Shown: piece after piece, positions 1 to 64,000 of the stretch
Numbering within the stretch: the stretch's first letter is position 1
Layout of the letters: each line of letters begins with the position of its first letter
Assembly (NCBI GenBank): GCA_963575745.1
Contig: CAUYUJ010000041.1
Location: forward strand, 1-64,000
Direction of reading: 5' to 3'
Source: Prorocentrum cordatum
Lineage: Eukaryota
DNA: 64,000 nucleotides
Program-made: the position numbers and the translations under genes
The notes under the pieces: generated by a model
Databases searched by the model: none
Seen by the model: only the letters and a program-made list of their open reading frames with translations
What the model was told of the DNA's origin: nothing

Positions 1-514
1 CTCCTCCTCCTCCTCCTCCTCCTCCTCCTCCTCCTCCTCCTCCCTCTCCTCCTCGTGTGGTGGTGGACACTCGGCCTATCCCCCCCCCTCTCTTTCTGGC
101 CCCCTTCTGCTGCGCACCGCCTTTTCCGGTCGGCGGCGAGCCAGGGAGGTGAAGTGCGAAGGGGCAGGCCCGCTCGGAAGGTTCGGAAGCCCCCCGGGCT
201 TTCGGAGAAGTTTTAGGTCGGCATGTCGCCCTACAGGGGGATTTGGAATGAAACATTAAACATACACGATACCCATAAAATGCAAAACATGCTCAAACAA
301 TGGTCTCTTGATTGTTTTTTGGGCTACTTTTGAATCTTCCTCCTGTAGAGGTACCGGCCCGACTTGAGAGAAGTTCCCCAGGCCTCCCCCCGAGGACGCC
401 GAAAACCTTTTCAGAGGGCGGGAAGGTTTCCGAGAGGTCCGCCGCCTTCTGGGAAGGCCTCCTCCTTCTCGCGTCGCCCCCCTCGCTCGCTGCCGATTTG
501 GGGCCCGGGGGGCG

Positions 515-625
515 ATGCCTGCGGCCGCCCCGCGAGCCTTCGGGCTGCTCGAAGCGGCGCTGCTGACGGGGCCCCTGGCGGCCGCGGGCGGCGGCGGGGT
601 CGCGTCGCGGGGCGCGGTCGTGACG
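515..625 (+). CDS. SPPL exon 1 (signal peptide)
   Basis: ATG at 515, MPAAAPRAFGLLEAALLTGPLAAAGGGGVASRGAVVT, GT donor at 626; joins in frame to the exon at 2098. Confidence 0.6.
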
Positions 626-3600
626 GTGATCGGAGGAGGCAGGAAAGTCCGATGTTGCTGCCCTTGCCTTGCCTCTCGGGCGGGTGGTGATGTTGAGTCG
701 GGCGTGTCCCTCCACATGAGGAGCATTCAAAAGTAGTAAAAGATAGTCAGGGGACGTTGTTGTATTTTTGTTGGTGGATTTTTTGTGTGTATATCTTCCT
801 ATTCTAGATGTTTGGTCTCAACTCCGCCTGCAGGAGGACCTGCCCGACCTAGTGGTAATGGGGGGTGACAAGTGGGGGGGGGGAGAAAGCAGCTCCCCGA
901 AGGGGCCCACTGGGGGCCCCTGTTGCGAGCCAGCATGGGCCCCGACGGGCCGCATTGGGGGCCCGTTCCTCCACCCCCTGACCCTGAGCGCCTGATACGA
1001 ATCCCCTGGGGGTAAGAAAGATCGGGGTCCAGGAGGGATAATAAACGTTTTCCCGCCCGAGCCTCGTTTCCACCCGCCTCGTTTCCACCTCCCTGGGCTT
1101 CTCGGGAGGCCCTCGTCGCCACAGGGGGGATTCCCCTCGAGAAGCAGGTCGGAAGGCACCTTAGGAGAGGTCAGGGGAGTGGCGGCATCGGATATTGTCT
1201 TGACAATCTCCGCGCAGCGGTCGTTGCCCAGGGGGGGTGGAGTGGGTGGGTGGGTGTGGCTCCGGGCAACGGTGATGCACGTCGGGGCAGGATTGCGCTG
1301 CGATCGCCATAGTACGCGCGCGAACACCAGTATTTTGGTTGTATCTTCGGGGGATCTCGCCTGAGCCCAAAATTGGTGGCTTTCCTTATGCCCGACGCGG
1401 GCTCGATGCGGACTCGACGCGCATTCGACACGGATTCGACACCAGGATCCGACGAGGCCGCCATGGGATTCGGCACGAATGCGGTGCGGACGGAGCCGCG
1501 ACCGGACAGACGAGGCCACCCGAGGGTGCAACATAAGAGTACACAGAGGGGGTGGGCCCAGGCTCTCCCCATCTCACACGGCGGTTGCCGTTACCTGGGG
1601 CCGAGGGGGACGGGGGTTTGGCCCGGGTGGCCTTGAGATTTTGGCGTCTCCATTTTTCCGAGCCGGGCGTCTTCGCCCAAGTTCGGGCCCCGGGGCTCTG
1701 ACAGATCGATGTGGCTCGAAACGTGGCGCAGACAGAGGGGGCTGATGATTAGGGCTCCAGGGTCGTGCTTTGTGGCGACGCTCCACTTTTTTCGGGACGC
1801 CGGATCTCAGGGAACGACGGTGACGCGCCAGGAGCACCAATCTCTCGGTGCCTTGTTCAAGCAGTGGCGAAGCGTCCTGGCTCACCTGTAGGCCCACCGA
1901 CGAATGTTCGAAGAACCGGTTTGTGGTCTGCACGGAATGTTTTTACATCATTTATGGCTGGGGCTGCCTGAAGTTTTAAAGCATCGTGTTTATGTTACGG
2001 CATGGTACCATTGTTTTTTTTTTTTTTATTGGAATATATTTGCGTTCCAAGAAAATTTCGCGGTAGGCCCATCGGAATGCCAGGACGGCTTTCCCAGGTG
2101 AGCAGCGCGCCGGCGGGAGGCGCCTTGGCTGCCGGCGCCCGCTTCCCGGGGCTTTTTGCAGATTTCTCCGGCCCGCCGCCCGGCGGACCGCTGGCTGCGT
2201 GGGCGCTCGCCGTGGGGAAAACGGGTCCCTTTTCCACCACGACTGCCACAGGTAGGAGAAGGAGGAGGAGGACGAGGAGGAGGAGGAGGAGGAGGAGGAG
2301 GAGGATCTCCTTCTCCTCCCTCCTCCCCCGTCCTGCATGTGGCAGTGGTGGTGGAAAAGTTGCTCATCAGTGGGGGAAGCGGGTCCTGAAGGAAACGGGT
2401 CCCGCTTGGGTCCTGCATCGAAGAAGAAGAACCGCTATAAACATAAATTGTTGGCGCTCCGCGCGGGTTCCTTGGATCCGCGCTGGCTTCCCCGGCGGCG
2501 CCTCCGGCGCCGCTCCTAACGCGCTCCGCGCGCCAGGGAAGGGGTCCAGCGCACTTCCAAGAAATCCGCGCAGAGCGCGAAGTTTTTTTTGCAGTTTCCC
2601 TGTCTATTGAAAGAAGCGTGTTCTGAGGGTTTTCGCCGCTGTCGGGCTCCCCTGGGACCTCGGCGTGGCAGTTTTTTCACCACGGGCGTTTTTGCTCCAC
2701 TTCGGGCCCCGTGAACCTTACAGGAAGATGGGGTCCAGGGCTCCGGTCGCAATTGTTGGTTATTGTTTGTTGTTTGTGTAGTTATGGCATGTTTTGTGAT
2801 AGCCTATTTCTTTAGTAGCGTAGCGTAGCTGTTGTTTCGGGCCGGGCGAAAGGGGGGGATTGGGAAAGGGGGGGTTACGAAATCTGCTGCGTGCAGCTGG
2901 TTTCGGCCCCACCGAGGGGCCCATTCCTCGATGCATAGCCGCCCCCGGCGCCGGGAGGCGCCGGGAAAATCTGCTACGTGAGCTGATTCTCAAACCCCCC
3001 CTTTGCTATCCCCCCCTTTCGCCCGACCCGATTGTTGGAGATGCTTCGCGATGCCGCTTCGTTGTTTTTGTGGTTGCGGCATCGGATCTCAGTCAGGGTC
3101 TCGGGGCCCTCCACGGGCCCAGGCACCGTCAGAGAACGACCCACCAAACCACCCCAACCCAACCCGAAGGCCTCAATTTATCCTCGATTTCCAGTGGGGG
3201 GGGGTCGGGGAACGTTGAGAAAACACATGGAATCCGTACCCCCCCCAACCCGAAATTCGGGTCAAATTCGGGTCTTCGGGTTGGGTTGGGGTGGTCTGGT
3301 AGGTAGTCAGTCAGAGAACGACTCGGGATGAAGATCTCGTCCTGGGGGCAGGCCCCGGGGTCCAAGACCGAGTCGGGCCTGCCCCTCTGCAGGAGGCAGA
3401 TTCCAAAAGTAGTCAAACAAAATAGTCGGGGGGCACTTTGTTTAAGCATGTTTTGACTGTGTGTGAGTTTTTGTTGGGTGGCATCTTTCTCATTCCGTCC
3501 AGAATCCCCCTGTGGGGGGACATGCCCGACCGAAGTCCAGGACCCGTTTCCCTCAGGCTCCTGTTTGGCCCCTTGCCGAGGCGCCCGCTGACCCGGCCGG

Positions 3601-6600
3601 CTGCGCGGCCTATCCACCCGGACGTCCGACGCCGTGATCTGTTTTGGGCCATGCTTTTTCGCCCCGCTTTCTCCGCCGCTCTGCTCGGTCCAGGCCGAAC
3701 GAAAAGGGGGGGACAGGGAAAGGGGGGGGGGTACGAAATCTGCTGCATGCAGCTAGTTTTGGCCCCGCCGCCGGGTCCATTCCTCGTTACATGGGCGCCT
3801 CCCGGCGCCGGGAGGCGCCGGGAAAATCAGCTATACTTGGATGGCCGCGGCGGCTGCTAGGTGGTTAGCGCGGATACTAAGGGGTTAGAGGATTTAGTAT
3901 GTACGTACAAGTGAGTTGTAAGTAGGTTATAAGTGTTGTAAGTCGGATGTAAGTTGTATAACCAGCTACAACTGGTTAGTAGGAGATACTAACCACTTTT
4001 AGCTGGAGGCTAACCTTGCTAAGTCTCTAGTAGAGGTTAGCTCGCTAAGTCCCCATTCTAGCTACCACTTACTAACCATTTAGTAACCACTTAGCTGCCA
4101 CTTAGTAACCACCCAGTAACCACTTACTAACCACTTAGTAACCACATAGTAAGTCCGCTAGCTAGCTTACTTACTAAGTGGTTAGCGGACTTACTAAGTG
4201 GTTAGCGGACTCTGAGAAGGAGAAGGAGGAGGAAGAGGAGGAGGAGGAGGAGGAGGAAGAGGAGGGGGAGAGAGGAGGAGGAGGAGAAGGAGGATGAGGA
4301 GGAGGAGAAGGAGGAGGAGATGTCGAGGAGGAGGAGGAGTAGGAGGAGGACGGGGAGGAGGATGAGGAGGAGGAGGAAAGGGGGAGGCGGCGGCGGAGGC
4401 GGCGACGGGCGCGCCTCAGCCCAAGACGGCCGCTCGACGCGGCGGCCCTGCAGGGCCGCCGCGTCGAGCGGCAGCCTGGCGCGGCTGAGCGCGGCGCAGG
4501 CGAAGTTCGCCTGCGCCGCGCTCTGCGCCGCCATCTCCAGCGGCATTGCCGCTGGCGCGGGCGGCGGGGGGGCCCCGCGCGCCGCTCGGCAGCCAGAGCG
4601 GCCCACCGCACGTAGCCGTCGTCCACAACCCAGAGGGTTGGGGGACGACGACGTGCGACGGGCCGATGGCTGCCGAGCCCGCCCCACCCCTCGGGGATGT
4701 CGAGGAGGATCCCCGACATCCCAGAGGGGTCCTCCGAGAGGAGACTGCCCCATGGCTCGGGGTCGCCATCGAAAAACATGTCTTGATATGTTTTTCGATG
4801 GCGATCCCGAGCCGCGAAGCAAAGGGAAAAGGGAGGGCGCGCTCCCCGCGCGGCCTGTAAGCCGCACGCGCGCGGGCGGCGTCTCCTCCTCCCCCCTCCT
4901 TCTATCCTCCTCCTCCTCCTCCTCCTCCCTCTCCTCCTCCTCCTCCTCCTCCTCCTCCTCCTCCTCCTCCTCCTCCTCCTCCTCCTCCTCCTCTCCGCCT
5001 CCTCCTCTCGCCCTCCTCCTCTCGTCATCATCATATACTCCTCCCTCGTCCTCCTCCTCCTCATCCTCCTCCTCGTCCTCCTAACCCTCCGCTCCTCCCT
5101 CGTCCTCCTCCTCCCCTCATCCCCTCCTCCTCCTCCTCCTCCTCCTCCTCCTCCTACTCCTCCCTAGCTCCTCTCTCTCTCCTCTCTCCTCTCCTCCTCC
5201 TCCTCCTCCTCTCCTCCTCCTCCTCCTCCTTCCTCCTCCTCTCCTACGTCCTCCTCCTCCTCCTCCCCCCCCCCCCCTCCTCCTCCCCATCCTCCTCTCG
5301 CTCTGAGCTATCTCGTCGTTTTCCTCCTCCTCATGCTCCTCCTCCTCCTCCTCCTCCTCCTCCTCCTCCTCCTCCTCCTCCCCCTCCCCCTCCTCCACCC
5401 TCCCCCCCTCGTCAGAGGAGAGGGGGAGAGGAGAAGGGGGGGGGGGAGCAAGATGAGGAGGAGGAGCAGCCGTAGGAGCAGGAGGAGGAGGGGGAGAAGG
5501 GGGAGGATGCGGGGAAGGAGGAGTTTGAACGACCGCACCACTGATCAACGACATTAGCGCTGCAGCGCAAGAGGACGAGGAGGAACGAGGCGGAGGAGAG
5601 GAATCGGCGACCATGCACTGTTCAGGTGCTGCAGCACCGAAGTGTCAATGAAAAAGGTGCGCTACAGCGCAATGCAGAAGGAATCCACGTTTTCAAGGCG
5701 GAGAAGAGGAGTCGTCGACCATGCAACGTTCAGGTGCTGCAGCACCGAAGCATTTAGCAATGTAAAAAAAGTGCGCTGCAGCGCCAGTAAGGAATCCACG
5801 TTTTAGGCTAAAGCGCACCACCGCGGCTGCGACCATATCGGGCGCGCCACTCGGATGCCGCCGCCCTCGCGCGGCGCCCACGCGAGCGAGCACACGATGC
5901 TCGCCGTGTGCGCCCAAAAGGCGTCGGCATCGCCGCCAAGCACGTGCGCGGAGGCGCGCGGGTGCAGCTTCTCCTTGAAGAAGTAGGGCAGGACCAAGTT
6001 CAAGCCATAGTAGTGGCCGTTCTTGGTGAAGGAGAGGTGTTTCAACACCTCGGCCGCAATGTGTTCCCCTCCTCCGTCCTCCAACAGCACGACGTCGCCG
6101 TATTTGACGTCGTGGCAGCGGCACCGCGCTGCAGCGGACGTAACAAAGTCCGCAGGCCCGAACTGCTGCAGCAGTTCGCGCGAGATGGCCTTGGACGGCC
6201 TGGTGGCGTTAACCAGGCAGTTAACCTTAAAGGTGTCGCCATCCATGAGCTGCCACAGGTGCCGCTCGGTGACGCTCTTCAGGACATTGGCGCCCCAGCC
6301 GCTGGAGGCTGCAGCCCCCACCTGAAGAGCGTTCGCAAAGCGCTTGCTGGTCTTGTGCTTGCGCCCCAAAACCCAGCGCGACGGCAGCGCCACATGGCCC
6401 CAACGCCTCACGTAGTTGGCGAAGTGGTGCAGGTAATGGAACTTCTGCGCCATCGTTTCCTTGCCAAAGACGCTGCTGTATGACAGCAAAAACATGTTAA
6501 CCGCAGCCTGCAGCTTATCCGCGTCTGCCTGACGCCTGGATACTCGTAGGATTTCTTCCACAACGATCGTGTGCGCCTCGAACACTGCGCAAGCAGATCG

Positions 6601-7702
6601 GACTGCAGGCGCTGCAGCGTCGCTAGCCACCTCCCTGAAGAAACGCGTCAATCCGCCCGCGCGAACGCATGTCCGAACAAGAGGGGTGCAGTACATATCC
6701 TACAGAGATTCACGCGCGCTGCAGCGCATGTATTATTGGTCTGGCGGGGGCGCGAAGCATGCAATGATACTTGCATGGTTGTGAGCCCCTCGCTGGCGGT
6801 GCACTTGAAATGCTTGCTGTCAACGTGGGACCTCACGCGCTTCTCGCCGAAGATCGCGCACGTGTCGGGGGAGATGGAGTGGCACCCTGGAAACGACCAG
6901 TCCTGGAAATATGCGCCTGCGCGCGCCCAGTAACCCTTCAACCTTCGAAACATTTGGAACACCAGAATGTTATATGTACCGTTGACGAAAATACAATGCA
7001 TCCAATCAAACATGACTGTCTCGAGCGGCTTGAGTTTCCGAACCCGCCCAGGCAAATGGGGGCCCCAGTTCCAGCCAAGTCGGCGCTCCAACTCCTGGAA
7101 CCCGCCCTTGTTCATGATGTTGACCCCTTCGATCAATCCGTTGCAGATGGCATCGAGCAACGGCGCCGTCATCGGCTGCAGCCGCGACGCATCTGGTTCC
7201 GAGTGGTGAACAGCGACACCCGTCGCATCAGAAGCAACTATATCCCGAACTTCGCCCTTCAAGAACACGTTGCGGCACATAAAACATGGTTTGATTCCTG
7301 ACAAACCTTTCATTCCGATCAAGCGGTGTATTGCATCCTCGTCCGCGATCCGACAGAGCCGCTGCAGCGACGCAAGAAGGCGTAATGTATATATATATAC
7401 ATGTGCACATGTATGCTAACTAATCTTGGGTGCTATGCGGCGACCGCTGCAGCGGCTGAATGTAAATTCCGAGGTCCATCTGGATGAGCTCCGTCGCGCC
7501 GTCGGGGCGCAGCCGCAAGCTGATGCCTGCGCTGAAGTTGTGCCCCTGATCAGGCCAGAACTGCGCGAGGATTGCGTCCGGTAGCATCGTCAGTCCGCGC
7601 GGCTGGATGTCGTTCGCGGTCTTGGCCCGCATCGTCGCGAGCTGGAACCACGCATCCTGCGAACAAATCGCAGCACAACTGGCGCTGCAGCGCCTCTCTC
7701 TC

Positions 7703-7770
<68 letters not shown>

Positions 7771-10700
7771 CCCCCCTCCCCCCCCCCCGCATATATCGTT
7801 GCTGCAGCAACGCTATCGCGAAAGTCCTCCGACGAAAGCGCCTGCGGGCCGAATTCCGCGATCGCCCAGTAGATGCCCCAGGACTTGCGGTTCTGCACGT
7901 GCGCCAGCGCGTTGCCAGCGCCTATTTCATCGCCGTAAATAATGATGTGCCACGGGCGTGGCAGCTCCAGCGCCCGCTGCCACAGAGGCTGCATCGCGGG
8001 GAGGGCGCTGCAATACCACAGCATTGCTGCTGGACTGCAGATCTCCACCGTGTGCTGCCCGACTACCATGTTCTGGTGGAGCTTGCCGTACGGCGTGTTC
8101 TCACCGACCATGAGCTCCCGAGCGTCTCTGATATCCTGGCGTCGGGATCCCAATTCGGGGGCTCCGTCTCGCTTAACGGACGCCAGGAATTGCGCCATCG
8201 CATTACAATGCATGAATGGCAGTTCCGCGCGAAGGCGGGACAGCCGCCGCAGCTTCGCTGGGCGGTCGTCCTCTGCCGCCATCGCGCGCGTTCCCGAGGC
8301 AAGCTTGCCTCCGTCGCTGCGCGCGCGCGGAGGGCCCCCTCCGCTAGGGGCCACGGCGACTACGGATGGAAATGAGGCTGCACCGCGTGGAGAGCAACCA
8401 AATGCGCGCTGCAGCGCTAACTGCCAAGCAACAGTCTGGGAGCACATGGCGCTACAGCGCCGCTAACGTCCAATGATGACAATCTGACGCGCTGCAGCGC
8501 GAACGTCCTCCTCCTCCTCCATCCTGCTCGCCATCCCCCTCGTCCTCCTCCTCTTCCTCTCCCTCCTATACCTCCTCCTCCTCCTCTTCCTCCTCCTCCT
8601 CCTCCTCCGCCTCATGCGCCCCCTCATCCTCCCCATCCTCCTCCTCAACCTACCCATCCTCCTCATCATCCGTCTCCCGTCCCTTCATCCTCCCCGTCAC
8701 CATCACCTTCATCGTCAACAGCATCAATATCACTCGCCCTCATCATCCGCCACGTCGCTATCCAACGAGAAACTGCAAGCGAAACTGCGCTGCAGCGCAA
8801 CACATTAACACATCATGATCCGCGCGCAAACTTTCAACCGTGGTCCACGGAGAAGCGCTGCAGCGCAACTCAAACAACACGCTCAACCACGTTCCCCCCA
8901 GCCTTTACCAATCAATCGAACCAGCATGCTTCAGCAGGCGGTCGCCGAGGCCGACCTCACTCAGGTCACCTTCATCTTCTTGGCGTTCCGCAGCGAGGTC
9001 AACGCCTCGTTGAGTTTCTGGATGGCCACGACCGAAGCGGCGATGTCCATCTGACCCCGACCCTGCTACTCATACTCCTCATCCTCCCACATCATCGCCT
9101 TCCACCTCCTCCTGATCATCCCCCCTGTCGTCCTTCTCCCCCGCTGCAGTGGGGGAGTAGCCTGCCACACTCATGAACCCCACCGTCCTCCTTCTCATCC
9201 GCCTCCTCATCCACCTGCAGCTCCGCGGTGCGGATCTGCACCTGCTTCTCCGCTTTCCTGGCGTTCTTCCGCGCCTCCTTTACCTCTGCTGTAGCAGTCG
9301 CCGTCGCTCTCGCGCGGGCCTCGCGCAACTCGTCGCGACGGTCGGCGCGCGCTTGCGCTTCGAACGGCTTGTCGCAGCGGCGCGCCGCCATTGCGATCCC
9401 AGTGAGGAGGCGGAGGAGGTCCGTTGCCAGCACCCGCTGCAGCGAACGATGGCGACTGCGACGCGCGAGCCAAGTGAGGAGGAGGAGGAGGAGGGGGAGG
9501 AGGGCATGCCATCGGCAACGCGCAACATGAGCGAATCACAGCGCTGCAGCGCGTGACTTGGCAACAACCATGCGGGAGACAACGCTCGACATCGCGAATG
9601 ATGGCGCCGCGGCGCGTATCGACGAGGAACGACTGGCACTCAAGACGAGCACGTCACGCAATACATGGACACCGCGGCTGCAACTGCACACTCACAAACG
9701 CGCCAACGCTACAACGGCACCACAAGTCTGACAGGCGCTGCAGCGCTGCATCGGAACACAACAGCGCGCAATATCGACGCCACCATCCAGGAAAGCGAGC
9801 GCTGCAGCGCTGCATCGTGATCATGATGGCGATGCAAACGTTGACCACAAAGGCGCCAGCGCTGCAGCGCCCGCATCCACGAGAACCCGTCAACATATTT
9901 GACTTTCATCCTCCTCGTCGTCCGTGCGAGCCGCGCGACCGCCAGGCAAGACCATCGCCACTACCGTTCATATCACCGGCCAGCGTTCCATCCAACCTCG
10001 CACTGATCCTCACCATCCTCCTCATTCCTTCTCCTCCGCATGCTCATCCTCCTCATCATCCTACCCATCCTCCTCCTCGCCCTCATAATCCTCATCCTCA
10101 CCTCCATATGCCGACAGTGCCCGTTGCGCGCTCACGGCTTGCCGCGACGGCCAGTGAAGTTCGGGTCGCGGCACGTGCCGCAGCCATTCGGCAGGTAGCG
10201 GCATTTGCTGCACCCGAGTGCCATTTGGCCCCGTTTGGCTGCCGCCTTGCCCTGGGGCTTGGCCTTGGCCTTGGCTTTGGCCTTCCCTTTGCCCTTGGCC
10301 TTCGGTTTGGCCGTGCCCTTGGCCGCCGTCTTGCCCTTGCCAGCGCCTGTCTTGCTCTTGCCCTTGATCGCGCTCTTGCCCTTGCCCTTCTTGCCCTTGC
10401 CCTTGCCCTTGCCCTTGCGAGGCAGCTCGCCCTTCGCGCTGCCCGCAGCCAAGGTCTCGATCGCCTGCAGCACAGCATCCTCGTCTCCGTCTGCTGCTGC
10501 AGCAGCATCTTCGATTGGCGGCGTTGGCGCTGCTGCAGCAGCATCTGGCGCCGCCGCTGGCAATGCTGGCCCAGCTGGCGAATCACCAATCGCGGGGGGA
10601 CTCGCGGGGGGGCTCGCCGTGGGCGCCGCAGGGCGGCGCGGGAAGAGCTGCAGCTGCAGCTCGTTGGGCGGCGATGGCGGCGGCGCAAACGCTGCCAGCA

Positions 10701-12343
10701 TTTGCTGCATCACGGCCATCGCGTCCATGGGTTGCATTGGCGCTGCAGGCGGCACGGAGGGTGACCCCGATGGCGTCCATGGCACAATGGCAGTGCTCGG
10801 CTGATGCGGTGGGGCGGCAGCCCGCAAGCCCTTGTTGGTCAGCCTGAGAGGCACGCGGGCCTTGATGGCGTTGAGACCCGCAGGCCGCTTCAGCGGCGCA
10901 CGCGCAGCATGAAACCTATCATGCTCTATGCGAGGTGGACCTAAAGGACCGAGCTCACCGAAGCACCCAAGACATCCAGAACAATCAGCGCTGCAGCGCA
11001 TGACGGGGCGGCAGCAGCCTCGTAGATGCGATACCACGTTGGCGAGGTCGCGCGTCACATCGATCGGCGGGTCCGCATCGGCGTACGCCGCGTCGAAGAT
11101 GTACTGAGGGAGCTGCCGGGGATCTGCTGGGAAATTCCAAGTCACTGTCGCCGCTTGCCCCGTCGCGCCCCTGCGGCTCGCCAAGAACTGACCCTGTAAA
11201 GGGCGACTCGTCGGGGAACCCTAACGCTGACGCGCCGCATCGCATTGGCTGCAGTCAGTGCGATGTGATGCGTCTGCGTTAGGCGTCCCCGCCGAATCCC
11301 AAACCTTCATCTCCGCCACGATCCCGTAGAGCTGCCCAGGGTTTGCGTCTGGAAGATGGGCGCATGCCATCAACGCCGCCAACTCTTTCAGCGTGTTCTC
11401 GCTCGGAACCGTCAAGCCGATGGCACCGCAACGTTTGATCAACGCGCGCACCTTCGCGACGATGCTCTGGCTGGGGTCGCGAAATAAACCCCACTCCTGC
11501 ATGGTAAAGTCCACCAGCCTACGCATCGACGCAGGCATGCTGCAGCATGCTAACATACGTACATTTGAAAAATGAACATGGTAACATACATAAAGTACAG
11601 AACAAACAATTAAACCATACATGTGAATAACACTTCGGCGGTCCGATGTGCAAAGCACGATGGATAGCACCGCCCTGACGCGAGCGTCTGCACGCGCAGC
11701 TGGAGCGTGGGCGTCGCCGTGCCCACGCGCGCGGCCAGCGCGGCGCTGAGGCGCGCCTTGTGGCTGTCCGCGAAGCCCGACGCGGTGATTCGATTCTGCA
11801 GGGTAGCTGCTTGGGCAGCCCCGATCGTCCCCAAGTTGTGAAGCTGCAGCTGCACGCTCATGGACAAGGCGGACTGGCTCTGCGCCATCGCGTCGGCGGC
11901 GATGACGCCGATCTGCGATGCGAAGAAGGCGTCGCAGCTGCCCAGGTTATCCAGGATGTGGTTGATGGGTGTGGCCGCAGCCGCGGCAGACATGATGCCC
12001 TCCGCGAGGGCGAGGGGGTGCGCGGACGCTCCGAGGGGAAGCGCGAGGGAGGGCCCCCCACACTGCGAGAGCTGAAGCCACCAGGAAGCGCAGGTGATAA
12101 TAGAGGCCCACAACAGTACAGAATGCTCTGCAGCGCAACAACGAATCGCGTTCCAAATTTAAAGGAAACACCCGTGAGCGCCTGCAGCGCTCAGCAGCAT
12201 CCATCGTCGCAAAGTAACATGAGCGCTGCAGCGCTAAATGCATGGCGCCATGATGGAAAACGCATGTAGTGGGCAAATAGTGGGAGATATATAAAGTGAT
12301 GGAAGGGTAGAGGGAGATAATTAGTGAACACGGGGGGGGGGGT

Positions 12344-12430
<87 letters not shown>

Positions 12431-15400
12431 GGGGGGGGGGGGGGGGGAGGGGGGGGGGGGGGGGGGGGGTGGGGGGGGGCGGGGGGAGATGCGAGGAGAC
12501 ACGGGGGGGAAGGACACGAGCGCGGGCGGGCGGGCGGGCAGGGCACGGGGGGGGGATGCATGATCATGCGAGGAACACGGAAGGGGCGGTGCGAAAGACA
12601 CGGAGGGGTGGGAGGGACATGGGGGAAACACGGGGGGCACGGAAGAGACACGGGAGGGGCACGGGAGTTCGGGGGCGAGCGGGCGGACGGACGCGGGAGC
12701 GGTGCGGAGGGACACGGGCGGGAGCGCACGGAAGGCATGTGGAGACACGGAAGGGGCACGGGAGAGACGCGGGAGAGACACGGGAGACGGATAGGTATAC
12801 ACGGGAGCTCGGGAGCGGGCGGGCGGGCAGACACAGGAGGGACACGGAAGGTGTCCGAGGAGGGCGCGGGACGTATTCAGGAGATGCGCGAAGTGTGATC
12901 AGGAGCAAATACCGAAGCGATCTGGGAGCCTCGAAGGCAGCTGGGACATCGACAGAGGCGTGTCTGTTCAATAGAGGGGGCTATTGAACAGACACGGGCG
13001 TGGCTGTTCAATAGAGGGGGCTATTGAACATGGCATGTTCAATAGAGGGGGCTATTGAACAGACACGGGCGTGGCTGTTCAATAGAGGGGGATATTGAAC
13101 AGACACGCCGCTGTCAGACAGCATCACCTCTGCAGAGGGGCACCGACGCTCTCAGATCGCTTCACCCGGAGCTCCCGTTCGACCTCAGATCAGCCATCCT
13201 GATGCCAACATCCAGCACTCCAGCCCACCCCAACGCCCACCCACGCAGTCCCAGAACACTGTCCACACTGCTGATTACGAGGTGGGAGTGAAACTAAGAG
13301 AGGCGCGAAGTACATCACGCGGCGCTGCTGCAGCAGCGTCGCGACGAGGTTGACGATGCCGACACCGCTGTCAACTGCAAAGATTTACGCTCACGGCTCT
13401 GCTGCAGCAGCGTCGCGATGGCTCGAGACTGCTGAGGACAAGGCCGATGGGAGCTGGCGAGGCTGCCAGGAGGCCATGGGGGGAGCTACTCGGCGGCGCA
13501 ACGAACTGTGCTGAAGGGGAGCAGGGAGAGTGGCGAAGGGCGATGCGATGCGAGACTGTTTGCCATCTGAAGTGCCCCAGGACCCCCCCAAGTGCCCCCA
13601 AACTTTCCTGGCCAATCCAAGGCCGACCCCTGGCACATCAGTCCATGCAAAAAAATGTCAGCGGATCAGGATGTGAACGTCGACGATGGCAGATAGATGT
13701 GATGAGGATATCGGAGCGCCTTTCTGGGCGACAGCGCGGGCGCACCACGCGATCTGGCGCACGAAATATAACCTGGCCTAAACACATGCATGCGCCGGCG
13801 TCAGCTATGCTCGCGAACTGATCCAGTCCACCCCCCCATTGCTCCCATTGATCTTACATGTTGGGTTGCTACAGCATGTATCCTATCACTATGCGTTCGT
13901 TGTCCCCCTCGCTCACGGGAGAGTGGATACCCGCTGCAGCGGGCATCCTGTCTACCGTCTCTCTCCAATGTGTCTTCACTCCACCCCCACGCTGCGTCTC
14001 CATCGCCCCCCTCGCATTCCCTATGTATATCACGTCTCCCCCCTGTCTACCTCTACTATAGTCCCCCCTCTCCCCCTGTCTACCTCTACTGAGTTACCGT
14101 CCCATTCCGTCGCCCATGTAGTGAAATGCTCCGCGGCGGCCCCCCATGCTCCGCGGTGGCGCGCCGCGGCTCTCATGTGGGCGCTGCAGCGCCAAGGCGC
14201 TCGGCGGCGCCTCCGCCCTCGGCGCCCTGCAGGGGCCGCTCGGCGGCCGCCTCCGCCCTCGGCGCTCGGCGGCGCGCACTCGGCGCTCGGCGGCCGCCTC
14301 CGCCCTCGGCGCTCGGCGCGGCCGCCTCCGCCCTCGGCGCCCGGCGCGCCCTCGGCGCTCGGCGGCCGCCTCCGCCTCCGCCCCCGCGGCCTCACCCGCG
14401 GCCTCCTCCCTCCTCATGAGGCGCCCCTCGGCGCCTGCGCCTCCTCGGCGGCCCCCTCGCCGCCAGCGCCGACCCAGACCTCTGCTGGGCCAGCGTAGTA
14501 CTCCTCGGCCAGGGCGGCGGCGTCGGCGCACTCGCCCGCCAGCAGCAGCTCGCAGAGCTGCTGCGCCCTGTTGAACCAGCCGCCCCGCCGCCCTTGCCCT
14601 TGCCCTTGCCCTTGGACAAGCTTGCCCTTGCCGCCCTTGCTCTTGTCCTTGCCCTTGCCCTTGCAAGGTGGGCCGCCGCCGTCCTTGTCCTTGTCCTTGC
14701 CCTTGCCCTTTCTGCAAGGTGGGCCGCCGACGTTGTCCTTGTCCTTGTCCTTGCCCTTGCCCTTGCCCTTGCCCTTGCAAGGTGGGCCGTCGCTGCCATG
14801 CGGGGCGGCGCGCGACGTCGGCCGCGGCCGCGCCTTGGCGGCAGCGAGCAGCGCGCCTGGTGGCGGCACCGCAGGCGGCGTCGGCCGCATGCGGCCGACG
14901 CCGCCGTCGTCGTCCTGCAGGACGTCCTGCAGCACGTCGAACTCCTCGATGTCCTCGTCGTAGTCGAGCGACGCCATCGCTGCAGCGAGGCTGCAGTTCG
15001 CCAAGCTGCATGATGGGCTTGGTTTCCACCACCAGTACCATAAGTTGGAGGGAGAGGTCCTCCTCCTCTTCTTTCTCCTCCTCCTCCTTCTCCAACATAT
15101 GGTATAGTGGTGGTGGAAACCAGTCCCATCACTGCAGCTGAAGCTGCACTCGGGCGCGCGGGCGCGCGACGCTGCAGCGCGCGAAGCTGCAGCTGCAGCT
15201 GCACGGAACAAAAACAGCGGCGGTGCCAACGACGAATACGATGGCGACGACGCTGACGACGACGGACCCCTGCTAACCAATCGACTGACCCCCCAAAGTA
15301 ACATCACCCCGCAAAGTAACTTCACCCCCAACTGAACCTCCGAAGGCCAACGACTGGATTGACCTCCCCAGGGCTGCCCCCTCAGGATAGGAGGAGGAGG

Positions 15401-18400
15401 GGGAGGAGGATGAGGGGGAGGAGGAGGATTGGAGGGAGAGGAGGAGGGGGGGGAGGAGGGGGGGCAGGAGAAGGAGGAGGAGGAGGAGGACACTGATGAG
15501 GAGGAGAAGAAGGAGAGGGAGGAGGAGGAGAAGGAGGAGGAGAAGGAGGAGTAGGAGAATGAGAGGGAGGATGAGGAGGAGGAGGAGGAGGAGGAGGAGG
15601 AGGAGGAGGAGGAGGAGAGGGAGTATGCGGAGGCAGGAATAGGCAGAAGGATCGGGGGGGCGGGGCACGGGTGCCAACTGGTTGTCTTCCTCCCCCTCCT
15701 CCTCGTCATACTCCTCGTCCTCGGCCTCCTTCTCCTCCTCCTCCTCCTCCTCCTCATCATCATCATCATCCTGCCCCCCCTTCCCCTGCTCCGAGGTGCT
15801 GGCAGCGAGCGGTGGGAACCTGTGAAAATGAGGGCGTTCCAGAACGTCGTCCTCAATGTCGTCGTCCTCCTGATCACCCTCCTCCTCCTCATCATCATCC
15901 TCCCTCCACCTTCTTCTCCTGCATGCGCTGCTCTCAATTACGTCGTCTTTAACGCCGTCGTCGTTGTCTCTGTCGCCGTCGCCGCCGTCGCGATGCTGTA
16001 TCCGACTGAAACAGTGGTGCTGCAGCACTGACCGCGCGCGCGCCGCGCGCCCGTCACTTCCGCGGCTTCTTCGCGACGTGGTATTGGACTGCCAGCGCAA
16101 CCGCTGTCTCGCGGTCCCCGCGCTGAAGCGCTTCCCGAATCATGTCGCACACAAGCTTCCACATGCCAACCTTGGTCTCAGCATCGCGATTGCGCGCGGC
16201 TGCAGCCGCGCGCGGGGCTGGCACATCACTGGCGGCTGCAGCCGCGGTCCTCGTCGACGTCGGAGGCGGCGGTGGCGGCGGCGGCGGCGGAGGTGGGGGA
16301 GTAGCCGCATATGTCGCATCCGATGCAGCGGACTTCGCCTTCGGCGGCGGCACTGGCTCCGAGGGAAGCCGCCATGGCGGCGTCGCTGCGCTCATGTTGG
16401 CAGCCATTGATGTTCTGATCACAGGTGGCTGCGAACCACATGCAATAACAGAAAGCGAACATGCGGGCTGCAAGCGCGATCGAAGCGCTACATCAACACG
16501 CCAGACACACAACATGTAAGTCAGCGCTGCAGCGCGACGCAAAAATCTGATATCGGCACGCCAGACACCCGAACGTAAATCAGCGCTGCAGCACGATGGA
16601 CCCCAAACACACGAAACGCAAGTCAGCGCTGCAGCGCCGTGAGGTCACACACCGACGGCGGCAACGCGTGAGAGGCACACTTGATCGTAGTGTCGTCGTG
16701 CTGCAGCACGCTTGAGCATACCAACGATTCGCAATGACACCAACAGTAGCGAACATTGGGGGGATCCACCAACAATCCGCAATTATTATCCCAATCCTCC
16801 TCTTCCTTCTCCTCCTCGCCCTCGTCCTCGTGCTCGTCCTCCTCGCTGCCATTCTCAATCGCACTGCCGACCGTGATCGCACGCCCCAGCGATGCGGTCG
16901 ACCGAGCGCGCCGCAGCTCAGTCCGAGTCGGCCTCCTCCTCCTCCGCATCGCCCTCCGCCTCCGCTTCCATCTCCTGGAGCTCATCCGCTTCGCAATCCT
17001 TGAGTTCGGCGGTGCACCACTTCGCCGCGGCCGCTTCAGCGTCATCCTTGCTGCAGCCGCGGTTTGTGCGGAACAAGGCCGTCCTGCTGCAACCGCAGTC
17101 TGTGCGGACGGCCCGCCAAGCTTGGAGCCGCTGCACCCAATAGATGCGGGCGCCGCAAGGAACGTCGGTCTCGTGGCGCCGCGGGCGCTTCAGCACCGTG
17201 CTCGCCTCTGCCGCCTCCGCCGCCTCCTGAAGCAATTTGGCCTTGATGTACTCTACGCCCTTCTCGTGCAGCACCACCTGCAGCTTGTCCCTCCCCCCCT
17301 ATGAGGTGGGGGAATGACAATCTGCAGCTCTGTTGCCTCCGTATCGCCAAACGGCGGCAGCTGCGCTGTCTTGAAGCACTTGTCCACTGGAACCTGGCGA
17401 CTGGCGCGGCCGGACCGCGTGGTCGGGCGGCGGCCTGGCTCCGCTGCAGCGAAGAGCGTCGTCGGCGCCGTTGGCCCCGACGACGCGGTGCGCTGATTTT
17501 TCAGCCACGTTAGGAACATCGTGCCTCGCAAGCCCTGAGCCTTGCCGCACACCCACTTGCTCCAACCTGCGGTGGTCACGGTGATACACTCGCGGTCTCC
17601 GATGACCTCGACGGCCGCGACCAGCTCGCGCCCCGTACGGTTGTCGTGCAACACGACGCAGTCGCGCTTGATCGTCGTCATCGCGCGCGCGGCGCGCCGA
17701 GGCTGCAGCCCGAGCGCGGTCGCACTTCAGCGCCAAAATTGCTGCGATGGAGTGATGAGGCAACATGTGCGCGGACGAGGTGCTCATGATGAGGTGCGCT
17801 GCAGCGCATGTGAAAGATGAAGCGAAGAGCAACGATCACATCGAGCACAACAGTGATGACGAAGCCGCTGCAGCGGCATGTCTGTGGGAAAGGCTGATGT
17901 CAGCACCAATATTGTACAGTCGCTGCAGCGACGATGCTGGCGCAACGAATCGTTCCGCGCGCTGCAGCGCCGCGGCAAGTATCGCACTTCGCACCAACCC
18001 GCACACTGTTTACACCAATCGGAGGGCCACGCTCGGTGCCGTCATGTGCGCTCGCCGCTCCTTAAGCCCCCTCATCCTCCTCCCTATGCCAAACCTTACC
18101 CTGCCTCCTCCTCCTCCTCCGCATCACCCCTCCCTCCTGCCTCATCCTCCCGCGTGGTCCCTCTATATCGCCAGCTCAGGCCGTCCTGAGCTTCTTGGCT
18201 GGCCGCGGCTGCAGCCGCGGCCACGGCTTCACCACCAGGAAGTCGCCCGCGGACAGGGCGCAAGTGTTATGCATCTGGGGCACCCCCACCTGCACCTTGT
18301 TGACGCCTGTCCCGAACGTCACGGTCTCCTTTCGGAGCTCCATGTTGGGCTCTGAGTCGGACTTTGCCACCACCCAGAAGGGGCTGACAAAGGCGTCGGG

Positions 18401-21400
18401 GCCCCGCGACCCCTCAGCGGGGGGCCCTGCGAACTGCGGGCCCACGAAGAACTCGTAGAGGCCAACCTTCCCCAACGAGATGCTCTCCGCAACGCAGCCC
18501 GTGCTGACCCGCGTGGACGAGGCTGAAATGCGACCACTCCCACCGCGTGGAGCTACATGGCGCGCAGTCGGTAACATCACTGACCTCGTCGCTACGGCCT
18601 GACGTGCCCCGAAATCCTCGCTACCTCGTGCTCAGCGCAGCGCTGCAGCGCGGCGTCGTCGGAGGGGGGCGCGGACGATTGCGGAAGCACAAGTCTGACG
18701 AGCTCACCCACTTTGAACGCTCGCTTGCAGCGCACGGCAGGTGGGTCCTGCAGGATCTCCAAGTGCAAAATGTTCGCCTGGTACTTCAGCGCTTGGAGCC
18801 GCAGCGCCATGTTGCATGCCCCCTTGAACGCGTCCATCGCCCAACCCTCGTGGGCTGGCGGCAAGTGCTCCTTCGTGAACGGCAACTGCTCCTGCACCCT
18901 GGACGTCAACTTGTAATTCTCGAGCAATATGTTTACTTCAATCCGCCCGCTCGGCTAACTGCTCCGTGCGCTGCAGCGCATCGACCAACCCATTGCAACT
19001 TAAGTACAGGAAATACAATATCGCAGTTACTACCTCCTCCTCCCCCCTCCCTGCTCCCCACGGGCGGCGGGGTGGCTGCGGCCGCGCAATGGAGATCTCT
19101 TCGCCCACCAGGTCGCCGTGCAACTTCTTCTGAGCGGTGATCCCATTCTCCGAGATGGAGAGCACCTCGAAGACGTCATCCACCTCCTTCTTCTGGACGA
19201 TGTGCTTCCCCACGTCGAACCCTGCACGCCGCATGCGGAAGACGTTGCTCTTCAACTCAGCGGCCGACGACGCTGCCGCGCGCGGCGCGTCTGCATCGGC
19301 GCTCGCTGGGAACTCGGGTGCGCCATCGCCTTGCTTGTCGGTCTGCACCGCCTTGCCGAACTCGATCCCCAAGCTCTTCATCTGCAGCTGGGCTGGCTCC
19401 CCGAGCTCATGGAGGAAGACCTCTCTGGAGGGTCGCTGCAGCGACATTGAATGGCGAAAAGCAGGGAGGGAGGGAAACAAGGAGCACACGAAAGGTGGCG
19501 TGAGAAGATACCTGTGCTATATCTGCTACGCATCCGAAAGTGCGGTCTCCTGGCGCTCGCTTCTTCACCAGGTACATGGCACAGCGGACATCCAACTTTG
19601 TGATGTGCAAGAAGCCCTGCTCCGCTCCGATATCCAACCTCTTCACGAGCGACCTTGCGTCGGCCATGAGGTTGTCGGCCGCAGCCACGTCCGCCTTGCG
19701 GGACGCGACGTGGACGATCTCGTTTGCCTTGATCCGCCCATCGCTTCAGCGATTGCGTTTGGGAATAAAGCAATGTAACGGTGCGTGTGTGTGTGTGGGG
19801 AGGGGGGAGGGGTGGGTACGCAGTTCTAACAATGCAGCGCAATGCATAGATGCGCTGCAGCGCATGTCACTACAAGGGGGCGCCGACAAGCTTATGGATG
19901 GTCCTGCACATGCTATCCACCACGTGCTCGCCTGAATAGTTGGCCTTCACGAGCGCCGCTACGACATACGGGTACGACTCCTGGTGCTTCCCCCATTTAA
20001 TCGAATTCAACTTGCGCCAAATTCAGAGCCGCACATCAAAGTTTGCCCCGAGACGTCCACATTCGTGAAGGTCTTGAGGGCTTCATCTATTTCACGGAGA
20101 AGTTCTCCGTTTTGTGGCCCGAGCTCAACAAACTTGCACAAGTCAGCGATCCACGCCTTGCAAGGTGGGTTCGCGTGGCCCGCTTGCTCGGCGATGTCGC
20201 GCCAATCGGGCTTGCTGGAACCCTCAGCGAGGCTGTGTGCCAAGAGCATCCGCCCACCTGCCTGCAGCAAGCGCCGAGCCGATCAAGTGCTGCAGCACTG
20301 TAAGATATAATGCTCCTGCTCCTCGTTCTCACCTCCTCCCCAACGCGCTCCCACTCATCACCCTCCTCGTGCATCATCCTGGTCCTTACTACATACCGCT
20401 ATATACTATAGTGGGGATAGGCTGCAGCCTGACCGAATGATCTCGGTCTCGTGAACCGCCTCCCTGACGTCGGCGTTCAAAGCCCTCTGCACGAAGTTCT
20501 TGAGGCCCTTCACTTTGGCCACCGCGTGCTTGATGATCAACCACGTCAGGCCCTTTTTGACTGCCGTCGCAAGTTGCGGATGCAACGCGCACAGCTTTTC
20601 GGAGTCGATGTTGTCCCGAGAGTCTGCCAGCGCCTTCACTGTGGTCGGCGCCTTGGCCAGCACGCAGCGGAGGAAGACGTTCGTGTGGGAGCCGCCCACT
20701 GACGTATACCGCAATGAGTCCAGCGGGGGGCACCGACCCCCGCTGAGCCGCGAAAGGCGGTCGTTCGCCATCGCGGTCTCTTCCAACTGCGCCCCCTGCG
20801 GGGCCTCGAAGGCAGTGGCTGCAGCCGTCTTGGCCAAGACGAAGCCCTGGGCGCAAATCTTCGCGCCTAAATTGTGAGCCCGCGCAGGGTTCACTAACGA
20901 ACCGCTGCGGTTCCGAATGTCGATGCCCATCTGGTTCGGTGGGACCTGCTGGTAATACGCTAGCCCCTCCGCCAGCAGGAACTCCTTCAGTTGATCCCAC
21001 CCCGATGCCAACCTCCCCGAGGAATTGCTTTCCTCGATGTACTGCAAGATCTGCTCCTCCTGACGCGCCTGCAGCGCCATGCCAGCGCTATATATAGCGC
21101 CGAATGCAACGTGCGAGCCCGCGGGCGCGACGGCGGATGCGGCGCGCGGCCGCAGCTTGAGACAAGCTGTCGCGCGGCGTGCGCGGGAACATCGACTTGC
21201 ATGGACATGCAATTTGCGAGCAAACATGTTGATCTGGGCTGCAGCCCGAGGCCCATGAAGCACGAGCGCGCACGCGCTGCAGCGCGATGCGACATCACGA
21301 CGACAACCATTTTTTTGCGCTGCAGCGCAAAGTAACATACGTGCTATCAAATTTGGAGCGCTGCTGCGCTCAATGCGACCATTGAAAAACAACGAATACA

Positions 21401-24400
21401 ACAAAACAGAATTGACATGTGCATTCAAATTCCTTGCAAACGGAGCTGGGCGAAAATGAAGATCCGAACAACGTGCGACTAGAAAACATGCATTTAACTC
21501 AACATTCAGCGCTGCAGCGCTTCATCTTCAGCGCACGCAGCGCTTCATGTTCATATAAATCCGAAGGCAGCGCTGCAGCGCTTCTCATATTTAAAGCAAA
21601 AATCCAGGACACCGACTCCAAATCAAAATGCAAAATTTGTAGCGCTGCAGCGCTCAACGAACAAACTCAGCTCTTTCAAGACGTGGATTTACCTTTTTTC
21701 CCTGTGCATGGCCCTTGGATAACAAGTGCAATGTAACCGCTAAGTCACTTATAACCTACTTAGCAAACTAGCTATAAGCGGTTATAAGTGGTTAGCTAAG
21801 TGCGCTAAGCACTTAGCTAACTGGTTATAAGTGGATAGCTAAGTACTTACTAAGTCATTACTAAGTGGGCCACTTAGTAATGACTGAGTAAGTACTTAGC
21901 TAAGTCCGCTAACTACTTACTAAGTACTTAACTTAGCGTAGTAAGTATGTTAAGTACTTAGCAACCGCCGCGGCCATCCAAGTACGCGAGCTGATTCTCA
22001 AACCCCCCCTTTGCTATCCCCCCCTTTCGCCCCGCCCGACCGGTGTCTCGCCTTCCCTTTTTTCGCCTCCTTGGGCCTGCCGGGAGGCCTTCCTCGCCAC
22101 GGGCTGGGCTCGCCTCGAGATGCTGGTCAGAACGCGCCCTGGAGAGAGGCCTCGCGAGCAGTGGTATGTGTACCTTTTGTTTTTGTTCCCCACTGGGGGT
22201 CCTGGCCCCCTCCCTGGAAGAATGCCCATCGGAGGGGCACCAAGCGTACACCGCCACCAGCCCTGGCCAGGTCCATCCTGGGCCCTTGACTGGCTCCTTG
22301 CCTAGGCCAGAAAGGCCTGTACACCAAGTCCGGGTCCCGCGAGATCGGCCTGGCCAGGGCTGGTGGCGGTGTATTGTTTGGAGCTCTCCTGGCCCAGACA
22401 GGCGACGTGTTTTTCTTTCAATGCGCTGCCCCCGGAAGTCTCGACTGCTCCTCCTTATCCTCCTCCTCCTCCTCCTCCTCCTCCTCCTCCTCCTCCTTTT
22501 CTTCTCTTTCCTCCTCCTCCTCCGCGTTCCTCCTCCTCCTCCTCCTCCTCCTCCTCCTCCTTCTCCACGTTCCTCCTCCTGTTCCTCCTCTCCCCCCTCC
22601 TCCTCCTCCTCTTCCTCCTCCTCCTCCTCCTCCTCTTCCTCCTCCTCCTCCTCTCCCCAGGCACGACTTTCCATCCGGAGTCGTACTTACTTCGGCGGTC
22701 CCGGGGCCCGTCGCGACGCGAGCCCGGGGCCCCAGGGCCCTCACAGATCGATGCGGCTGAGGTCGGGCTTAGGGGGATGTTGGGCGAAAATTTAAGCACC
22801 CACACATACCCCAGAACATTCAAAAACATGTATTGGAAAAGTGCCCCCAGGCTATTTTTCCCAACCGTCCTGTGGTGTTGGGTCCTCGTTTTGAAGAGAC
22901 GTCGCCCCGCGGTCCTTCCTCCTCCTCCTCCTCCTTCCTCCTCCTCCCCTTCCTCCCCCCTCCTCCCCCTCCCACACCCATTCTGGCACACCCCTCACAC
23001 GCTTCGTGGCCCCATGGGGAGCTCCACCGAAGGCCCCAGTGGCTGCGCCCGCATGCGGTTCCACCCACCGTTCTGGCACACCCCTCACACGTTTCGTGGC
23101 CTCATAGGGAGCTCCACCGAAGGCCCCAGTGGCTGCGCCCGCATGCGGTTCCACCCCCCATTCTGGCACACCCCTCACACGTTTCGTGGCCCCATAGGGA
23201 GCTCCACCGAAGGCCCCAGTGGCTGCGCCCGCATGCGGTTCCACCCCCCATTTCTGGCACACCCCTCACACGCTTCGTGGGTGGCTCCATGGGGAGCTCC
23301 ACCGAACGCCCCAGTGGCTGCGCTCGCATGTGGTTCCCCCCCCCCATTTCGGCACACCCCTCACACGGTTCGTGGCCCCATAGAGAGCTCCACCGAAGGC
23401 CCCAGTGGCTGCGCTCGCATGCGGTTCCACCCCCTTTTTCGGCACGCCCTTCACACGTCTCGTGGCCCCATAGGGAGCTCCACCGAACGCCGCAGTGGCT
23501 GCGCTCGCATGCGGTTCCACCCCCCATTTCGGCACACCCCTCACACGTTTCGTGGCTCCATAGGGAGCTCCACCGAAGGCCCCAGTGGCTGCGCTGGCAT
23601 GCGGTTCCACACCCCATTCTGGCACACCCCTCGCACGTTTCGTGGCCCCATAGGGGGCTCCACCAAAGGTCCCAGTGGCACTGCCCGCTTGCGTCCGCCA
23701 CCACCCAGCACAGCCCTTGTTCCCTGCGCTTCACCCACCCAGAACAGCGCTTCGTAGCCCTATAGGGAGCTCCACCAAAGGTCCCAGCGGCACCGCCCGC
23801 ATGCGTCCGCCACCACCCTGCGCAGCCCTTGCTCCCTGCCTGCGTTTCACCCACCCAGTACAGCGTTTCGTGGCCCCATAGGGAGCTCCACCGAAGGTCC
23901 CAGTGGCACCGCTCGCATGCGTCCGCCACCACGCAGCACAGCCCTTGCTGACCGCGTCTCACCCACCCAGTACAGCGTTTCGTGGCCCCATAGGGAGCTC
24001 CACCGAAGGTCCCAGTGGCACCGCCCGCATGCGTCCGCCACCACCCAGCACAATTGCGGCATTCACAACTGCATATGGTTGGGTCCTTCGCCAGGCTAAT
24101 TTCAAACTATTTGTGAATATTCCTCATGTAGAGGGACAGGCCCGACTTAAGCTGCGGCTCGAACCTGGCAAAGACTGGCGCCGCCCCTTGCGCCCTCCGC
24201 ACGCCAGGACGGGCGTTCAAGAGATCCGCGCGGAGCCCCGAAGGTTTTTGGTTTGTGCAGCCTTTTCTCGTCGGTTCCCAGGGACCGAGCTTCTCATCCT
24301 GAGCAGCGTGTGGGCCACCACGGTGCGCGTGGGCTGGCCCCCGGAGAGTCTCGAGTGGCTCAAACAGCCCCCCGTGGCGATTTCCCACGACGCGGGAAGT

Positions 24401-27400
24401 CCCCCCCCCCCCGGGGCGAGGCGCAGCTGCGGGGGCGCACCTCGATGCAAGAGGTAGCCTCCAGGAGCCGAGAGCATGCAGTCAACGCCGGCGTGCAGGA
24501 TGGGGCCCCATCGCAAGGGCACCCTGCGTCCTTCCCAGACCCCCTCGGGTATTGAAAAGATCATGACGGGAGGTTTTCTGTTGATTTTCGGCGTCCAGGG
24601 GCCCTAATTGGGCCTCGGGACTGTTAGACAATCACTCAGGATGAGAAACTTGCTCTGGGGAATGGGTCGAGAACTCTGGGGATCGACGTAATGAAAAAAT
24701 CATGACGTCGGGGGGCTGGGTTCGGTTCTGGCCATCGCCGTACATTTGGGAGCGCGCATCTCTGGATTTCGCGCTGTGCCAAGAGTCCTGCGAGAGGCAT
24801 TTTTGCATTCCCTGGCGATGAGGGGCATGACCAGGGGGGAGGGGGGGAAGGGGGCCGGTCACGTCACGAGTCGGGCCGGCGCCGTCTGAGAATCGTTGGC
24901 TCATTCCCAGACGGCGCCAGCGCATATCGTGATGTGATCGGGGGAACCGGGGAAGGGGGGGGGGTCGGGGCCGCTCACGGGCGTTACCGCGAATGAAGAG
25001 AATGCCACCCAGCGTTGACCCCAAGCAGTGTGTTCCTGACAATCGGTGTTGCGCAATATCTGTGGTGCAGTATGCGTTGTGCCATCGGTCTTGTGCACTC
25101 TGCGCTGCCCCATGTGCGATGTGCAGCCTGCTGTGTGCAAGTATCGTGCGGGTTGGCTGCAGCAACTCGGCGGTCCGCGGGGATGCCTCGGATCGGGGCT
25201 GGCACCCCCCGTGCTGGCGCGCGGGGCGCGCCAGAGGGCGGCGCTTGCTGGGCGCCGCCGAGGGGGGGCTCCGGCCTGCTCCTCTTGGCATCGCTCGGAC
25301 TTGTGCATGTTTTCTCGGGCGAGGACCATCGAGGAGCATCCTTGATCATTTGGCGAAAAAGCCACGCATGAAGCCGACAAAAATCACAGGGAATGGACGT
25401 CCGAGCGATGGCGAGCTCCTCGCCACCGCCCTCCGGGGGGGGGTATGGCCGTCCCTCGGCCCCGCGCGAACCGTGGGTGGTTGAGAGTCGCCGGGCGCGT
25501 TTCACTACTCGCAGAGCTCCTGCAGTCGGCCCAGCTTCGAAGGTCGATCCTGGCAAATCAAGGGTACCCTTGCAAGGGCTCCCACGAGGGCGCGAAGTTA
25601 TTCGCGCTTCGCGCTTCGCGGTCCTCGTTCCTTCTCCCCCTCCTCCTCGTCCTCCTTTTCTCCCTTTGGGGGGGCGGCGCGAGGGCGCGAAGTTATTCGC
25701 GCTTCGCGCTTCGCGGAGCGCGAAGCGCGAAGTTGGGAGCCCTAGCCTTGTGTCCGGTGCCTCGCGACCCATGCTTCCTACATTCCTATGGCAATGTGGC
25801 CCTCGGAAGGGTCTTGTGTCCTCTCGCGTGTCCTGCCCAATCAAGTCCGACTGTGCTCGCAAACGGCCCTAACAAATAAATGTCTGCCTTGAGGTAATGG
25901 ATAGCAAGACCCCCTCGGCGGATCCTGGCCGTTTGCCAGCAGCTGCTCTGCTCGTCCCGATCGGCGGCGAGCGAGGGGGGGAAGCGAGTGGGTGTCGTGT
26001 CACCAGTGCCCATCCCCATCCCCTTCGAGACGCCCACGAGATGACCGCCCCAGCTGGGGATGCACCCCTCGAAGCCCGAAGGGAACGACCCAGGGGCAAA
26101 TCGGCCAGTGGGGCCCAGGCCACGCCGCTGGGGATGGGGATGGGTTGACCGATACTCGGTGAGAGGAGGCGTGAGGGCTTGTTTGTAGCCCGTGGCGGTT
26201 TTTTCACGGCGGCAGGACGTCGGGGTTCCTCCGCCCCTGCGGGCCGCCGCCCCCGCCGTGGCGGTGGTGCGCCGCGGGAGCTGCACCTTCGAGCAGAAGG
26301 CCCTGCGGGCCCAGAGCGGCGGCGCGGCGGGCCTCGTGGTGGCCAGGGGCCACAGTGGTCTAGGCCTCCCAGGTGGGGTCCCAGACCCCCTGGAGTAGTG
26401 AACAAATTACGACGGGAGGTTTTCGCCATTTTCAGCCTCTGGGGGACCTCGCCGGGCCTCGGGAGCGTCAAAAAGCGACTCAGGATGCATAGCCGGTCAT
26501 GGGGAAAGGGTCGGGACCTCTGGGGGTCGACGTAATGAACAAATCATTAGTCGGGGGTCTGGGGTCGGAGTAGGCGGGGTCGAAGGATTCCCGAAACGGG
26601 TGCCCGGGGGGTTTCTTGGGTTTCGATGGTTTTGCCGTGGAACGCGTGACGCTCCCACGCCAAGAACTGGTGGACGCCCTGGGGTCTCAGGGTTGGGTTC
26701 CTTGTGGGAGGTTTCTTGTGGTCAAGCTCCTATTGTACACGATGCTCCGTGCGTTGAGGCCTACCGAAGTCACCACGCGGTCTGTCACGGCACCGCCTCG
26801 GGATTCCCGAGATGGGTGCCCAGGGGAGGGCGTCCCCGGCGCGCGCAGCGCGCCCAGGGGCAGCGCTGGAGGCGCCGCCAGGGACGTCCAGCGCCCACCC
26901 AAGAAGCGCTTCGAGGACCTTCGAGCGTTCATGTCTTGTCGGAGGCCCAGAGGTTGGCAGGTTGGCAACAATGCTCGGCGATCCTGATCTCGGTGGTGGT
27001 GGTCATGCTCTGCCTTCTTGGGCTCTAGGCCACCTTGATGGGTTACGGGTAGATGAGGTCGAAGGATTGGTCCGCATCGCCGGTGCATCGGCGAGGCGGC
27101 TCGATGCGGAGCCCGATTTCCTTGCGGCCGCTGGGGGCCCGAGTTGTGACCCGAAAGCCATGAGGGCATAGAGGGGGACGCATCGACACCCCATCGCTCA
27201 ATGATGGTCGATAAGGGCCCGTAAACCCCATCCTGAGCCTAGCAACCTGCGGTTTTGCTATCGGGGGCCTGTGGCCAATCTATCGGCGATGTACTGCCGA
27301 TTCCAGGTCGGTGTCTCCTCCCTGCGCCAGTCCCCCCCCCCCTATCGTTGCCCCTCAGGTGGTGAACGACGCGGAAGGCCCGGAGGGCAGCCAAGAGTCA

Positions 27401-28708
27401 TGATGTTCCAACTTATTTTAGCATTGATCACCAGAGAATTTCGAGCACCAGAACAAAGTGCCGAAACTCGAGGGGTTTCACATGTCGGGCCCTGGGAGAC
27501 ACTCGCCCGACACTGTTTCGACACTCTTTCGATACTCTTTGGACACTTTTCCCGGTGCTCGAAATTATTTCTGGGATGCGGTCCTTAAGTAGGATGGGAA
27601 CAACATGACGCCAGACCTTGCTCGGGCGTGTTCGGACGTTTCCGTCGGCCTTCTGGCCTCGGGGGGACCTCCAGCAGCTGCGCTCCGCCGAGGGCGCTCC
27701 GGGGGGCGCCCGGGTCGTCCCGAGCAGCCGCCGGAGGCCCGAGCTGTGGCCCGCGGGCGCCGCTTCCTGCAGGGGCCCCAGGCGGCCCCCTCAAGTGCCC
27801 CGCGGGCTCCAGAAGGTGCACGAGCGGCGCGCGCTTCGTCCTCCTCCTCCTCCTCCTCCTCCTCCTCCTCCTCTTTCCTCCTCCCTCCTCCCTCCTCCCT
27901 TCTCCCTCCTCCCTCCTCCCTCCTCCCTCCTCATCGGACACCCGTCATCGGACACCCGAACCTAGTGGAGTTCTTGGACGCTAAAGGGCCCACTGATACT
28001 TGTCAGGTGCTCGCTTGCAGCGGGGACCGCCGGGCGACCTTCCAAGGAGCTTGCGCGGGCGGACCTTCCAGCGATCGCCACGAAAAAGAGAAGCCCCCAC
28101 GTCACTGAACACCCGAGCAATTCCTGTGGCGGGGGGCCCGATCGCCGACGGCATGTTTTCGTTCCATCCCACTGTTTCCGATGTCAAGAAACACTCAGGA
28201 GGGAAAGAAACACACAGACGCAATTAATCGTCGAGTCCCAGGAAAATATGGGAAAATATGGGAAAATATGGGAAGTGGGGGAAGACAGCAATCCAGAAAA
28301 TATGGAAAATGATGAGAAATCTTTTTATTTGTGTATTTATTTGTATGTTTGTAGGCCCCTTTAAACACCCTGCTTGCCTCCAGGGTGCCCTGGGTATCCT
28401 TGGGTTTCGATGCTTCTGCGATGGATAAACGCATGCCCAGGATAAGGAATCATCCCCCCCTTCACCATTGAGAGTTGATTATCTCCGGCCAGGACAGAGT
28501 CGGTCCAGGGAGAGGGGCGGCGAGGCCGAACTTTCTCATCGCGGAGGAATATGACGATTCGAAGTTGTTATCTGCCTGTGTCGAGTAGCAGTATCATCAT
28601 CACCCCACGTGTTGCAAGGCTATAGGGTATTCTCTAGGATTATGGCTCCAACCGCTATTTTTACTATTACTACTACCACTACCACTACTATTACGACGAC
28701 TACTCCTG

Positions 28709-28741
<33 letters not shown>

Positions 28742-28917
28742 TCATAATTCATGCTAATGCTATTATTATTACTACACCGGCTACTACAAACACCTACTCA
28801 GCGGCTAGAATCTTATTACTACTACTACTACTACTACGGCTACTACGACTCCTACTGCCATTTCTTCTTCTACTATATTTATTGCTCTACTATCACGTGT
28901 AGTACTGCTACTATTGT

Positions 28918-28967
<50 letters not shown>

Positions 28968-29794
28968 GGCTATTACTAGTAGTACTACTACAACTACTGC
29001 TGTCTCTGCTTCGTTTACTAGTACGAGGAGCCAACTCGCATTACGAGTATTACTAATGTAATTACTATTAGTAACTATTAGTATTAAGACCACTACTACG
29101 ACCACTACTATTATTACTGCAACTACGGTTCGTACTGAAATTCCACGACTACGGCAAGCACTGCAACTACGATTCGTACTACTACTATTTCTACTACCAC
29201 TACTACTTACGACTACTATAACTACTGCTACTACTACTTCCACTACTACTCCCACTACTACTATTATTACTACTACTACTACTACTACTACTACCAGTAA
29301 TACTCTAGACTACTGCTACCAAGCAGTATTACTAACAACAGATCCTCTTTTTTGCAACATAGTCATCCCACGTGTGGCAGGGCTATAGCACATTCTGTAT
29401 ACGTACAGCCTCAACCGCTACTACTCCTACTACTAAAACCAGTTCTAGTACGACTACTACTGCTACTACTGCTGCTACTACTGCTACTGCTGCTACTACT
29501 GCTACTAGCATTTCTACTCCTACTAAAACTAGTGCTGCTACGATTACGATTCTTCGTACTACCACCGCCACCACCACCACTACTACCACTACGGCTCCGA
29601 CCGCGACTACTACTAGTACTTCTACCCTATCACTACTGTTGTTCTTGCTGCAACTGCCACTACTACTATTACTACTACTACTACCACCATCTCGACTGCT
29701 ACTACTGCTGCAACTGCTACTACTACTACTACTACTACGACTACTACCCCTATCACTACTACCATTAGCGTTAGTACTAGTACTACGACTGTCA

Positions 29795-29831
<37 letters not shown>

Positions 29832-29887
29832 TATTGCTACTATTACTGCTCGTGCTACTGTTACTGCTGTTGTCGCTACTACTACTC

Positions 29888-29918
<31 letters not shown>

Positions 29919-31308
29919 ATGCTACAACTGCTACTCGTATTACTTCGACTACGATTACGTTTACGACGACGACGTCTACTATGACGACTTCTGAGACGAC
30001 GACCATTGTTATTATCAGTTTTATTCGTGTGCGTTTGTTGACACGACTGCGACTATCATTACGACGCTACCGCTACCCGTATGATTGGCGCTACTCGCAT
30101 TTTTAGTAGTACTACGATTACTAATTTTACTACGGCTAATATTGTTAGTTTTACTGTTACGACTACCACTTTGTTGTTGCTGTTACTACTACGACGATTG
30201 CTGTATGTACCACTTGGTCTGTGTCACTACGGGCACGACTACTACTACTATTCTTACTACTACTATGTATCTTACGACTACTACTACTACTACTACTACT
30301 ACTATTGTTGTCGCTTCGCGAATCCCCACCAGCCCATCCAGAAACGATGCCCAGAGGAATTGCCTCGATCAGAGAAGTGGGCAGCACACAGAGGAAGCCA
30401 TTATGAGACATCTTGGGATATCTTGAGCCATCTTGGAGGTCATTTTGGGCTCTCCCAGACGCTCTTGGAGTCATCTTAATCCGTGCCCCCCCCCAAGAGG
30501 CCTCCATGTGGCTAAAACCTGTGTAGAATCAATGATTAGGCATTCTCGCCGAGGCCTCTTGGAGCATCTTGGGTGCATCTGGGGGGGCTCTTGGGGCCTC
30601 TTGGGGGTCTCTTGGGGGCCTCCGGGGGGCCTCTTGGGGGCCTCTTGGGGCCATTTTGGGGCCATCTTGGGACCTCTTGGGGCTTCCTGGGCGCTTCTTG
30701 GGGCCATCTTGGAGGAGATCGATCAAACAAGAGGGGGGGTTTAATTAGCGTCCCCCCTCGGAAGCCCCTAAAATCGCCTCTTGGACCCCTCTTGGAACGC
30801 TCTTGGAGTGCTCTTGGGCGCTCTTGGGGCCGTCTTGGGGCTCTTTTGGGGCTCTCTTGGGGCCCTCTTGGGCCATCTTGGAACCATCTCCAGGCCTCGG
30901 ATGGCCATCGGAAGCGAAAAGGCGAGAAAGCAAAAATCATTGATTTTCCTTAGGTTTTGGGACGATTTTGGCCTCTTCGGGGCCTCCTTGGGGAGCTGTT
31001 TGGCCACTTGGAGTTATCTTGGGGCCGTCTTTGGGCTTCTTGGAACCATCTTAGGAGCCATCTCGAGCGATCTTGCGCTATCTTGAGCCATCTTGGAGCT
31101 CATCTTGGGTTCTCTGAGGCGCTCTTGGAGCCGTCTTGGGCCATCTGGGACGCTCTAACTACCCGCGGCCCCCCCCGTCCAGGTCCAGGGGAGGGGGTAG
31201 GGGGAGGGGTAAACCCCTCCCCAAGGGGGAAGAGGGAGGGGTGGAAGAGGATCTGCTCTAGACCACCTACGCCCAGAGGGCTGGTGGGATTACTACTACT
31301 ACTACTAT

Positions 31309-31349
<41 letters not shown>

Positions 31350-31397
31350 TTACTACTACTACTACTGCTGCTACGGCTACTACGGCTACTACTACTA

Positions 31398-31428
<31 letters not shown>

Positions 31429-31820
31429 CACTGCTACTACTACTGCGACTGCTGCTGCTACTACCATTATCAGTGTTACGACTGCTTCCACTACTTCGTC
31501 TATTATTATTACTATTCGTGTCATTATTATTACTACTACTACTACTACTTCCACGACGGCTACTACTACTAATTTTATGTCTACTACCTTTACGAGTACT
31601 ACTACCACGCCCCTTTTTACCACTACTACTACGACTACGACGACTACTACTACTACTACGACTACTACTACTGCTACTATTACTACTACTACTAACACTA
31701 ACGCTAACACTAACACTAACGCTACTACCAAATCTGTTACTACAAATACGACTTGTACTACTACTTCTACTGCTACTACTACTCTGTTTTATTTTCATGA
31801 CTACGTCTACTACTACTACG

Positions 31821-31859
<39 letters not shown>

Positions 31860-31930
31860 GCTACTACTACTACTACTACTACTACTGCTACTGCGACTGC
31901 TACTGCGACTGCGACTACTACTACTACTAT

Positions 31931-31968
<38 letters not shown>

Positions 31969-32184
31969 CTACTACTACTACGACTACTACTACTGCTACT
32001 ACTACTACTACTGTTACGAAACCCATTACTTGTACTACTACTACGACTACTGTTACCACTATTACTACTACTGCTATTCCTACGTCTTGTTCTCCTACGA
32101 CTACTACTACTCCGACTATTATTATCATTATTGCTACTACTACGACTACGAGTGTTTTATTATTACTACTACTACTACTACCAC

Positions 32185-32220
<36 letters not shown>

Positions 32221-32284
32221 TAGTAGTACTACTACTACTACTACTACTACTACTACGACTACTACGACTACTACGACTACGACG

Positions 32285-32338
<54 letters not shown>

Positions 32339-35300
32339 GCTGCTGCTACTACTACTACTACTACTACTACTACTGGTTGCTCTTTTCCGCCTCGCCCCCA
32401 CGAGATATTATCCCAGGTTTGTTTTACTCACCAGAAACGGATCACCATGAGCTCCTACTCATGTGATGTAGAAAGCTGAAAATAACAGTAGACTTACACA
32501 AAAGAGCCGCAATTGCTCGAATCTTCTTTGGGGGGGGGCTGAGCCTGGGGGCTCTCTCCTCTCCGACCATCCTCCTCCCCTCCCCTTCTCTCTCCTTCCC
32601 CATTATTCCTTCCTTGTGACCCCCTTCGAAGTCACGAACGCGTGGCAGGGCTAGGTCGTCGTCGTCATCGTCGTCGTGATCGTGATCGTCGTCGTCTTCG
32701 TGCCACGACGACGACGACCTCTTCCCTCCTCGTCCCGCATCCCACGCACGACTTGCCGGAACATATCGTTTATGATTCCCCCTGGGCCCCGATCTGTACC
32801 ATCCCGTGGGTGTTCTTTGCAGGGGTAGTTGGTTAGCGTGACGTTCCCACACGAAAGACCAATGGACGTCCTGGGTTCTCGTGGTGGGCCCCTACGGTAC
32901 TGACGACGGGATCCACGGGCGAGCGGGGGTCGACGCATCCGCCCCTGAGCCCATCCCCTGGGACGCACAGGAGACATACGCCTGCCAGATGTCCTCCCTG
33001 GAGGAGGAGGAGGAGGAGGAGGAGGAGGAGGAGGAGGGGTTGCGTTTTTATGGTGGAAGGTTTCTTGTGGTCGGGCCCCTACGGTACTGACGATTGCCCG
33101 GCCTGGGGCCCGCGCTCCGCCCCCCGGGCTACGAGGCAGCGGGCGGAACGCCCGCCCCCGGGGCAGGGGCCGGGACCTCTGGGGCTCTCACCGAGCACGA
33201 AACGGATCGTCGGATGTCCTCATCTTCCCCCCTCCTCCCTCCTCCCTCCTCCCTCCTCCCTCCTCCGCCTCACTCCTCCTTCTCCCTCCTCCTCCTCCCC
33301 CTCCCCCTCCTCCTCCCTCCTCCTCCCTCCTGCTCCCTCCTCCTCCTGCTTCTCTCCTCCCTCCTCCCTCCTCCCTCCTCCTCCTCCTCCTCCTCCTCCT
33401 CCTCCTCCTCCTCCTCCTCCTCCTCCTCCCCCTCCTCCTCCGAACGGCTTGGGGATTTCTTCCATACCCACCGCCCGACCGACCTTCGGAGACCTCGGCA
33501 GGCGGTGCATAGGGATGCTTTCGGGCCCTGGGGGATGCAGGTACCTCCTCTACCCGCCACCTGCAGGAGCCCCCGAGGATCGGTCGGGCGGTGGCTGCGG
33601 ACTAATCCTTGCCTCGCACAAGCACAGACTTTAAGAGGTCCGCGCGGATTTCTTGGGTCCGCGCTGGACACCCTTGGTGGCGCCTCTGGCGCCGCACCCT
33701 GACGCGCTCCGCGTGCTGCTGGGATGGGGGCCACGAGGGCCACCAATACGGGTTGTGATCACACGGTGTGGTGAGTCAGTGTGGATTTTGGGATGACCAG
33801 GCGGTTTGGGATGCGGGTCGTTCTCCGAGGGCGTCTCCGGCGATTGGGATTTTCGAACTCCCAAAACGGTGCGGTCACGAACCGTGTGTCAGTATCATTT
33901 AACCGACCCTCACTGCCCATCCGCATCCTGACCCCCATCTCAGCACCCCATTTGTGGATACACCCCTCGAAACTAACAGGAAACATCCGACATTCCCATC
34001 TAATGGGGTAAACCGACGGGTTGGGCTTAGGCCACGCCAATTGGGATAGTTAGGCGTCGGTTGCAATGGAAACCCATGCCAAGAAACACCCTGCTTGCCT
34101 CCAGGGTGCCCTGGGCGTCTTCGGTATCGTCGGGTTGGCTGTGGAAGCCGTGATGTCCCCACACCAATAAAGTCAGTGGGCGCCCTGGGGTCTCAGGGTT
34201 GGGTTTCTTGTGGAAGGTTTCTTGTGGTTGAGCTCATACTGTAAACGATGCTCAGTGGTCAGTCGGGCCTGTCCCTCTACAAGAGGAGCACTCAAACATA
34301 GTACAATAATCGTCAGGGGACTACTTTTTTAATTATGTTGGGATTTTGGAGTAGGTTTGGGGCATTATTTTTTGTTTCGTCCGAAATGCCCCGCAGGATG
34401 ACAGGCCCGACCTAAGCTCATTGCGTTGAGGCTTACCGAAGTTTTTCCGCGCGGTCTGCCGCGGCGCCGCCTCGGGATCTCCCGAGGCGGGTGCCTGGGG
34501 GAGGGCGTCCTCGGCGCGCGTAGCGCGCCCGAGGTTAAGTCGGGCATGTCCCTCTACAGGGGGTATCTTCAAACATAGTCAAACAAATAATACGGGGCCG
34601 CTGTGTAAACATTTGTTGCTTGACTATTTTTTATTTGTTTGATGGTGTGTCCTCCACAATCCAGTTGTGGGAGGACATGCCCGACCTAACGCTGGAGGCG
34701 CCGCCAGGGACGTCCAGCGCCCACCCAAGAAGCGCGTCGAGGACCTCCGAACGTTCATGTCTTGTCGGAGGCCCAGAGGTTGGCAGCAACACTCGGCGAT
34801 CCTGGTTTCGGTGTTGGTGGTAATGTTCTGCCCTCTTGGGTACTAGGCCTGCCAGATGGGGTCCGAGCAGATCGGGTCGGAGGATCGCGCCGCGTCGCCG
34901 ATGCGGCTCGATGTGGAGCCCGAATTTTCCTCGCTGACGGCGCCGATGCATCGCCGACGTCGCCGATGTATCGGCGATGCATCGGCGATACATCGCCGAC
35001 GCATTGGCGATGCGACGCGATCCTCCGACCCCATCTTCTCGGACCTCATCTAGGAGGCGTCTATGGGTGGCCGGGAGAGTACCACAAGTACCAGCATCCA
35101 GGATCACCTCCGCCATTTGGCAGAGGCCCCCCCCGTGGTGGTGGTGTGGCTGCACATTTCTTGGCCGCCAGTCTTGTGCTGTTTCTGCTGCCCTTCTGGA
35201 GACGTGTCCCCGATGGGCCGCAACGCGTCGAACACGAGCAGCGGCGTCGACATCTTCGTCGTCGGCATCGCCAGGTCGTTCGGGGACGCGCTCGCGGGCG

Positions 35301-38300
35301 ACGTCGGCCGCGCGCCCGCGGCGTCGCTGCTGCTGTCCTTCGCCGTCTACGAGCTTCGGGAGCCTCGTCGAGGGGGCCAATCCTCCCAAGGTTGGGGCGC
35401 GCATCAAGGAGCAAGATGATCAGAGGGGGGGGAAGGTAGCCACAGTCTTGCCCTTGTCTTGCTTTTCCCCTCTTTGGGCCTCCTGGGAGGCCCTCGTCGC
35501 CACGGCTTGATTCGCCTCGAAGTCCTGGTCAGAATGCACCTCTTGAGAGGTTCGGGGAGTAGCTGTATCAGTACCCTTCTGTTTTTCTATTAGGTTGGGA
35601 CGTGCATCAAGGAACCATATGCGCGGCGCAAGAGAATGTGCTCGGCTGCACCAGCATTGGCGCGTAAGCTCCCCGCGTAGATTCACTGTGAACTCTCGCG
35701 TAGTTCCCGTTCCTTTTGGTCGCTCAGAGGCTTTTTGTTGTCAGGGTCAGGGCTCGAGCTAACTTGCATTCTGGCGATATTTGTTGTGGACCGTTTTCGT
35801 GTCTTGACGTCGCTTCCAGGCAAAAGGGCGGAGCGAAGGCAGAACACGAGGGAGGCCGAACACATATCGACACCAAGCACCGTTCAGCTCGAGCTCGTCG
35901 CTGCGCGCGCTGCGCAGAGACTCCCCGCTTGCCTTCAGGAGGCTGGTGCCTCCTCCTCATCCTCCTCCTCCTCCTCCCACTCCCCCTCTTCCTCATCCAT
36001 CCCTTTTCCTTATCCATAACTTATCACTGTCGCACCCCGAGGCAAGTTGTTAGGGCGGGCAGGGCGTTTCGCCTGAGACTTCCTCACACCATTTACGACT
36101 CTGAAGCTGAACACATTGCAACCGTTTCACATATGGAGGGCGGTTGTTTTTTTCGGATTGAGGGCGGTTCGTTTTCAAAATGTGGGTCTCGCCTTAGTGC
36201 CGCGCGCATTCGTTCTACCAAGTGCCAGAGTTTCACGGACTCCCATGGTCAACGTACCAAAAAAGGTGTTTCTGGCACGATCCAGGATCGTCAAGACGCA
36301 ACAGTCAGGTTGATCCGTGGCGTTGTAATCCCGAAGCCATGTTTGGCATGCTTCCAGGTCTTCAAGCGGTTGTCTATCCCTCAATGGAAATGAACCGTTG
36401 TAGGGACCTTTCGAGAGGGAGCTTGGAGGGAGGGTGTATTCAACATCGTTGATGGCTTTTGGGTTTACACTGGTCCTCTTCCTCCTCTTCCTACTCCTCC
36501 TCCTCCACCTCCTCCTCCTCCTCTTCAACCTCGTCCTCCTCCTCCTCCTCCTCCTCCTCCTCCTCCTCCTCCTCCTCCTCCCCCTCCTCCTCCCCCTCCC
36601 CCTCCCAGTGACACCTCACGAACGATTTTCTTGTGTTGGATCTTCTGCAAGGGGCTCCTCACAGCCGCGTCCGCATTGTACACACAGTCAGCTCGCATAG
36701 CAAGGATGAGCGACTTTCCAAGGTTACCCCTTGCATCCTGCCCCTTCGGCCTGTCCTTGCCCCTTCGAACCCAGCCAGATGCTCACGTTTCCTTTTTCCA
36801 GGGGCCGCTGATGACAGATGCGTCCTTTCACCCCACCTTTCAGCGATCCTTTCGACTGCTCCGATTCGATTCGGTTCGATTTCGATGTCTCCCGATTCCG
36901 ATTCGATTCGGCTTCGGATTCCGAGTTCTCAACTGAGGTTTGCTAGCTTGCCGATTTCCGCCGATTCGGTTTCTCCCGCCTTGGCTGCCGATTTCCGCAG
37001 ATCCGAGTCATTTCGATCGCCGATCCGACTGATCGATTCTAGGGGAACGAAGAATGACATGAACACAAAAACTCTAATACCCGCGCGGATTTCTCGGATC
37101 GGCGCTGGACCCCCCTCCCCGGCGCGCGGAGCGCGCCAGGGGCGGCGCCGGAGGCGCCGCGAGGGGGGTCCAGCGCGAATCCGAGAAATCCGCGCGGACC
37201 TCCGAGCTTTTATGTTGATGTCATTTTTCGTTACCCTAGATTCGATTCTGAGCTCTCCTGCCTAGGGAGGCCTCCCGTGCCCCACCTCCACGTCCTCCCG
37301 GCGAGCCTGCGCTGCTGGACGCGTCGGAGGCCGTCATCTTGCTGCTCGCCACGTCCATGGTCGCGTGCGGGGCGTGGTTCTCCACGGCCGACCTGCGGCG
37401 GGGCTCCCCGCTGGCGCCGAGGCACGACGAGGAGGTCTCGAGAAAAATCGGAAGAACAATCGCCATAAACATACAAAAACGTTAGGCGCTCCGCGCGGAT
37501 TTCTTGGATCTGCGCTGGACCCCTCGCCCTGGCGCGCGGAGCGTGCCAGGGGCCGCGCCAGGGAGAGGGGTCCAGCGCAGACCCGAGAAGTCCGCGCGGA
37601 GCGCCAAAACGCTTCTGCTTACTGCATTTTTTGGGAACAAAAAGCAAGAGAGAACCAAACGGAGGCCCGTGGGAGGCACGGCGAGGCGGCGCGGGGAGGC
37701 GCGGCGAGGCGGCGCGGGGCGGCTCGACGGGGCGGTGCGGGTAGGCCCGACAAAGGCGGCCCAGGGAGGCACAGCGGGCGCGACGGCATCAACATACAGT
37801 GGAGGCCCAGGCCAAGAGGGACCTCCCTCCTCCTCCCTCCTCCCTCCTCCTCCCTCCTCCTTCCTCCTCCTCCCTCCTCCTCCCTCCTCTTCCTCTTCCT
37901 CCTCCTTCTCCTCCTGCCCAGGGTCACTCTTACAGTGGGGACCCAGGCCAAGAAGGGCGCTGCTTGCCTCCAGGGTGCCCTGGGCTTCCTGAGTTTCGAT
38001 GGCTCTGCTGTGGAAGGCGTGACGATGTTCCCACACCAAAAGTCCGTGGACGCCCTGAGGTCTCAGGGTCGGGCCTCTCGTAGAAGGGTTCGTGTGGTCG
38101 AGCTCCTACTGTATACGCGTTCGGATCCCCGCGCGGATTTCTGGGACCTTCGCTGGAGCCCCGGAGGAGGAGGAGGAGGAGGAGGAGGAGGAGGAGGAGG
38201 AGGAGGAGGAGGAGGAGGAGGAGGGAGGAGGGAGGAGGGAGGAGGGCAAAGGGAGGGGAGGAGGGAGGAGGGAGGAAGGACGAGGCCGGAGGCAGAGGGA

Positions 38301-41300
38301 GGGAGGAGGGGGGAGGAGGGAGGAGGGAGGAGGGAGGAAGGAGGACTGAGGTGGGAGGTGGGAGGAGGGAGGAGGAGGAGGAGGAGGAGGAGGAGGTTGA
38401 GGAGGAGGAGGAGGAGGGATGAAGGAGGGAGGAGGGAGGAGGCAGGAGGGAGGAAGAGGGAGGAGGAGGGAGGAGGGAGGAGGGAGGAGGGAGGACTGAG
38501 GTGGGAGGAGGGAGGAGGGAGGAGGAGGAAAGGGAGGAGGAGGACGAGGAGGAGGAGGTTGATTGCGGCGCCTCGCGGTCGACGGGGGCCGAGAAGGCGG
38601 GCCGTCTCCACGGGCGCTCTTGTGGAGCGGCCGAGGTGGCCCAGCACGGGGCCGGACTCGGCCCCATGGAGGAGCGCTTCCTTTGGCCAGACTCGATGCT
38701 GTTGTGGATGACGATCCATGGAGAGGAGGCATATTGCCAAATGGTTCCCAGATGTCTAGGACATGTCTGGAACATGCTTCTGAATGCTTGGACCAGACTG
38801 AACACATGCATCAGTAATGCTGAATCATATTTAATCCACTGGCAGAACACTGAGAGTGCCCATTGTCATGGCATCCCAACGGTTATACGCAAGGGTGACC
38901 TTTCGCCGCAGTGACCTGATGCGGGCACAGATCGGAGCCCCAGATGGCCGCGCGCTCCAGTTCGGCCTCCCAGCGGCCCCCGAGCGTCGTACACCAAGAG
39001 GTCCCTCCTGCCCAGGGCCACTCTTACAGCGGGGGCCCAGGCCAAGAAGGACCCTGCTTTACTCCAGGGTGCTCTGGGTTTCCTGGGTTTCGATGGCTTT
39101 GCCGTGGAGAGCGCGACGTCCCCGCACCAAACATCGATGGACGTCCTGGGGTCGCAGGGAGGGGCTTCTTGCGGAAGGTTTCTTGTGGACGGGGCTCCAT
39201 TGTACGTGTAGCCGATGGAACGATCCCAGGCCTGCTCGCGTCGCTAGAAACTCAGGACGGGGGAGGTGCTTCGCAGTGTTAGGGCCCTGGGGTGCCCTCA
39301 CCGGGCCCCGGGACCGTCAACGGAGAACGACGCAGGATGAAGAACAGACATTGGGGAAAGGGTCGGGACTTCCAGGGGGCGCGCACAGAAAAAGTCAGGA
39401 CATCGAATGTTTGGCATTAGGGACCACTGCGTAAACACAAGTCGCTCTCCCAGCGCCGTAGCCTCGCCTTGTTACGAGCCAGCCCTTGTGGTTTGACCAG
39501 GCCTCTGCCTACGCCTGAGTACACAGAGGAAGTTGTCGGAGTTCCCTGGGGATCTCGGATCTACGCTGCCCCCCCCCTTCTGGGATTTGCGTTGGGGTCC
39601 AGCGCAGGTCCAAGGAACCCGCGGGGACCTCATAAAGTTTATGCTTGCTCAGTTTGTTCCCCTTCCAGAGGTCGTCGAGGTCAGTCACTCGGCGGCCATG
39701 GCCTTCTGCGTGTTCGGCAGCCTTATGCTCTGCGTGCTCTTCTTTCTGATGGAGCTCGGGGGAGGAAGGCATGAGGAGGATGAGGAGGAGGAGGAGGAGG
39801 AGGAGGAGGAGGAGGAGGAGGAGGAGAAGGAGGAGGAGGAGGAGGAGGGGGAGGGGGAGGGGGGTGGGGAGGAGGGGGAGGAAGAGGAGGAGGAGGAGGA
39901 GGAGGAGGAGGAGGAGGAGGAGGAGGAGGAGGAGGAGGAGGAGGAGAAAGAAGAGGAGGAGGAGGAGGAGGAGGAGGAAGAGGAGGTGTGCTGAGTGTGC
40001 TGACTACATGGGGCAAGGCCCCCTCTCCGCAGAGCGTCAGGCCTACCACTCGGCAGGCTCCTCAAAAAACTCGGGCTCCCCCCTCCCCAGGGACCTGGAG
40101 AAGTCCACCACGGCCGAGGGGGAATCAAAACCGTGCAACAAGGCGACCTGCCTATCGTCGAGCTGCGGCACGTTGGTGCCGTACTTGGCCCCGAAGGCCG
40201 TAGGAGCACGCATCGACTGAACGTCCCCACTGCCTGCCTCCTGCCCCCACGCGCCTCCAGCGAGGGAGGGGAAGCGGGAGGCCCAGGCCTCGACGTCGTC
40301 GCCTGTGGGGGCGCGGACGTCCGTGATCCGCGCCTTGAGGCGTCCTGGCATGAGCCCTCGGCGGAGAAGGGAACGCTGAGTCCGCAGACCAGGGGCCCCC
40401 CTCCCACGACACACCCTGTCCAGCCCCTCACCCGACCGAACAATCTTGTGCACCGAGGACCCACAAATTTTACAAAATAAAACATATGGCTCGGGCTCTG
40501 CCCCTTCGGCCAGGGGCACGACCGACGCCTTGACAACCGAGTGACTGTTGAGAGCCCATGGCGTCCCAAAGCACTCCTGAAGATCAGGGCCCTCCTCCCC
40601 ACCCGCAGCGGCAGCAGAAGGGGAGGCACGAGGGGGCGGCGGCGGCTGAGGAGGCGGCAAGGAGGCCGAGGACGCCGTTCCCCTGACAGGAACCACGCCT
40701 GGGACAGCCGCAAACGGCTCCACCCCCTCCTCACAAGCCGCATTGGCCAGGCACTCCCACTCGAAAGGGCTGAGCTCGAAGGTGATATCCGAGGTCCCAA
40801 CAACCCCCTCGGAGTCAACGAAGCCCCCATCAACCAACAACTGTTGGGCCCTCGCATGCCATCTCGAGACATCGTGGGCCATGGCCTCGACCCCCTGTAC
40901 AACGGCACGCTGCTGTGGGGGGACCGACCACCTTAAGGCACCTTTTTCGCCCAGCGGTCCGCCATCTGTTTGCCGAGGATCAGCCAATCATCTTCAAGGC
41001 TGGTGGCCGAGGAGCGCGCACGATGCGCCTTGACCTTGACAACTGTCGCTTGGTGGCCGATCCCCTCCCACCAGCGGACCCAACAGTGCCCTCTAGAATT
41101 CATGGGGTCGAGCGCCACGCCTGTATTCACCGCGCACTCAATCGACCCCGCACAGTCTGAGTAAACAGTGAAGGGATCTTCAGCATTCCACTCCGAGTAT
41201 TCAGCCAAGACTTGGAAGGCTCTGTCCTCTCCGTCTCGCGCCATTTGGTTGGGCGCGTAGCTGAGAGGGACGACTCCAAAGGCGCCTGCCGCCAGGCGTC

Positions 41301-44300
41301 CGCTCTCATTAATCTGGACAATGGACCACCCAGCACGAGAGAGTCCAGAAAACCGAGAGTTAAACGCGCTGCCGTCAACAAAAACTTTCCCCGAAAACTT
41401 CCAGCCCTCGGGAACCCCAATCCAGATCAATTGGTCCTCCAGGTTGGCCTCCTGAATAGGAAAGCAACGGGCTGGCGACGGGAACAGACAACGAGCAAAC
41501 ATGTCCACCACCCCTGGTGCCAGTGCGGTCACTTTTCTGGCAGCTGTCCGCACATGTGGCGGGCATTCCTCGCGCCTGTGAGCCTCGATGCACGGGCGCT
41601 CGTAGAACCGATGAAACAGAGTGCCCTGACCTCCGCAAATCAAGCATCGACCATGCTGGGCCTTGCCATGCCTAAAGAGCCGCGCTTGTGGCCAGTGGGA
41701 TCCACCCACCAAGCTCCTCAGCGCCGCCTTGCGATGCGGCGCCCAGGTGTCCGTGACACTGCGAGAGAGGAGGTGATTGAGAGGCCCCCAATGCAGAGCC
41801 CCCCGCCACTCCTTTTCGATCCTAGCCAGAGCAAGAACGTCTGAGGAAATCAGCGCAGCTTCCTTCGCACGCTCCGCTACGAAGCCTGGCGTGAATTCCA
41901 GCATGGAAAACTCGAGGCCCTGGAAGTCCAAGGAGAAGGCCGTGGGCGTAGCAATGCCAATGCGCGCCATGCAAAGCAGCACAACCTGACCGGGATCGAC
42001 ACAGTGAGCCCAGGGCTTGGCTTTGCCGAGGAGGTCCTTACCAGCCTCCTAGCAACCCTGCACGGGGCCACGCCCTGGAAGCTCCGAGAGGGCCGAAAGA
42101 GCCCATTGCTTCGCCACTTCCACAGCATGCACAACCCAGGGGTCCCTGAAGGAGCCTCTGGGGGACACACGCAATCGAAGGCCCACCGAGGTGCCTGCAG
42201 GGAGGCGGCCCTCCGCACGAAGGGCCGACACTCTCAAGTAACTTGTGGTCTGACAGGCCAGTGACCGCACTCCCCCGCACCGCCGTCGCCGTAGGAGACC
42301 CCCTCTGGATAGTGCTGACAGCAGCGCTTGCTGCTCTGAGCTGCTGAACTCCCGCCGAGACTCTCTTGTCCTTGGCGATTCGCTTATCTTGCTCCCCCAC
42401 CCTCCGAGCCGACCCGTCATTAGCGTCGGTGCCCAAGCACCTGGTCCCGATGAGTCGATCCTCATCGCCGAGAGACCACCAAGCGTTGAGCTGTGCTGCC
42501 AGCTCTGCAGAGGATGTTAAATAACCAGTCTTGTCCCAGTTGACCCGCAGCCGTTTCTCCTGGAGCCCTCGGACCAAGGCCATCATGGCCTCAGGAAGCT
42601 GGGAAAGAACCTGCTCAGCAGTGCCGAGCGCCTGAAGCAACACATCGCCTACTAGATTTTGAAACCTCACCGCGGGGAACCTGGCTTGCAACTTCACGAG
42701 TAGCGTGTGCACCAGCAGCTTTGCCAGCGCCAACGCGCAGCTGCATCCCGCAGCGACAGCCCCGTTGGCCTTCACCGCAGGCGCAACTGCTCCCTGCCAG
42801 ACAGCACGCCGAGGAAGCCTATACGCCGCGCAGAGGCCGCGAAGGAGGGCTAGCGGAAAACCAGTGTTGATGGCTTCCCTTCTGAGCTCCTCATGCGAGA
42901 TGTATTCGTAATATTTCGAGAGGTCCAGCAGCCCACTGGCAGCCGAAAACCCCTTCAGCCGAGCGAAGCGCTGTAACACATTGTCCACTAGCCCTGACCT
43001 GTCACAGGTGTGCCCCGCATCTCCCCAGAAGGCGGCATTCGCTAGAGACTTCTCCCAACGACGAGCAACGACCTGGCGACACCTCGACCACACCCGAGTC
43101 CAGAGGGAGAACAGGACGATGGGCTGCACACCTCCTGGGGGATTGGGCTTGCTTAGAAAGAAGACCAGAAGCGCCCAGAGATGTTGATCTTCTGGCGCTC
43201 TCTCCCACGCATGCAGGATGTCCAGGAAAGCCTGCCTATGCGAGCCTGGGAGGTATGTCATCTGTCTGGGGTGAAACTTATCCCACCCCAATCCTGCGTT
43301 GGCGGGGTAACTCTGGAGCACTCGGTCGAGCTGCTCTAGAGTGATCGGTGGGAGCTCGGCGTACGCGTCAAGCCTTCCAATCGGCGTTCCGCCATCCACG
43401 GGCCCCTGGAGGGCCCCCCCGCGGGCACAGGCTTCCACCGGCATCCGCGTCCCAAGTAGAGGGCCGAGAGAACTCCCAAGACGCAGGGTGCGGCTAGCAC
43501 TCCCGCTCATCGTTAACCCAAAGTGGGGTCCAGGTCTGCATGATCACCTCAAGGGCCTCTTGGCCAGCTACAGGAAGCGAAGGAGCGCTGGCTTCTGCCG
43601 CTGTCTCCATGACAGAGGGCTGCATAGAATCACGGACGAAGCGAAAGGCGCAGCTGCCACCGTTAAGAACCGCCGCCTGGGCCCACTCGCGCCAAGCTCC
43701 AGCTGCTTCGGCTCTCGAAGCCCTCTGGAGGTTGGCCATGTGTTGCCTCGCAGCTTCCATGAACTGCGAGGCCCTGGCCGAGTCCCCGTCAGCCCGAGAC
43801 GCGATTAAACCGACTAATTCCTGACGCGGGGTCTGGGCCCACTTGCTGAGCGACCCCGACACAGGCCACGTGTCAAGAACCATGCGGCTGACAACAGCCC
43901 TCTGTCTTCGCAGGGCCGCCAGCGACGGGCATCGGCGAGTTCTGGCAGCCGCGCCCAACTCCGACAAGCGATAGACCGCCGAATAAAACCTGGCCCAGGC
44001 TTTGTACTCACTACTAGGTTCATTCGCTGTCTTAAAACCCTCGGCGCGACCTCTCCAGGCACCTTGCGCCCAGTCTGACAGGTCATGAAACCCCGACAGA
44101 TAGGCTTCGGCATGACGAAACCAAGCAGCGCACGCCTCGCCGAGATCTCCAGGGAGTGCCTCTCCAATCGTCCAAGGCCACTCTTCGCCTGAAGCAATCT
44201 GTGGCGCAGGCCTCACAGGGGGCGGCTTGCAGATCGGAAACTTGAGCGGACAGACGGGGCGCGTCACGCGCGCCTGTCTCCCCAAGCCTCGGAGCCGAAC

Positions 44301-47300
44301 GTGTACAGGGATGTGCGTCTGCAGCGTCGAGCCCTCAATCGGCACCACCGCGTGGATGAAGCCAGACAGCACGCGCGAGCAGACGCCAAAGTCAGTCTCT
44401 CTGCCACCGCACGTTGGTGCACCCGTTGTCAACAGAATCGCTTGAGCGCGCAGGGCCCACTCCTGCACCTCCTCGGGCAGCATGTTGAAGTCCCCAAGCA
44501 CAATCCACGGCCCAGGCAGTGAACCGAGGTACTCCATGAGCTGCGTCAGAATGTCGATGTTCTGCTTGGTCAGGCCGATGCTCGTGACCAAATACAGGGA
44601 GACCACATGCAGCGGCACCGCCAAGCCCACGTTGAGGCGCACCGACTCCACTCTGTGCGATGGCAGCAACAGTTCATCCAGGACCCGTGGCTCTCTGCTG
44701 GCTGCCAATCTGCTGAGAACGCTCACACCTCCGCTCGATTGTAGAGGTCCGTCTCCCGTCGAGTCAGCCTTGCGCGCATACATGTAGTAGGTGCGCTTCA
44801 TGGCCCATCGAATGGCCGATTCCAGCTGAGGACCGCTCTTGATGCGATGCTCCTGCAAACAAAGCACATCAGGCAGGGCCTGATCAGCACCGGCATGGGC
44901 CCATTCTAGCAACGTCTGCGCCGACGTCCAGCTTGATGAATTGGCCGACCACAAACTTGTCCCATGCTGCACACCAGCATCCGTGCTCGCTCCAGCTCCA
45001 CATTGCTGAGGCTCCTCTTGCGCTCCACAACTGCCCCGCATGCGATCAAAGACGCTTGGGCTTCTTGGCAGCGCTGCCGAGGGCCTCCGGGAGCCGCTTG
45101 GCCTTGACAGGGTCGTCGACGTCCATTCCAGCCTCCTTGAGACAGGCCTGGATGGCGGGGTCCGCGGGGTCGAACTCAACGTCGACGTCCATGCCTCCTG
45201 CAGGTACGTCCACGCCAGAAGCAGCGGCGCCCCCAGCGCCAGCAGGAGGAGCATCAGGCTTAGCAGCGCTGGCTGCCTCAGCCGCCTTCTGCTTCTGCTC
45301 CTCCAGCTTCGCCGCTGTCTCTTTGGCCATCCCTGCCACGTCGACGCCGAAGTGCGCGCCCATCGCGTCCAACATTTTGCCGAAGTTCTCCAGCAGCTCG
45401 ATGCCGCTGTTGATGTCTCCGACCTTGGACTGGTCGGGGATGACAGCCTCCGCCTGCTTGACGGTGATGGCTGCCTTGATCTTCTTGAGGTTGCCTTCGT
45501 GCACTGCAAGTTGGGCGATCTGCTCTTCTGCGAACTTTCGGGCGGCCTCGAGTGCTGCTTCTGCCTCCTTGACTCGCTCCCGACTTGCATCAATCTGCTT
45601 CTGCTTCCGCGTCTCCCTGCCCAACAGGTCCTGGAGGGACTTCGAGCTGAGGTCTGCGGGTTGGGGCTCTTCCGACGCGGGTGGCTTCTCTGCGAATGCC
45701 ACCACGTCGTCCATAGACTTTCCCGAGTGCTTCTCAAAGGCACGGAGGATCTGGACAACGATCGCATTGTCAGGGGCCCGTTCCTTGTCCTTGCCTCCGC
45801 CGCCACCCTTGGAGCGGTTCGAGCCCCCTGGCTGGTCTCCGCCCCCTTTCGCACTGCGGGGCGGCCCACGCGCCCAGTCCCCCTGGAGGCGCTCTGCCCA
45901 TGGGGGAGAGTCCCCTGGCCTCCTCTGGGTGTTTTGGGCTCTGGGCGGGCCGATCTTTTCACATTCACGACAATGGGTTCGCCATATGAAGTTGGCATAC
46001 CGACAGCGGGAGTCGCTGCAGACCCAGGTTTGGAACTGCTTGCCTCCCACAGCATCGCGGCCAACGGACATGGGCGAGAAGAGGAAATCTTTTGGCTCGA
46101 GACAGCTGCGCCACTTCCAAGTGCGCTGCCTCAAAGGTTGTGCGTGTTCGAAACCTGGAAATGGCTAGGAGGAAGAGGAGGAGGAGGAGGAGGAGGAGGA
46201 GGAGGAGGAGGAGGAGGAGGAGGAGGAGGAGGGGGAGGGGGAGGAGGAGCGGGGGCCCCTCCCTCGTCGCCACGGCCTGATTCGCTGCGAGGTCCTGGTC
46301 AGAGCGCTTCCCTCCTCGAGCAGCGGCGAAGCCTCCAGACCCGCCTGTGCTCCCACCACAGAGTGTTCAAAGAGCCTCTTGTGGTCTGCACGACATGTCA
46401 CCTGACCCTTTCTCGGGGAGACCGTCCTGCTTAAAAACTCAGAGGAGGAATAGGGATCCATATCGCTACCCTTGCCTAGGTTTTCCCTCTGTGGGGCCTC
46501 CTGGGAGGTCCTCGTCACCACCGCTGGATTCGCCTCAACATTCTGGTCAGAGCGCACACTTGGAGAAGTGACGTGGAGTAGCGGTATCTGTACATGTTGG
46601 TCTCCCCAAGGGCATCGGCTTGCACACCGACCTCTTGCTCTAAGGACATGCCGTGGTGGACTTATCGGAATGCCGGGGCGGTCGGTCATTGCTCAACCTT
46701 CCCTTCCCAGGAGTACCTGATCTGGGTGGTCCTGTTTGGCTTCTGCGTCGGGGGCGGGCAGTGCCTCGCCCAGTTCGGGGCCATGATCCTGACCTACTCG
46801 TGCCCGCGGCTGCAGGCACACGCACTGACGCTGCCGTTTTTTGGTCGCGCCAGCCGCGCGGAGCTCATCTCCGCGGCGGCTGCGGCCGCCGTCGTCGTGG
46901 CCTGGTTCTGCTCGCGGGACAGTGCTTACAGCTGGCCTCTGCAGGAGCCGAAGAAGAGCAAATCTGCGTTACCAGAAATTTTGCTCCGAGCACCCCCCAC
47001 CCGAGAGCACGACGCAGAGGGATTTGAATGCTGCGCCCCCCTCACAAGCTTCCGGCTGGGAATAAACTCGTCATTCCCCTCGTCACTCCTTTCCTCGTGC
47101 TTCTCGCTCTCTCTCCTCGCCTCCTCCTCGTGCTCCCCTCCTCGTTCTCCTCGGTGGTGGCCTCAGCAGTGCCCGCCGCGGAGGGATAATCATAAGACAG
47201 CTCGCCGCTTGGGCCCCACCGCCAGGCCAGGCGGGGAACATACATCGGGCGTAGCCTCGCACGGATTCGAATGTTCACATTCCGTCCTCGTAGTATTCGT

Positions 47301-50300
47301 ACTACTCGCATTCTTTCCCGTCCTCCCCATCCGGGTCCTCCTCATCCTCCTCCTCTTCCTCCTGCTCCAGCTCCTCGTCGTCCTTTTCTAAGACCTCGTC
47401 CTCGTTTCTCCTATTCCTTTTCCTGCTCCTCCTTCTCCTCCTGGCAGAGGTCTGTCGACGTGACGTAGACGCGAGAACAACGCGGAGCGTGTGACTTTTG
47501 TCCTGCGCCCATTGCGCACAGGTATTTGGTATTTGAGAGATCGGCCATGGCAGCTGCCACCAATGGCACCAAGCGCTGACATTTGCAGTGGTGCAGTTGC
47601 ATGTTGGTGAAAACTACACCATGTGTTGGGTGCTTTGCGTGCGTGGTTCCTTGCGTGACCCCCATTATTTTCTGGGGTCGGCGGTAGAGGCCACAGGCTG
47701 CACCTTAGGTTGCGCCATAGGTTGCGCCCTCGGCGGCTGAAGTAGCAAGACCGTATATTGTCGGTTGCGCCATAGGTTGCGCCTTTGGGGGCTTGGAATA
47801 CATCGGTGTCCTATCGGTTGCGCCGCAGGTTACGCTCGCGGCGGCCGAGGACATAACCGTTTCGTATCGGCTGCGCCATAGGTTGCGCCCTCGGCGGCGG
47901 AGGATAAAACCGTCTCCTCTCGGTTGCGCCATAGGGTGCGCCTTCGGCGGTCGACAGTAACACCGTTTCCTATCGGTTGCGCCACACGTTGCGCCCTCGT
48001 CGGCTGAGGATAAAACCGTCTCCTGCCGGTTGCGCCATACTCTGCGCCCTCGGCGGCTGAAAGTCTAACAGTCTCCCGTCGGTTGTGCCCTCGGCGGCCG
48101 AGAATACAACCGTCTCCCATTGGTTGCGCCATAGGTTGCGCCTTGGGCGGCCGAGGATAAAACGGTTTCCTACCAGCTCCGTTTCTTATCGGTTGCACCA
48201 TGGGTTGCGCCTCCGGCGGCCGAGAATATATCCATCCCCCATCGGTTGCGCCATAGGTTGCGCCGTCGGCGGATGAAAGCCGAACAGTGTCCCATCGGTT
48301 GCGCCATAGGGTGCGCCCTCGGCGGCTGGGAATAACATAGCCGTCTCCTATCGGTTGCGCCATAGATTGCGCCTTCGGCGAAAGGAATCGATCCGTGTCT
48401 TATCGGTTGCGCCATAGGTTGTACTTTCGGCGGCCGAGGGTAAAACCATTCCCCATCGGTTGCGCCATCCTTGTGTGCCTTCGGCGGCTGAGAATAACAC
48501 CGTTTCCTGTCGATTGCGCCATAAGTTGCGCCCTCGGCGGCCGAGAATAAAAACGTCTCCAGCCGGTTGCGCCAAAGGTTGCTCCCTCGGCGGCTGGGAA
48601 TAATCCGTGCCGTATCGCTTGCGCCATAGGGCGCGCCCTCGGCGGCCGAGAATATAACGTTTCCTGTCGGTTGCACCATAGGTTGCGCCCTGGGCGGCTG
48701 GGACTGATCCGTGGCGTATCGGTTGCGCCATAGGTTGGGCTTTCGGCGGCCGAAAACACAACAATCTCCCATCGGCTGCGCCATAGGTTGCGCCCTCGGC
48801 GGCTGAAGGTAACACCGCGTCCCATCGGCTGCGCCATACTATGCGCCCTCGGCGGCCGACAGTAAAACCGTTTCCCATCGGTTGCGCCATAGGTCGCGCC
48901 TTCGGCGGCTGAAAACACACCCGTCTCCTATCGGTTGCGCCATGGGCCGCGCCCTCGGCGGCCAGAAATAAAGCCGTTTCGTATCGGTTGCGCCATAGGT
49001 TGCGCCTTCGGCGGCCGAGAACACAACCGTCCCCCACCGGTTCCGCCATAGGTCGCGCCCTCGGCAACTGAGGGTAAAACCGTCGCGTAACGTTTGCGAC
49101 CAGTTTGTTCAGGTCAGTTCAGTTCCGCTCAGTTCAGTTCAGTTCAGTTGGTTTGCCTCGCGAGAAACAAATTCGGGCTACGCCGAAAAGTGTTTACCCT
49201 GGACAATGTTCAATTGCACGTCGTCAACCAGCCTGCACCAGACATTTTTTTCCAATTTGAGAGGGCGGTGTATTCAAGATCCATTGCGGCTGGTCAGGGA
49301 GCGTCATGTTGGGTTTGGTGGCCGCGGCATGCCGTCGTTACTCGTCGAAGGCAGTGGGGGCGATTCCCAGGGAACGCGGGCACGCTTTGGGCCTACCAGC
49401 CGAGGCATGCAGGGATAAACATAGGTCATTGTAATCAATGAACTGTCATTCGTAAAGCAAGGTATCGAAAGAACTGTGATTCACTAAAGCGAGAAACGGA
49501 TGTATTAAATTGTGCCGCCTAATCAAAACAAGGCAATACATCATTTAGTAAACGCAAAAACCGGTTCTCAAAATTCCACAACGTGTTTTCTAATTTTAGG
49601 GCCGTTTCCTGGAATCCCAGTGGCTCGATCAATTCTGTGAGCCTAACACCTCCAAGCTGTCGGGTGGGGAACCAACTTCAGAAGTGAGTGCGTACCCCCC
49701 CGTAGCGCGCGTCATCTTCGGCACCCTCCCCCGAAGGGCGTGGTTGGCAAATGCTCTGGTCTTGCAGCCGGCACCCGCGTGGGCGGGCGAGGACTTCGGC
49801 AGAGCTTTCCGCCGCGCCCCGAGGAGGCCCGACGAGGGCAGCGTGGTGCCCCCCAAGCCCCCATTTGACGCAGATCGCAAACCATAGGGAAACAAGCAAT
49901 GACATACACATAACAGCTCGAAGGTCCGCGCGGATTTTGTGGCTGGGCGCTGGAGCACCCTGGCGGCACCTCCGTTGTCGCCCCCTGGTAAGCTCCCGCC
50001 CCCAGACGGTGCGGCGACCACACCTTTGGTGAGGCAGTGGGGATCCAGAGGTGACCGCACGGTGTTGGCACCTGGGCCGTGTCTCCGCGGATGTCTCGGG
50101 CGAATGGGGATCTTCAGTGAAGTCGGGCAGCTATGTCGGGTATGTCCCTCTACAGGGAGAAGGTTCAAGAGCAGACAAACATAGTATGGTGACGAGTCGT
50201 CGTGCAATTGTTGTCCTACAGCGAGTCTTCTGGGACTGCTTCTGCGTTTCTTTCGAAATCCGCCTGCAGGAGGACATGCCTGACGGACCGTTCGGCGAAG

Positions 50301-51770
50301 TCTTTGGGGATTCTGAGGTCACCGCACGGTCTGTCACCGTACCGTTTCGGGACCTCACGCCAGGGATCCAGACGTCAGCACGCACTTTCAAATTTGTGTC
50401 GATGCATGTTTTTGTTTCTCTTTTTGAGGATATCATCGGGGTGGGCTTTCTGTGCATGATACAGCGCACGATCCGGCTCCCGAACATGCAGGTCGCCACG
50501 GTGCTCCTGTCCGTGATGTTCTTCTTCGACATCTTCTGGGTGTTCCTCTCCCCTTATGTGTTTGGGCAGAGCGTGATGGTGCAGGTGGCCACGGGGGGCA
50601 GGACTCGTGGGCAAACGTCAAGGGGGGGGGTAGGCTCATGGGGGACGCACCGACCCCCCATCGCCCATGTCTTACGGGCAGGGGCACGATGGCCCGTTCC
50701 GCTCAGGACCGCTCCGCTTCGCCATCGGGGGCCGATCGCGTAGCCATCGGCGATGTGCCGCCGGTTCCAGCTCGATGTTTCCCCCCCTAGGTGGCCACTG
50801 AGGGGCAGGACTCGAGTAAGAGAACGCTGCACAAACGGAGGGGGGGGGGGTCCAGCGCTCGAGTAGGGGATCGACTACAGAATTGATTTACCCCAGTTGG
50901 TCTTTCCGTCGGATCTGCGGAACATGTCGACTGCGTCGTAGATCTATTGAGTTTTTTCTTTTTCGTGGATTCGGTGCGACAATACATTATGGGGTTATTC
51001 AAGTCTGTAGTCGTTCTTCTACTCGAAACGCGATCGGCGCTGCCCCCCTCCTTCCCTGGCGCGCGGAGTGCGCCAGGAGCGGCGCCGGAGGCGCCGCGAG
51101 GGGGTCCAGTCCAGGCTCAAGAGACGGTGGTCAATGCAAACAGGGGTCTGTCAGAGACCCAGATCTTGCAGGATCCTGCAGGGCCAGGGGCGCACTGACC
51201 TGGGCTTGGGTGCAGGTTCCTGCAGGAGCCTGCAGAATCTCGCAGGATCCTGCAAGGCCTGACCGACCCGGGTCTGGATTGACCGGGGCCCGTCGATCCC
51301 CGATCCAACCCAAGGATTCCGCGCGGACCGCCGAATGTGTTTCGTCTCGACAGTTGTTCTGTCGTTCTGAGGACGCACGAGACCGTGCCGATGCTCTTCC
51401 GAATCCCGAAGATCAACGACCCCTTCTCGGGTGTTGCCAGAGCTGTCCTTGCCAGAGATGTTCCGAGGAACCCCCCACGGCCTCCAGAGCACCCCTCGCG
51501 AGGACCAGAGGGCCCCCTGGGAGCCCAAGGTGGGGCGACAAACTCAGCACCTCGGGCCTGGAACACATCCAGCAACACCCGACCCTCCACTCGGACAACA
51601 TGCTCGGCTTCGGAGACATCGCGGTGCCGGGGCTTCTCGCCTCCCTGCTGCGGCGGCGGGACATCCTTGCGGGCAAGCGCGGGTTCGCCGGCTACTTCGC
51701 GCCCTGCGTCGCCGGCTACGCCGTGGGCCTGTGCGCGACGCTGGTGGCGTTGTCGCTGTCTCGGGGGCTC
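515..51770 (+). CDS. Multi-exon PA-domain signal peptide peptidase-like aspartyl protease (SPPL2/3-like, peptidase A22B); whole-gene span
   Basis: Exons in correct order give: signal peptide (515-625); RFPGLFADFSG (2098-~2214); PA motif VRRGSCTFEQKALRAQSGGAAGLVV (26216-~26346); IFVVGIARSFGDAL (~35202-35353); TM segments (37306-37434, 39671-39751, 46711-46944); FFFDIFWVF (50429-50601); VPMLFRIP (51372-51430); MLGFGDIAVPG (~51590-51766). The C-terminal PAL exon was not located. Confidence 0.88.
695..850. mobile_element. ~150-bp MITE-like family (representative copy)
   Basis: Inverted ends GTCGGGC(A/G)TGTCCCTCTACAGG ... CCTGCAGGAGGACATGCCCGAC around an AT-rich core. Other copies at ~216-365, 3370-3532, 34260-34412, 34537-34688, 50136-50284, 61061-61166 and 61775-61933. 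Confidence 0.75.
2098..2214 (+). CDS. SPPL exon 2 (start of luminal/PA region)
   Basis: ttcccag|G acceptor; VSSAPAGGALAAGARFPGLFADFSGPPPGGPLAAWALAV resembles the F-x-G-x-x-A-x-F segment preceding PA domains. 3' end approximate. Confidence 0.55.
2838..3030. mobile_element. ~190-bp MITE-like element (intact copy; serves as the empty-site reference for the 18-kb insertion)
   Basis: Ends CGGGCCGGGCGAAAGGGGGGGA ... TCCCCCCCTTTCGCCCGACCCG are inverted. A second copy is split into ~3690-3833 plus 21985-~22040. Confidence 0.7.
3860..4211. repeat. Left subterminal AT-rich array (ACTTA/TAAGT, TAACCA/TGGTTA motifs)
   Basis: Dense short motifs in both orientations, e.g. CTTAGTAACCAC repeats and a 20-bp tandem ACTTACTAAGTGGTTAGCGG x2 at 4169-4208. 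Confidence 0.8.
5803..8282 (-). pseudogene. Intron-containing DDE-type transposase of CMC (EnSpm/Mirage)/Plavaka-like type, probably inactive
   Basis: Motifs in order: IYGDEIGAGNAL...RKSWGIYW, ADEDA, KGLSGIKPCFMCRNV, FDWMHCIFVNG, KFHYLHH..YVRRWG, WVLGRKHK. Intron 7826-7657 (GA...AG) joins LSSE|DAWF; other introns lie near 7460-7350 and 6770-6660. Confidence 0.75.
8961..9391 (-). CDS. Element cargo: 88-aa basic coiled-coil-like protein, 2 exons (9391-9215, 9050-8961)
   Basis: GT-AG intron 9214-9051 joins in frame: MAARRCDKPFEAQARADRRDELREAR...IRTAELQ|MDIAASVVAIQKLNEALTSLRNAKKMKVT*. Confidence 0.5.
10132..11993 (-). CDS. Element cargo: multi-exon protein with Lys/Gly/Ala-rich tail and C-terminal 4-Cys finger
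   Basis: Exons 11993-11674, 11518-11305 and 11193-10132 are phase-consistent (GC-AG and GT-AG introns; a further in-frame intron is possible at ~11050-10885). Ends ...KGKGKGKGKKGK...LGCSKCRYLPNGCGTCRDPNFTGRRGKP*. Confidence 0.7.
12331..12480 (+). repeat. Poly-G tract followed by degenerate ACACGGG repeats (to ~12850)
   Basis: ~150 nt of near-pure G, then recurring ACACGG/GCACGG units. Confidence 0.85.
12957..13108. repeat. Array of four hairpin units TGTTCAATAG-AGGGGG-CTATTGAACA
   Basis: Units at 12965, 13005, 13036 and 13076 (last has 1 mismatch), each a 10-bp stem with a 6-nt loop. Spacers are 14, 5 and 14 nt. Confidence 0.9.
14414..14977 (-). CDS. Element cargo: small protein with acidic N-terminus, KG/KD repeats and short C-terminal helical motif
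   Basis: MASLDYDEDIEEFDVLQD...GPPCKGKGKGKGKDKDKD (x3 variants)...RRGGWFNRAQQLCELLLAGECADAAALAEEYYAG; coding-like composition between microsatellite blocks. Confidence 0.5.
   Translation of the reverse strand: MASLDYDEDIEEFDVLQDVLQDDDGGVGRMRPTPPAVPPPGALLAAAKARPRPTSRAAPHGSDGPPCKGKGKGKGKDKDKDNVGGPPCRKGKGKDKDKDGGGPPCKGKGKDKSKGGKGKLVQGQGQGQGRRGGWFNRAQQLCELLLAGECADAAALAEEYYAGPAEVWVGAGGEGAAEEAQAPRGAS
16054..16395 (-). CDS. Element cargo: small Pro-rich protein with C-terminal helix and basic tail
   Basis: MSAATPPWRLP...PPPPP...AETKVGMWKLVCDMIREALQRGDRETAVALAVQYHVAKKPRK*. Confidence 0.4.
   Translation of the reverse strand: MSAATPPWRLPSEPVPPPKAKSAASDATYAATPPPPPPPPPPPPPTSTRTAAAAASDVPAPRAAAAARNRDAETKVGMWKLVCDMIREALQRGDRETAVALAVQYHVAKKPRK
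16918..17681 (-). pseudogene. Element cargo: protein with AP2-like C-terminal domain; frameshift (or mini-intron) near 17295
   Basis: Two overlapping ORFs (17681-17253, 17277-16918) meet at a G homopolymer. C-terminal part is RIYWVQRLQAWRAVRTDCGCSRTALFRTNRGCSKDDAEAAAAKW plus an acidic tail. Confidence 0.5.
18176..21080 (-). pseudogene. Element cargo: ~6-exon protein with N-terminal ParB/Srx-like domain and C-terminal SET-like domain; one apparent frameshift at ~20018
   Basis: N-term: VPPNQMGIDIRNRSG..VNPARAHNLGAKICAQGF...SVGGSHTNVFLR. C-term: AVRCKRAFKVGEL|VMLP...SPFWVVAKSDSEPNMEL...VPQMHNTCALSAGDFLVV. Exons ~21080-20438, 20270-19890, 19735-19512, 19420-19085, 18935-18690, 18585-18176. Confidence 0.62.
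21735..21958. repeat. Right subterminal AT-rich array
   Basis: Same motif vocabulary as the left end (CTAAGT, ACTTAG, GGTTATAAGTGG, TAAGTCCGCTA). Confidence 0.8.
22975..24050. repeat. Minisatellite, ~90-bp unit grading into ~118-bp unit
   Basis: Core CGTGGCCCCATAGGGAGCTCCACCGAAGGCCCCAGTGGC repeated about 11 times. Confidence 0.9.
26216..26346 (+). CDS. SPPL exon, PA domain core
   Basis: cag|G acceptor; DVGVPPPLRAAAPAVAVVRRGSCTFEQKALRAQSGGAAGLVVA matches the PA consensus V-x-RG-x-C-x-F-x-x-K-x-x-x-AQ-x-x-GA. Confidence 0.85.
28660..32375. repeat. Degenerate (CTA)n microsatellite field interrupted by a ~0.95-kb dispersed repeat (30320-31290)
   Basis: (CTA)n at 28660-30305 and 31290-32375. 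The insert is rich in GGGGCCTCTTGG units and resembles 55220-55790. Confidence 0.85.
35202..35353 (+). CDS. SPPL exon, end of PA domain
   Basis: DVSPMGRNASNTSSGVDIFVVGIARSFGDALAGDVGRAPAASLLLSFAVY fits the PA C-terminal I-x-x-x-x-G-x-x-L pattern. Boundaries approximate. Confidence 0.7.
37080..37200. mobile_element. ~110-bp fold-back MITE-like family (representative copy)
   Basis: CCGCGCGGATTTCT..GAT..GCGCTGGACCCC ... GGGGTCCAGCGC..ATCC.AGAAATCCGCGCGG. Related copies at ~2458-2575, 37490-37600, 58000-58118 and 58603-58702. Confidence 0.7.
37306..37434 (+). CDS. SPPL exon, TM1
   Basis: PALLDASEAVILLLATSMVACGAWFSTADLRRGSPLAPRHDEE, then GT donor at 37435. Confidence 0.8.
39671..39751 (+). CDS. 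SPPL exon, TM2
   Basis: AG|G acceptor, VVEVSHSAAMAFCVFGSLMLCVLFFLM, GA donor; phase 0 at both ends. Confidence 0.8.
40043..45041 (-). pseudogene. LINE ORF2: AP endonuclease, reverse transcriptase, RNase H; several frameshifts
   Basis: APE: WSAN, LCLQEH, SGGV, WIVLGDFNM, TDF, THIPV. RT: LSKP..GGVQPIVL, LLDLSKYYE, GAVAAGCS, NLVGDV (degenerate YxDD). RNase H: FVDGSA, VYSDC, VKVKAH, ADRWAKK. Frame changes near 43500, 42240-41990 and 40940. Confidence 0.88.
45046..46071 (-). CDS. LINE ORF1 with RanBP2-type zinc finger and coiled coil
   Basis: WVCSDSRCRYANFIWRTHCREC matches W-x-C-x(2-4)-C-x3-N-x6-C-x2-C; long heptad-rich region follows. Confidence 0.8.
   Translation of the reverse strand: MSVGRDAVGGKQFQTWVCSDSRCRYANFIWRTHCRECEKIGPPRAQNTQRRPGDSPPWAERLQGDWARGPPRSAKGGGDQPGGSNRSKGGGGGKDKERAPDNAIVVQILRAFEKHSGKSMDDVVAFAEKPPASEEPQPADLSSKSLQDLLGRETRKQKQIDASRERVKEAEAALEAARKFAEEQIAQLAVHEGNLKKIKAAITVKQAEAVIPDQSKVGDINSGIELLENFGKMLDAMGAHFGVDVAGMAKETAAKLEEQKQKAAEAASAAKPDAPPAGAGGAAASGVDVPAGGMDVDVEFDPADPAIQACLKEAGMDVDDPVKAKRLPEALGSAAKKPKRL
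46711..46944 (+). CDS. SPPL exon, TM3-TM4
   Basis: cccag|G acceptor, EYLIWVVLFGFCVGGGQCLAQ...VVVAWFCSRDSAYSWPLQ, AG|GA donor; joins to DIIG, giving the conserved W-x-LQD. Confidence 0.85.
47705..49080. repeat. Minisatellite, ~59-bp unit, >20 copies
   Basis: Conserved TCGGTTGCGCCATAGGTTGCGCCCTCGGCGGC followed by ~25 nt of more variable but related sequence. Confidence 0.92.
50429..50601 (+). CDS. SPPL exon with first catalytic Asp
   Basis: DIIGVGFLCMIQRTIRLPNMQVATVLLSVMFFFDIFWVFLSPYVFGQSVMVQVATGG is the classic A22B segment (YD motif reads FD here). Confidence 0.92.
51372..51430 (+). CDS. SPPL small exon (PMLFRIP loop)
   Basis: ag|G acceptor in phase 2, THETVPMLFRIPKINDPFS, GT donor at 51431. 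Confidence 0.8.
51590..51766 (+). CDS. SPPL exon with GxGD catalytic motif
   Basis: NMLGFGDIAVPGLLASLLRRRDILAGKRGFAGYFAPCVAGYAVGLCATLVALSLS. Boundaries approximate. Confidence 0.9.
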
Positions 51771-54544
51771 AAAGACGGCCGCTCCTGGGGCCCTGGGCCC
51801 TCCCAGGTCGCGTCCAGGGCGCTACGAGTTCAAGCAGTGGCGAAGCGTCCTGGCGTGCCTACAGGCCTACCAAGCAATGTTCCAAGAACCTTCTGTGGTT
51901 TCCGCGAACTGCTCAGAGAACCTTTCTGGCTGGGACTGCCTTGTTTTAACGCATCGGGCGCATGCTCTAAGAATAGTGTTTGTGTTATTCGAACACTGTT
52001 GGGCTCCCAGCACATTTCGTGGTAGGCCTGGTAGGACTGCCGGGGCGGTCGGTCCCTGCTCAACACTGGTGCGTATCCCAAGCGCTCCCAGGGGCGCTGC
52101 TCCCTGGGACGCTCCACGGCAGAGGCGCCCACCTTGTGAACCCAGCCGCCGCCCAGGGGGCCCCCAGAGAGGGCCCCTGGGCGCCGCAGGGACACTCCGC
52201 GATGGGCTTCGAGATTATTCGGCGCGAGCGACTGGGTACGGAAAGAATGGGTACGATGCCCAACAGCAGTTCCTGTTCATTTTGAACAGGACTCGCTGTC
52301 CGCGCCGCCGCGGCTGTGTCCGTTAGGGAAAAGGCCGCCTGCCCAACAGCGGCCGCTGTTGGTTTGAGACAACGTTTGTTGTTGGGCATTGTGCCAATTT
52401 TTTTCGTACCCAATTGCCGGGCGTCCACAGTTGCCGGGCGTCTTCGTTGGTTCTCGGCGGCTTTCCCCAGCGTGCCTCGCCGAGGGCCTTCATGGGGTGC
52501 CTGGCTCGTCGCGGTCGGCCGCCAGAGAGCCGAGTGCCGACCAGGAGACCGGGGGGCAACGACAGAGGAGGATGGGATCAGGGGGGGACAAAGCGACCCC
52601 CAATCGCCAATTTCTGGGTCATTTCGAAAACCCTACAGCATCGTGGGCTCTTGGCATGCTAGAAACGCTGAACCATCGCTACGTTGTGTTAGCGTTGTTT
52701 GCTCAGTTCTGTTTTAGTTGTTTCGGGGCCGTCGCTGTGAATCCACCAATTTTTTGTTTGCGCGTCTTGCTTTCTGGTCGAAGGTTGTTCCTTGTCTTCT
52801 TTGCTGTCTTTGCTCCCGGTTTGTCGTTTCTGCCGCCGATGCCTCTCCCACAGCTAAAAACCGAACGCCAAACAACACATACATACTTTATCACCGGTCG
52901 AACACCGATAGGCCCTGCCTCCACTCGGGCTCCTCCTCCCCTCTTCCCCCCTCCACTCCTCCTCCTTGTCGTGGAAAAATGGAGGAGGAGGAGGAGGAGG
53001 CTCCTGATGGATTCCGAGGAGTCCACAGGTGCTCCCTTGTTGGGTGAGCGTGAGGAGAAGGCGGAGCAGGAAAAGGGCATGGAGAGGGAGAAAGGGGAGG
53101 AAAGGGGAGGCACGCGATATCTGTTCTCCCCATGGTACTCCTGCACGCGAGGCCATATGCGCGAACCCCATGGCCAGGGAACGCTGCGACCACGCGGGCA
53201 AGCCACTTCGCCGCTTCACCTCCGGCGCGAACGTTTGCAAGAGGATGCCGTTCTCCTCCTCGTTATCCTTCTCCTCCTTCGCCCTGTCCTCTTCCTCCTC
53301 TCTCCTACCTCGTCTTCCTTGTCATCATCCTTCCCATGGCCTCGTGTCACCACCCACCCTGCATCCTTGCCCACCTTTCCCTCCCTTGCCGCATCTTCCT
53401 TCCATCCTCAGCCTCCATATTTTCCTCCCCCCCTTTTCCTCCATGTGCCACGAGCGGCGGGCGTCGTCGGAGGTTTGCGCCCCTCCGCGTCCTCGAGACG
53501 CGCCTGGCGGATGCGTCGGGGGATGAGTTTGACAAGGTCGTGGTTTCGAATACGTGGTTATGAGGGGGGGGGTTTTGACGGCGCTGGGGGGGAGGTGGGG
53601 GGCGGGGCAGGGTTTCGCGCGCGCCTGCGCGAGTGTGTATGGGGGCGGGGGGTGCGGCGGGGCGTGCCTTGGCCCCGATGCGGGGCCCGCAGCGGCCGTC
53701 GGGGCCGCGCCCCTCACGCAGTGGCTCTCTGCGTGGGCCGCCTGCTCGACGCACTGGGCGCCCTCTCCAAGATGGGCGCCCGCGAATGCTACAGCGCGGC
53801 GCTCTGGGCCCTCTCGCTGTTCCGCCAGCGCCGCTTCTCCGAGGCCATGGGCGACTGGATTGCCGGGGGGGAGAGGGGCGCGGGGTGGGGGGGGCAGAAA
53901 ACGGGGGTGGGAAGGGAGGGGGGTGCAGGGTGCGGTGGTGCAGGCGGGGGGGGGTGGGGGGCGTGGCGCCGCCGCCTTTGCCGTCGCCGTCGCTGTCGTA
54001 GCCGTCTTCGTCGCTCAGTTGATTCGAATTGGCCCTAATCCGGCGGCGGATGGGGATGGTTGATCAGGGGTCCGACGAGGGGCGCGCGCAAAGGGGTGCG
54101 CGGCGGGGCGGCGGGGAGGAGGAGGAGGACCAGCTCGCTGGGAAACGGCGCCCCCCCACCCCCCCACGGGCGACAGGGGGGCGCGTCAGAGGCGGGCTTC
54201 GATTTTGGTCGGGAGGGGCGGCTGGCCCCGGTGGGGATGACCGATTTTTCCTGCGACGCGACAGACGAGTAGGGAAGGGCGGGGGCGAGGATGCTGAGGA
54301 GGACGAGGGCGAGGGCGCGAAGGGCGAGGGTGAGGGCGAAGACGAAGACCAGGAGGATGGTCGCGGACGAATGGCGCCCCGCCCCCCCCCCGTTTACCCC
54401 CCCCCGTCATCTCCCGTCCCCGCGTTGGTATCCGCGCCCTGCCCCCCCCGCCCAACGCGCGCGGCGACCGCGCCTCCCCTTTGCCGACCCGCCCCTTCTA
54501 CGACTCGGGCCTGCGGTCGCCGTCGTCGTGACGCCGCCGTCGCA

Positions 54545-55000
54545 AACGTTTGATACATGTGTGTATATATATACACACAGAGTTATGTGGTTTCTTCCAT
54601 ATCGTGGCATATCATAACATAGTACACATGTAAAGTTCAATTGATTCATTCGTATTCAGTTATTTGATCGTGCGTCTATAAACCTGTCTACGCGTCGACA
54701 ACTGCGTATGCCACTATATCAGTGTGTTGTTGCGTATATGATCATGTTTCCATAACGGTTTATAGATCGATGTATATACGTGCGCATGTACAACGTAAGG
54801 TATGTCAACACGTTGGTATGTACAATAGTATTTGTGCATGTGTATGTATGTATGTGTATATATAGACCGTAGCGTTGTCACGACATGTTTATGCGCACAC
54901 ACACACATTCGTTTACACGCGTAGGTACACCAACGTGTAATTTCAATATGATACACATGTTTATATATATATATAGATGCATGTGCAATGGCGCTTCGCG
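54545..55000. repeat. AT-rich TA/CA/TG low-complexity block
   Basis: Sharp GC drop with TATATA, CACACA and TGTATG runs. Confidence 0.7.
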
Positions 55001-57678
55001 TCATGCACCTTGGTCCTTGAAGTTTGGCACGCAGGCGGAATAACAATAATGCAAAGCCGACGCGACGACTTAGCGATACTTGTTTTTTGTTTCTGTTGTC
55101 CGGCATCGCCGCTATAATAATGTTATCCGCCATCTTTCTTCCACGTTTCTTTATTCATTTTCGCCATACCCTGCGCATTCCCCCCCATCCTCCTCAGCGC
55201 TTTTTTGCGGGGGTTCCTCCTTGGAGAGTCTCTGGGGGCCTCGCAAAAATTGCTTCAAGCTTTTAAAAGGTTTTCTGGAGGCCTCCTGGGCGTATTCTGG
55301 GGGCCTTTGGGGGGCTTCGTCGGGCCACGCTGCCTCCAACCGCGGTCTCCCTGAACGACCGGGTCACGTTTTGGAATGTTTCGGGTGGTGTCTTGGGGCG
55401 CCGCCGTGGGGTTTTCTGAGGCCATCTTGGACCCGTGTTGTGCTGTTTTGGGGTTCTCCTGGACGCCGTCTTGGAGCGCCGGGAAGCCGAAAAGACGAAA
55501 ACCCCACAATTCACCAAAACCAATCGAACATCGTTGATGTTTGTCTTTTTGGGTTTTTTTTTGGGAGTGCTCTTGGAGGCCTCTTTGGGGCCGTCTTGGA
55601 AACATTTTGAAGTCATGTCGGTCACTTTTGGAACGCTGTTGCGCTGTTTTTGGGGTCTCTGGGACGTTTCCGATGACCCCACTGATCGCCCTAGGCGTGC
55701 TGGGAAGGCTTGGCAAAACGTTATGCGAGGCCCGGGGGGGCGCTCCGAGGCCCGTCCGGACGGTCCCAAAGCCCCAGATCCAGGGAGTCGTTTTTTTTCG
55801 GGGGGGGTCTTCTCGCCCGGGTTTGTATATGTATATATATATATATACACATAAAAAGGTCCGACGCCCCAGCCAGCAGCGAGGGCGAGAGAAGAACGCG
55901 AAGAGCACTCGTATTGAAAATTGAGATATATGGAGAATTGCGCGCCGGGAGCGGCAGCTGAGGACGTAGACGCACCCGGCGGAGCTGAAACCGCCGACGA
56001 AAACCCGGCTAGACGAACAAAACGCATGAGCAGTTTTCGATGTTTTTTTGTTTGTGGTTTGTTTGTTTATCTTTGCTCGGTGGGACCTGGAAGCGCTCTA
56101 AATATGATGTCCAATGCGCCGAGTTTGAAACGACAAGAAAACGCCCTGGTCATATTCAAGGAGAGCCAATAAGGCCATGCGTCGCCGATCGGGGCCAGAT
56201 CGCCCTGCTCCGCCCGCGGCGGTGCGGATTGTTCATCGGGGGCACAAGCGGGCCCCCATTTATCGATCCCCCCGCCCCACTGGTAGGCTAAGGCTTCCAG
56301 GCTGCAAATTGGTCGGAGATGGATGCGGTCGGTTCGCGTTGCGTGGACTGCCGGCGCCGAATCCGGCGCGACGCGCGCCGTCCGCAGAGAAGCGATTTTG
56401 TCCGCTGTGCCACGCCGCTTGTCTGGCTGCCCTCTCTCTCGGCGTTCGTTCGTCGTGCTGCACCCGCCGGGCTTGGCCTCCGGGGCGCATTTCACCCCTT
56501 GCGTTTTTTTGTTTTGTGAACTTGCGGAGCTACCCGCGGATGTGTTGGGTCGGCGTCGGGCCCCTGAGGCGCGCGCTAGGGGGGGGGGGGGGGCTCAGCG
56601 CCGACCCAAGAAATTCGCGCGGAGCGTCGACACCGTATGTCTATGGAGCTGTTTCTTAGCAAGCTGTGCCGAGGAGAGGCCTGCCCACCCCCGATTCAGA
56701 CTGGATGTGGCCCCGTCGACCTAGCCCTTGGCGTCGCTCGGTCATGTGCACTTTTTCTCGGTGAGGACCATCGGGGAACATCTGCGGTCAGATTGCGAAG
56801 CACACGCGCACGAAATCAAACAGCGCACGGGGAATGGACATCCGAGCGACGGCGGAAGCCAGACCTCAGGCGCCGCGATTGATTCGCAGCGTGGATGCCC
56901 AGGTGTCTCGACTCCGTCCGCGGGTATGGCGTAGCATGCCGAGCGTCCCAGGGGCCAGGAAACGTAAAACAAATAGTCGGCCTTGATTCCCCACCGAGCA
57001 GGCTGGGGTTCTTAGGTTGAAAAGCAAGAGTCCGATTTGGGCGAATGGGTCCTTTGCAAAACAAGGGGTCCAAAAAATGTACGCAGCTGTTCGTGCAATC
57101 GCTCGTGCTGGATCGTGTTGGGTGCGGGCACTGCGCGTTGCATTTCGCGTCGGTTGTGCGTGAGATCGTCCACGCGCCATGAGCCAAAACACGAACAATG
57201 GAATTGTGTCACTAGTGCGACGGACCCCTCTGCCCGGAACCACACAAAACGCTCGACCCGCCTCGCGCACTCTGCATGACGCGCGCGCCAAACACGGAAC
57301 GTGCGGGTGTTCAATGGGTCTCGCGCGTCGTGCCGCCGACGAATGGCGACGGCATACCGCGGCCACCGAACCCAAATTGTGCTGGCTGGTGTTCCCTTGG
57401 CTTTAGCATCGTGCCACCGATCCTTAGCCCCATTCCCATCCCCATCATCCCGAACCCCACCACCCCACGACCCCAGCTGGCGATACATACCCCTCGAAGC
57501 CCGAAGGTCGCAGCCTATAGCCCCATCCGGGGGGGGGGATCGGCCACTGGGGCCGGGGCCGCGCTGGCGGGGATAGGGGTCGGACGAGCGATGCTCGGGG
57601 TATCCGCTTCGCGTCTCCGGGTGGTGCTGGCGAAGTCCTCACGGCCAGTCGACGACGACAACGACGACGACGACGAAG

Positions 57679-57729
<51 letters not shown>

Positions 57730-60700
57730 GCGGCGACAACGGCGACAACGACGACGACGTCGTCGACGACGACATGTTTGTACGACGGTGGATGTCCGGG
57801 CCTGTGCCGCATGGGCCCCGTCTTTGGGCTGCCGATTGTCGCGGATGGGGCAGCCGGCGCTGCTCTACCTCGTGCCGGGGACCCTCTCCGGGGGCGCCTA
57901 AGAGGGGGTTGACGGCTGGGGTCGGCGACTGCACAGGGTGTGGTTTCGCCAGCGTGTGGTTTCGGGAACATACAATGAAGTAATCAAATAAATTCGGAGG
58001 TCCGCGCGGATTCTTTTGATCGGCTCTTGTTTCCTCTCCCTTGCGCGTGGAGCACCAGGGGCGACAACGGAGGCGCCGCCAGAGAGCTCCAGCGCCGATC
58101 CACTAGATCCGCGCGGATCGCCGAGCCTGTATTTGTTTATGTCATTGCTTGTTTCCCTGTGGTTTGCGATCTGCGTCAGTTGGGGCTTCGGGGGCGCGAC
58201 GGAGAGTTATGTCGAGGTCCTCGCCCGCCCCCGCGGGTGCCGGTTGCAAGCCACAGCTTTTGCCGACCACACCCTTCGGGGGTGGTTGCCGAAGATAAGA
58301 GGCAGCATGTTCGATGTCCGTTCGTGGGCGCATTGGACGGCGACGTTGCAATCAGCTTGTCCTGCATGCAAACCACAATTTGGACCGCCCTTGACCGTTG
58401 CTCCTGCTCCTCCTCGCCCTTCCTGCTCCTCCCCCTACTCGTTCGTTTCATCTCCGCGAATCTGCTCCAAATTTGGTCCCAGATGTGTTCCAGATTTCCT
58501 CAAATCAGGCCCAGATCGGACAGCGACAGAGGCCGCGCAGGCTTCTCTTGAACGGGCACCAAAGGTTGCGGCGAAGAAGAGCATACGCCTAAATTTCCGG
58601 AGCTCCGCGCACGCTTCTTGGATCTGCGCTGCGCCCTCTTGGCGGCGCCTTGGGAGGGTCCAGGGAGGGGGTCCAGCGCAAACCCACGAAGTCCGCGCGG
58701 ACCTCCGAAATTGGATGTTCATGCAGCCTTTTGCTCACTTAGGGTGGGTATCATGGCCAAGACCATGAGGTCTCCCAGAATGTATCCGCGCACGTGCCTC
58801 GGGGCATGATGCTCTGAGCCCCCTCCTCGGCGACGAGCGAGGCGGGGATGGGAGAAGGAAAAGGCCTTCTCAGAAGGCGGCGGGGCTTCCGGCAAGCCCT
58901 CCGGCCTTCTGAGAGGGGTTTTCTGCGTCTTCGGGGAAAGGCTCAGAAGACTGTTCAGAAGGCCGGAGGACTTCCGAGCAGTCTGAGAAGGCCCGCCCCC
59001 TCTCACTGCCCCCTCTGGGCCGGCCGCCGACCTCTCTCGCTTCGCGCTTCGTGGTTTGGGGCGGCTTCAGAGCGAGGCGCGAGTCCCTCGTCCTGTTCTG
59101 GGGGGCGCGAAGAGCGCGAAGCACGAAGATACGTAGTTGCCCTAGCTTTCAGGAGGGAAAACACATAGACACGATGAGTCGTCGCTTCCTCGGAGCATGG
59201 GAAAATCAGGGAAGTGGTGGGGAAGACGAAAATCCAGGACAGATGAGTGACGATGTTTTGACCACTGTTGACTATGCTTTAGCATGTTTGTTTTTCGCCT
59301 AGAGTCCGCCTGTACTCCAAATCCTTTATTAATCGTCCCCTGGGTCCGGTTTTTCAGGCGCCTTTTCTGTAGCTGGGCGGGTCGGTTTATTAGGGCGCTT
59401 TTTTTGGATTGGAGCTCAGGGGGTCCGGTTTATTAATTAAGGCGCCCCGTCGAAGAGGGGGTCCAGAATATTAGGTCGCATTTGGAGGGTGGTCGGGTCT
59501 TTTAGGAGGGGGGTTGATTAATAAGCGATTTGGAGTAGGAGGACATGCCCGACCTAAACTTATCGGCGAAGCATCGCCGACCTAATTCGGCGGTGTGTCG
59601 CCGATGCCAGGTCGGTGCCTCTCCTGCCAGAGGCGTCCCTTGCCCACTGTGCCCCTCGGGGTTGTTCCAAGGCGCCCGGAAGCGACAGGCCAGGAACACC
59701 CTGGGCTTAAGTTTGGCATGTCTCTCGCCAGGAGGGATATTCAAGAATTGTCAAAATATCAGCCAGCGTTGACTCCAAAAAGATAGGAGGACAGGAGGAG
59801 GACGAGAGGAGGATGGGAGGATAACGAAAGATGGACGGGAGCAGAACGGGAGGAGGACGGGAGGAGCAAAAACAAGCAAGCGTAAGCAAGCAAGCGGACG
59901 CAAGCAAGCGCAAGAAAGCATAGGCATGGGCATAGGCATAGGCGTAGACATAAGTGTTAGGGGGAGACATAGGCATAGGCATAGCTATAGCCAAAGGAAT
60001 TAGAGGGGGCATCCGAATTACGGGGGGGGGCAACGGTCCAATCAGTAGGGTTTGAGTTAGGGTTCTTATAGGGCAAGCCTAGGTGGAGGACATAGTCTGG
60101 GGACGAGTTATCGTGCTCTTTGGACTTTGTTTGAACATGTTTTGGCTACTTTTCGCTTTTCCGCCAACATTCGCCTGCAGGAGGACATGCCCGACCTAAG
60201 ACTCGAGCCACTCCCCCCCCTGTCGGCTCGGCTCGGCTCACGGGGGTCTCGGGACAACTGCGGGAGGGTCGCCGACTCGCCTGGGAGGGATCTCGGCGGT
60301 TCTTTCGGGACGGTCGCGAGAAGGCTCTCGAGTGAGGCCGTTCGAGCGTCTTCTAGCGCTTCGGTGTTCCGGGACATCTCTCGTGGTCTCCCTTCCGAGG
60401 CGGGGCCTCCACAGCCTGGGATCCATCTTCGGGCATCACGCGGTGGATTTGGATATTCTCGGGCCCTTGAGGGAGGGGGCACATTTCTATGTGTGTGCAT
60501 CTATAATCTGTATATATATACACATATATATATGATAAATCCACGCGTCGCGAAATCCACTCGAACCCAAGGCCCCAGACTCCTTCCAGTGTCCATCTAG
60601 ACCCGTTTCCCGAGGCGGATCCAGCCGTGGCGGTGGGAAGCATCGCGGAGGCCCAGGGAGGACTGGACACGCCCAGGATCGGGGCGGTCGAAACGAGTGC

Positions 60701-63700
60701 GGAAAGCATGGGTGCAGTGCTCAGCAGCAGGCCCTCTTCATTCTGAACTGGACCCGCTGCCCGCGCCGCCGTGGACGCTGCTCTCTGAAGGCGAGAAGCC
60801 GCCTGCCCAACAGCGGCCGCTGTCGGGAGGAGAAGAGGCCAGGGCCGAAACGAGAACCCAACACCGGAGGTGTTGGGAAAAATACAACATCGCCAATCAG
60901 TTCACCATCGGTCGTCGAAATTAGATATTTCCAGATCTAAGTTTATTCCAGGCGCCTTCCCACTTCAAGAGTCGAGCTTTCCTCCTGCTCCTCCCTGTTC
61001 AGCGGGCGGGCGGACGCCCCGTCTACGTTCACCGCCTTCCGCCTCCGTGCTTCTACCCTTGAGTCGGGCCTGTCCCTCTACAGGAGGAACATTCAAACAT
61101 AGTACAAACATAGTCTGGGGACGAGTTGTTTTGACTATGTTGGCCCATTCGGGACACGCCCGACCTGACTCTGCCCACCTCTTCCGACCGACGGGTGCTT
61201 CTGGAGCCCCGGGCCCCGTCTTGCCGCGCCACCCCTCGAGCTCGAGCGCTCGGGGAGGGCCCCGTGGCCCGACCCCCCCCCCCCCGGGCGACCGCCGCCC
61301 CCCCCTGGCGATCGGGAGCCTCGAGACGGGGGTCCATGCAGACGCAAGGGCTCCCTCGAGGGCGCGAAGTTATTCGCGCTTCGCGCTTCGCGGTCCTCGT
61401 TCCTTCTCCCCCCTCCTCCTCGTCCTCCTTTTCTCCCTTTGGGGGGGCGGCGCGAGGGCGCGAAGTTATTCGCGCTTCGCGGAGCGCGAAGCGCGAAGTT
61501 GGGAGCCCTAGGTCCATGCAGACGGGGGTCAGCCAGAGCGCCCCCCGCTCTTGCAGGATCCTGCGGGGCCCGGGCCGCACTGACCCGGGTCTGGGCGCAG
61601 GGTCTTGCAGGAGGATCTTGCAGGAGCCTTCGCGACGATCCGTGCTGGGGTGCAGGATCTTGCAGGATTTCGAAAGGCCTGACTGACCCGGGTCTGGATT
61701 GACCCGGGTCAGAGGATCCTCGAGGCGAGAGGCGTTGAAGCACCAGGATCCCACAGGGCTCGAGCCAACCTTAAGTTGGGCCTGTCCCTCTACAAGGGGA
61801 ACATTTCAAATAATAGTCAACACAAAAAATACGGGGACATGTTTTTTGAGTATTGTTGGGCATCTTTTGAACATGTTTTGGCTATTTTTTGTTTTTCCGT
61901 CCAAAATCCCCCTGCATGGGGACAGGCCCGACCCAAAGCCAAGCCGTGCTTTGGCGATTTCGTGGACCGTCTTCGTCTTCGTACTGCTTTCGTTCTGCAC
62001 CCAGGGCGTAACGAAGGCAGCACGCGGAGAACCGAACACCTAACGAAGACGGAGCACGCTGTGGAGCTCGAGCCCAGCTCTGGCCCTCACCGGGCGACAA
62101 CGCGCCCGTTGCGAAGGGAATGGCAGCCACAGACATCTTGCCGCTCCCATTTTTTGGACGCGTGGGGGCCCAGCGGTCCAGACCAGGTCCCTGCAGGGCC
62201 CGTTCTGCGCCCTGCGTCGTGCTTGGACGGCCCCGATGCCCAGCGAGGGCCCCGGGAGGCCGAGTTACGTTGCATCTTCGGGGGACCTCGCCTGTCCCCC
62301 AAATTGGTGTCTTTTCTTGTGCCCAACGCGGGCTCGATGCGGACTCGACGCGGATTTGGCGTGGATTTGACGCGGATTCGCCACGGAGTTGACACGGATC
62401 CGACGAGTCCGACACGGATTCGACACGGATTCGACTCGGACATGGCTGCGACGGGATAGACAAGGCCCCCCGAGGATGCAACACAAGCCGAGCACGGCCC
62501 GAAACCCGCCGCTCCAAACAGTTTGGTGGAGCCTTGGACCCTGAGATCCGACACTGGACAGCAAAAGGATGCAGCCTCGCAGAAGATCACCACCGGAGCC
62601 CCGAATACCATCTTTCTGCGTCATTTTTCGAGCCGGATCGATCCGTGTGAGGGTCTTGAGGCTCGGACGGGTGGTAATGGGGGGTTGGCCCAAAGATGGG
62701 GTGAAGACAATGGCCTTAAAGGGGCCCTTTTGGGCATCAGTGGGCTCCAGAAGGGACCCTAAAGTGCCCCTTTGGGGTCCTTCTCTTCACCCCCCATTTG
62801 GGTCACCCCCATTACCACCCGCCCGAGAGGCCCGAAATGGAGCGAACAAACAACCGCTGTGAAATATTTGCCGCGCTAATGAGGATCTCAAGAGAACTAG
62901 CACGCCAGGAGAAGGAGGAGGAGAAGGAGGAGGAGGACGAGGACGAGGAGGAGGAGGAGGAGGAGGAGGAGGAGGACGGGGAGGAGTGGAGTGGAGTGGA
63001 GCAACCCACTCAATGCCCCCGCCGCCCTGGGCCAACCGTGAGGACCATCACGGCTGGAGTCGGCACGAGCTCGCATAGGAGTCTTACCGCGGCGAAACGC
63101 TCAAAAGGCGACGCGCGCCATTTAAGGCAGCAGCGCCGCGAAGCGCGGCAGACGCGCGAAAAAGGCTGGAGACGTACCCGACACGCGCGCCAGGGGCGCC
63201 ACGTGCGCCAGGAGGCAGCAGCTAAGCCGGTAAGCCGCTCTACAAGCGCGTTCTGACATTTCGAGGCCTCCGATAACGACACGCCGCGCGTGCCGCCCCG
63301 ATTAGCCACCCGAGGGGCACTGCTCCCTCGGGGACGGCCCGCCCCCACGCACGCCACGGTGGGGGACCGTGACCGTGGGAAGAATGGACGGGGATCCTCC
63401 GATTAGCCCCCCCCGCATAGAGAACCCGCGACACCACCCTTGCCCCAGCGGAGTACTGGGAGGGCCACGCAAGGGTGTCGCATCAAAACGTTGCAGAGCC
63501 ACAACCCAGGCACGGAACACGGAAGGAAAAGCCGTGCATTGAAGCCCTGGACTGCCCCCGCCCGCCACAAGGACGAGTCGGGCACAGCCCCGAGACCCCA
63601 GGCGCGACCCTTCCCCCGTGGCGCAGGCTGGGACGGCCTAGGACTACCTTTTTCTCTTCCCCAGGGTCCCGAAGGAGCACCTGGGGTGACGAACGGGAGT

Positions 63701-64000
63701 CAACCCGCTTGTTTGCCTGGGGAGGGATCGCAGTGGCACATGTGCCGCAGGACGAGGAGGAGGAAGGGAAGGAGGAGGATGAGGAGGAGGAGGACGGGAA
63801 GGAGGAGGAGGAGGAGGAGGAGGAGGAGGAGGAGGAGGAGGAGGAGGAGGAGGAGGAAGGGGAGGAGGAGGAGGAGGACGAGGAGGAGGAGGAGGAGGAG
63901 GAGAAGGACGAGGAGGACGAGGAGGAGGAGGAGGAGGAGGAGGAGGCCTCCGGTCCTCGCGCCCCTCTGACGGCGCACCCGGCCCTCGGGACCACGTGGG

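What the first reader, a model, noticed from the sequence alone, without database searches (positions are those of the whole stretch)
3834..21984. 18-kb cargo-carrying TIR transposon with exactly definable ends, sitting in a host intron
Seen: 26-bp TIRs, mirrored AT-rich subterminal arrays, and flanks that rejoin into a MITE whose intact copy lies 900 bp upstream. Inside, about seven genes all lie on the minus strand (antisense to the host SPPL gene), with the transposase last among them. Established: CMC/EnSpm elements typically carry a transposase plus one or a few accessory genes. Inference: this is a giant element whose cargo (ParB-like/SET-like, AP2-like, basic Cys-finger and KG-rich proteins) looks like a self-contained DNA-binding/chromatin toolkit. 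I do not recognise this architecture from a described family.
Basis: partly seen in the sequence, partly recalled or inferred. Interest (0 to 1): 0.9.

Follow-up and report, generated by a model that had tools for sequence, protein, structure and literature searches.

The report
Large RAG1-fold multi-gene DNA transposon
An 18-kb cut-and-paste transposon in a GC-rich marine eukaryote carries an unannotated RAG1-shaped transposase, a ParB-like protein and a palindrome that is found only inside the element.

Summary
The structural observation holds. Positions 3834-21984 are bounded by 25/26-identical inverted ends with AT-rich subterminal repeat arrays. Removing the block rejoins a MITE whose intact copy lies about 900 bp upstream.

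The last gene on the minus strand is a real transposase. It has 861 homologues and no Pfam match. The model of a 691-aa homologue is closest to the RAG1 core (Z 14.9) and ends in a BAH domain. The family carries the D, D, C(2)C, H(3)H, E signature of the published CMCT clade. The window's own copy has G at the catalytic E column, so it may be inactive.

The first gene (21080-18179) belongs to a small unnamed family with a ParB/Noc/KorB-like N-domain (Z 6-7.3). The AP2-like reading is a weak lead. The SET-like and Cys-finger readings are untested or unsupported.

One feature is new here. The palindrome CGCTGCAGCG occurs 39 times inside the element and 0 times in the other 46 kb, and it clusters upstream of the genes.

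"In an SPPL intron" is not supported. The verified SPPL exons lie at 50.4-57.9 kb.

No other copy could be fetched, so the TSD (TA or none) and whether the cargo is conserved remain open.

Verdict: a new variant of a known kind.

The parts
3834..3859 (+). Left terminal inverted repeat. It may begin at 3836 if the TA at 3834-3835 is a target duplication.
   Evidence: 20/20 then 25/26 identical to the reverse complement of the right end; chance control.
21959..21984 (-). Right terminal inverted repeat. It may end at 21982 if the TA at 21983-21984 is a target duplication.
3860..4211 (.). Left AT-rich subterminal repeat array (units ACCACTTAGTA and ACTTACTAAGTGGTTAGCGG). Probable transposase or accessory-protein binding sites (inferred).
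   Evidence: GC 43%; TRF arrays 4064-4152 and 4169-4211; hexamer enrichment.
21700..21958 (.). Right AT-rich subterminal repeat array with the same ACTTAG/CTAAGT words.
   Evidence: GC 39%; 13 of the window's 23 hexamers; TRF 21804-21868.
5806..8282 (-). Transposase gene. Homology blocks are about 8282-7842, 7680-7471, 7400-6678 and 6651-5806. It has a RAG1-fold DDE core and a C-terminal BAH-like domain. This copy has G at the catalytic E column and R at a conserved C.
   Evidence: tblastn; 861 homologues; model and fold searches; motifs.
18179..21080 (-). Gene 1, with at least 6 exon blocks. It has a ParB/Noc/KorB-like N-terminal domain and a conserved S-x-GG-x-HTN-x-F-x-R motif. The fold of its C-terminal half is unknown.
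   Evidence: Family of 10 clusters; collinear tblastn blocks; alignment; fold searches.
16921..17681 (-). Candidate gene 3 (ORF-level), with a possible AP2-like C-terminal exon at 17298-16921.
   Evidence: ORFs; atlas lead 0.85 to a cluster in which 15% of members carry AP2; no Pfam or PDB match.
16057..16407 (-). Candidate gene 4 (ORF-level), proline-rich with a short helical C-terminus.
   Evidence: no family.
14417..14977 (-). Candidate gene 5 (ORF-level), a KG-rich basic protein.
   Evidence: no family; not similar to gene 4.
10135..11526 (-). Candidate gene 6 (ORF-level; it may start at 11993). It has a KG/KA-rich basic tract and ends in a C-x2-C...C-x2-C motif.
   Evidence: no family.
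9119..9391 (-). Possible short coiled-coil ORF (weakest candidate).
5558..21652 (.). Field of 39 copies of the palindrome CGCTGCAGCG (27 as GCGCTGCAGCGC). They cluster within 600 bp upstream of gene starts and also occur in introns.
   Evidence: 39 inside against 0 outside; 0.23 expected; positions relative to starts; 34 of 39 lie outside coding candidates.
3693..3833 (+). Left part of the interrupted target MITE.
21985..22045 (+). Right part of the interrupted target MITE.
2843..3030 (+). Intact paralogous MITE copy, used as the empty-site reference.

Best explanation
Positions 3834-21984 are one insertion of a large cut-and-paste (class II, TIR) DNA transposon into a MITE.

Its transposase belongs to a widespread but unannotated family of the CMCT group (CACTA/EnSpm-Mirage-Chapaev-Transib and allies). 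The family has an RNase-H-type DDE core with a C(2)C/H(3)H zinc module arranged as in RAG1, followed by a BAH domain.

Inferred mechanism: transposase, possibly with an accessory protein, binds the 26-bp ends and the subterminal ACTTAG-type repeats, excises the element, and reinserts it at a TA. The BAH domain tethers the enzyme to nucleosomes.

The element also carries a ParB/KorB-like protein and four to five further small, mostly basic proteins. All lie on one strand. The noncoding DNA is studded with one palindrome, GCGCTGCAGCGC, concentrated upstream of each gene. This most likely acts as an element-specific cis-regulatory or binding site.

This particular copy has glycine at the catalytic glutamate position. 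It is therefore probably not autonomous and would need transposase from a sister copy.

Shown: the ends, the target restoration, the transposase family, fold and motifs, the gene 1 family and its N-domain fold, and the palindrome distribution. Inferred: all binding roles, the TSD, and the activity of the element.
For: - Ends and target.
- Transposase family size: 861 homologues at E<=1e-3 and 159 at E<=1e-10 among 1.84 billion representatives.
- Model of the 691-aa homologue P0013: pLDDT 94.8.
- Foldseek: 47 matches at E<=1e-3, led by the RAG1 core (1.6e-9), then BbRAGL and HzTransib.
- VIA-align: RAG1 4wwx_E Z 14.9 (438 aligned, rmsd 5.5), BbRAGL 13.8, HzTransib 8.9, P element 8.7, Hermes 7.4.
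- Residues 562-690 match BAH domains: ZMET2 Z 10.0 and DNMT1 BAH1 Z 9.7.
- Motif conservation in a 50-sequence alignment that I selected for length: D124 50/50, D225 49/49, C244 and C247 49/49, H495 44/46, H499 43/45, E517 41/43.
- This is the signature that Kojima 2025 gives for CMCT (PMC12730594, passages read).
- The BAH region is covered in 35 of those 50 sequences, including the window's close relative P0003.
- A sister copy exists. P0003 and P0001 are 85-97% identical and have E at the catalytic column.
- Gene 1.
- Palindrome: 39 inside against 0 outside, 0.23 expected. There are 12 sites in the transposase region and 27 in the cargo region.
- Upstream clusters of 5, 4, 2, 2, 5 and 4 sites before six gene starts.
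Against: - Only one copy was seen. No genome is held and no other copy lies in the window, so mobility as an 18-kb unit and conservation of the cargo are not shown.
- The termini are not 5'-CA..TG-3', which Kojima 2025 reports for most CMCT lineages.
- The TSD is ambiguous. The most parsimonious rejoining needs no duplication at all.
- The window's transposase has G for the catalytic E and R for a conserved C.
- Canonical GT/GC-AG splice sites could not be placed for every transposase intron by eye, so the intactness of the reading frame is unproven.
- Four to five 'genes' have no homologue or family support.
- The ParB-like match is Z 6-7.3, below the tool's own caution line of 8.
Confidence: 0.8

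Rival explanations
1. Composite or 'pack'-type structure. The two ends and the transposase gene belong to a smaller element, and the 9-22 kb block of other genes is captured host DNA or an unrelated nested insertion.
For: Only the transposase and gene 1 have homologues. The 12.2-14.1 kb stretch holds a 155-nt poly-G run and hairpin-like tandem repeats that could mark a nested insertion. No second copy was available for comparison.
Against: The same palindrome is spread through both the transposase region (12 sites, 5558-8856) and the cargo region (27 sites, 9435-21643). It is absent from 46 kb of flanking host DNA. All candidates share one strand. Gene 1 abuts the right subterminal array, with 5 palindromes between them. 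No internal TIR pair or similarity to the rest of the window was found.
Confidence: 0.12
2. An integrated virus-like or episome-like element that uses a transposase for integration. It would have a virus-style promoter motif upstream of every gene and a ParB-like partition protein.
For: Clusters of one motif lie upstream of six gene starts. The ParB/KorB-like domain is typical of plasmids and phages. The atlas neighbours of the gene 3 exon include a Nucleocytoviricota cluster at a sub-threshold score of 0.85.
Against: - No capsid, polymerase or packaging gene was found: no Pfam or PHROGs hit in 46+52 ORFs or 16 proteins.
- No relative of the transposase was found in viral contigs.
- No viral contig holds paired palindromes.
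- BFVD gave no match at E<=1e-3 for gene 1.
- The genes contain introns, and the GC content equals that of the host flanks.
Confidence: 0.05
3. A dead relic. The structure is a former transposon with no remaining function, and the palindrome is a mutational or repeat by-product.
For: G sits at the catalytic E column and R at a conserved C. Microsatellites lie inside the element and its introns.
Against: The TIRs are 25/26 identical. The long homology blocks have no stops. The palindrome copies are exact 10-mers with unrelated flanks, which decay would blur rather than keep. This rival concerns the state of this copy and is compatible with the main explanation for the family.
Confidence: 0.25

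Closest known systems
CMCT clade of DDE transposons (EnSpm/CACTA, Mirage, Chapaev, Transib, Plavaka, ESTA, Lanisha), as defined by Kojima 2025 (PMC12730594)
   Same: [quoted passage not shown] RAG1-like fold. A short TSD is possible. As in CACTA elements, it has long subterminal repeat arrays and more than one gene.
   Different: No sequence-level match to any Pfam transposase family (0 credible hits in 14 and 50 members) or to PDB sequences. The termini are TACTTGG/CTTGG rather than CA..TG. The transposase carries a C-terminal BAH domain. The element has six to seven genes and a dispersed palindrome.
ESTA (EnSpm-like transposons with TA TSDs; rust fungi)
   Same: The transposase is recognised as RAG1-like only by structure or profile methods. 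It has a TA target duplication, which is possible here. It carries extra genes (TET/JBP in ESTA).
   Different: ESTA consensus termini begin CACCAC (supplementary Table S1). ESTA is found in fungal hosts and carries different cargo. Sequence relatedness could not be tested because the reference sequences may not be entered.
RAG1 / ProtoRAG / Transib
   Same: Best structural match. RAG1 core Z 14.9 over 438 residues, BbRAGL 13.8, HzTransib 8.9. The spacing from the second D to C-x2-C is +19/+22. From memory this equals RAG1's D708 to C727/C730; no call checked it.
   Different: About 10% identity. No CAC heptamer-like termini, no 5-bp TSD, no RAG2-like partner seen, and an added BAH domain.
ParB/Noc/KorB CTP-dependent DNA clamps (for gene 1)
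   Same: N-domain fold: M. xanthus ParB Z 7.3, B. subtilis ParB 7.0, Noc 6.9, PadC 7.0, KorB 6.0. The family's most conserved motif sits in this domain. KorB, like the hypothesis proposed here, acts at palindromes scattered over a mobile replicon (recalled, not from a call).
   Different: Eukaryotic, intron-containing and about 700 aa, with an unrelated C-terminal half. The motif is GG-x-HTN-x-F-x-R rather than the ParB GERRxRA box (recalled). No Pfam ParBc hit. Neither nucleotide binding nor DNA binding was tested.

Membership tests
CMCT clade (Kojima 2025) | Three catalytic acidic residues (DDE) on an RNase-H-like core | tested here: met
   Family: D124 50/50, D225 49/49, E517 41/43; RNase-H transposase folds matched. 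The window's own copy has G at the E column.
CMCT clade (Kojima 2025) | [quoted passage not shown] | tested here: met
   C244-x2-C247 49/49; H495-x3-H499 44/46 and 43/45. Present in the window copy: CFMC and HYLHH.
CMCT clade (Kojima 2025) | TSD of 2-5 bp | tested here: inconclusive
   TA flanks both ends, but the paralogous MITE has only one TA where two are needed. Zero TSD fits without an indel. Only one insertion was available.
CMCT clade (Kojima 2025) | 5'-CA..TG-3' termini ('in most cases') | tested here: not met
   The termini read TACTTGG...CCAAGTA, or CTTGG...CCAAG.
EnSpm/CACTA superfamily | Transposase matches the curated EnSpm-type families; CACTA termini; 3-bp TSD | tested here: not met
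   No Pfam family in 14 homologues, in 50 homologues at E<=5 or in the window's exons. There are no CACTA termini and no 3-bp duplication.
Transib/RAG1 | 5-bp TSD, CAC-type heptamer termini, sequence similarity to the RAG1 core | tested here: not met
   No 5-bp repeat at the flanks. The profile search of PDB sequences found no RAG1 or Transib chain at E<=10. Only the fold is shared.
ESTA lineage | TA TSD with CAC... termini and relatedness to ESTA transposases | tested here: inconclusive
   TA is possible. The termini differ from the ESTA-1 consensus starts seen in Table S1. Sequence comparison could not be run.
BAH domain (transposase C-terminus) | BAH beta-barrel fold | tested here: met
   Model residues 562-690 against ZMET2 (Z 10.0), DNMT1 BAH1 (9.7), TNRC18 (8.9) and ORC1 (8.6). 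The window copy aligns to part of this region. Histone binding was not tested.
ParB/Srx-fold N-terminal domain (gene 1) | ParB N-domain fold with a conserved nucleotide-pocket motif | tested here: inconclusive
   The top rows are all ParB-type at Z 6.0-7.3, and the next unrelated rows are at 4.7-5.8. Foldseek gave nothing at E<=1e-3 and Pfam gave nothing.
AP2 DNA-binding domain (gene 3) | Match to the AP2 family | tested here: inconclusive
   No Pfam hit at E<=1. The atlas score is 0.85 to a cluster in which 15% of members carry AP2, which is below the tool's 0.9 line.
Tc1/mariner (considered because of TA) | Tc1/mariner-type DDE/D transposase | tested here: inconclusive
   No Tc1/mariner structure appears among the listed fold matches, which are led by RAG1. 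There is no Pfam hit. Absence from a list is not exclusion.

The most novel reading that the evidence does not exclude
The element runs its own ParB/KorB-type system. On this reading, the gene 1 protein is a eukaryotic nucleotide-gated DNA clamp. It loads at the 39 GCGCTGCAGCGC palindromes that mark every promoter region and most introns of the element. From there it controls transcription of the element, or marks, compacts or segregates its DNA. Meanwhile the BAH domain of the RAG1-fold transposase reads host chromatin to choose targets. That would be the first ParB-parS-like module described in a eukaryotic transposon. It would also define a new, widespread RAG1-fold transposase lineage in marine protists.
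Probability: 0.12. Interest if true: 0.9.

Novelty: new variant of a known kind. Interest (0 to 1): 0.62.

Why it matters
- RAG1-fold transposases are the stock from which V(D)J recombination arose. A large family of them (861 representative homologues) has no Pfam model and no name in any source I could see. It is fused to a chromatin-reader domain, and it widens the known diversity of this group in marine eukaryotes.
- A multi-gene TIR element with a ParB-like protein and a private palindromic motif offers a tractable case of a transposon that brings its own regulatory or DNA-handling system.
- The motif also gives a simple signature for finding further copies.

Tried and rejected
- No whole genome is held for the window. 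No earlier notes exist by place, sequence or words.
0 of 119 continue the TIR and 0 of 119 give a blastn hit to the element. All are therefore chance hits, and real copies may have been cut off. This used the only metagenome scan.
- The look-up of sequencing runs: 15 rows hold part of the stretch, with shares 0.06-0.58. They are three coded organisms and marine and other metagenomes. No RNA holder is listed.
- The search for related loci: alignment A2 was not conserved enough. The single exon found no relatives in genome contigs or viral contigs.
- Paired palindromes in viral contigs: 0.
- Profile of the transposase family against PDB sequences: only a chance spidroin row at E 2.1.
- Gene 1: atlas, no usable hit. 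Foldseek PDB, none at E<=1e-3. BFVD, none at E<=1e-3.
- PHROGs gave nothing for 16 proteins. PDB sequence searches gave nothing for three cargo exons.
- Genes 4 and 5 are not similar to each other.
- Rfam and tRNA scans of the window found nothing.
- The homologue listing for P0013 has 41 rows. None has a name other than 'hypothetical protein'.
- SPPL N-terminal exons were not found in 46-50.4 kb, even at E<=5.
- Literature: 'transposase + BAH domain + transposon + RAG1' gave 0 papers. 'BAH domain + DDE transposase' gave 0 papers. The haptophyte transposon search gave nothing relevant (listing only).
- Yuan and Wessler 2011 is not held, so the CMC motif definition is taken from Kojima 2025.
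- My guess at the organism (a haptophyte or a dinoflagellate) was not tested and is not used.

Full report
THE OBSERVATION

The window is 60-65% GC, with microsatellites and intron-containing genes, so it is eukaryotic. No genome is held for it.

The ends are as described. 3834-3859 and the reverse complement of 21959-21984 agree at 20 of the first 20 positions and 25 of 26. The 18-nt core with up to 3 mismatches occurs three times in 64 kb: the two ends, plus a 2-mismatch site at 18194. Shuffles expect 0.22, and none of 100 reach three.

Inside each end lies an AT-rich stretch, 43% and 39% GC, built of short repeats (TRF rows). 20 of the window's 23 ACTTAG/CTAAGT hexamers sit in these 0.64 kb.

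The flanks are the two parts of a MITE-like repeat whose intact copy is at about 2843-3030. MITE-specific probes hit only these two places. After removing 3834-21984, the rejoined flanks align over 196 columns at 87.8% identity with 4 gaps. This is a clean insertion.

The target duplication is not settled.
- The sequence reads ...GCTA|TACTTGG...CCAAGTA|CGCG..., while the intact paralogue reads ...GCTACG....
- Taking the whole palindromic TA...TA as the element needs no duplication and no indel.
- A TA duplication with CTTGG...CCAAG ends needs the target copy to have had one more TA than its paralogue.
- DDE enzymes normally duplicate their target, and a related lineage (ESTA) makes TA duplications (PMC12730594). 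I therefore lean to TA, at about 65%. One insertion cannot decide it.

THE TRANSPOSASE

Pfam found nothing credible in 46 minus-strand ORFs of at least 100 aa or 52 plus-strand ORFs.

Read by eye, the minus-strand ORFs between 8.3 and 5.8 kb carry transposase-like motifs. The 255-aa exon 7415-6651 has 861 homologues at E<=1e-3, 159 at E<=1e-10 and 6 at E<=1e-30 among 1.84 billion cluster representatives.

The closest are P0001 (96% identical) and P0003 (a 592-aa gene model, 85-97% identical per block). This shows that a sister copy exists somewhere. tblastn places four collinear blocks at 8282-7842, 7680-7471, about 7400-6678 and 6651-5806. There is only one copy in the window.

None of 14 full-length homologues and none of 50 (17 families each touched by a single member, best E 0.012) matches a Pfam family. 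The family profile finds no PDB sequence. In a listing of 41 relatives, the only name given is 'hypothetical protein'.

I built a 50-sequence alignment, selecting from the 150 listed hits those that looked near full-length. The 691-aa homologue P0013 folds with it at pLDDT 94.8 and pTM 0.92.

Foldseek gives 47 PDB matches at E<=1e-3. The top 40 or so are RAG1 chains (best 1.6e-9, TM 0.44/0.53), followed by amphioxus RAGL and Helicoverpa Transib.

An independent all-against-all alignment gives the following:
- RAG1 core: Z 14.9 (438 residues, rmsd 5.5)
- RAGL: 13.8
- Transib: 8.9
- P element: 8.7
- ISCth4: 8.2
- Hermes: 7.4
- Residues 562-690 match BAH domains: ZMET2 10.0, DNMT1 BAH1 9.7, TNRC18 8.9, ORC1 8.6

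The alignment shows D124 (50/50), D225 (49/49), C244-x2-C247 (49/49), H495-x3-H499 (44/46, 43/45) and E517 (41/43). [quoted passage not shown] By that criterion this family belongs there.

The +19/+22 spacing from the second D to the two cysteines equals what I recall for RAG1. That is memory, not a call.

The BAH region is present in 35 of the 50 aligned sequences, and the rest are shorter at the C-terminus.

The window's own protein keeps D1 (YGDE), D2 (IADED), CFMC and HYLHH. However, it reads VLGRKHK where the family has ERKH, and R where 37 of 43 sequences have C. The sister P0003 has E and C. This copy is therefore probably catalytically dead.

I also could not place canonical GT/GC donors for every intron by eye, so I cannot vouch for the whole frame.

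THE OTHER GENES

Gene 1. The exon 21086-20409 has one longer homologue. That homologue has nine further relatives, all unnamed and without Pfam domains.

tblastn of P0158 gives collinear blocks at 20807-20436, 20210-20019, 19724-19515, 18936-18730 and 18592-18230. This is one gene, 21080 to 18179.

The model of P0154 (13-row alignment) is good for residues 1-435 and poor beyond (mean pLDDT 65).

Its N-domain (about 37-207) matches ParB-type domains first in both VIA searches: PadC 7.0, Pnob8 ParB 6.0 and KorB 6.0, and M. xanthus ParB 7.3, B. subtilis ParB 7.0, Noc 6.9 and KorB 6.0, with the next row at 4.7. These Z values are under the tool's caution line of 8, and Foldseek alone gave nothing. 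I therefore rate the ParB/Srx fold as likely, not proven.

The family's best-conserved motif (S-x-GG-x-HTN-x-F-x-R, with an invariant R) lies in this domain. SETD8 appears only at Z of about 3, in the low-confidence part.

The remaining candidates are ORF-level only:
- 17681-16921
- 16407-16057
- 14977-14417
- 11526-10135
- perhaps 9391-9119

They gave no Pfam hit at E<=1, no PHROGs hit and no PDB sequence hit. The only lead is the atlas neighbour of the 17298-16921 exon. It scores 0.85 to a cluster in which 15% of members carry AP2, which is below the tool's own threshold.

A FEATURE NOT IN THE FINDING

The palindrome CGCTGCAGCG occurs 39 times between 5558 and 21652 and not once in the remaining 46 kb. 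GCGCTGCAGCGC occurs 27 times inside against 0 outside, and GCTGCAGC 67 against 1. Shuffles of the window expect 0.23 copies. The flanks of the copies are unrelated, so this is a bare motif and not a repeat unit.

34 of the 39 copies lie outside the coding candidates. Within 600 bp upstream of the putative starts there are:
- 5 sites before gene 1
- 4 before gene 3
- 2 before gene 4
- 2 before gene 5
- 5 before the 9391 ORF
- 4 before the transposase

Most introns of gene 1 and of the transposase hold one copy.

Two conclusions follow.
- First, the transposase region and the cargo region share a signature that the host flanks lack. This is the best evidence available here that the 18 kb is one unit.
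- Second, the motif looks like a binding site used by the element itself. I think promoter-type regulation is the most likely use. Loading of the ParB/KorB-like protein is the bolder version.

Neither use was tested.

CONTEXT

Peptidase_A22B (signal peptide peptidase) exons are on the plus strand at about 50.4-50.6 kb and 51.6-51.8 kb. The QPALLY motif is at 57.85 kb.

Nothing SPPL-like was found in plus-strand ORFs at 1-3.8 kb, 22-44 kb or 46-50.4 kb. The nearest verified exon is 28 kb from the element. 'In an SPPL intron' is therefore unsupported, though short N-terminal exons could escape this test.

Sequencing runs that hold 38-58% of the sampled words are three coded organisms and marine metagenomes.

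WHAT COULD NOT BE DONE

Cluster look-ups were off. Related-locus scans found nothing.

Reference CMC, ESTA and Lanisha sequences could not be entered, so the position of this family within CMCT is open. The ESTA consensus starts seen in the paper's Table S1 begin CACCAC, unlike this element.

VERDICT

This is a real 18.15-kb TIR transposon. Its transposase is of the RAG1-fold CMCT type, from an unannotated and widespread family that ends in a BAH domain. It also carries a ParB-like accessory gene, several unverified small genes, and a private palindrome.

It is a new variant of a known kind. This copy is probably non-autonomous. Literature searches for a BAH-bearing DDE transposase returned no paper.

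Noticed in passing
window 12332-12486: An uninterrupted run of about 155 G (92% matches by TRF) lies inside the element. On the minus strand it reads as poly-C, or polyproline. Next to it, at 12957-13107, are tandem hairpin-like repeats (unit TGTTCAATAGAGGGGGCTATTGAACA...). This may be a nested insertion or a structural spacer.
   Followed up: no
window 28000-33000: A 5-kb block of much lower GC (45-48%, against about 62% elsewhere) with strong negative GC skew. No Pfam hit in its plus-strand ORFs. Its nature is unknown.
   Followed up: partly
window 49866-49990 and 58060-58178: Two inverted copies of another repeat, with a 20-nt exact core and about 45 nt of near-identity, then similarity with indels. 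They lie 8.2 kb apart and bracket the signal-peptide-peptidase exons. They could be the ends of another element or two MITE copies.
   Followed up: partly
window 50420-50605, 51600-51760, 57851: A signal peptide peptidase (Peptidase_A22B) gene on the plus strand, with exons separated by introns of 1-6 kb. Its N-terminal exons were not located.
   Followed up: partly
window 7694-7769: A (CT)38 microsatellite sits in the first intron of the transposase gene. Long (GAG)n/(CTC)n tracts fill 4214-5523, between the left subterminal array and the 3' end of the transposase.
   Followed up: no
window 2843-3030: The target repeat is itself a MITE of about 190 bp. Its roughly 30-bp inverted ends are rich in G runs (GGGCGAAAGGGGGGGAT...). 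Two copies lie 0.9 kb apart in the same orientation.
   Followed up: partly
window 7842-7680 and 7470-7368: The transposase introns implied by homology do not show obvious GT or GC donors at the positions that keep the frame. One junction would read GA...AG. Either the organism uses non-canonical donors or this copy is damaged.
   Followed up: no

What the first reader, a model, noticed from the sequence alone, without database searches (positions are those of the whole stretch)
5625..20430. Variant palindromes keep the GCTGCAGC core but change both arms symmetrically
Seen: GGTGCTGCAGCACC (5625, 5733), CGTTGCTGCAGCAACG (7797), GCATGCTGCAGCATGC (11535), CGCTGCTGCAGCAGCG (13323), CCCGCTGCAGCGGG (13930), GCGCGCGGCTGCAGCCGCGCGC (16192, 22 bp), GCCGCTGCAGCGGC (17864), GTCGCTGCAGCGAC (17919, 19432), TGGCCGCGGCTGCAGCCGCGGCCA (18200, 24 bp), AGTGCTGCAGCACT (20286) and AGGCTGCAGCCT (20419). 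Arms differ between sites yet stay perfectly self-complementary, even inside ORFs. Inference: this suggests either selection on hairpin/cruciform structure or a mutational process (nick or hairpin at CTGCAG with fold-back repair) that symmetrises the flanks, rather than simple sequence recognition.
Basis: partly seen in the sequence, partly recalled or inferred. Interest (0 to 1): 0.8.

Follow-up and report, generated by a model that had tools for sequence, protein, structure and literature searches.

The report
Self-symmetric palindromes fill a dinoflagellate transposon
A large mobile DNA element in a dinoflagellate genome carries one short palindrome about every 240 bases, and the letters beside its fixed eight-letter core differ from site to site yet nearly always stay mirror-complementary, which simple protein recognition cannot explain.

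Summary
GCTGCAGC occurs 68 times in the window against 2.3 expected. 67 of these lie in 5559-21651. 65 of those 67 extend into longer perfect palindromes; shuffled flanks give 27.5 on average and at most 39.

Over 99 sites (window plus related contigs), the three flanking pairs are complementary in 95/99, 74/95 and 41/74 cases. The fourth pair is at chance. Other GC-rich 8-mer palindromes do not extend like this.

The host is a multicopy element, about 18 kb long, in Prorocentrum cordatum-like DNA. Its transposase has a RAG1-like fold (Z 14) and resembles Plavaka/Transposase_21 clusters.

The trait is inherited. A contig whose protein is 59% identical has 25 sites in 6 kb, 24 of them extended. 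Contigs at 31-34% identity also have extended sites. Sites are conserved in position far more than other 8-mers, yet they are also gained and lost, with amino-acid changes.

Independent half-site reading is rejected, and so is a codon artefact. Two explanations remain: copy-type symmetrisation at a maintained core, which I favour slightly, and selection on DNA pairing. I found no description in print.

The parts
5559..21651 (.). Palindrome-rich body. It holds 67 GCTGCAGC sites, with mean spacing 244 bp and random placement.
   Evidence: The spacing CV is 0.93 against 0.99 simulated.
3900..21960 (.). Candidate full element, about 18 kb, bounded by two AT-richer blocks of CCACTTAGTAA-type repeats. 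The exact ends and any target-site duplication were not determined.
   Evidence: The motif family occurs only in these two blocks of the window, and the best inter-block match (26 nt, 92%) is inverted.
3900..4211 (.). Left edge block: 11-bp ACCACTTAGTA repeats, then a 20-bp unit repeated twice.
21735..21960 (.). Right edge block of the same repeat family.
5806..8282 (-). Transposase gene. By tblastn of P. cordatum gene models the exons are 8282-7842, 7680-7471, 7250-6777 and 6540-5806. The window copy carries residue changes and frame breaks relative to relatives.
19918..21080 (-). Second conserved gene of unknown family (224-aa ORF plus downstream exons). Homologues reach 100% identity; those named P. 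cordatum reach 99%, and unnamed contigs give 48-72%.
   Evidence: Pfam and the Atlas gave nothing.
5559..5782 (.). Left terminal cluster: four intact sites (5559, 5628, 5736, 5775) and one decayed site (GCTACAGC at 5661).
21238..21651 (.). Right terminal cluster of six sites. Three are identical 14-mers (AGCGCTGCAGCGCT) at 21511, 21572 and 21644.
6159..6178 (.). 20-bp perfect palindrome inside the transposase exon. It encodes ELLQQF where the L001 relative has ELTKYF, with no length change.
16192..16213 (.). 22-bp perfect palindrome on the core.
18200..18223 (.). 24-bp perfect palindrome on the core.
4429..4472 (.). 44-bp perfect palindrome centred on CCTGCAGG. It lies between the left edge block and the first GCTGCAGC site.
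25156..25163 (.). The only GCTGCAGC outside the element. Its arms are not extended.

Best explanation
The sites are an inherited, element-specific cis-feature of a multicopy DNA transposon family of dinoflagellates, about 18 kb long. The family's transposase has a RAG1-like fold and resembles Plavaka/Transposase_21 clusters.

The unit is a 14-bp dyad, N3-GCTGCAGC-N3'.
- The 8-bp core is read as sequence and is maintained over long divergence. This much is shown.
- The 1-3 variable pairs beside it are kept Watson-Crick complementary at the DNA level by a copying reaction that starts at the dyad. This is inferred. One version: a cut or nick at the core, a fold-back or hairpin intermediate, off-centre opening or a template switch, then mismatch correction. 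One arm is rewritten from the other without any change in length.

That reaction would repair or mirror a mutation in either arm. Arms could then drift between sites and lineages while staying self-complementary. Occasional long copying tracts would give the 20-44 bp perfect palindromes.

The enzyme has not been identified. The element's own transposase is a candidate only because its closest solved relatives act through DNA hairpins.
For: Shown:
- The core is about 30-fold over-represented, and 67 of 68 copies lie in the element.
- Arm complementarity is 95/99, 74/95 and 41/74, then 13/41, which is chance. It exceeds all 10,000 flank shuffles.
- The effect is core-specific. Other GC-rich 8-mer palindromes extend in 34/76 cases inside and 62/189 outside.
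- There is no excess of G.T-type first mismatches (19 G/T against 20 A/C, of 99). At pair 1, 18 sites are T..A and only 4 of 99 are non-complementary.
- 34% of sites have a DNA hairpin energy above -2 kcal/mol. 10-mers give -1.0 to -1.2 kcal/mol. There is no A/T-versus-length compensation (P=0.13).
- Long perfect palindromes occur at CTGCAG centres: 20, 22 and 24 bp and 44 bp.
- Sites arise inside codons without indels and with amino-acid change: ELTKYF to ELLQQF, and SPSAK to SAAAR.
- Neighbouring sites share an arm type in 15/28 cases against 6.1 expected (P=0.0002).
- The trait is inherited. L001 has 25 sites in 6088 bp, 24 of them extended. L002 has 4/4 extended and L003 2/2.
- In protein-anchored blocks, 4 of 8 L001 sites sit exactly at a window site, and 2 more lie within 1-3 nt. 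Only 107/2282 non-site 8-mers are identical.
- Transposase residues 26-416 match the RAG1/RAGL core at Z 14.0, rmsd 4.7 over 289 residues. The first 26 rows of the list are all RAG1 or RAGL.
Against: - No copying event was therefore seen directly.
- Positional conservation and the same density in two diverged elements (1/244 and 1/235 bp) fit plain purifying selection just as well.
- Free half-sites are not depleted. 54 of 108 GCGCTG and 247 of 381 GCTG lie outside full sites. A reaction that needs only a half-site is therefore not operating.
- The three apparent compensatory changes between the window and L001 lie in weakly aligned stretches.
- That this transposase family forms hairpins is an assumption. 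It rests on a fold match at 11-14% identity.
- Other palindromes in the element extend only slightly more than those outside (45% against 33%).
Confidence: 0.4

Rival explanations
1. Selection on a DNA structure. Each site must fold, as a short hairpin in single-stranded DNA or a protein-stabilised cruciform, for a function of the element such as recognition by the transposase or an accessory protein, synapsis or replication. Arm complementarity would then be kept by ordinary purifying and compensatory selection.
For: - A constant core with variable but paired arms is the classic signature of a structure-read site.
- Sites are conserved in position: 4-6 of 8, against 4.7% for other 8-mers.
- Density is the same in two diverged elements.
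- Sites cluster at both ends of the body.
- The common arm type differs between lineages (GCGC..GCGC in the window and L001, GTGC..GCAC in L002 and L003) while staying complementary.
- There is no wobble tolerance, as expected for DNA.
Against: - A third of the sites would not fold on their own.
- Complementarity is strictest (96%) at the pair that adds least to an already marginal stem.
- There is no stability compensation (P=0.13).
- Perfect 20-44 bp palindromes are more than such a function would need.
- 14-bp palindromes are shorter than those known to extrude cruciforms (my recollection, not tested).
Confidence: 0.3
2. RNA-level role. In transcripts the sites form UGCA-loop mini-hairpins, or pair with one another through the self-complementary 8-nt core. 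For example, they could bridge the two ends of an intron, as in the inverted repeats of Amoebophrya introner elements.
For: - In the two genes with mapped models, 8 of 13 sites lie in the four introns (773 of about 3540 nt; P=0.002). There are two per intron, near the ends.
- The first intron and its two sites are conserved between the window and L001, although the rest of the intron is not.
- RNA hairpins of 12-14 nt give -4.6 to -6.4 kcal/mol.
- Amoebophrya introns have 8-20 nt inverted repeats joining their ends (PMC7789003, passages read).
Against: - There is no G.U tolerance.
- Pairing between two different sites does not need each site to be a palindrome.
- Sites also lie in exons and outside any mapped gene model, including the terminal clusters.
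- Intron borders come from predicted proteins of other copies mapped by tblastn and are approximate.
- The intron test was thought of after seeing the data.
- No RNA data could be laid.
Confidence: 0.13
3. Plain operator-type sites for a homodimeric DNA-binding protein. Arm symmetry would come only from descent, by local duplication of a few symmetric founder sites.
For: - The 12-mer GCGCTGCAGCGC dominates. It accounts for 27 of 67 sites, counting its extended forms.
- Neighbours share arm types.
- Some sites sit in short tandem units, at 5628/5736 and 16526/16585/16628.
Against: - Independent half-sites predict about 43% complementarity at pair 1. The observed figure is 95/99.
- 28 distinct site types are present in the window, counted to at most three flanking pairs.
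- Symmetric rare types recur in unrelated positions and in other contigs.
- One-sided intermediates are nearly absent.
Confidence: 0.05
4. By-product of composition or codon use. GCG-CTG-CAG-CGC (Ala-Leu-Gln-Arg) is built from common GC-rich codons.
For: The 12-mer reads ALQR on both strands. Exonic sites encode AAA, LQ or CS.
Against: - Dinucleotide-preserving shuffles give 2.3 sites, not 68.
- The other 48 kb, of similar G+C, has a single site.
- Sites are as common or commoner outside exons.
- All three Ala-Ala-Ala runs of the 5806-6696 ORF use GCT-GCA-GCN, with complementary flanking third-codon positions.
Confidence: 0.01

Closest known systems
HIP1 (GCGATCGC), the highly iterated palindrome of cyanobacteria
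   Same: Both are GC-rich octamer palindromes that are many-fold over-represented, occur in coding and non-coding DNA, are maintained above neutral expectation, and have no settled function (PMC5861425: abstract seen, three passages).
   Different: HIP1 is genome-wide in bacteria. Here the motif is confined to one mobile element family of a eukaryote. Covarying arms are not part of the HIP1 description as far as I read it; I did not read the whole paper. The link of HIP motifs to methyltransferases (Elhai 2015, seen only as a reference) could not be tested here.
Quasi-palindrome template-switch mutation
   Same: [quoted passage not shown] It preserves length and can change several bases at once, as the ELLQQF site would need.
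   Different: That process acts on any quasi-palindrome. Here the extension is tied to one core, is kept for long times, and is shared by diverged elements.
P-nucleotide formation at hairpin-sealed ends (V(D)J recombination by RAG1/2; hAT and Transib transposons)
   Same: Short palindromic stretches of a few bases are made by opening a DNA hairpin off-centre (my recollection). The element's transposase is most like the RAG1/ProtoRAG core among solved structures (Z 14.0). The arm extension beyond the core is 1-3 bp.
   Different: P nucleotides add length at a junction. Here the sites arise without indels inside codons. No hairpin chemistry has been shown for this protein. Sequence identity to RAG1 is 11-14%, and there was no sequence-level PDB hit.
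Structure-read recombination sites (integron attC; REP elements with RAYT transposases)
   Same: These sites are recognised by fold, with variable stems that covary (my recollection).
   Different: They are longer, imperfect, extragenic and bacterial, and are handled by tyrosine recombinases or HUH enzymes. No such enzyme was found here in 121 ORFs scanned against PHROGs or in 115 ORFs scanned against Pfam.
Amoebophrya introner elements
   Same: A dinoflagellate case of 8-20 nt inverted repeats near the two ends of introns, able to join the exon borders (PMC7789003). Here four of four mapped introns hold two sites each.
   Different: Those repeats are complementary between the two ends of one intron, differ between families, and are intron-only. 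Here each site is self-complementary, has one fixed core, and also lies in exons and outside mapped gene models.
Subterminal repeats of CACTA (En/Spm) transposons
   Same: A short motif is repeated in clusters near both ends of a large cut-and-paste element and is bound by an element protein, best as inverted dimers (my recollection).
   Different: Those motifs are confined to the subterminal few hundred bases and show no covarying arms. Here the sites also run through the whole 16-kb body.

Membership tests
Plavaka / Transposase_21 (KDZ-CACTA type) DNA transposon | Match to the Pfam models PF18759 or PF02992. | tested here: not met
   No family for the L001 554-aa ORF at E up to 0.1. 0 of 48 full-length relatives hit either model at E up to 0.001.
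Plavaka / Transposase_21 (KDZ-CACTA type) DNA transposon | Overall likeness of the protein to members of the family. | tested here: inconclusive
   Atlas feature scores are 0.94-0.96 to clusters in which 11% or 94% of members carry Plavaka and 12% carry Transposase_21. Structural TM is 0.65 to clusters where 58% or 87% carry Transposase_21. The alignment consensus has a DWMH..F..GV motif. This is a lead, not a curated match.
Plavaka / Transposase_21 (KDZ-CACTA type) DNA transposon | Terminal inverted repeats and a target-site duplication. | tested here: inconclusive
   Two edge blocks of one repeat family have an inverted best match of 26 nt at 92%. Exact termini and a duplication were not found.
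Plavaka / Transposase_21 (KDZ-CACTA type) DNA transposon | Many copies in the host genome. | tested here: met
   At least six distinct P. cordatum proteins on different contigs. A 22-member cluster for gene 2. The window copy differs from P0001.
Transib / RAG1 family | RAG1-core-like catalytic fold. | tested here: met
   Z 14.0, rmsd 4.7 A, 289 residues; model 26-416 against RAG1 673-1007. The first 26 rows are all RAG1 or RAGL. Foldseek alone gave E 0.047.
Transib / RAG1 family | Sequence-level relationship to RAG1 or Transib, and heptamer-type element ends. | tested here: not met
   No PDB sequence hit at E up to 1. Identity in the structural alignment is 11-14%. Element ends were not defined, so the end motif was not tested.
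HIP1-type highly iterated palindrome | An octamer palindrome many-fold over-represented in both coding and non-coding DNA. | tested here: met
   68 against 2.3 expected. Sites lie in exons, in introns and outside mapped gene models.
HIP1-type highly iterated palindrome | Spread over the whole (bacterial) chromosome. | tested here: not met
   67 of 68 sites lie in one 16-kb element of a eukaryote, and 1 in the other 48 kb.
Quasi-palindrome template-switch products | Acts on imperfect palindromes in general. | tested here: not met
   Other GC-rich 8-mer palindromes extend in 34/76 cases inside and 62/189 outside, against 65/67 for this core.
Quasi-palindrome template-switch products | Length-preserving, multi-base changes that perfect the arms. 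| tested here: inconclusive
   Window-only sites arise without indels and with several base differences. However, the two sequences compared are only 64% identical, so single events cannot be told apart.
Introner-type intron-end inverted repeats (Amoebophrya) | Complementary 8-20 nt repeats at the two ends of an intron, in introns only. | tested here: not met
   There are two sites per intron in 4 of 4 mapped introns, able to pair over 8-10 nt. But 5 of the 13 genic sites are exonic, and most sites lie outside the mapped genes.

The most novel reading that the evidence does not exclude
A eukaryotic cut-and-paste transposon family keeps dozens of internal dyad sites that its own RAG1-fold transposase, or a partner, repeatedly nicks and reseals through a hairpin. 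Each cycle would rewrite one arm from the other. This would be a P-nucleotide-like, length-preserving gene conversion that makes the sites self-repairing, lets their arms drift as mirror pairs, and overwrites codons. It would be a new kind of sequence-specific mutational drive that shapes both the DNA and the proteins of a mobile element.
Probability: 0.2. Interest if true: 0.9.

Novelty: new variant of a known kind. Interest (0 to 1): 0.7.

Why it matters
Iterated palindromes such as HIP1 have remained unexplained for decades. This case is confined to one mobile element family, so the cause must travel with the element. It also offers a built-in readout: arms that vary yet stay complementary, which separates pairing or copying from base-specific recognition.

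If the arms are rewritten by a hairpin-type reaction, this would be a natural example of site-directed, self-correcting mutation. It is strong enough to change conserved protein residues. All three Ala-Ala-Ala runs of the 5806-6696 transposase ORF are spelt GCT-GCA-GC.

It would also link a little-known transposase family of dinoflagellates, and other eukaryotes, to the chemistry of RAG1.

If the arms are instead kept by selection, the element needs about four structured sites per kilobase, and that function is unknown.

Either way, it is a new marker for finding this element family in the very large, poorly annotated dinoflagellate genomes.

Tried and rejected
- **Phage or prophage origin.** Megablast against phage records gave no match. 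121 ORFs against PHROGs gave one weak hit, E 8.5e-4. The scan of viral contigs found no relative.
- **RNA genes.** No tRNA and no Rfam family.
- **Pfam.** Nothing credible in the ORFs of the element.
- **Whole genome.** None is held.
- **Copy variation and boundaries from sequencing runs.** The runs were therefore never laid. Their small shares and habitats are not used as evidence, and no RNA holder was listed.
- **Regular spacing.** Not found: CV 0.93 against 0.99 simulated, P=0.34.
- **RNA wobble signature.** Not found.
- **Half-site conversion.** Free half-sites are not depleted.
- **Deamination-type decay.** Of the 16 decayed sites with at least 2 complementary flanking pairs, 7 have central changes, of mixed type. 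There is no clear spectrum.
- **Stability compensation.** Not significant.
- **Exon ends.** A general association of sites with the ends of conserved coding blocks in L001, judged by eye, did not look closer than chance. No script tested it.
- **5hmU mapping paper** (bioRxiv 10.1101/2023.11.30.569493; passages). It reports TG-rich motifs, not this palindrome.
- **Earlier scan notes**. Nothing on this genome or motif.
- **Gene 2.** No Atlas hit.
- **Literature.** Searches for the motif with 'palindrome', for dinoflagellate palindromic transposable elements, and for Plavaka with dinoflagellate found no description of this feature. Subscription journals are not covered.

Full report
**Observation.** GCTGCAGC occurs 68 times in the 64-kb window. 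Dinucleotide-preserving shuffles give 2.29 (sd 1.49, largest 7 of 100). 67 of the 68 lie between 5559 and 21651, and the other 48 kb holds one, at 25156.

Half-palindrome lengths over the 68 sites are 4 (3 sites), 5 (13), 6 (20), 7 (22), 8 (6), and 9, 10, 11 and 12 (1 each).

Inside the region, 65/67 sites extend beyond the 8-mer by at least one pair, 52/67 by at least two and 32/67 by at least three. When the right flanks are dealt out anew among the sites 10,000 times, the means are 27.5, 14.6 and 4.1 and the maxima 39, 25 and 12.

I pooled the window with the related contigs L001-L003, giving 99 sites. The first, second and third flanking pairs are complementary in 95/99, 74/95 and 41/74 sites, each conditional on the inner pairs. 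Column make-up predicts 0.43, 0.39 and 0.29. The fourth pair is at chance, 13/41. The unit is therefore a 14-bp dyad, N3-GCTGCAGC-N3'.

**Specificity.** Of 90 CTGCAG hexamers in the region, 67 are flanked G..C, 3 C..G, 1 T..A and 0 A..T. The outer pair of the core is therefore read as sequence, whereas the next three pairs vary.
- Pair 1 is C-G in 60 sites, T-A in 18, G-C in 10 and A-T in 7.
- Other GC-rich perfect 8-mer palindromes extend by at least one pair in only 34/76 cases inside the region and 62/189 outside.
- Of 122 palindromes with arms of 5 or more inside the region, 69 are centred on CTGCAG. Outside, the figure is 4 of 108.
- Placement along the element is random: spacing CV is 0.93 against 0.99 simulated, P=0.34.

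**What the region is.** The window is eukaryotic nuclear DNA.
- It has no tRNA or Rfam hit.
- It carries an endonuclease-phosphatase domain next to a weak reverse-transcriptase match at 42-46 kb, which looks like a LINE, and a fragment of signal peptide peptidase.
- ORF 5806-6696(-) is 98% identical to an unnamed Prorocentrum cordatum protein.
- A second ORF, 20409-21080(-), has homologues at up to 100% identity; those named P. cordatum reach 99%.

Both proteins have relatives at 48-72% identity on small unnamed contigs. Several distinct P. cordatum paralogues lie on different contigs. The window copy differs from them by residue changes. The element is therefore multicopy.

The body is bounded by two AT-richer blocks, 3900-4211 and 21735-21960. 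They are built from one family of CCACTTAGTAA-type repeats found nowhere else in the window, and their best mutual match is inverted. This gives a candidate element of about 18 kb. I did not find exact ends or a target-site duplication.

**The transposase.**
- A related metagenome contig, L001, carries an uninterrupted 554-aa ORF collinear with window 7371-5806.
- Pfam finds nothing in that ORF and nothing relevant in 48 of its relatives.
- An exhaustive HMMER search finds 1,503 relatives.
- The ESM Atlas places it next to clusters carrying Plavaka or Transposase_21, with feature scores of 0.94-0.96 and structural TM of 0.65.
- An AlphaFold model built on 56 sequences has pLDDT 78.3 and pTM 0.79.
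- Foldseek gives no PDB match at E up to 0.001.
- The VIA second look aligns residues 26-416 to the RAG1/ProtoRAG core at Z 14.0, rmsd 4.7 A over 289 residues. The first 26 rows are all RAG1 or RAGL.
- Residues 415-541 align to BAH domains at Z 7-9.5.

I therefore call it a DDE-type cut-and-paste transposase with a RAG1-like fold, probably of the KDZ/CACTA-like group. It failed the Pfam membership test, so I do not file it in Plavaka or Transib.

**The trait is inherited.**
- L001 (59% protein identity) has 25 GCTGCAGC sites in 6088 bp, one per 235 bp. 24 of the 25 are extended.
- L002 (34%) has 4 sites and L003 (31%) has 2, all with 6-bp arms, mostly of the GTGCTGCAGCAC type.
- L004-L006 (23-30%) have 2, 1 and 0 sites, with little or no extension.

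In ungapped, protein-anchored blocks between L001 and the window (2,475 nt, 64% identical), 4 of 8 L001 sites sit exactly on a window site and 2 more lie within 1-3 nt. Only 107 of 2,282 other 8-mers are identical.

A whole-length MAFFT alignment puts 16 of 24 L001 sites on window sites, against 2.8% for other 8-mers. An aligner will tend to pair such words in poorly conserved DNA, so this is an upper bound.

Unusual arms are conserved too. GTTGCTG(C/T)AGCAAC appears at the same intron position in both sequences.

There is also turnover. The window-only sites 6165 and 6128 encode ELLQQF and SAAAR, where L001 has ELTKYF and SPSAK. L001-only sites lie at 198 and 5530. All arise without indels.

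All three Ala-Ala-Ala runs of the 5806-6696 ORF are spelt GCT-GCA-GCN. The codon third positions on either side are complementary. The constraint is therefore on the nucleic acid, not the protein.

**What the arms exclude.**
- Independent reading of two half-sites by a dimer is rejected. It predicts about 43% complementarity at pair 1 and many one-sided forms. Observed are 95/99 complementary sites, 18 T..A sites and only 4 non-complementary ones.
- A codon or composition artefact is rejected.
- An RNA-level stem with wobble tolerance is not supported. First mismatches are G/T-type in 19 sites and A/C-type in 20, of 99.
- Selection on intrinsic hairpin stability is weakened. 10-mers fold at about -1 kcal/mol and 12-14-mers at -3 to -6. 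34% of sites have a DNA hairpin energy above -2 kcal/mol. Sites with an A/T first pair are not significantly longer (P=0.13).
- A reaction that needs only a half-site is not supported, because free half-sites are not depleted.

**What points to copying.**
- Complementarity falls off steadily with distance from the dyad, on a scale of 1-3 bp.
- There is a tail of long perfect palindromes on the same centre: 20, 22 and 24 bp, and a 44-bp one on CCTGCAGG at 4429-4472.
- Two other long perfect palindromes (26 and 32 bp) lie in or beside the element. The rest of the window has none above 22 bp.
- Neighbouring sites share arm types: 15/28 pairs within 120 bp against 6.1 expected, P=0.0002.
[quoted passage not shown] Here, however, the effect is tied to one core.
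- The nearest solved relatives of the element's transposase act through DNA hairpins (the chemistry is my recollection).

I therefore favour, at 0.4, a maintained core at which a dyad-initiated copying reaction keeps the arms mirror-complementary. Plain selection on a DNA structure is at 0.3.

**An RNA-level lead.** I mapped P. cordatum gene models onto the window. This gives four introns, three in the transposase gene and one in gene 2.
- Each intron holds two sites near its ends.
- 8 of the 13 genic sites lie in the 773 intronic nucleotides, out of about 3,540 (P=0.002).
- The first intron and both its sites are shared with L001, although the rest of the intron has diverged.
- Any two sites can pair through the self-complementary core. 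This recalls the intron-end inverted repeats of Amoebophrya introners (PMC7789003; passages).

This test was made after seeing the data, the borders are approximate, and pairing between sites does not require each site to be a palindrome. I keep it as a rival at 0.13.

**Comparison with what is known, and novelty.** The nearest described thing is HIP1 of cyanobacteria (PMC5861425; abstract and passages). HIP1 is genome-wide and bacterial, and it is not described with covarying arms in what I read. Full-text searches for the motif with 'palindrome', for palindromic transposable elements of dinoflagellates, and for Plavaka with dinoflagellate found no description of this feature. Subscription journals are not covered by those searches. 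I rate it a new variant of a known kind: an iterated palindrome that is element-bound and has self-symmetric variable arms.

Noticed in passing
window 12332-12486: An almost pure run of about 155 G (92% matches) in the middle of the element. It is followed by 20-71 bp tandem repeats at 12677-13107. The longest gap between palindrome sites (1,102 bp) spans this stretch.
   Followed up: no
window 4429-4472: A 44-bp perfect palindrome centred on CCTGCAGG. It has the same CTGCAG centre as the sites but C..G instead of G..C next to it. It lies between the left edge block and the first site.
   Followed up: partly
window 14874-14905 and 3794-3819: Two more long perfect palindromes, of 32 bp (centre GCATGC) and 26 bp (centre GGCGCC), in or just beside the element. 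The rest of the window has none longer than 22 bp, and the longest there are simple TA/TG repeats.
   Followed up: no
window introns about 7841-7681, 7470-7251, 6776-6541, 20426-20271 (minus strand): Each of the four introns implied by mapped P. cordatum gene models holds exactly two palindrome sites near its ends. 8 of the 13 genic sites lie in 773 of about 3,540 nt (P=0.002, a test made after seeing the data).
   Followed up: partly
L001 residues 415-541 of ORF 4058-5719 (window about 6200-5830, minus strand): The C-terminal beta-rich domain of the transposase resembles BAH chromatin-reader domains (ZMET2, DNMT1, ORC1; Z 7-9.5). This is odd for an organism whose chromatin is largely without nucleosomes.
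   Followed up: no
window 10647-10660 and 15186-15199: Two places hold overlapping double sites (GCTGCAGCTGCAGC), with the two cores offset by 6 bp.
   Followed up: no
window, site pairs such as 6128/6165, 10496/10532, 16199/16235, 17922/17961, 21238/21276: There is an excess of neighbouring sites 36-43 bp apart: 8 of 66 spacings against 1.8 expected (P=0.0006, with the bin chosen after seeing the data).
   Followed up: partly
window 4214-5523, 8506-8664, 15389-15617, 22448-22972: Long GAG/CTC and AGG/TCC trinucleotide tracts lie inside and beside the element. L001 likewise ends in a long ACT tract after its last two sites.
   Followed up: no
window 42041-46064 (minus strand): A LINE-like pair of ORFs: an endonuclease/exonuclease/phosphatase domain (E 9.8e-9) and a weak reverse-transcriptase match (E 5e-4).
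   Followed up: no
window 22977-24052 and 28662-29935: Tandem arrays just right of the element: a 90-bp unit repeated 7.9 times and a 112-bp unit repeated 3.7 times. A degenerate TAC array of about 1.3 kb lies further on.
   Followed up: no
P0001 and P0017 (relatives of the window's transposase): A public source names these proteins 'RNA-directed RNA polymerase'. Nothing in Pfam, the Atlas or the fold supports that name. The fold is that of a DDE transposase.
   Followed up: partly
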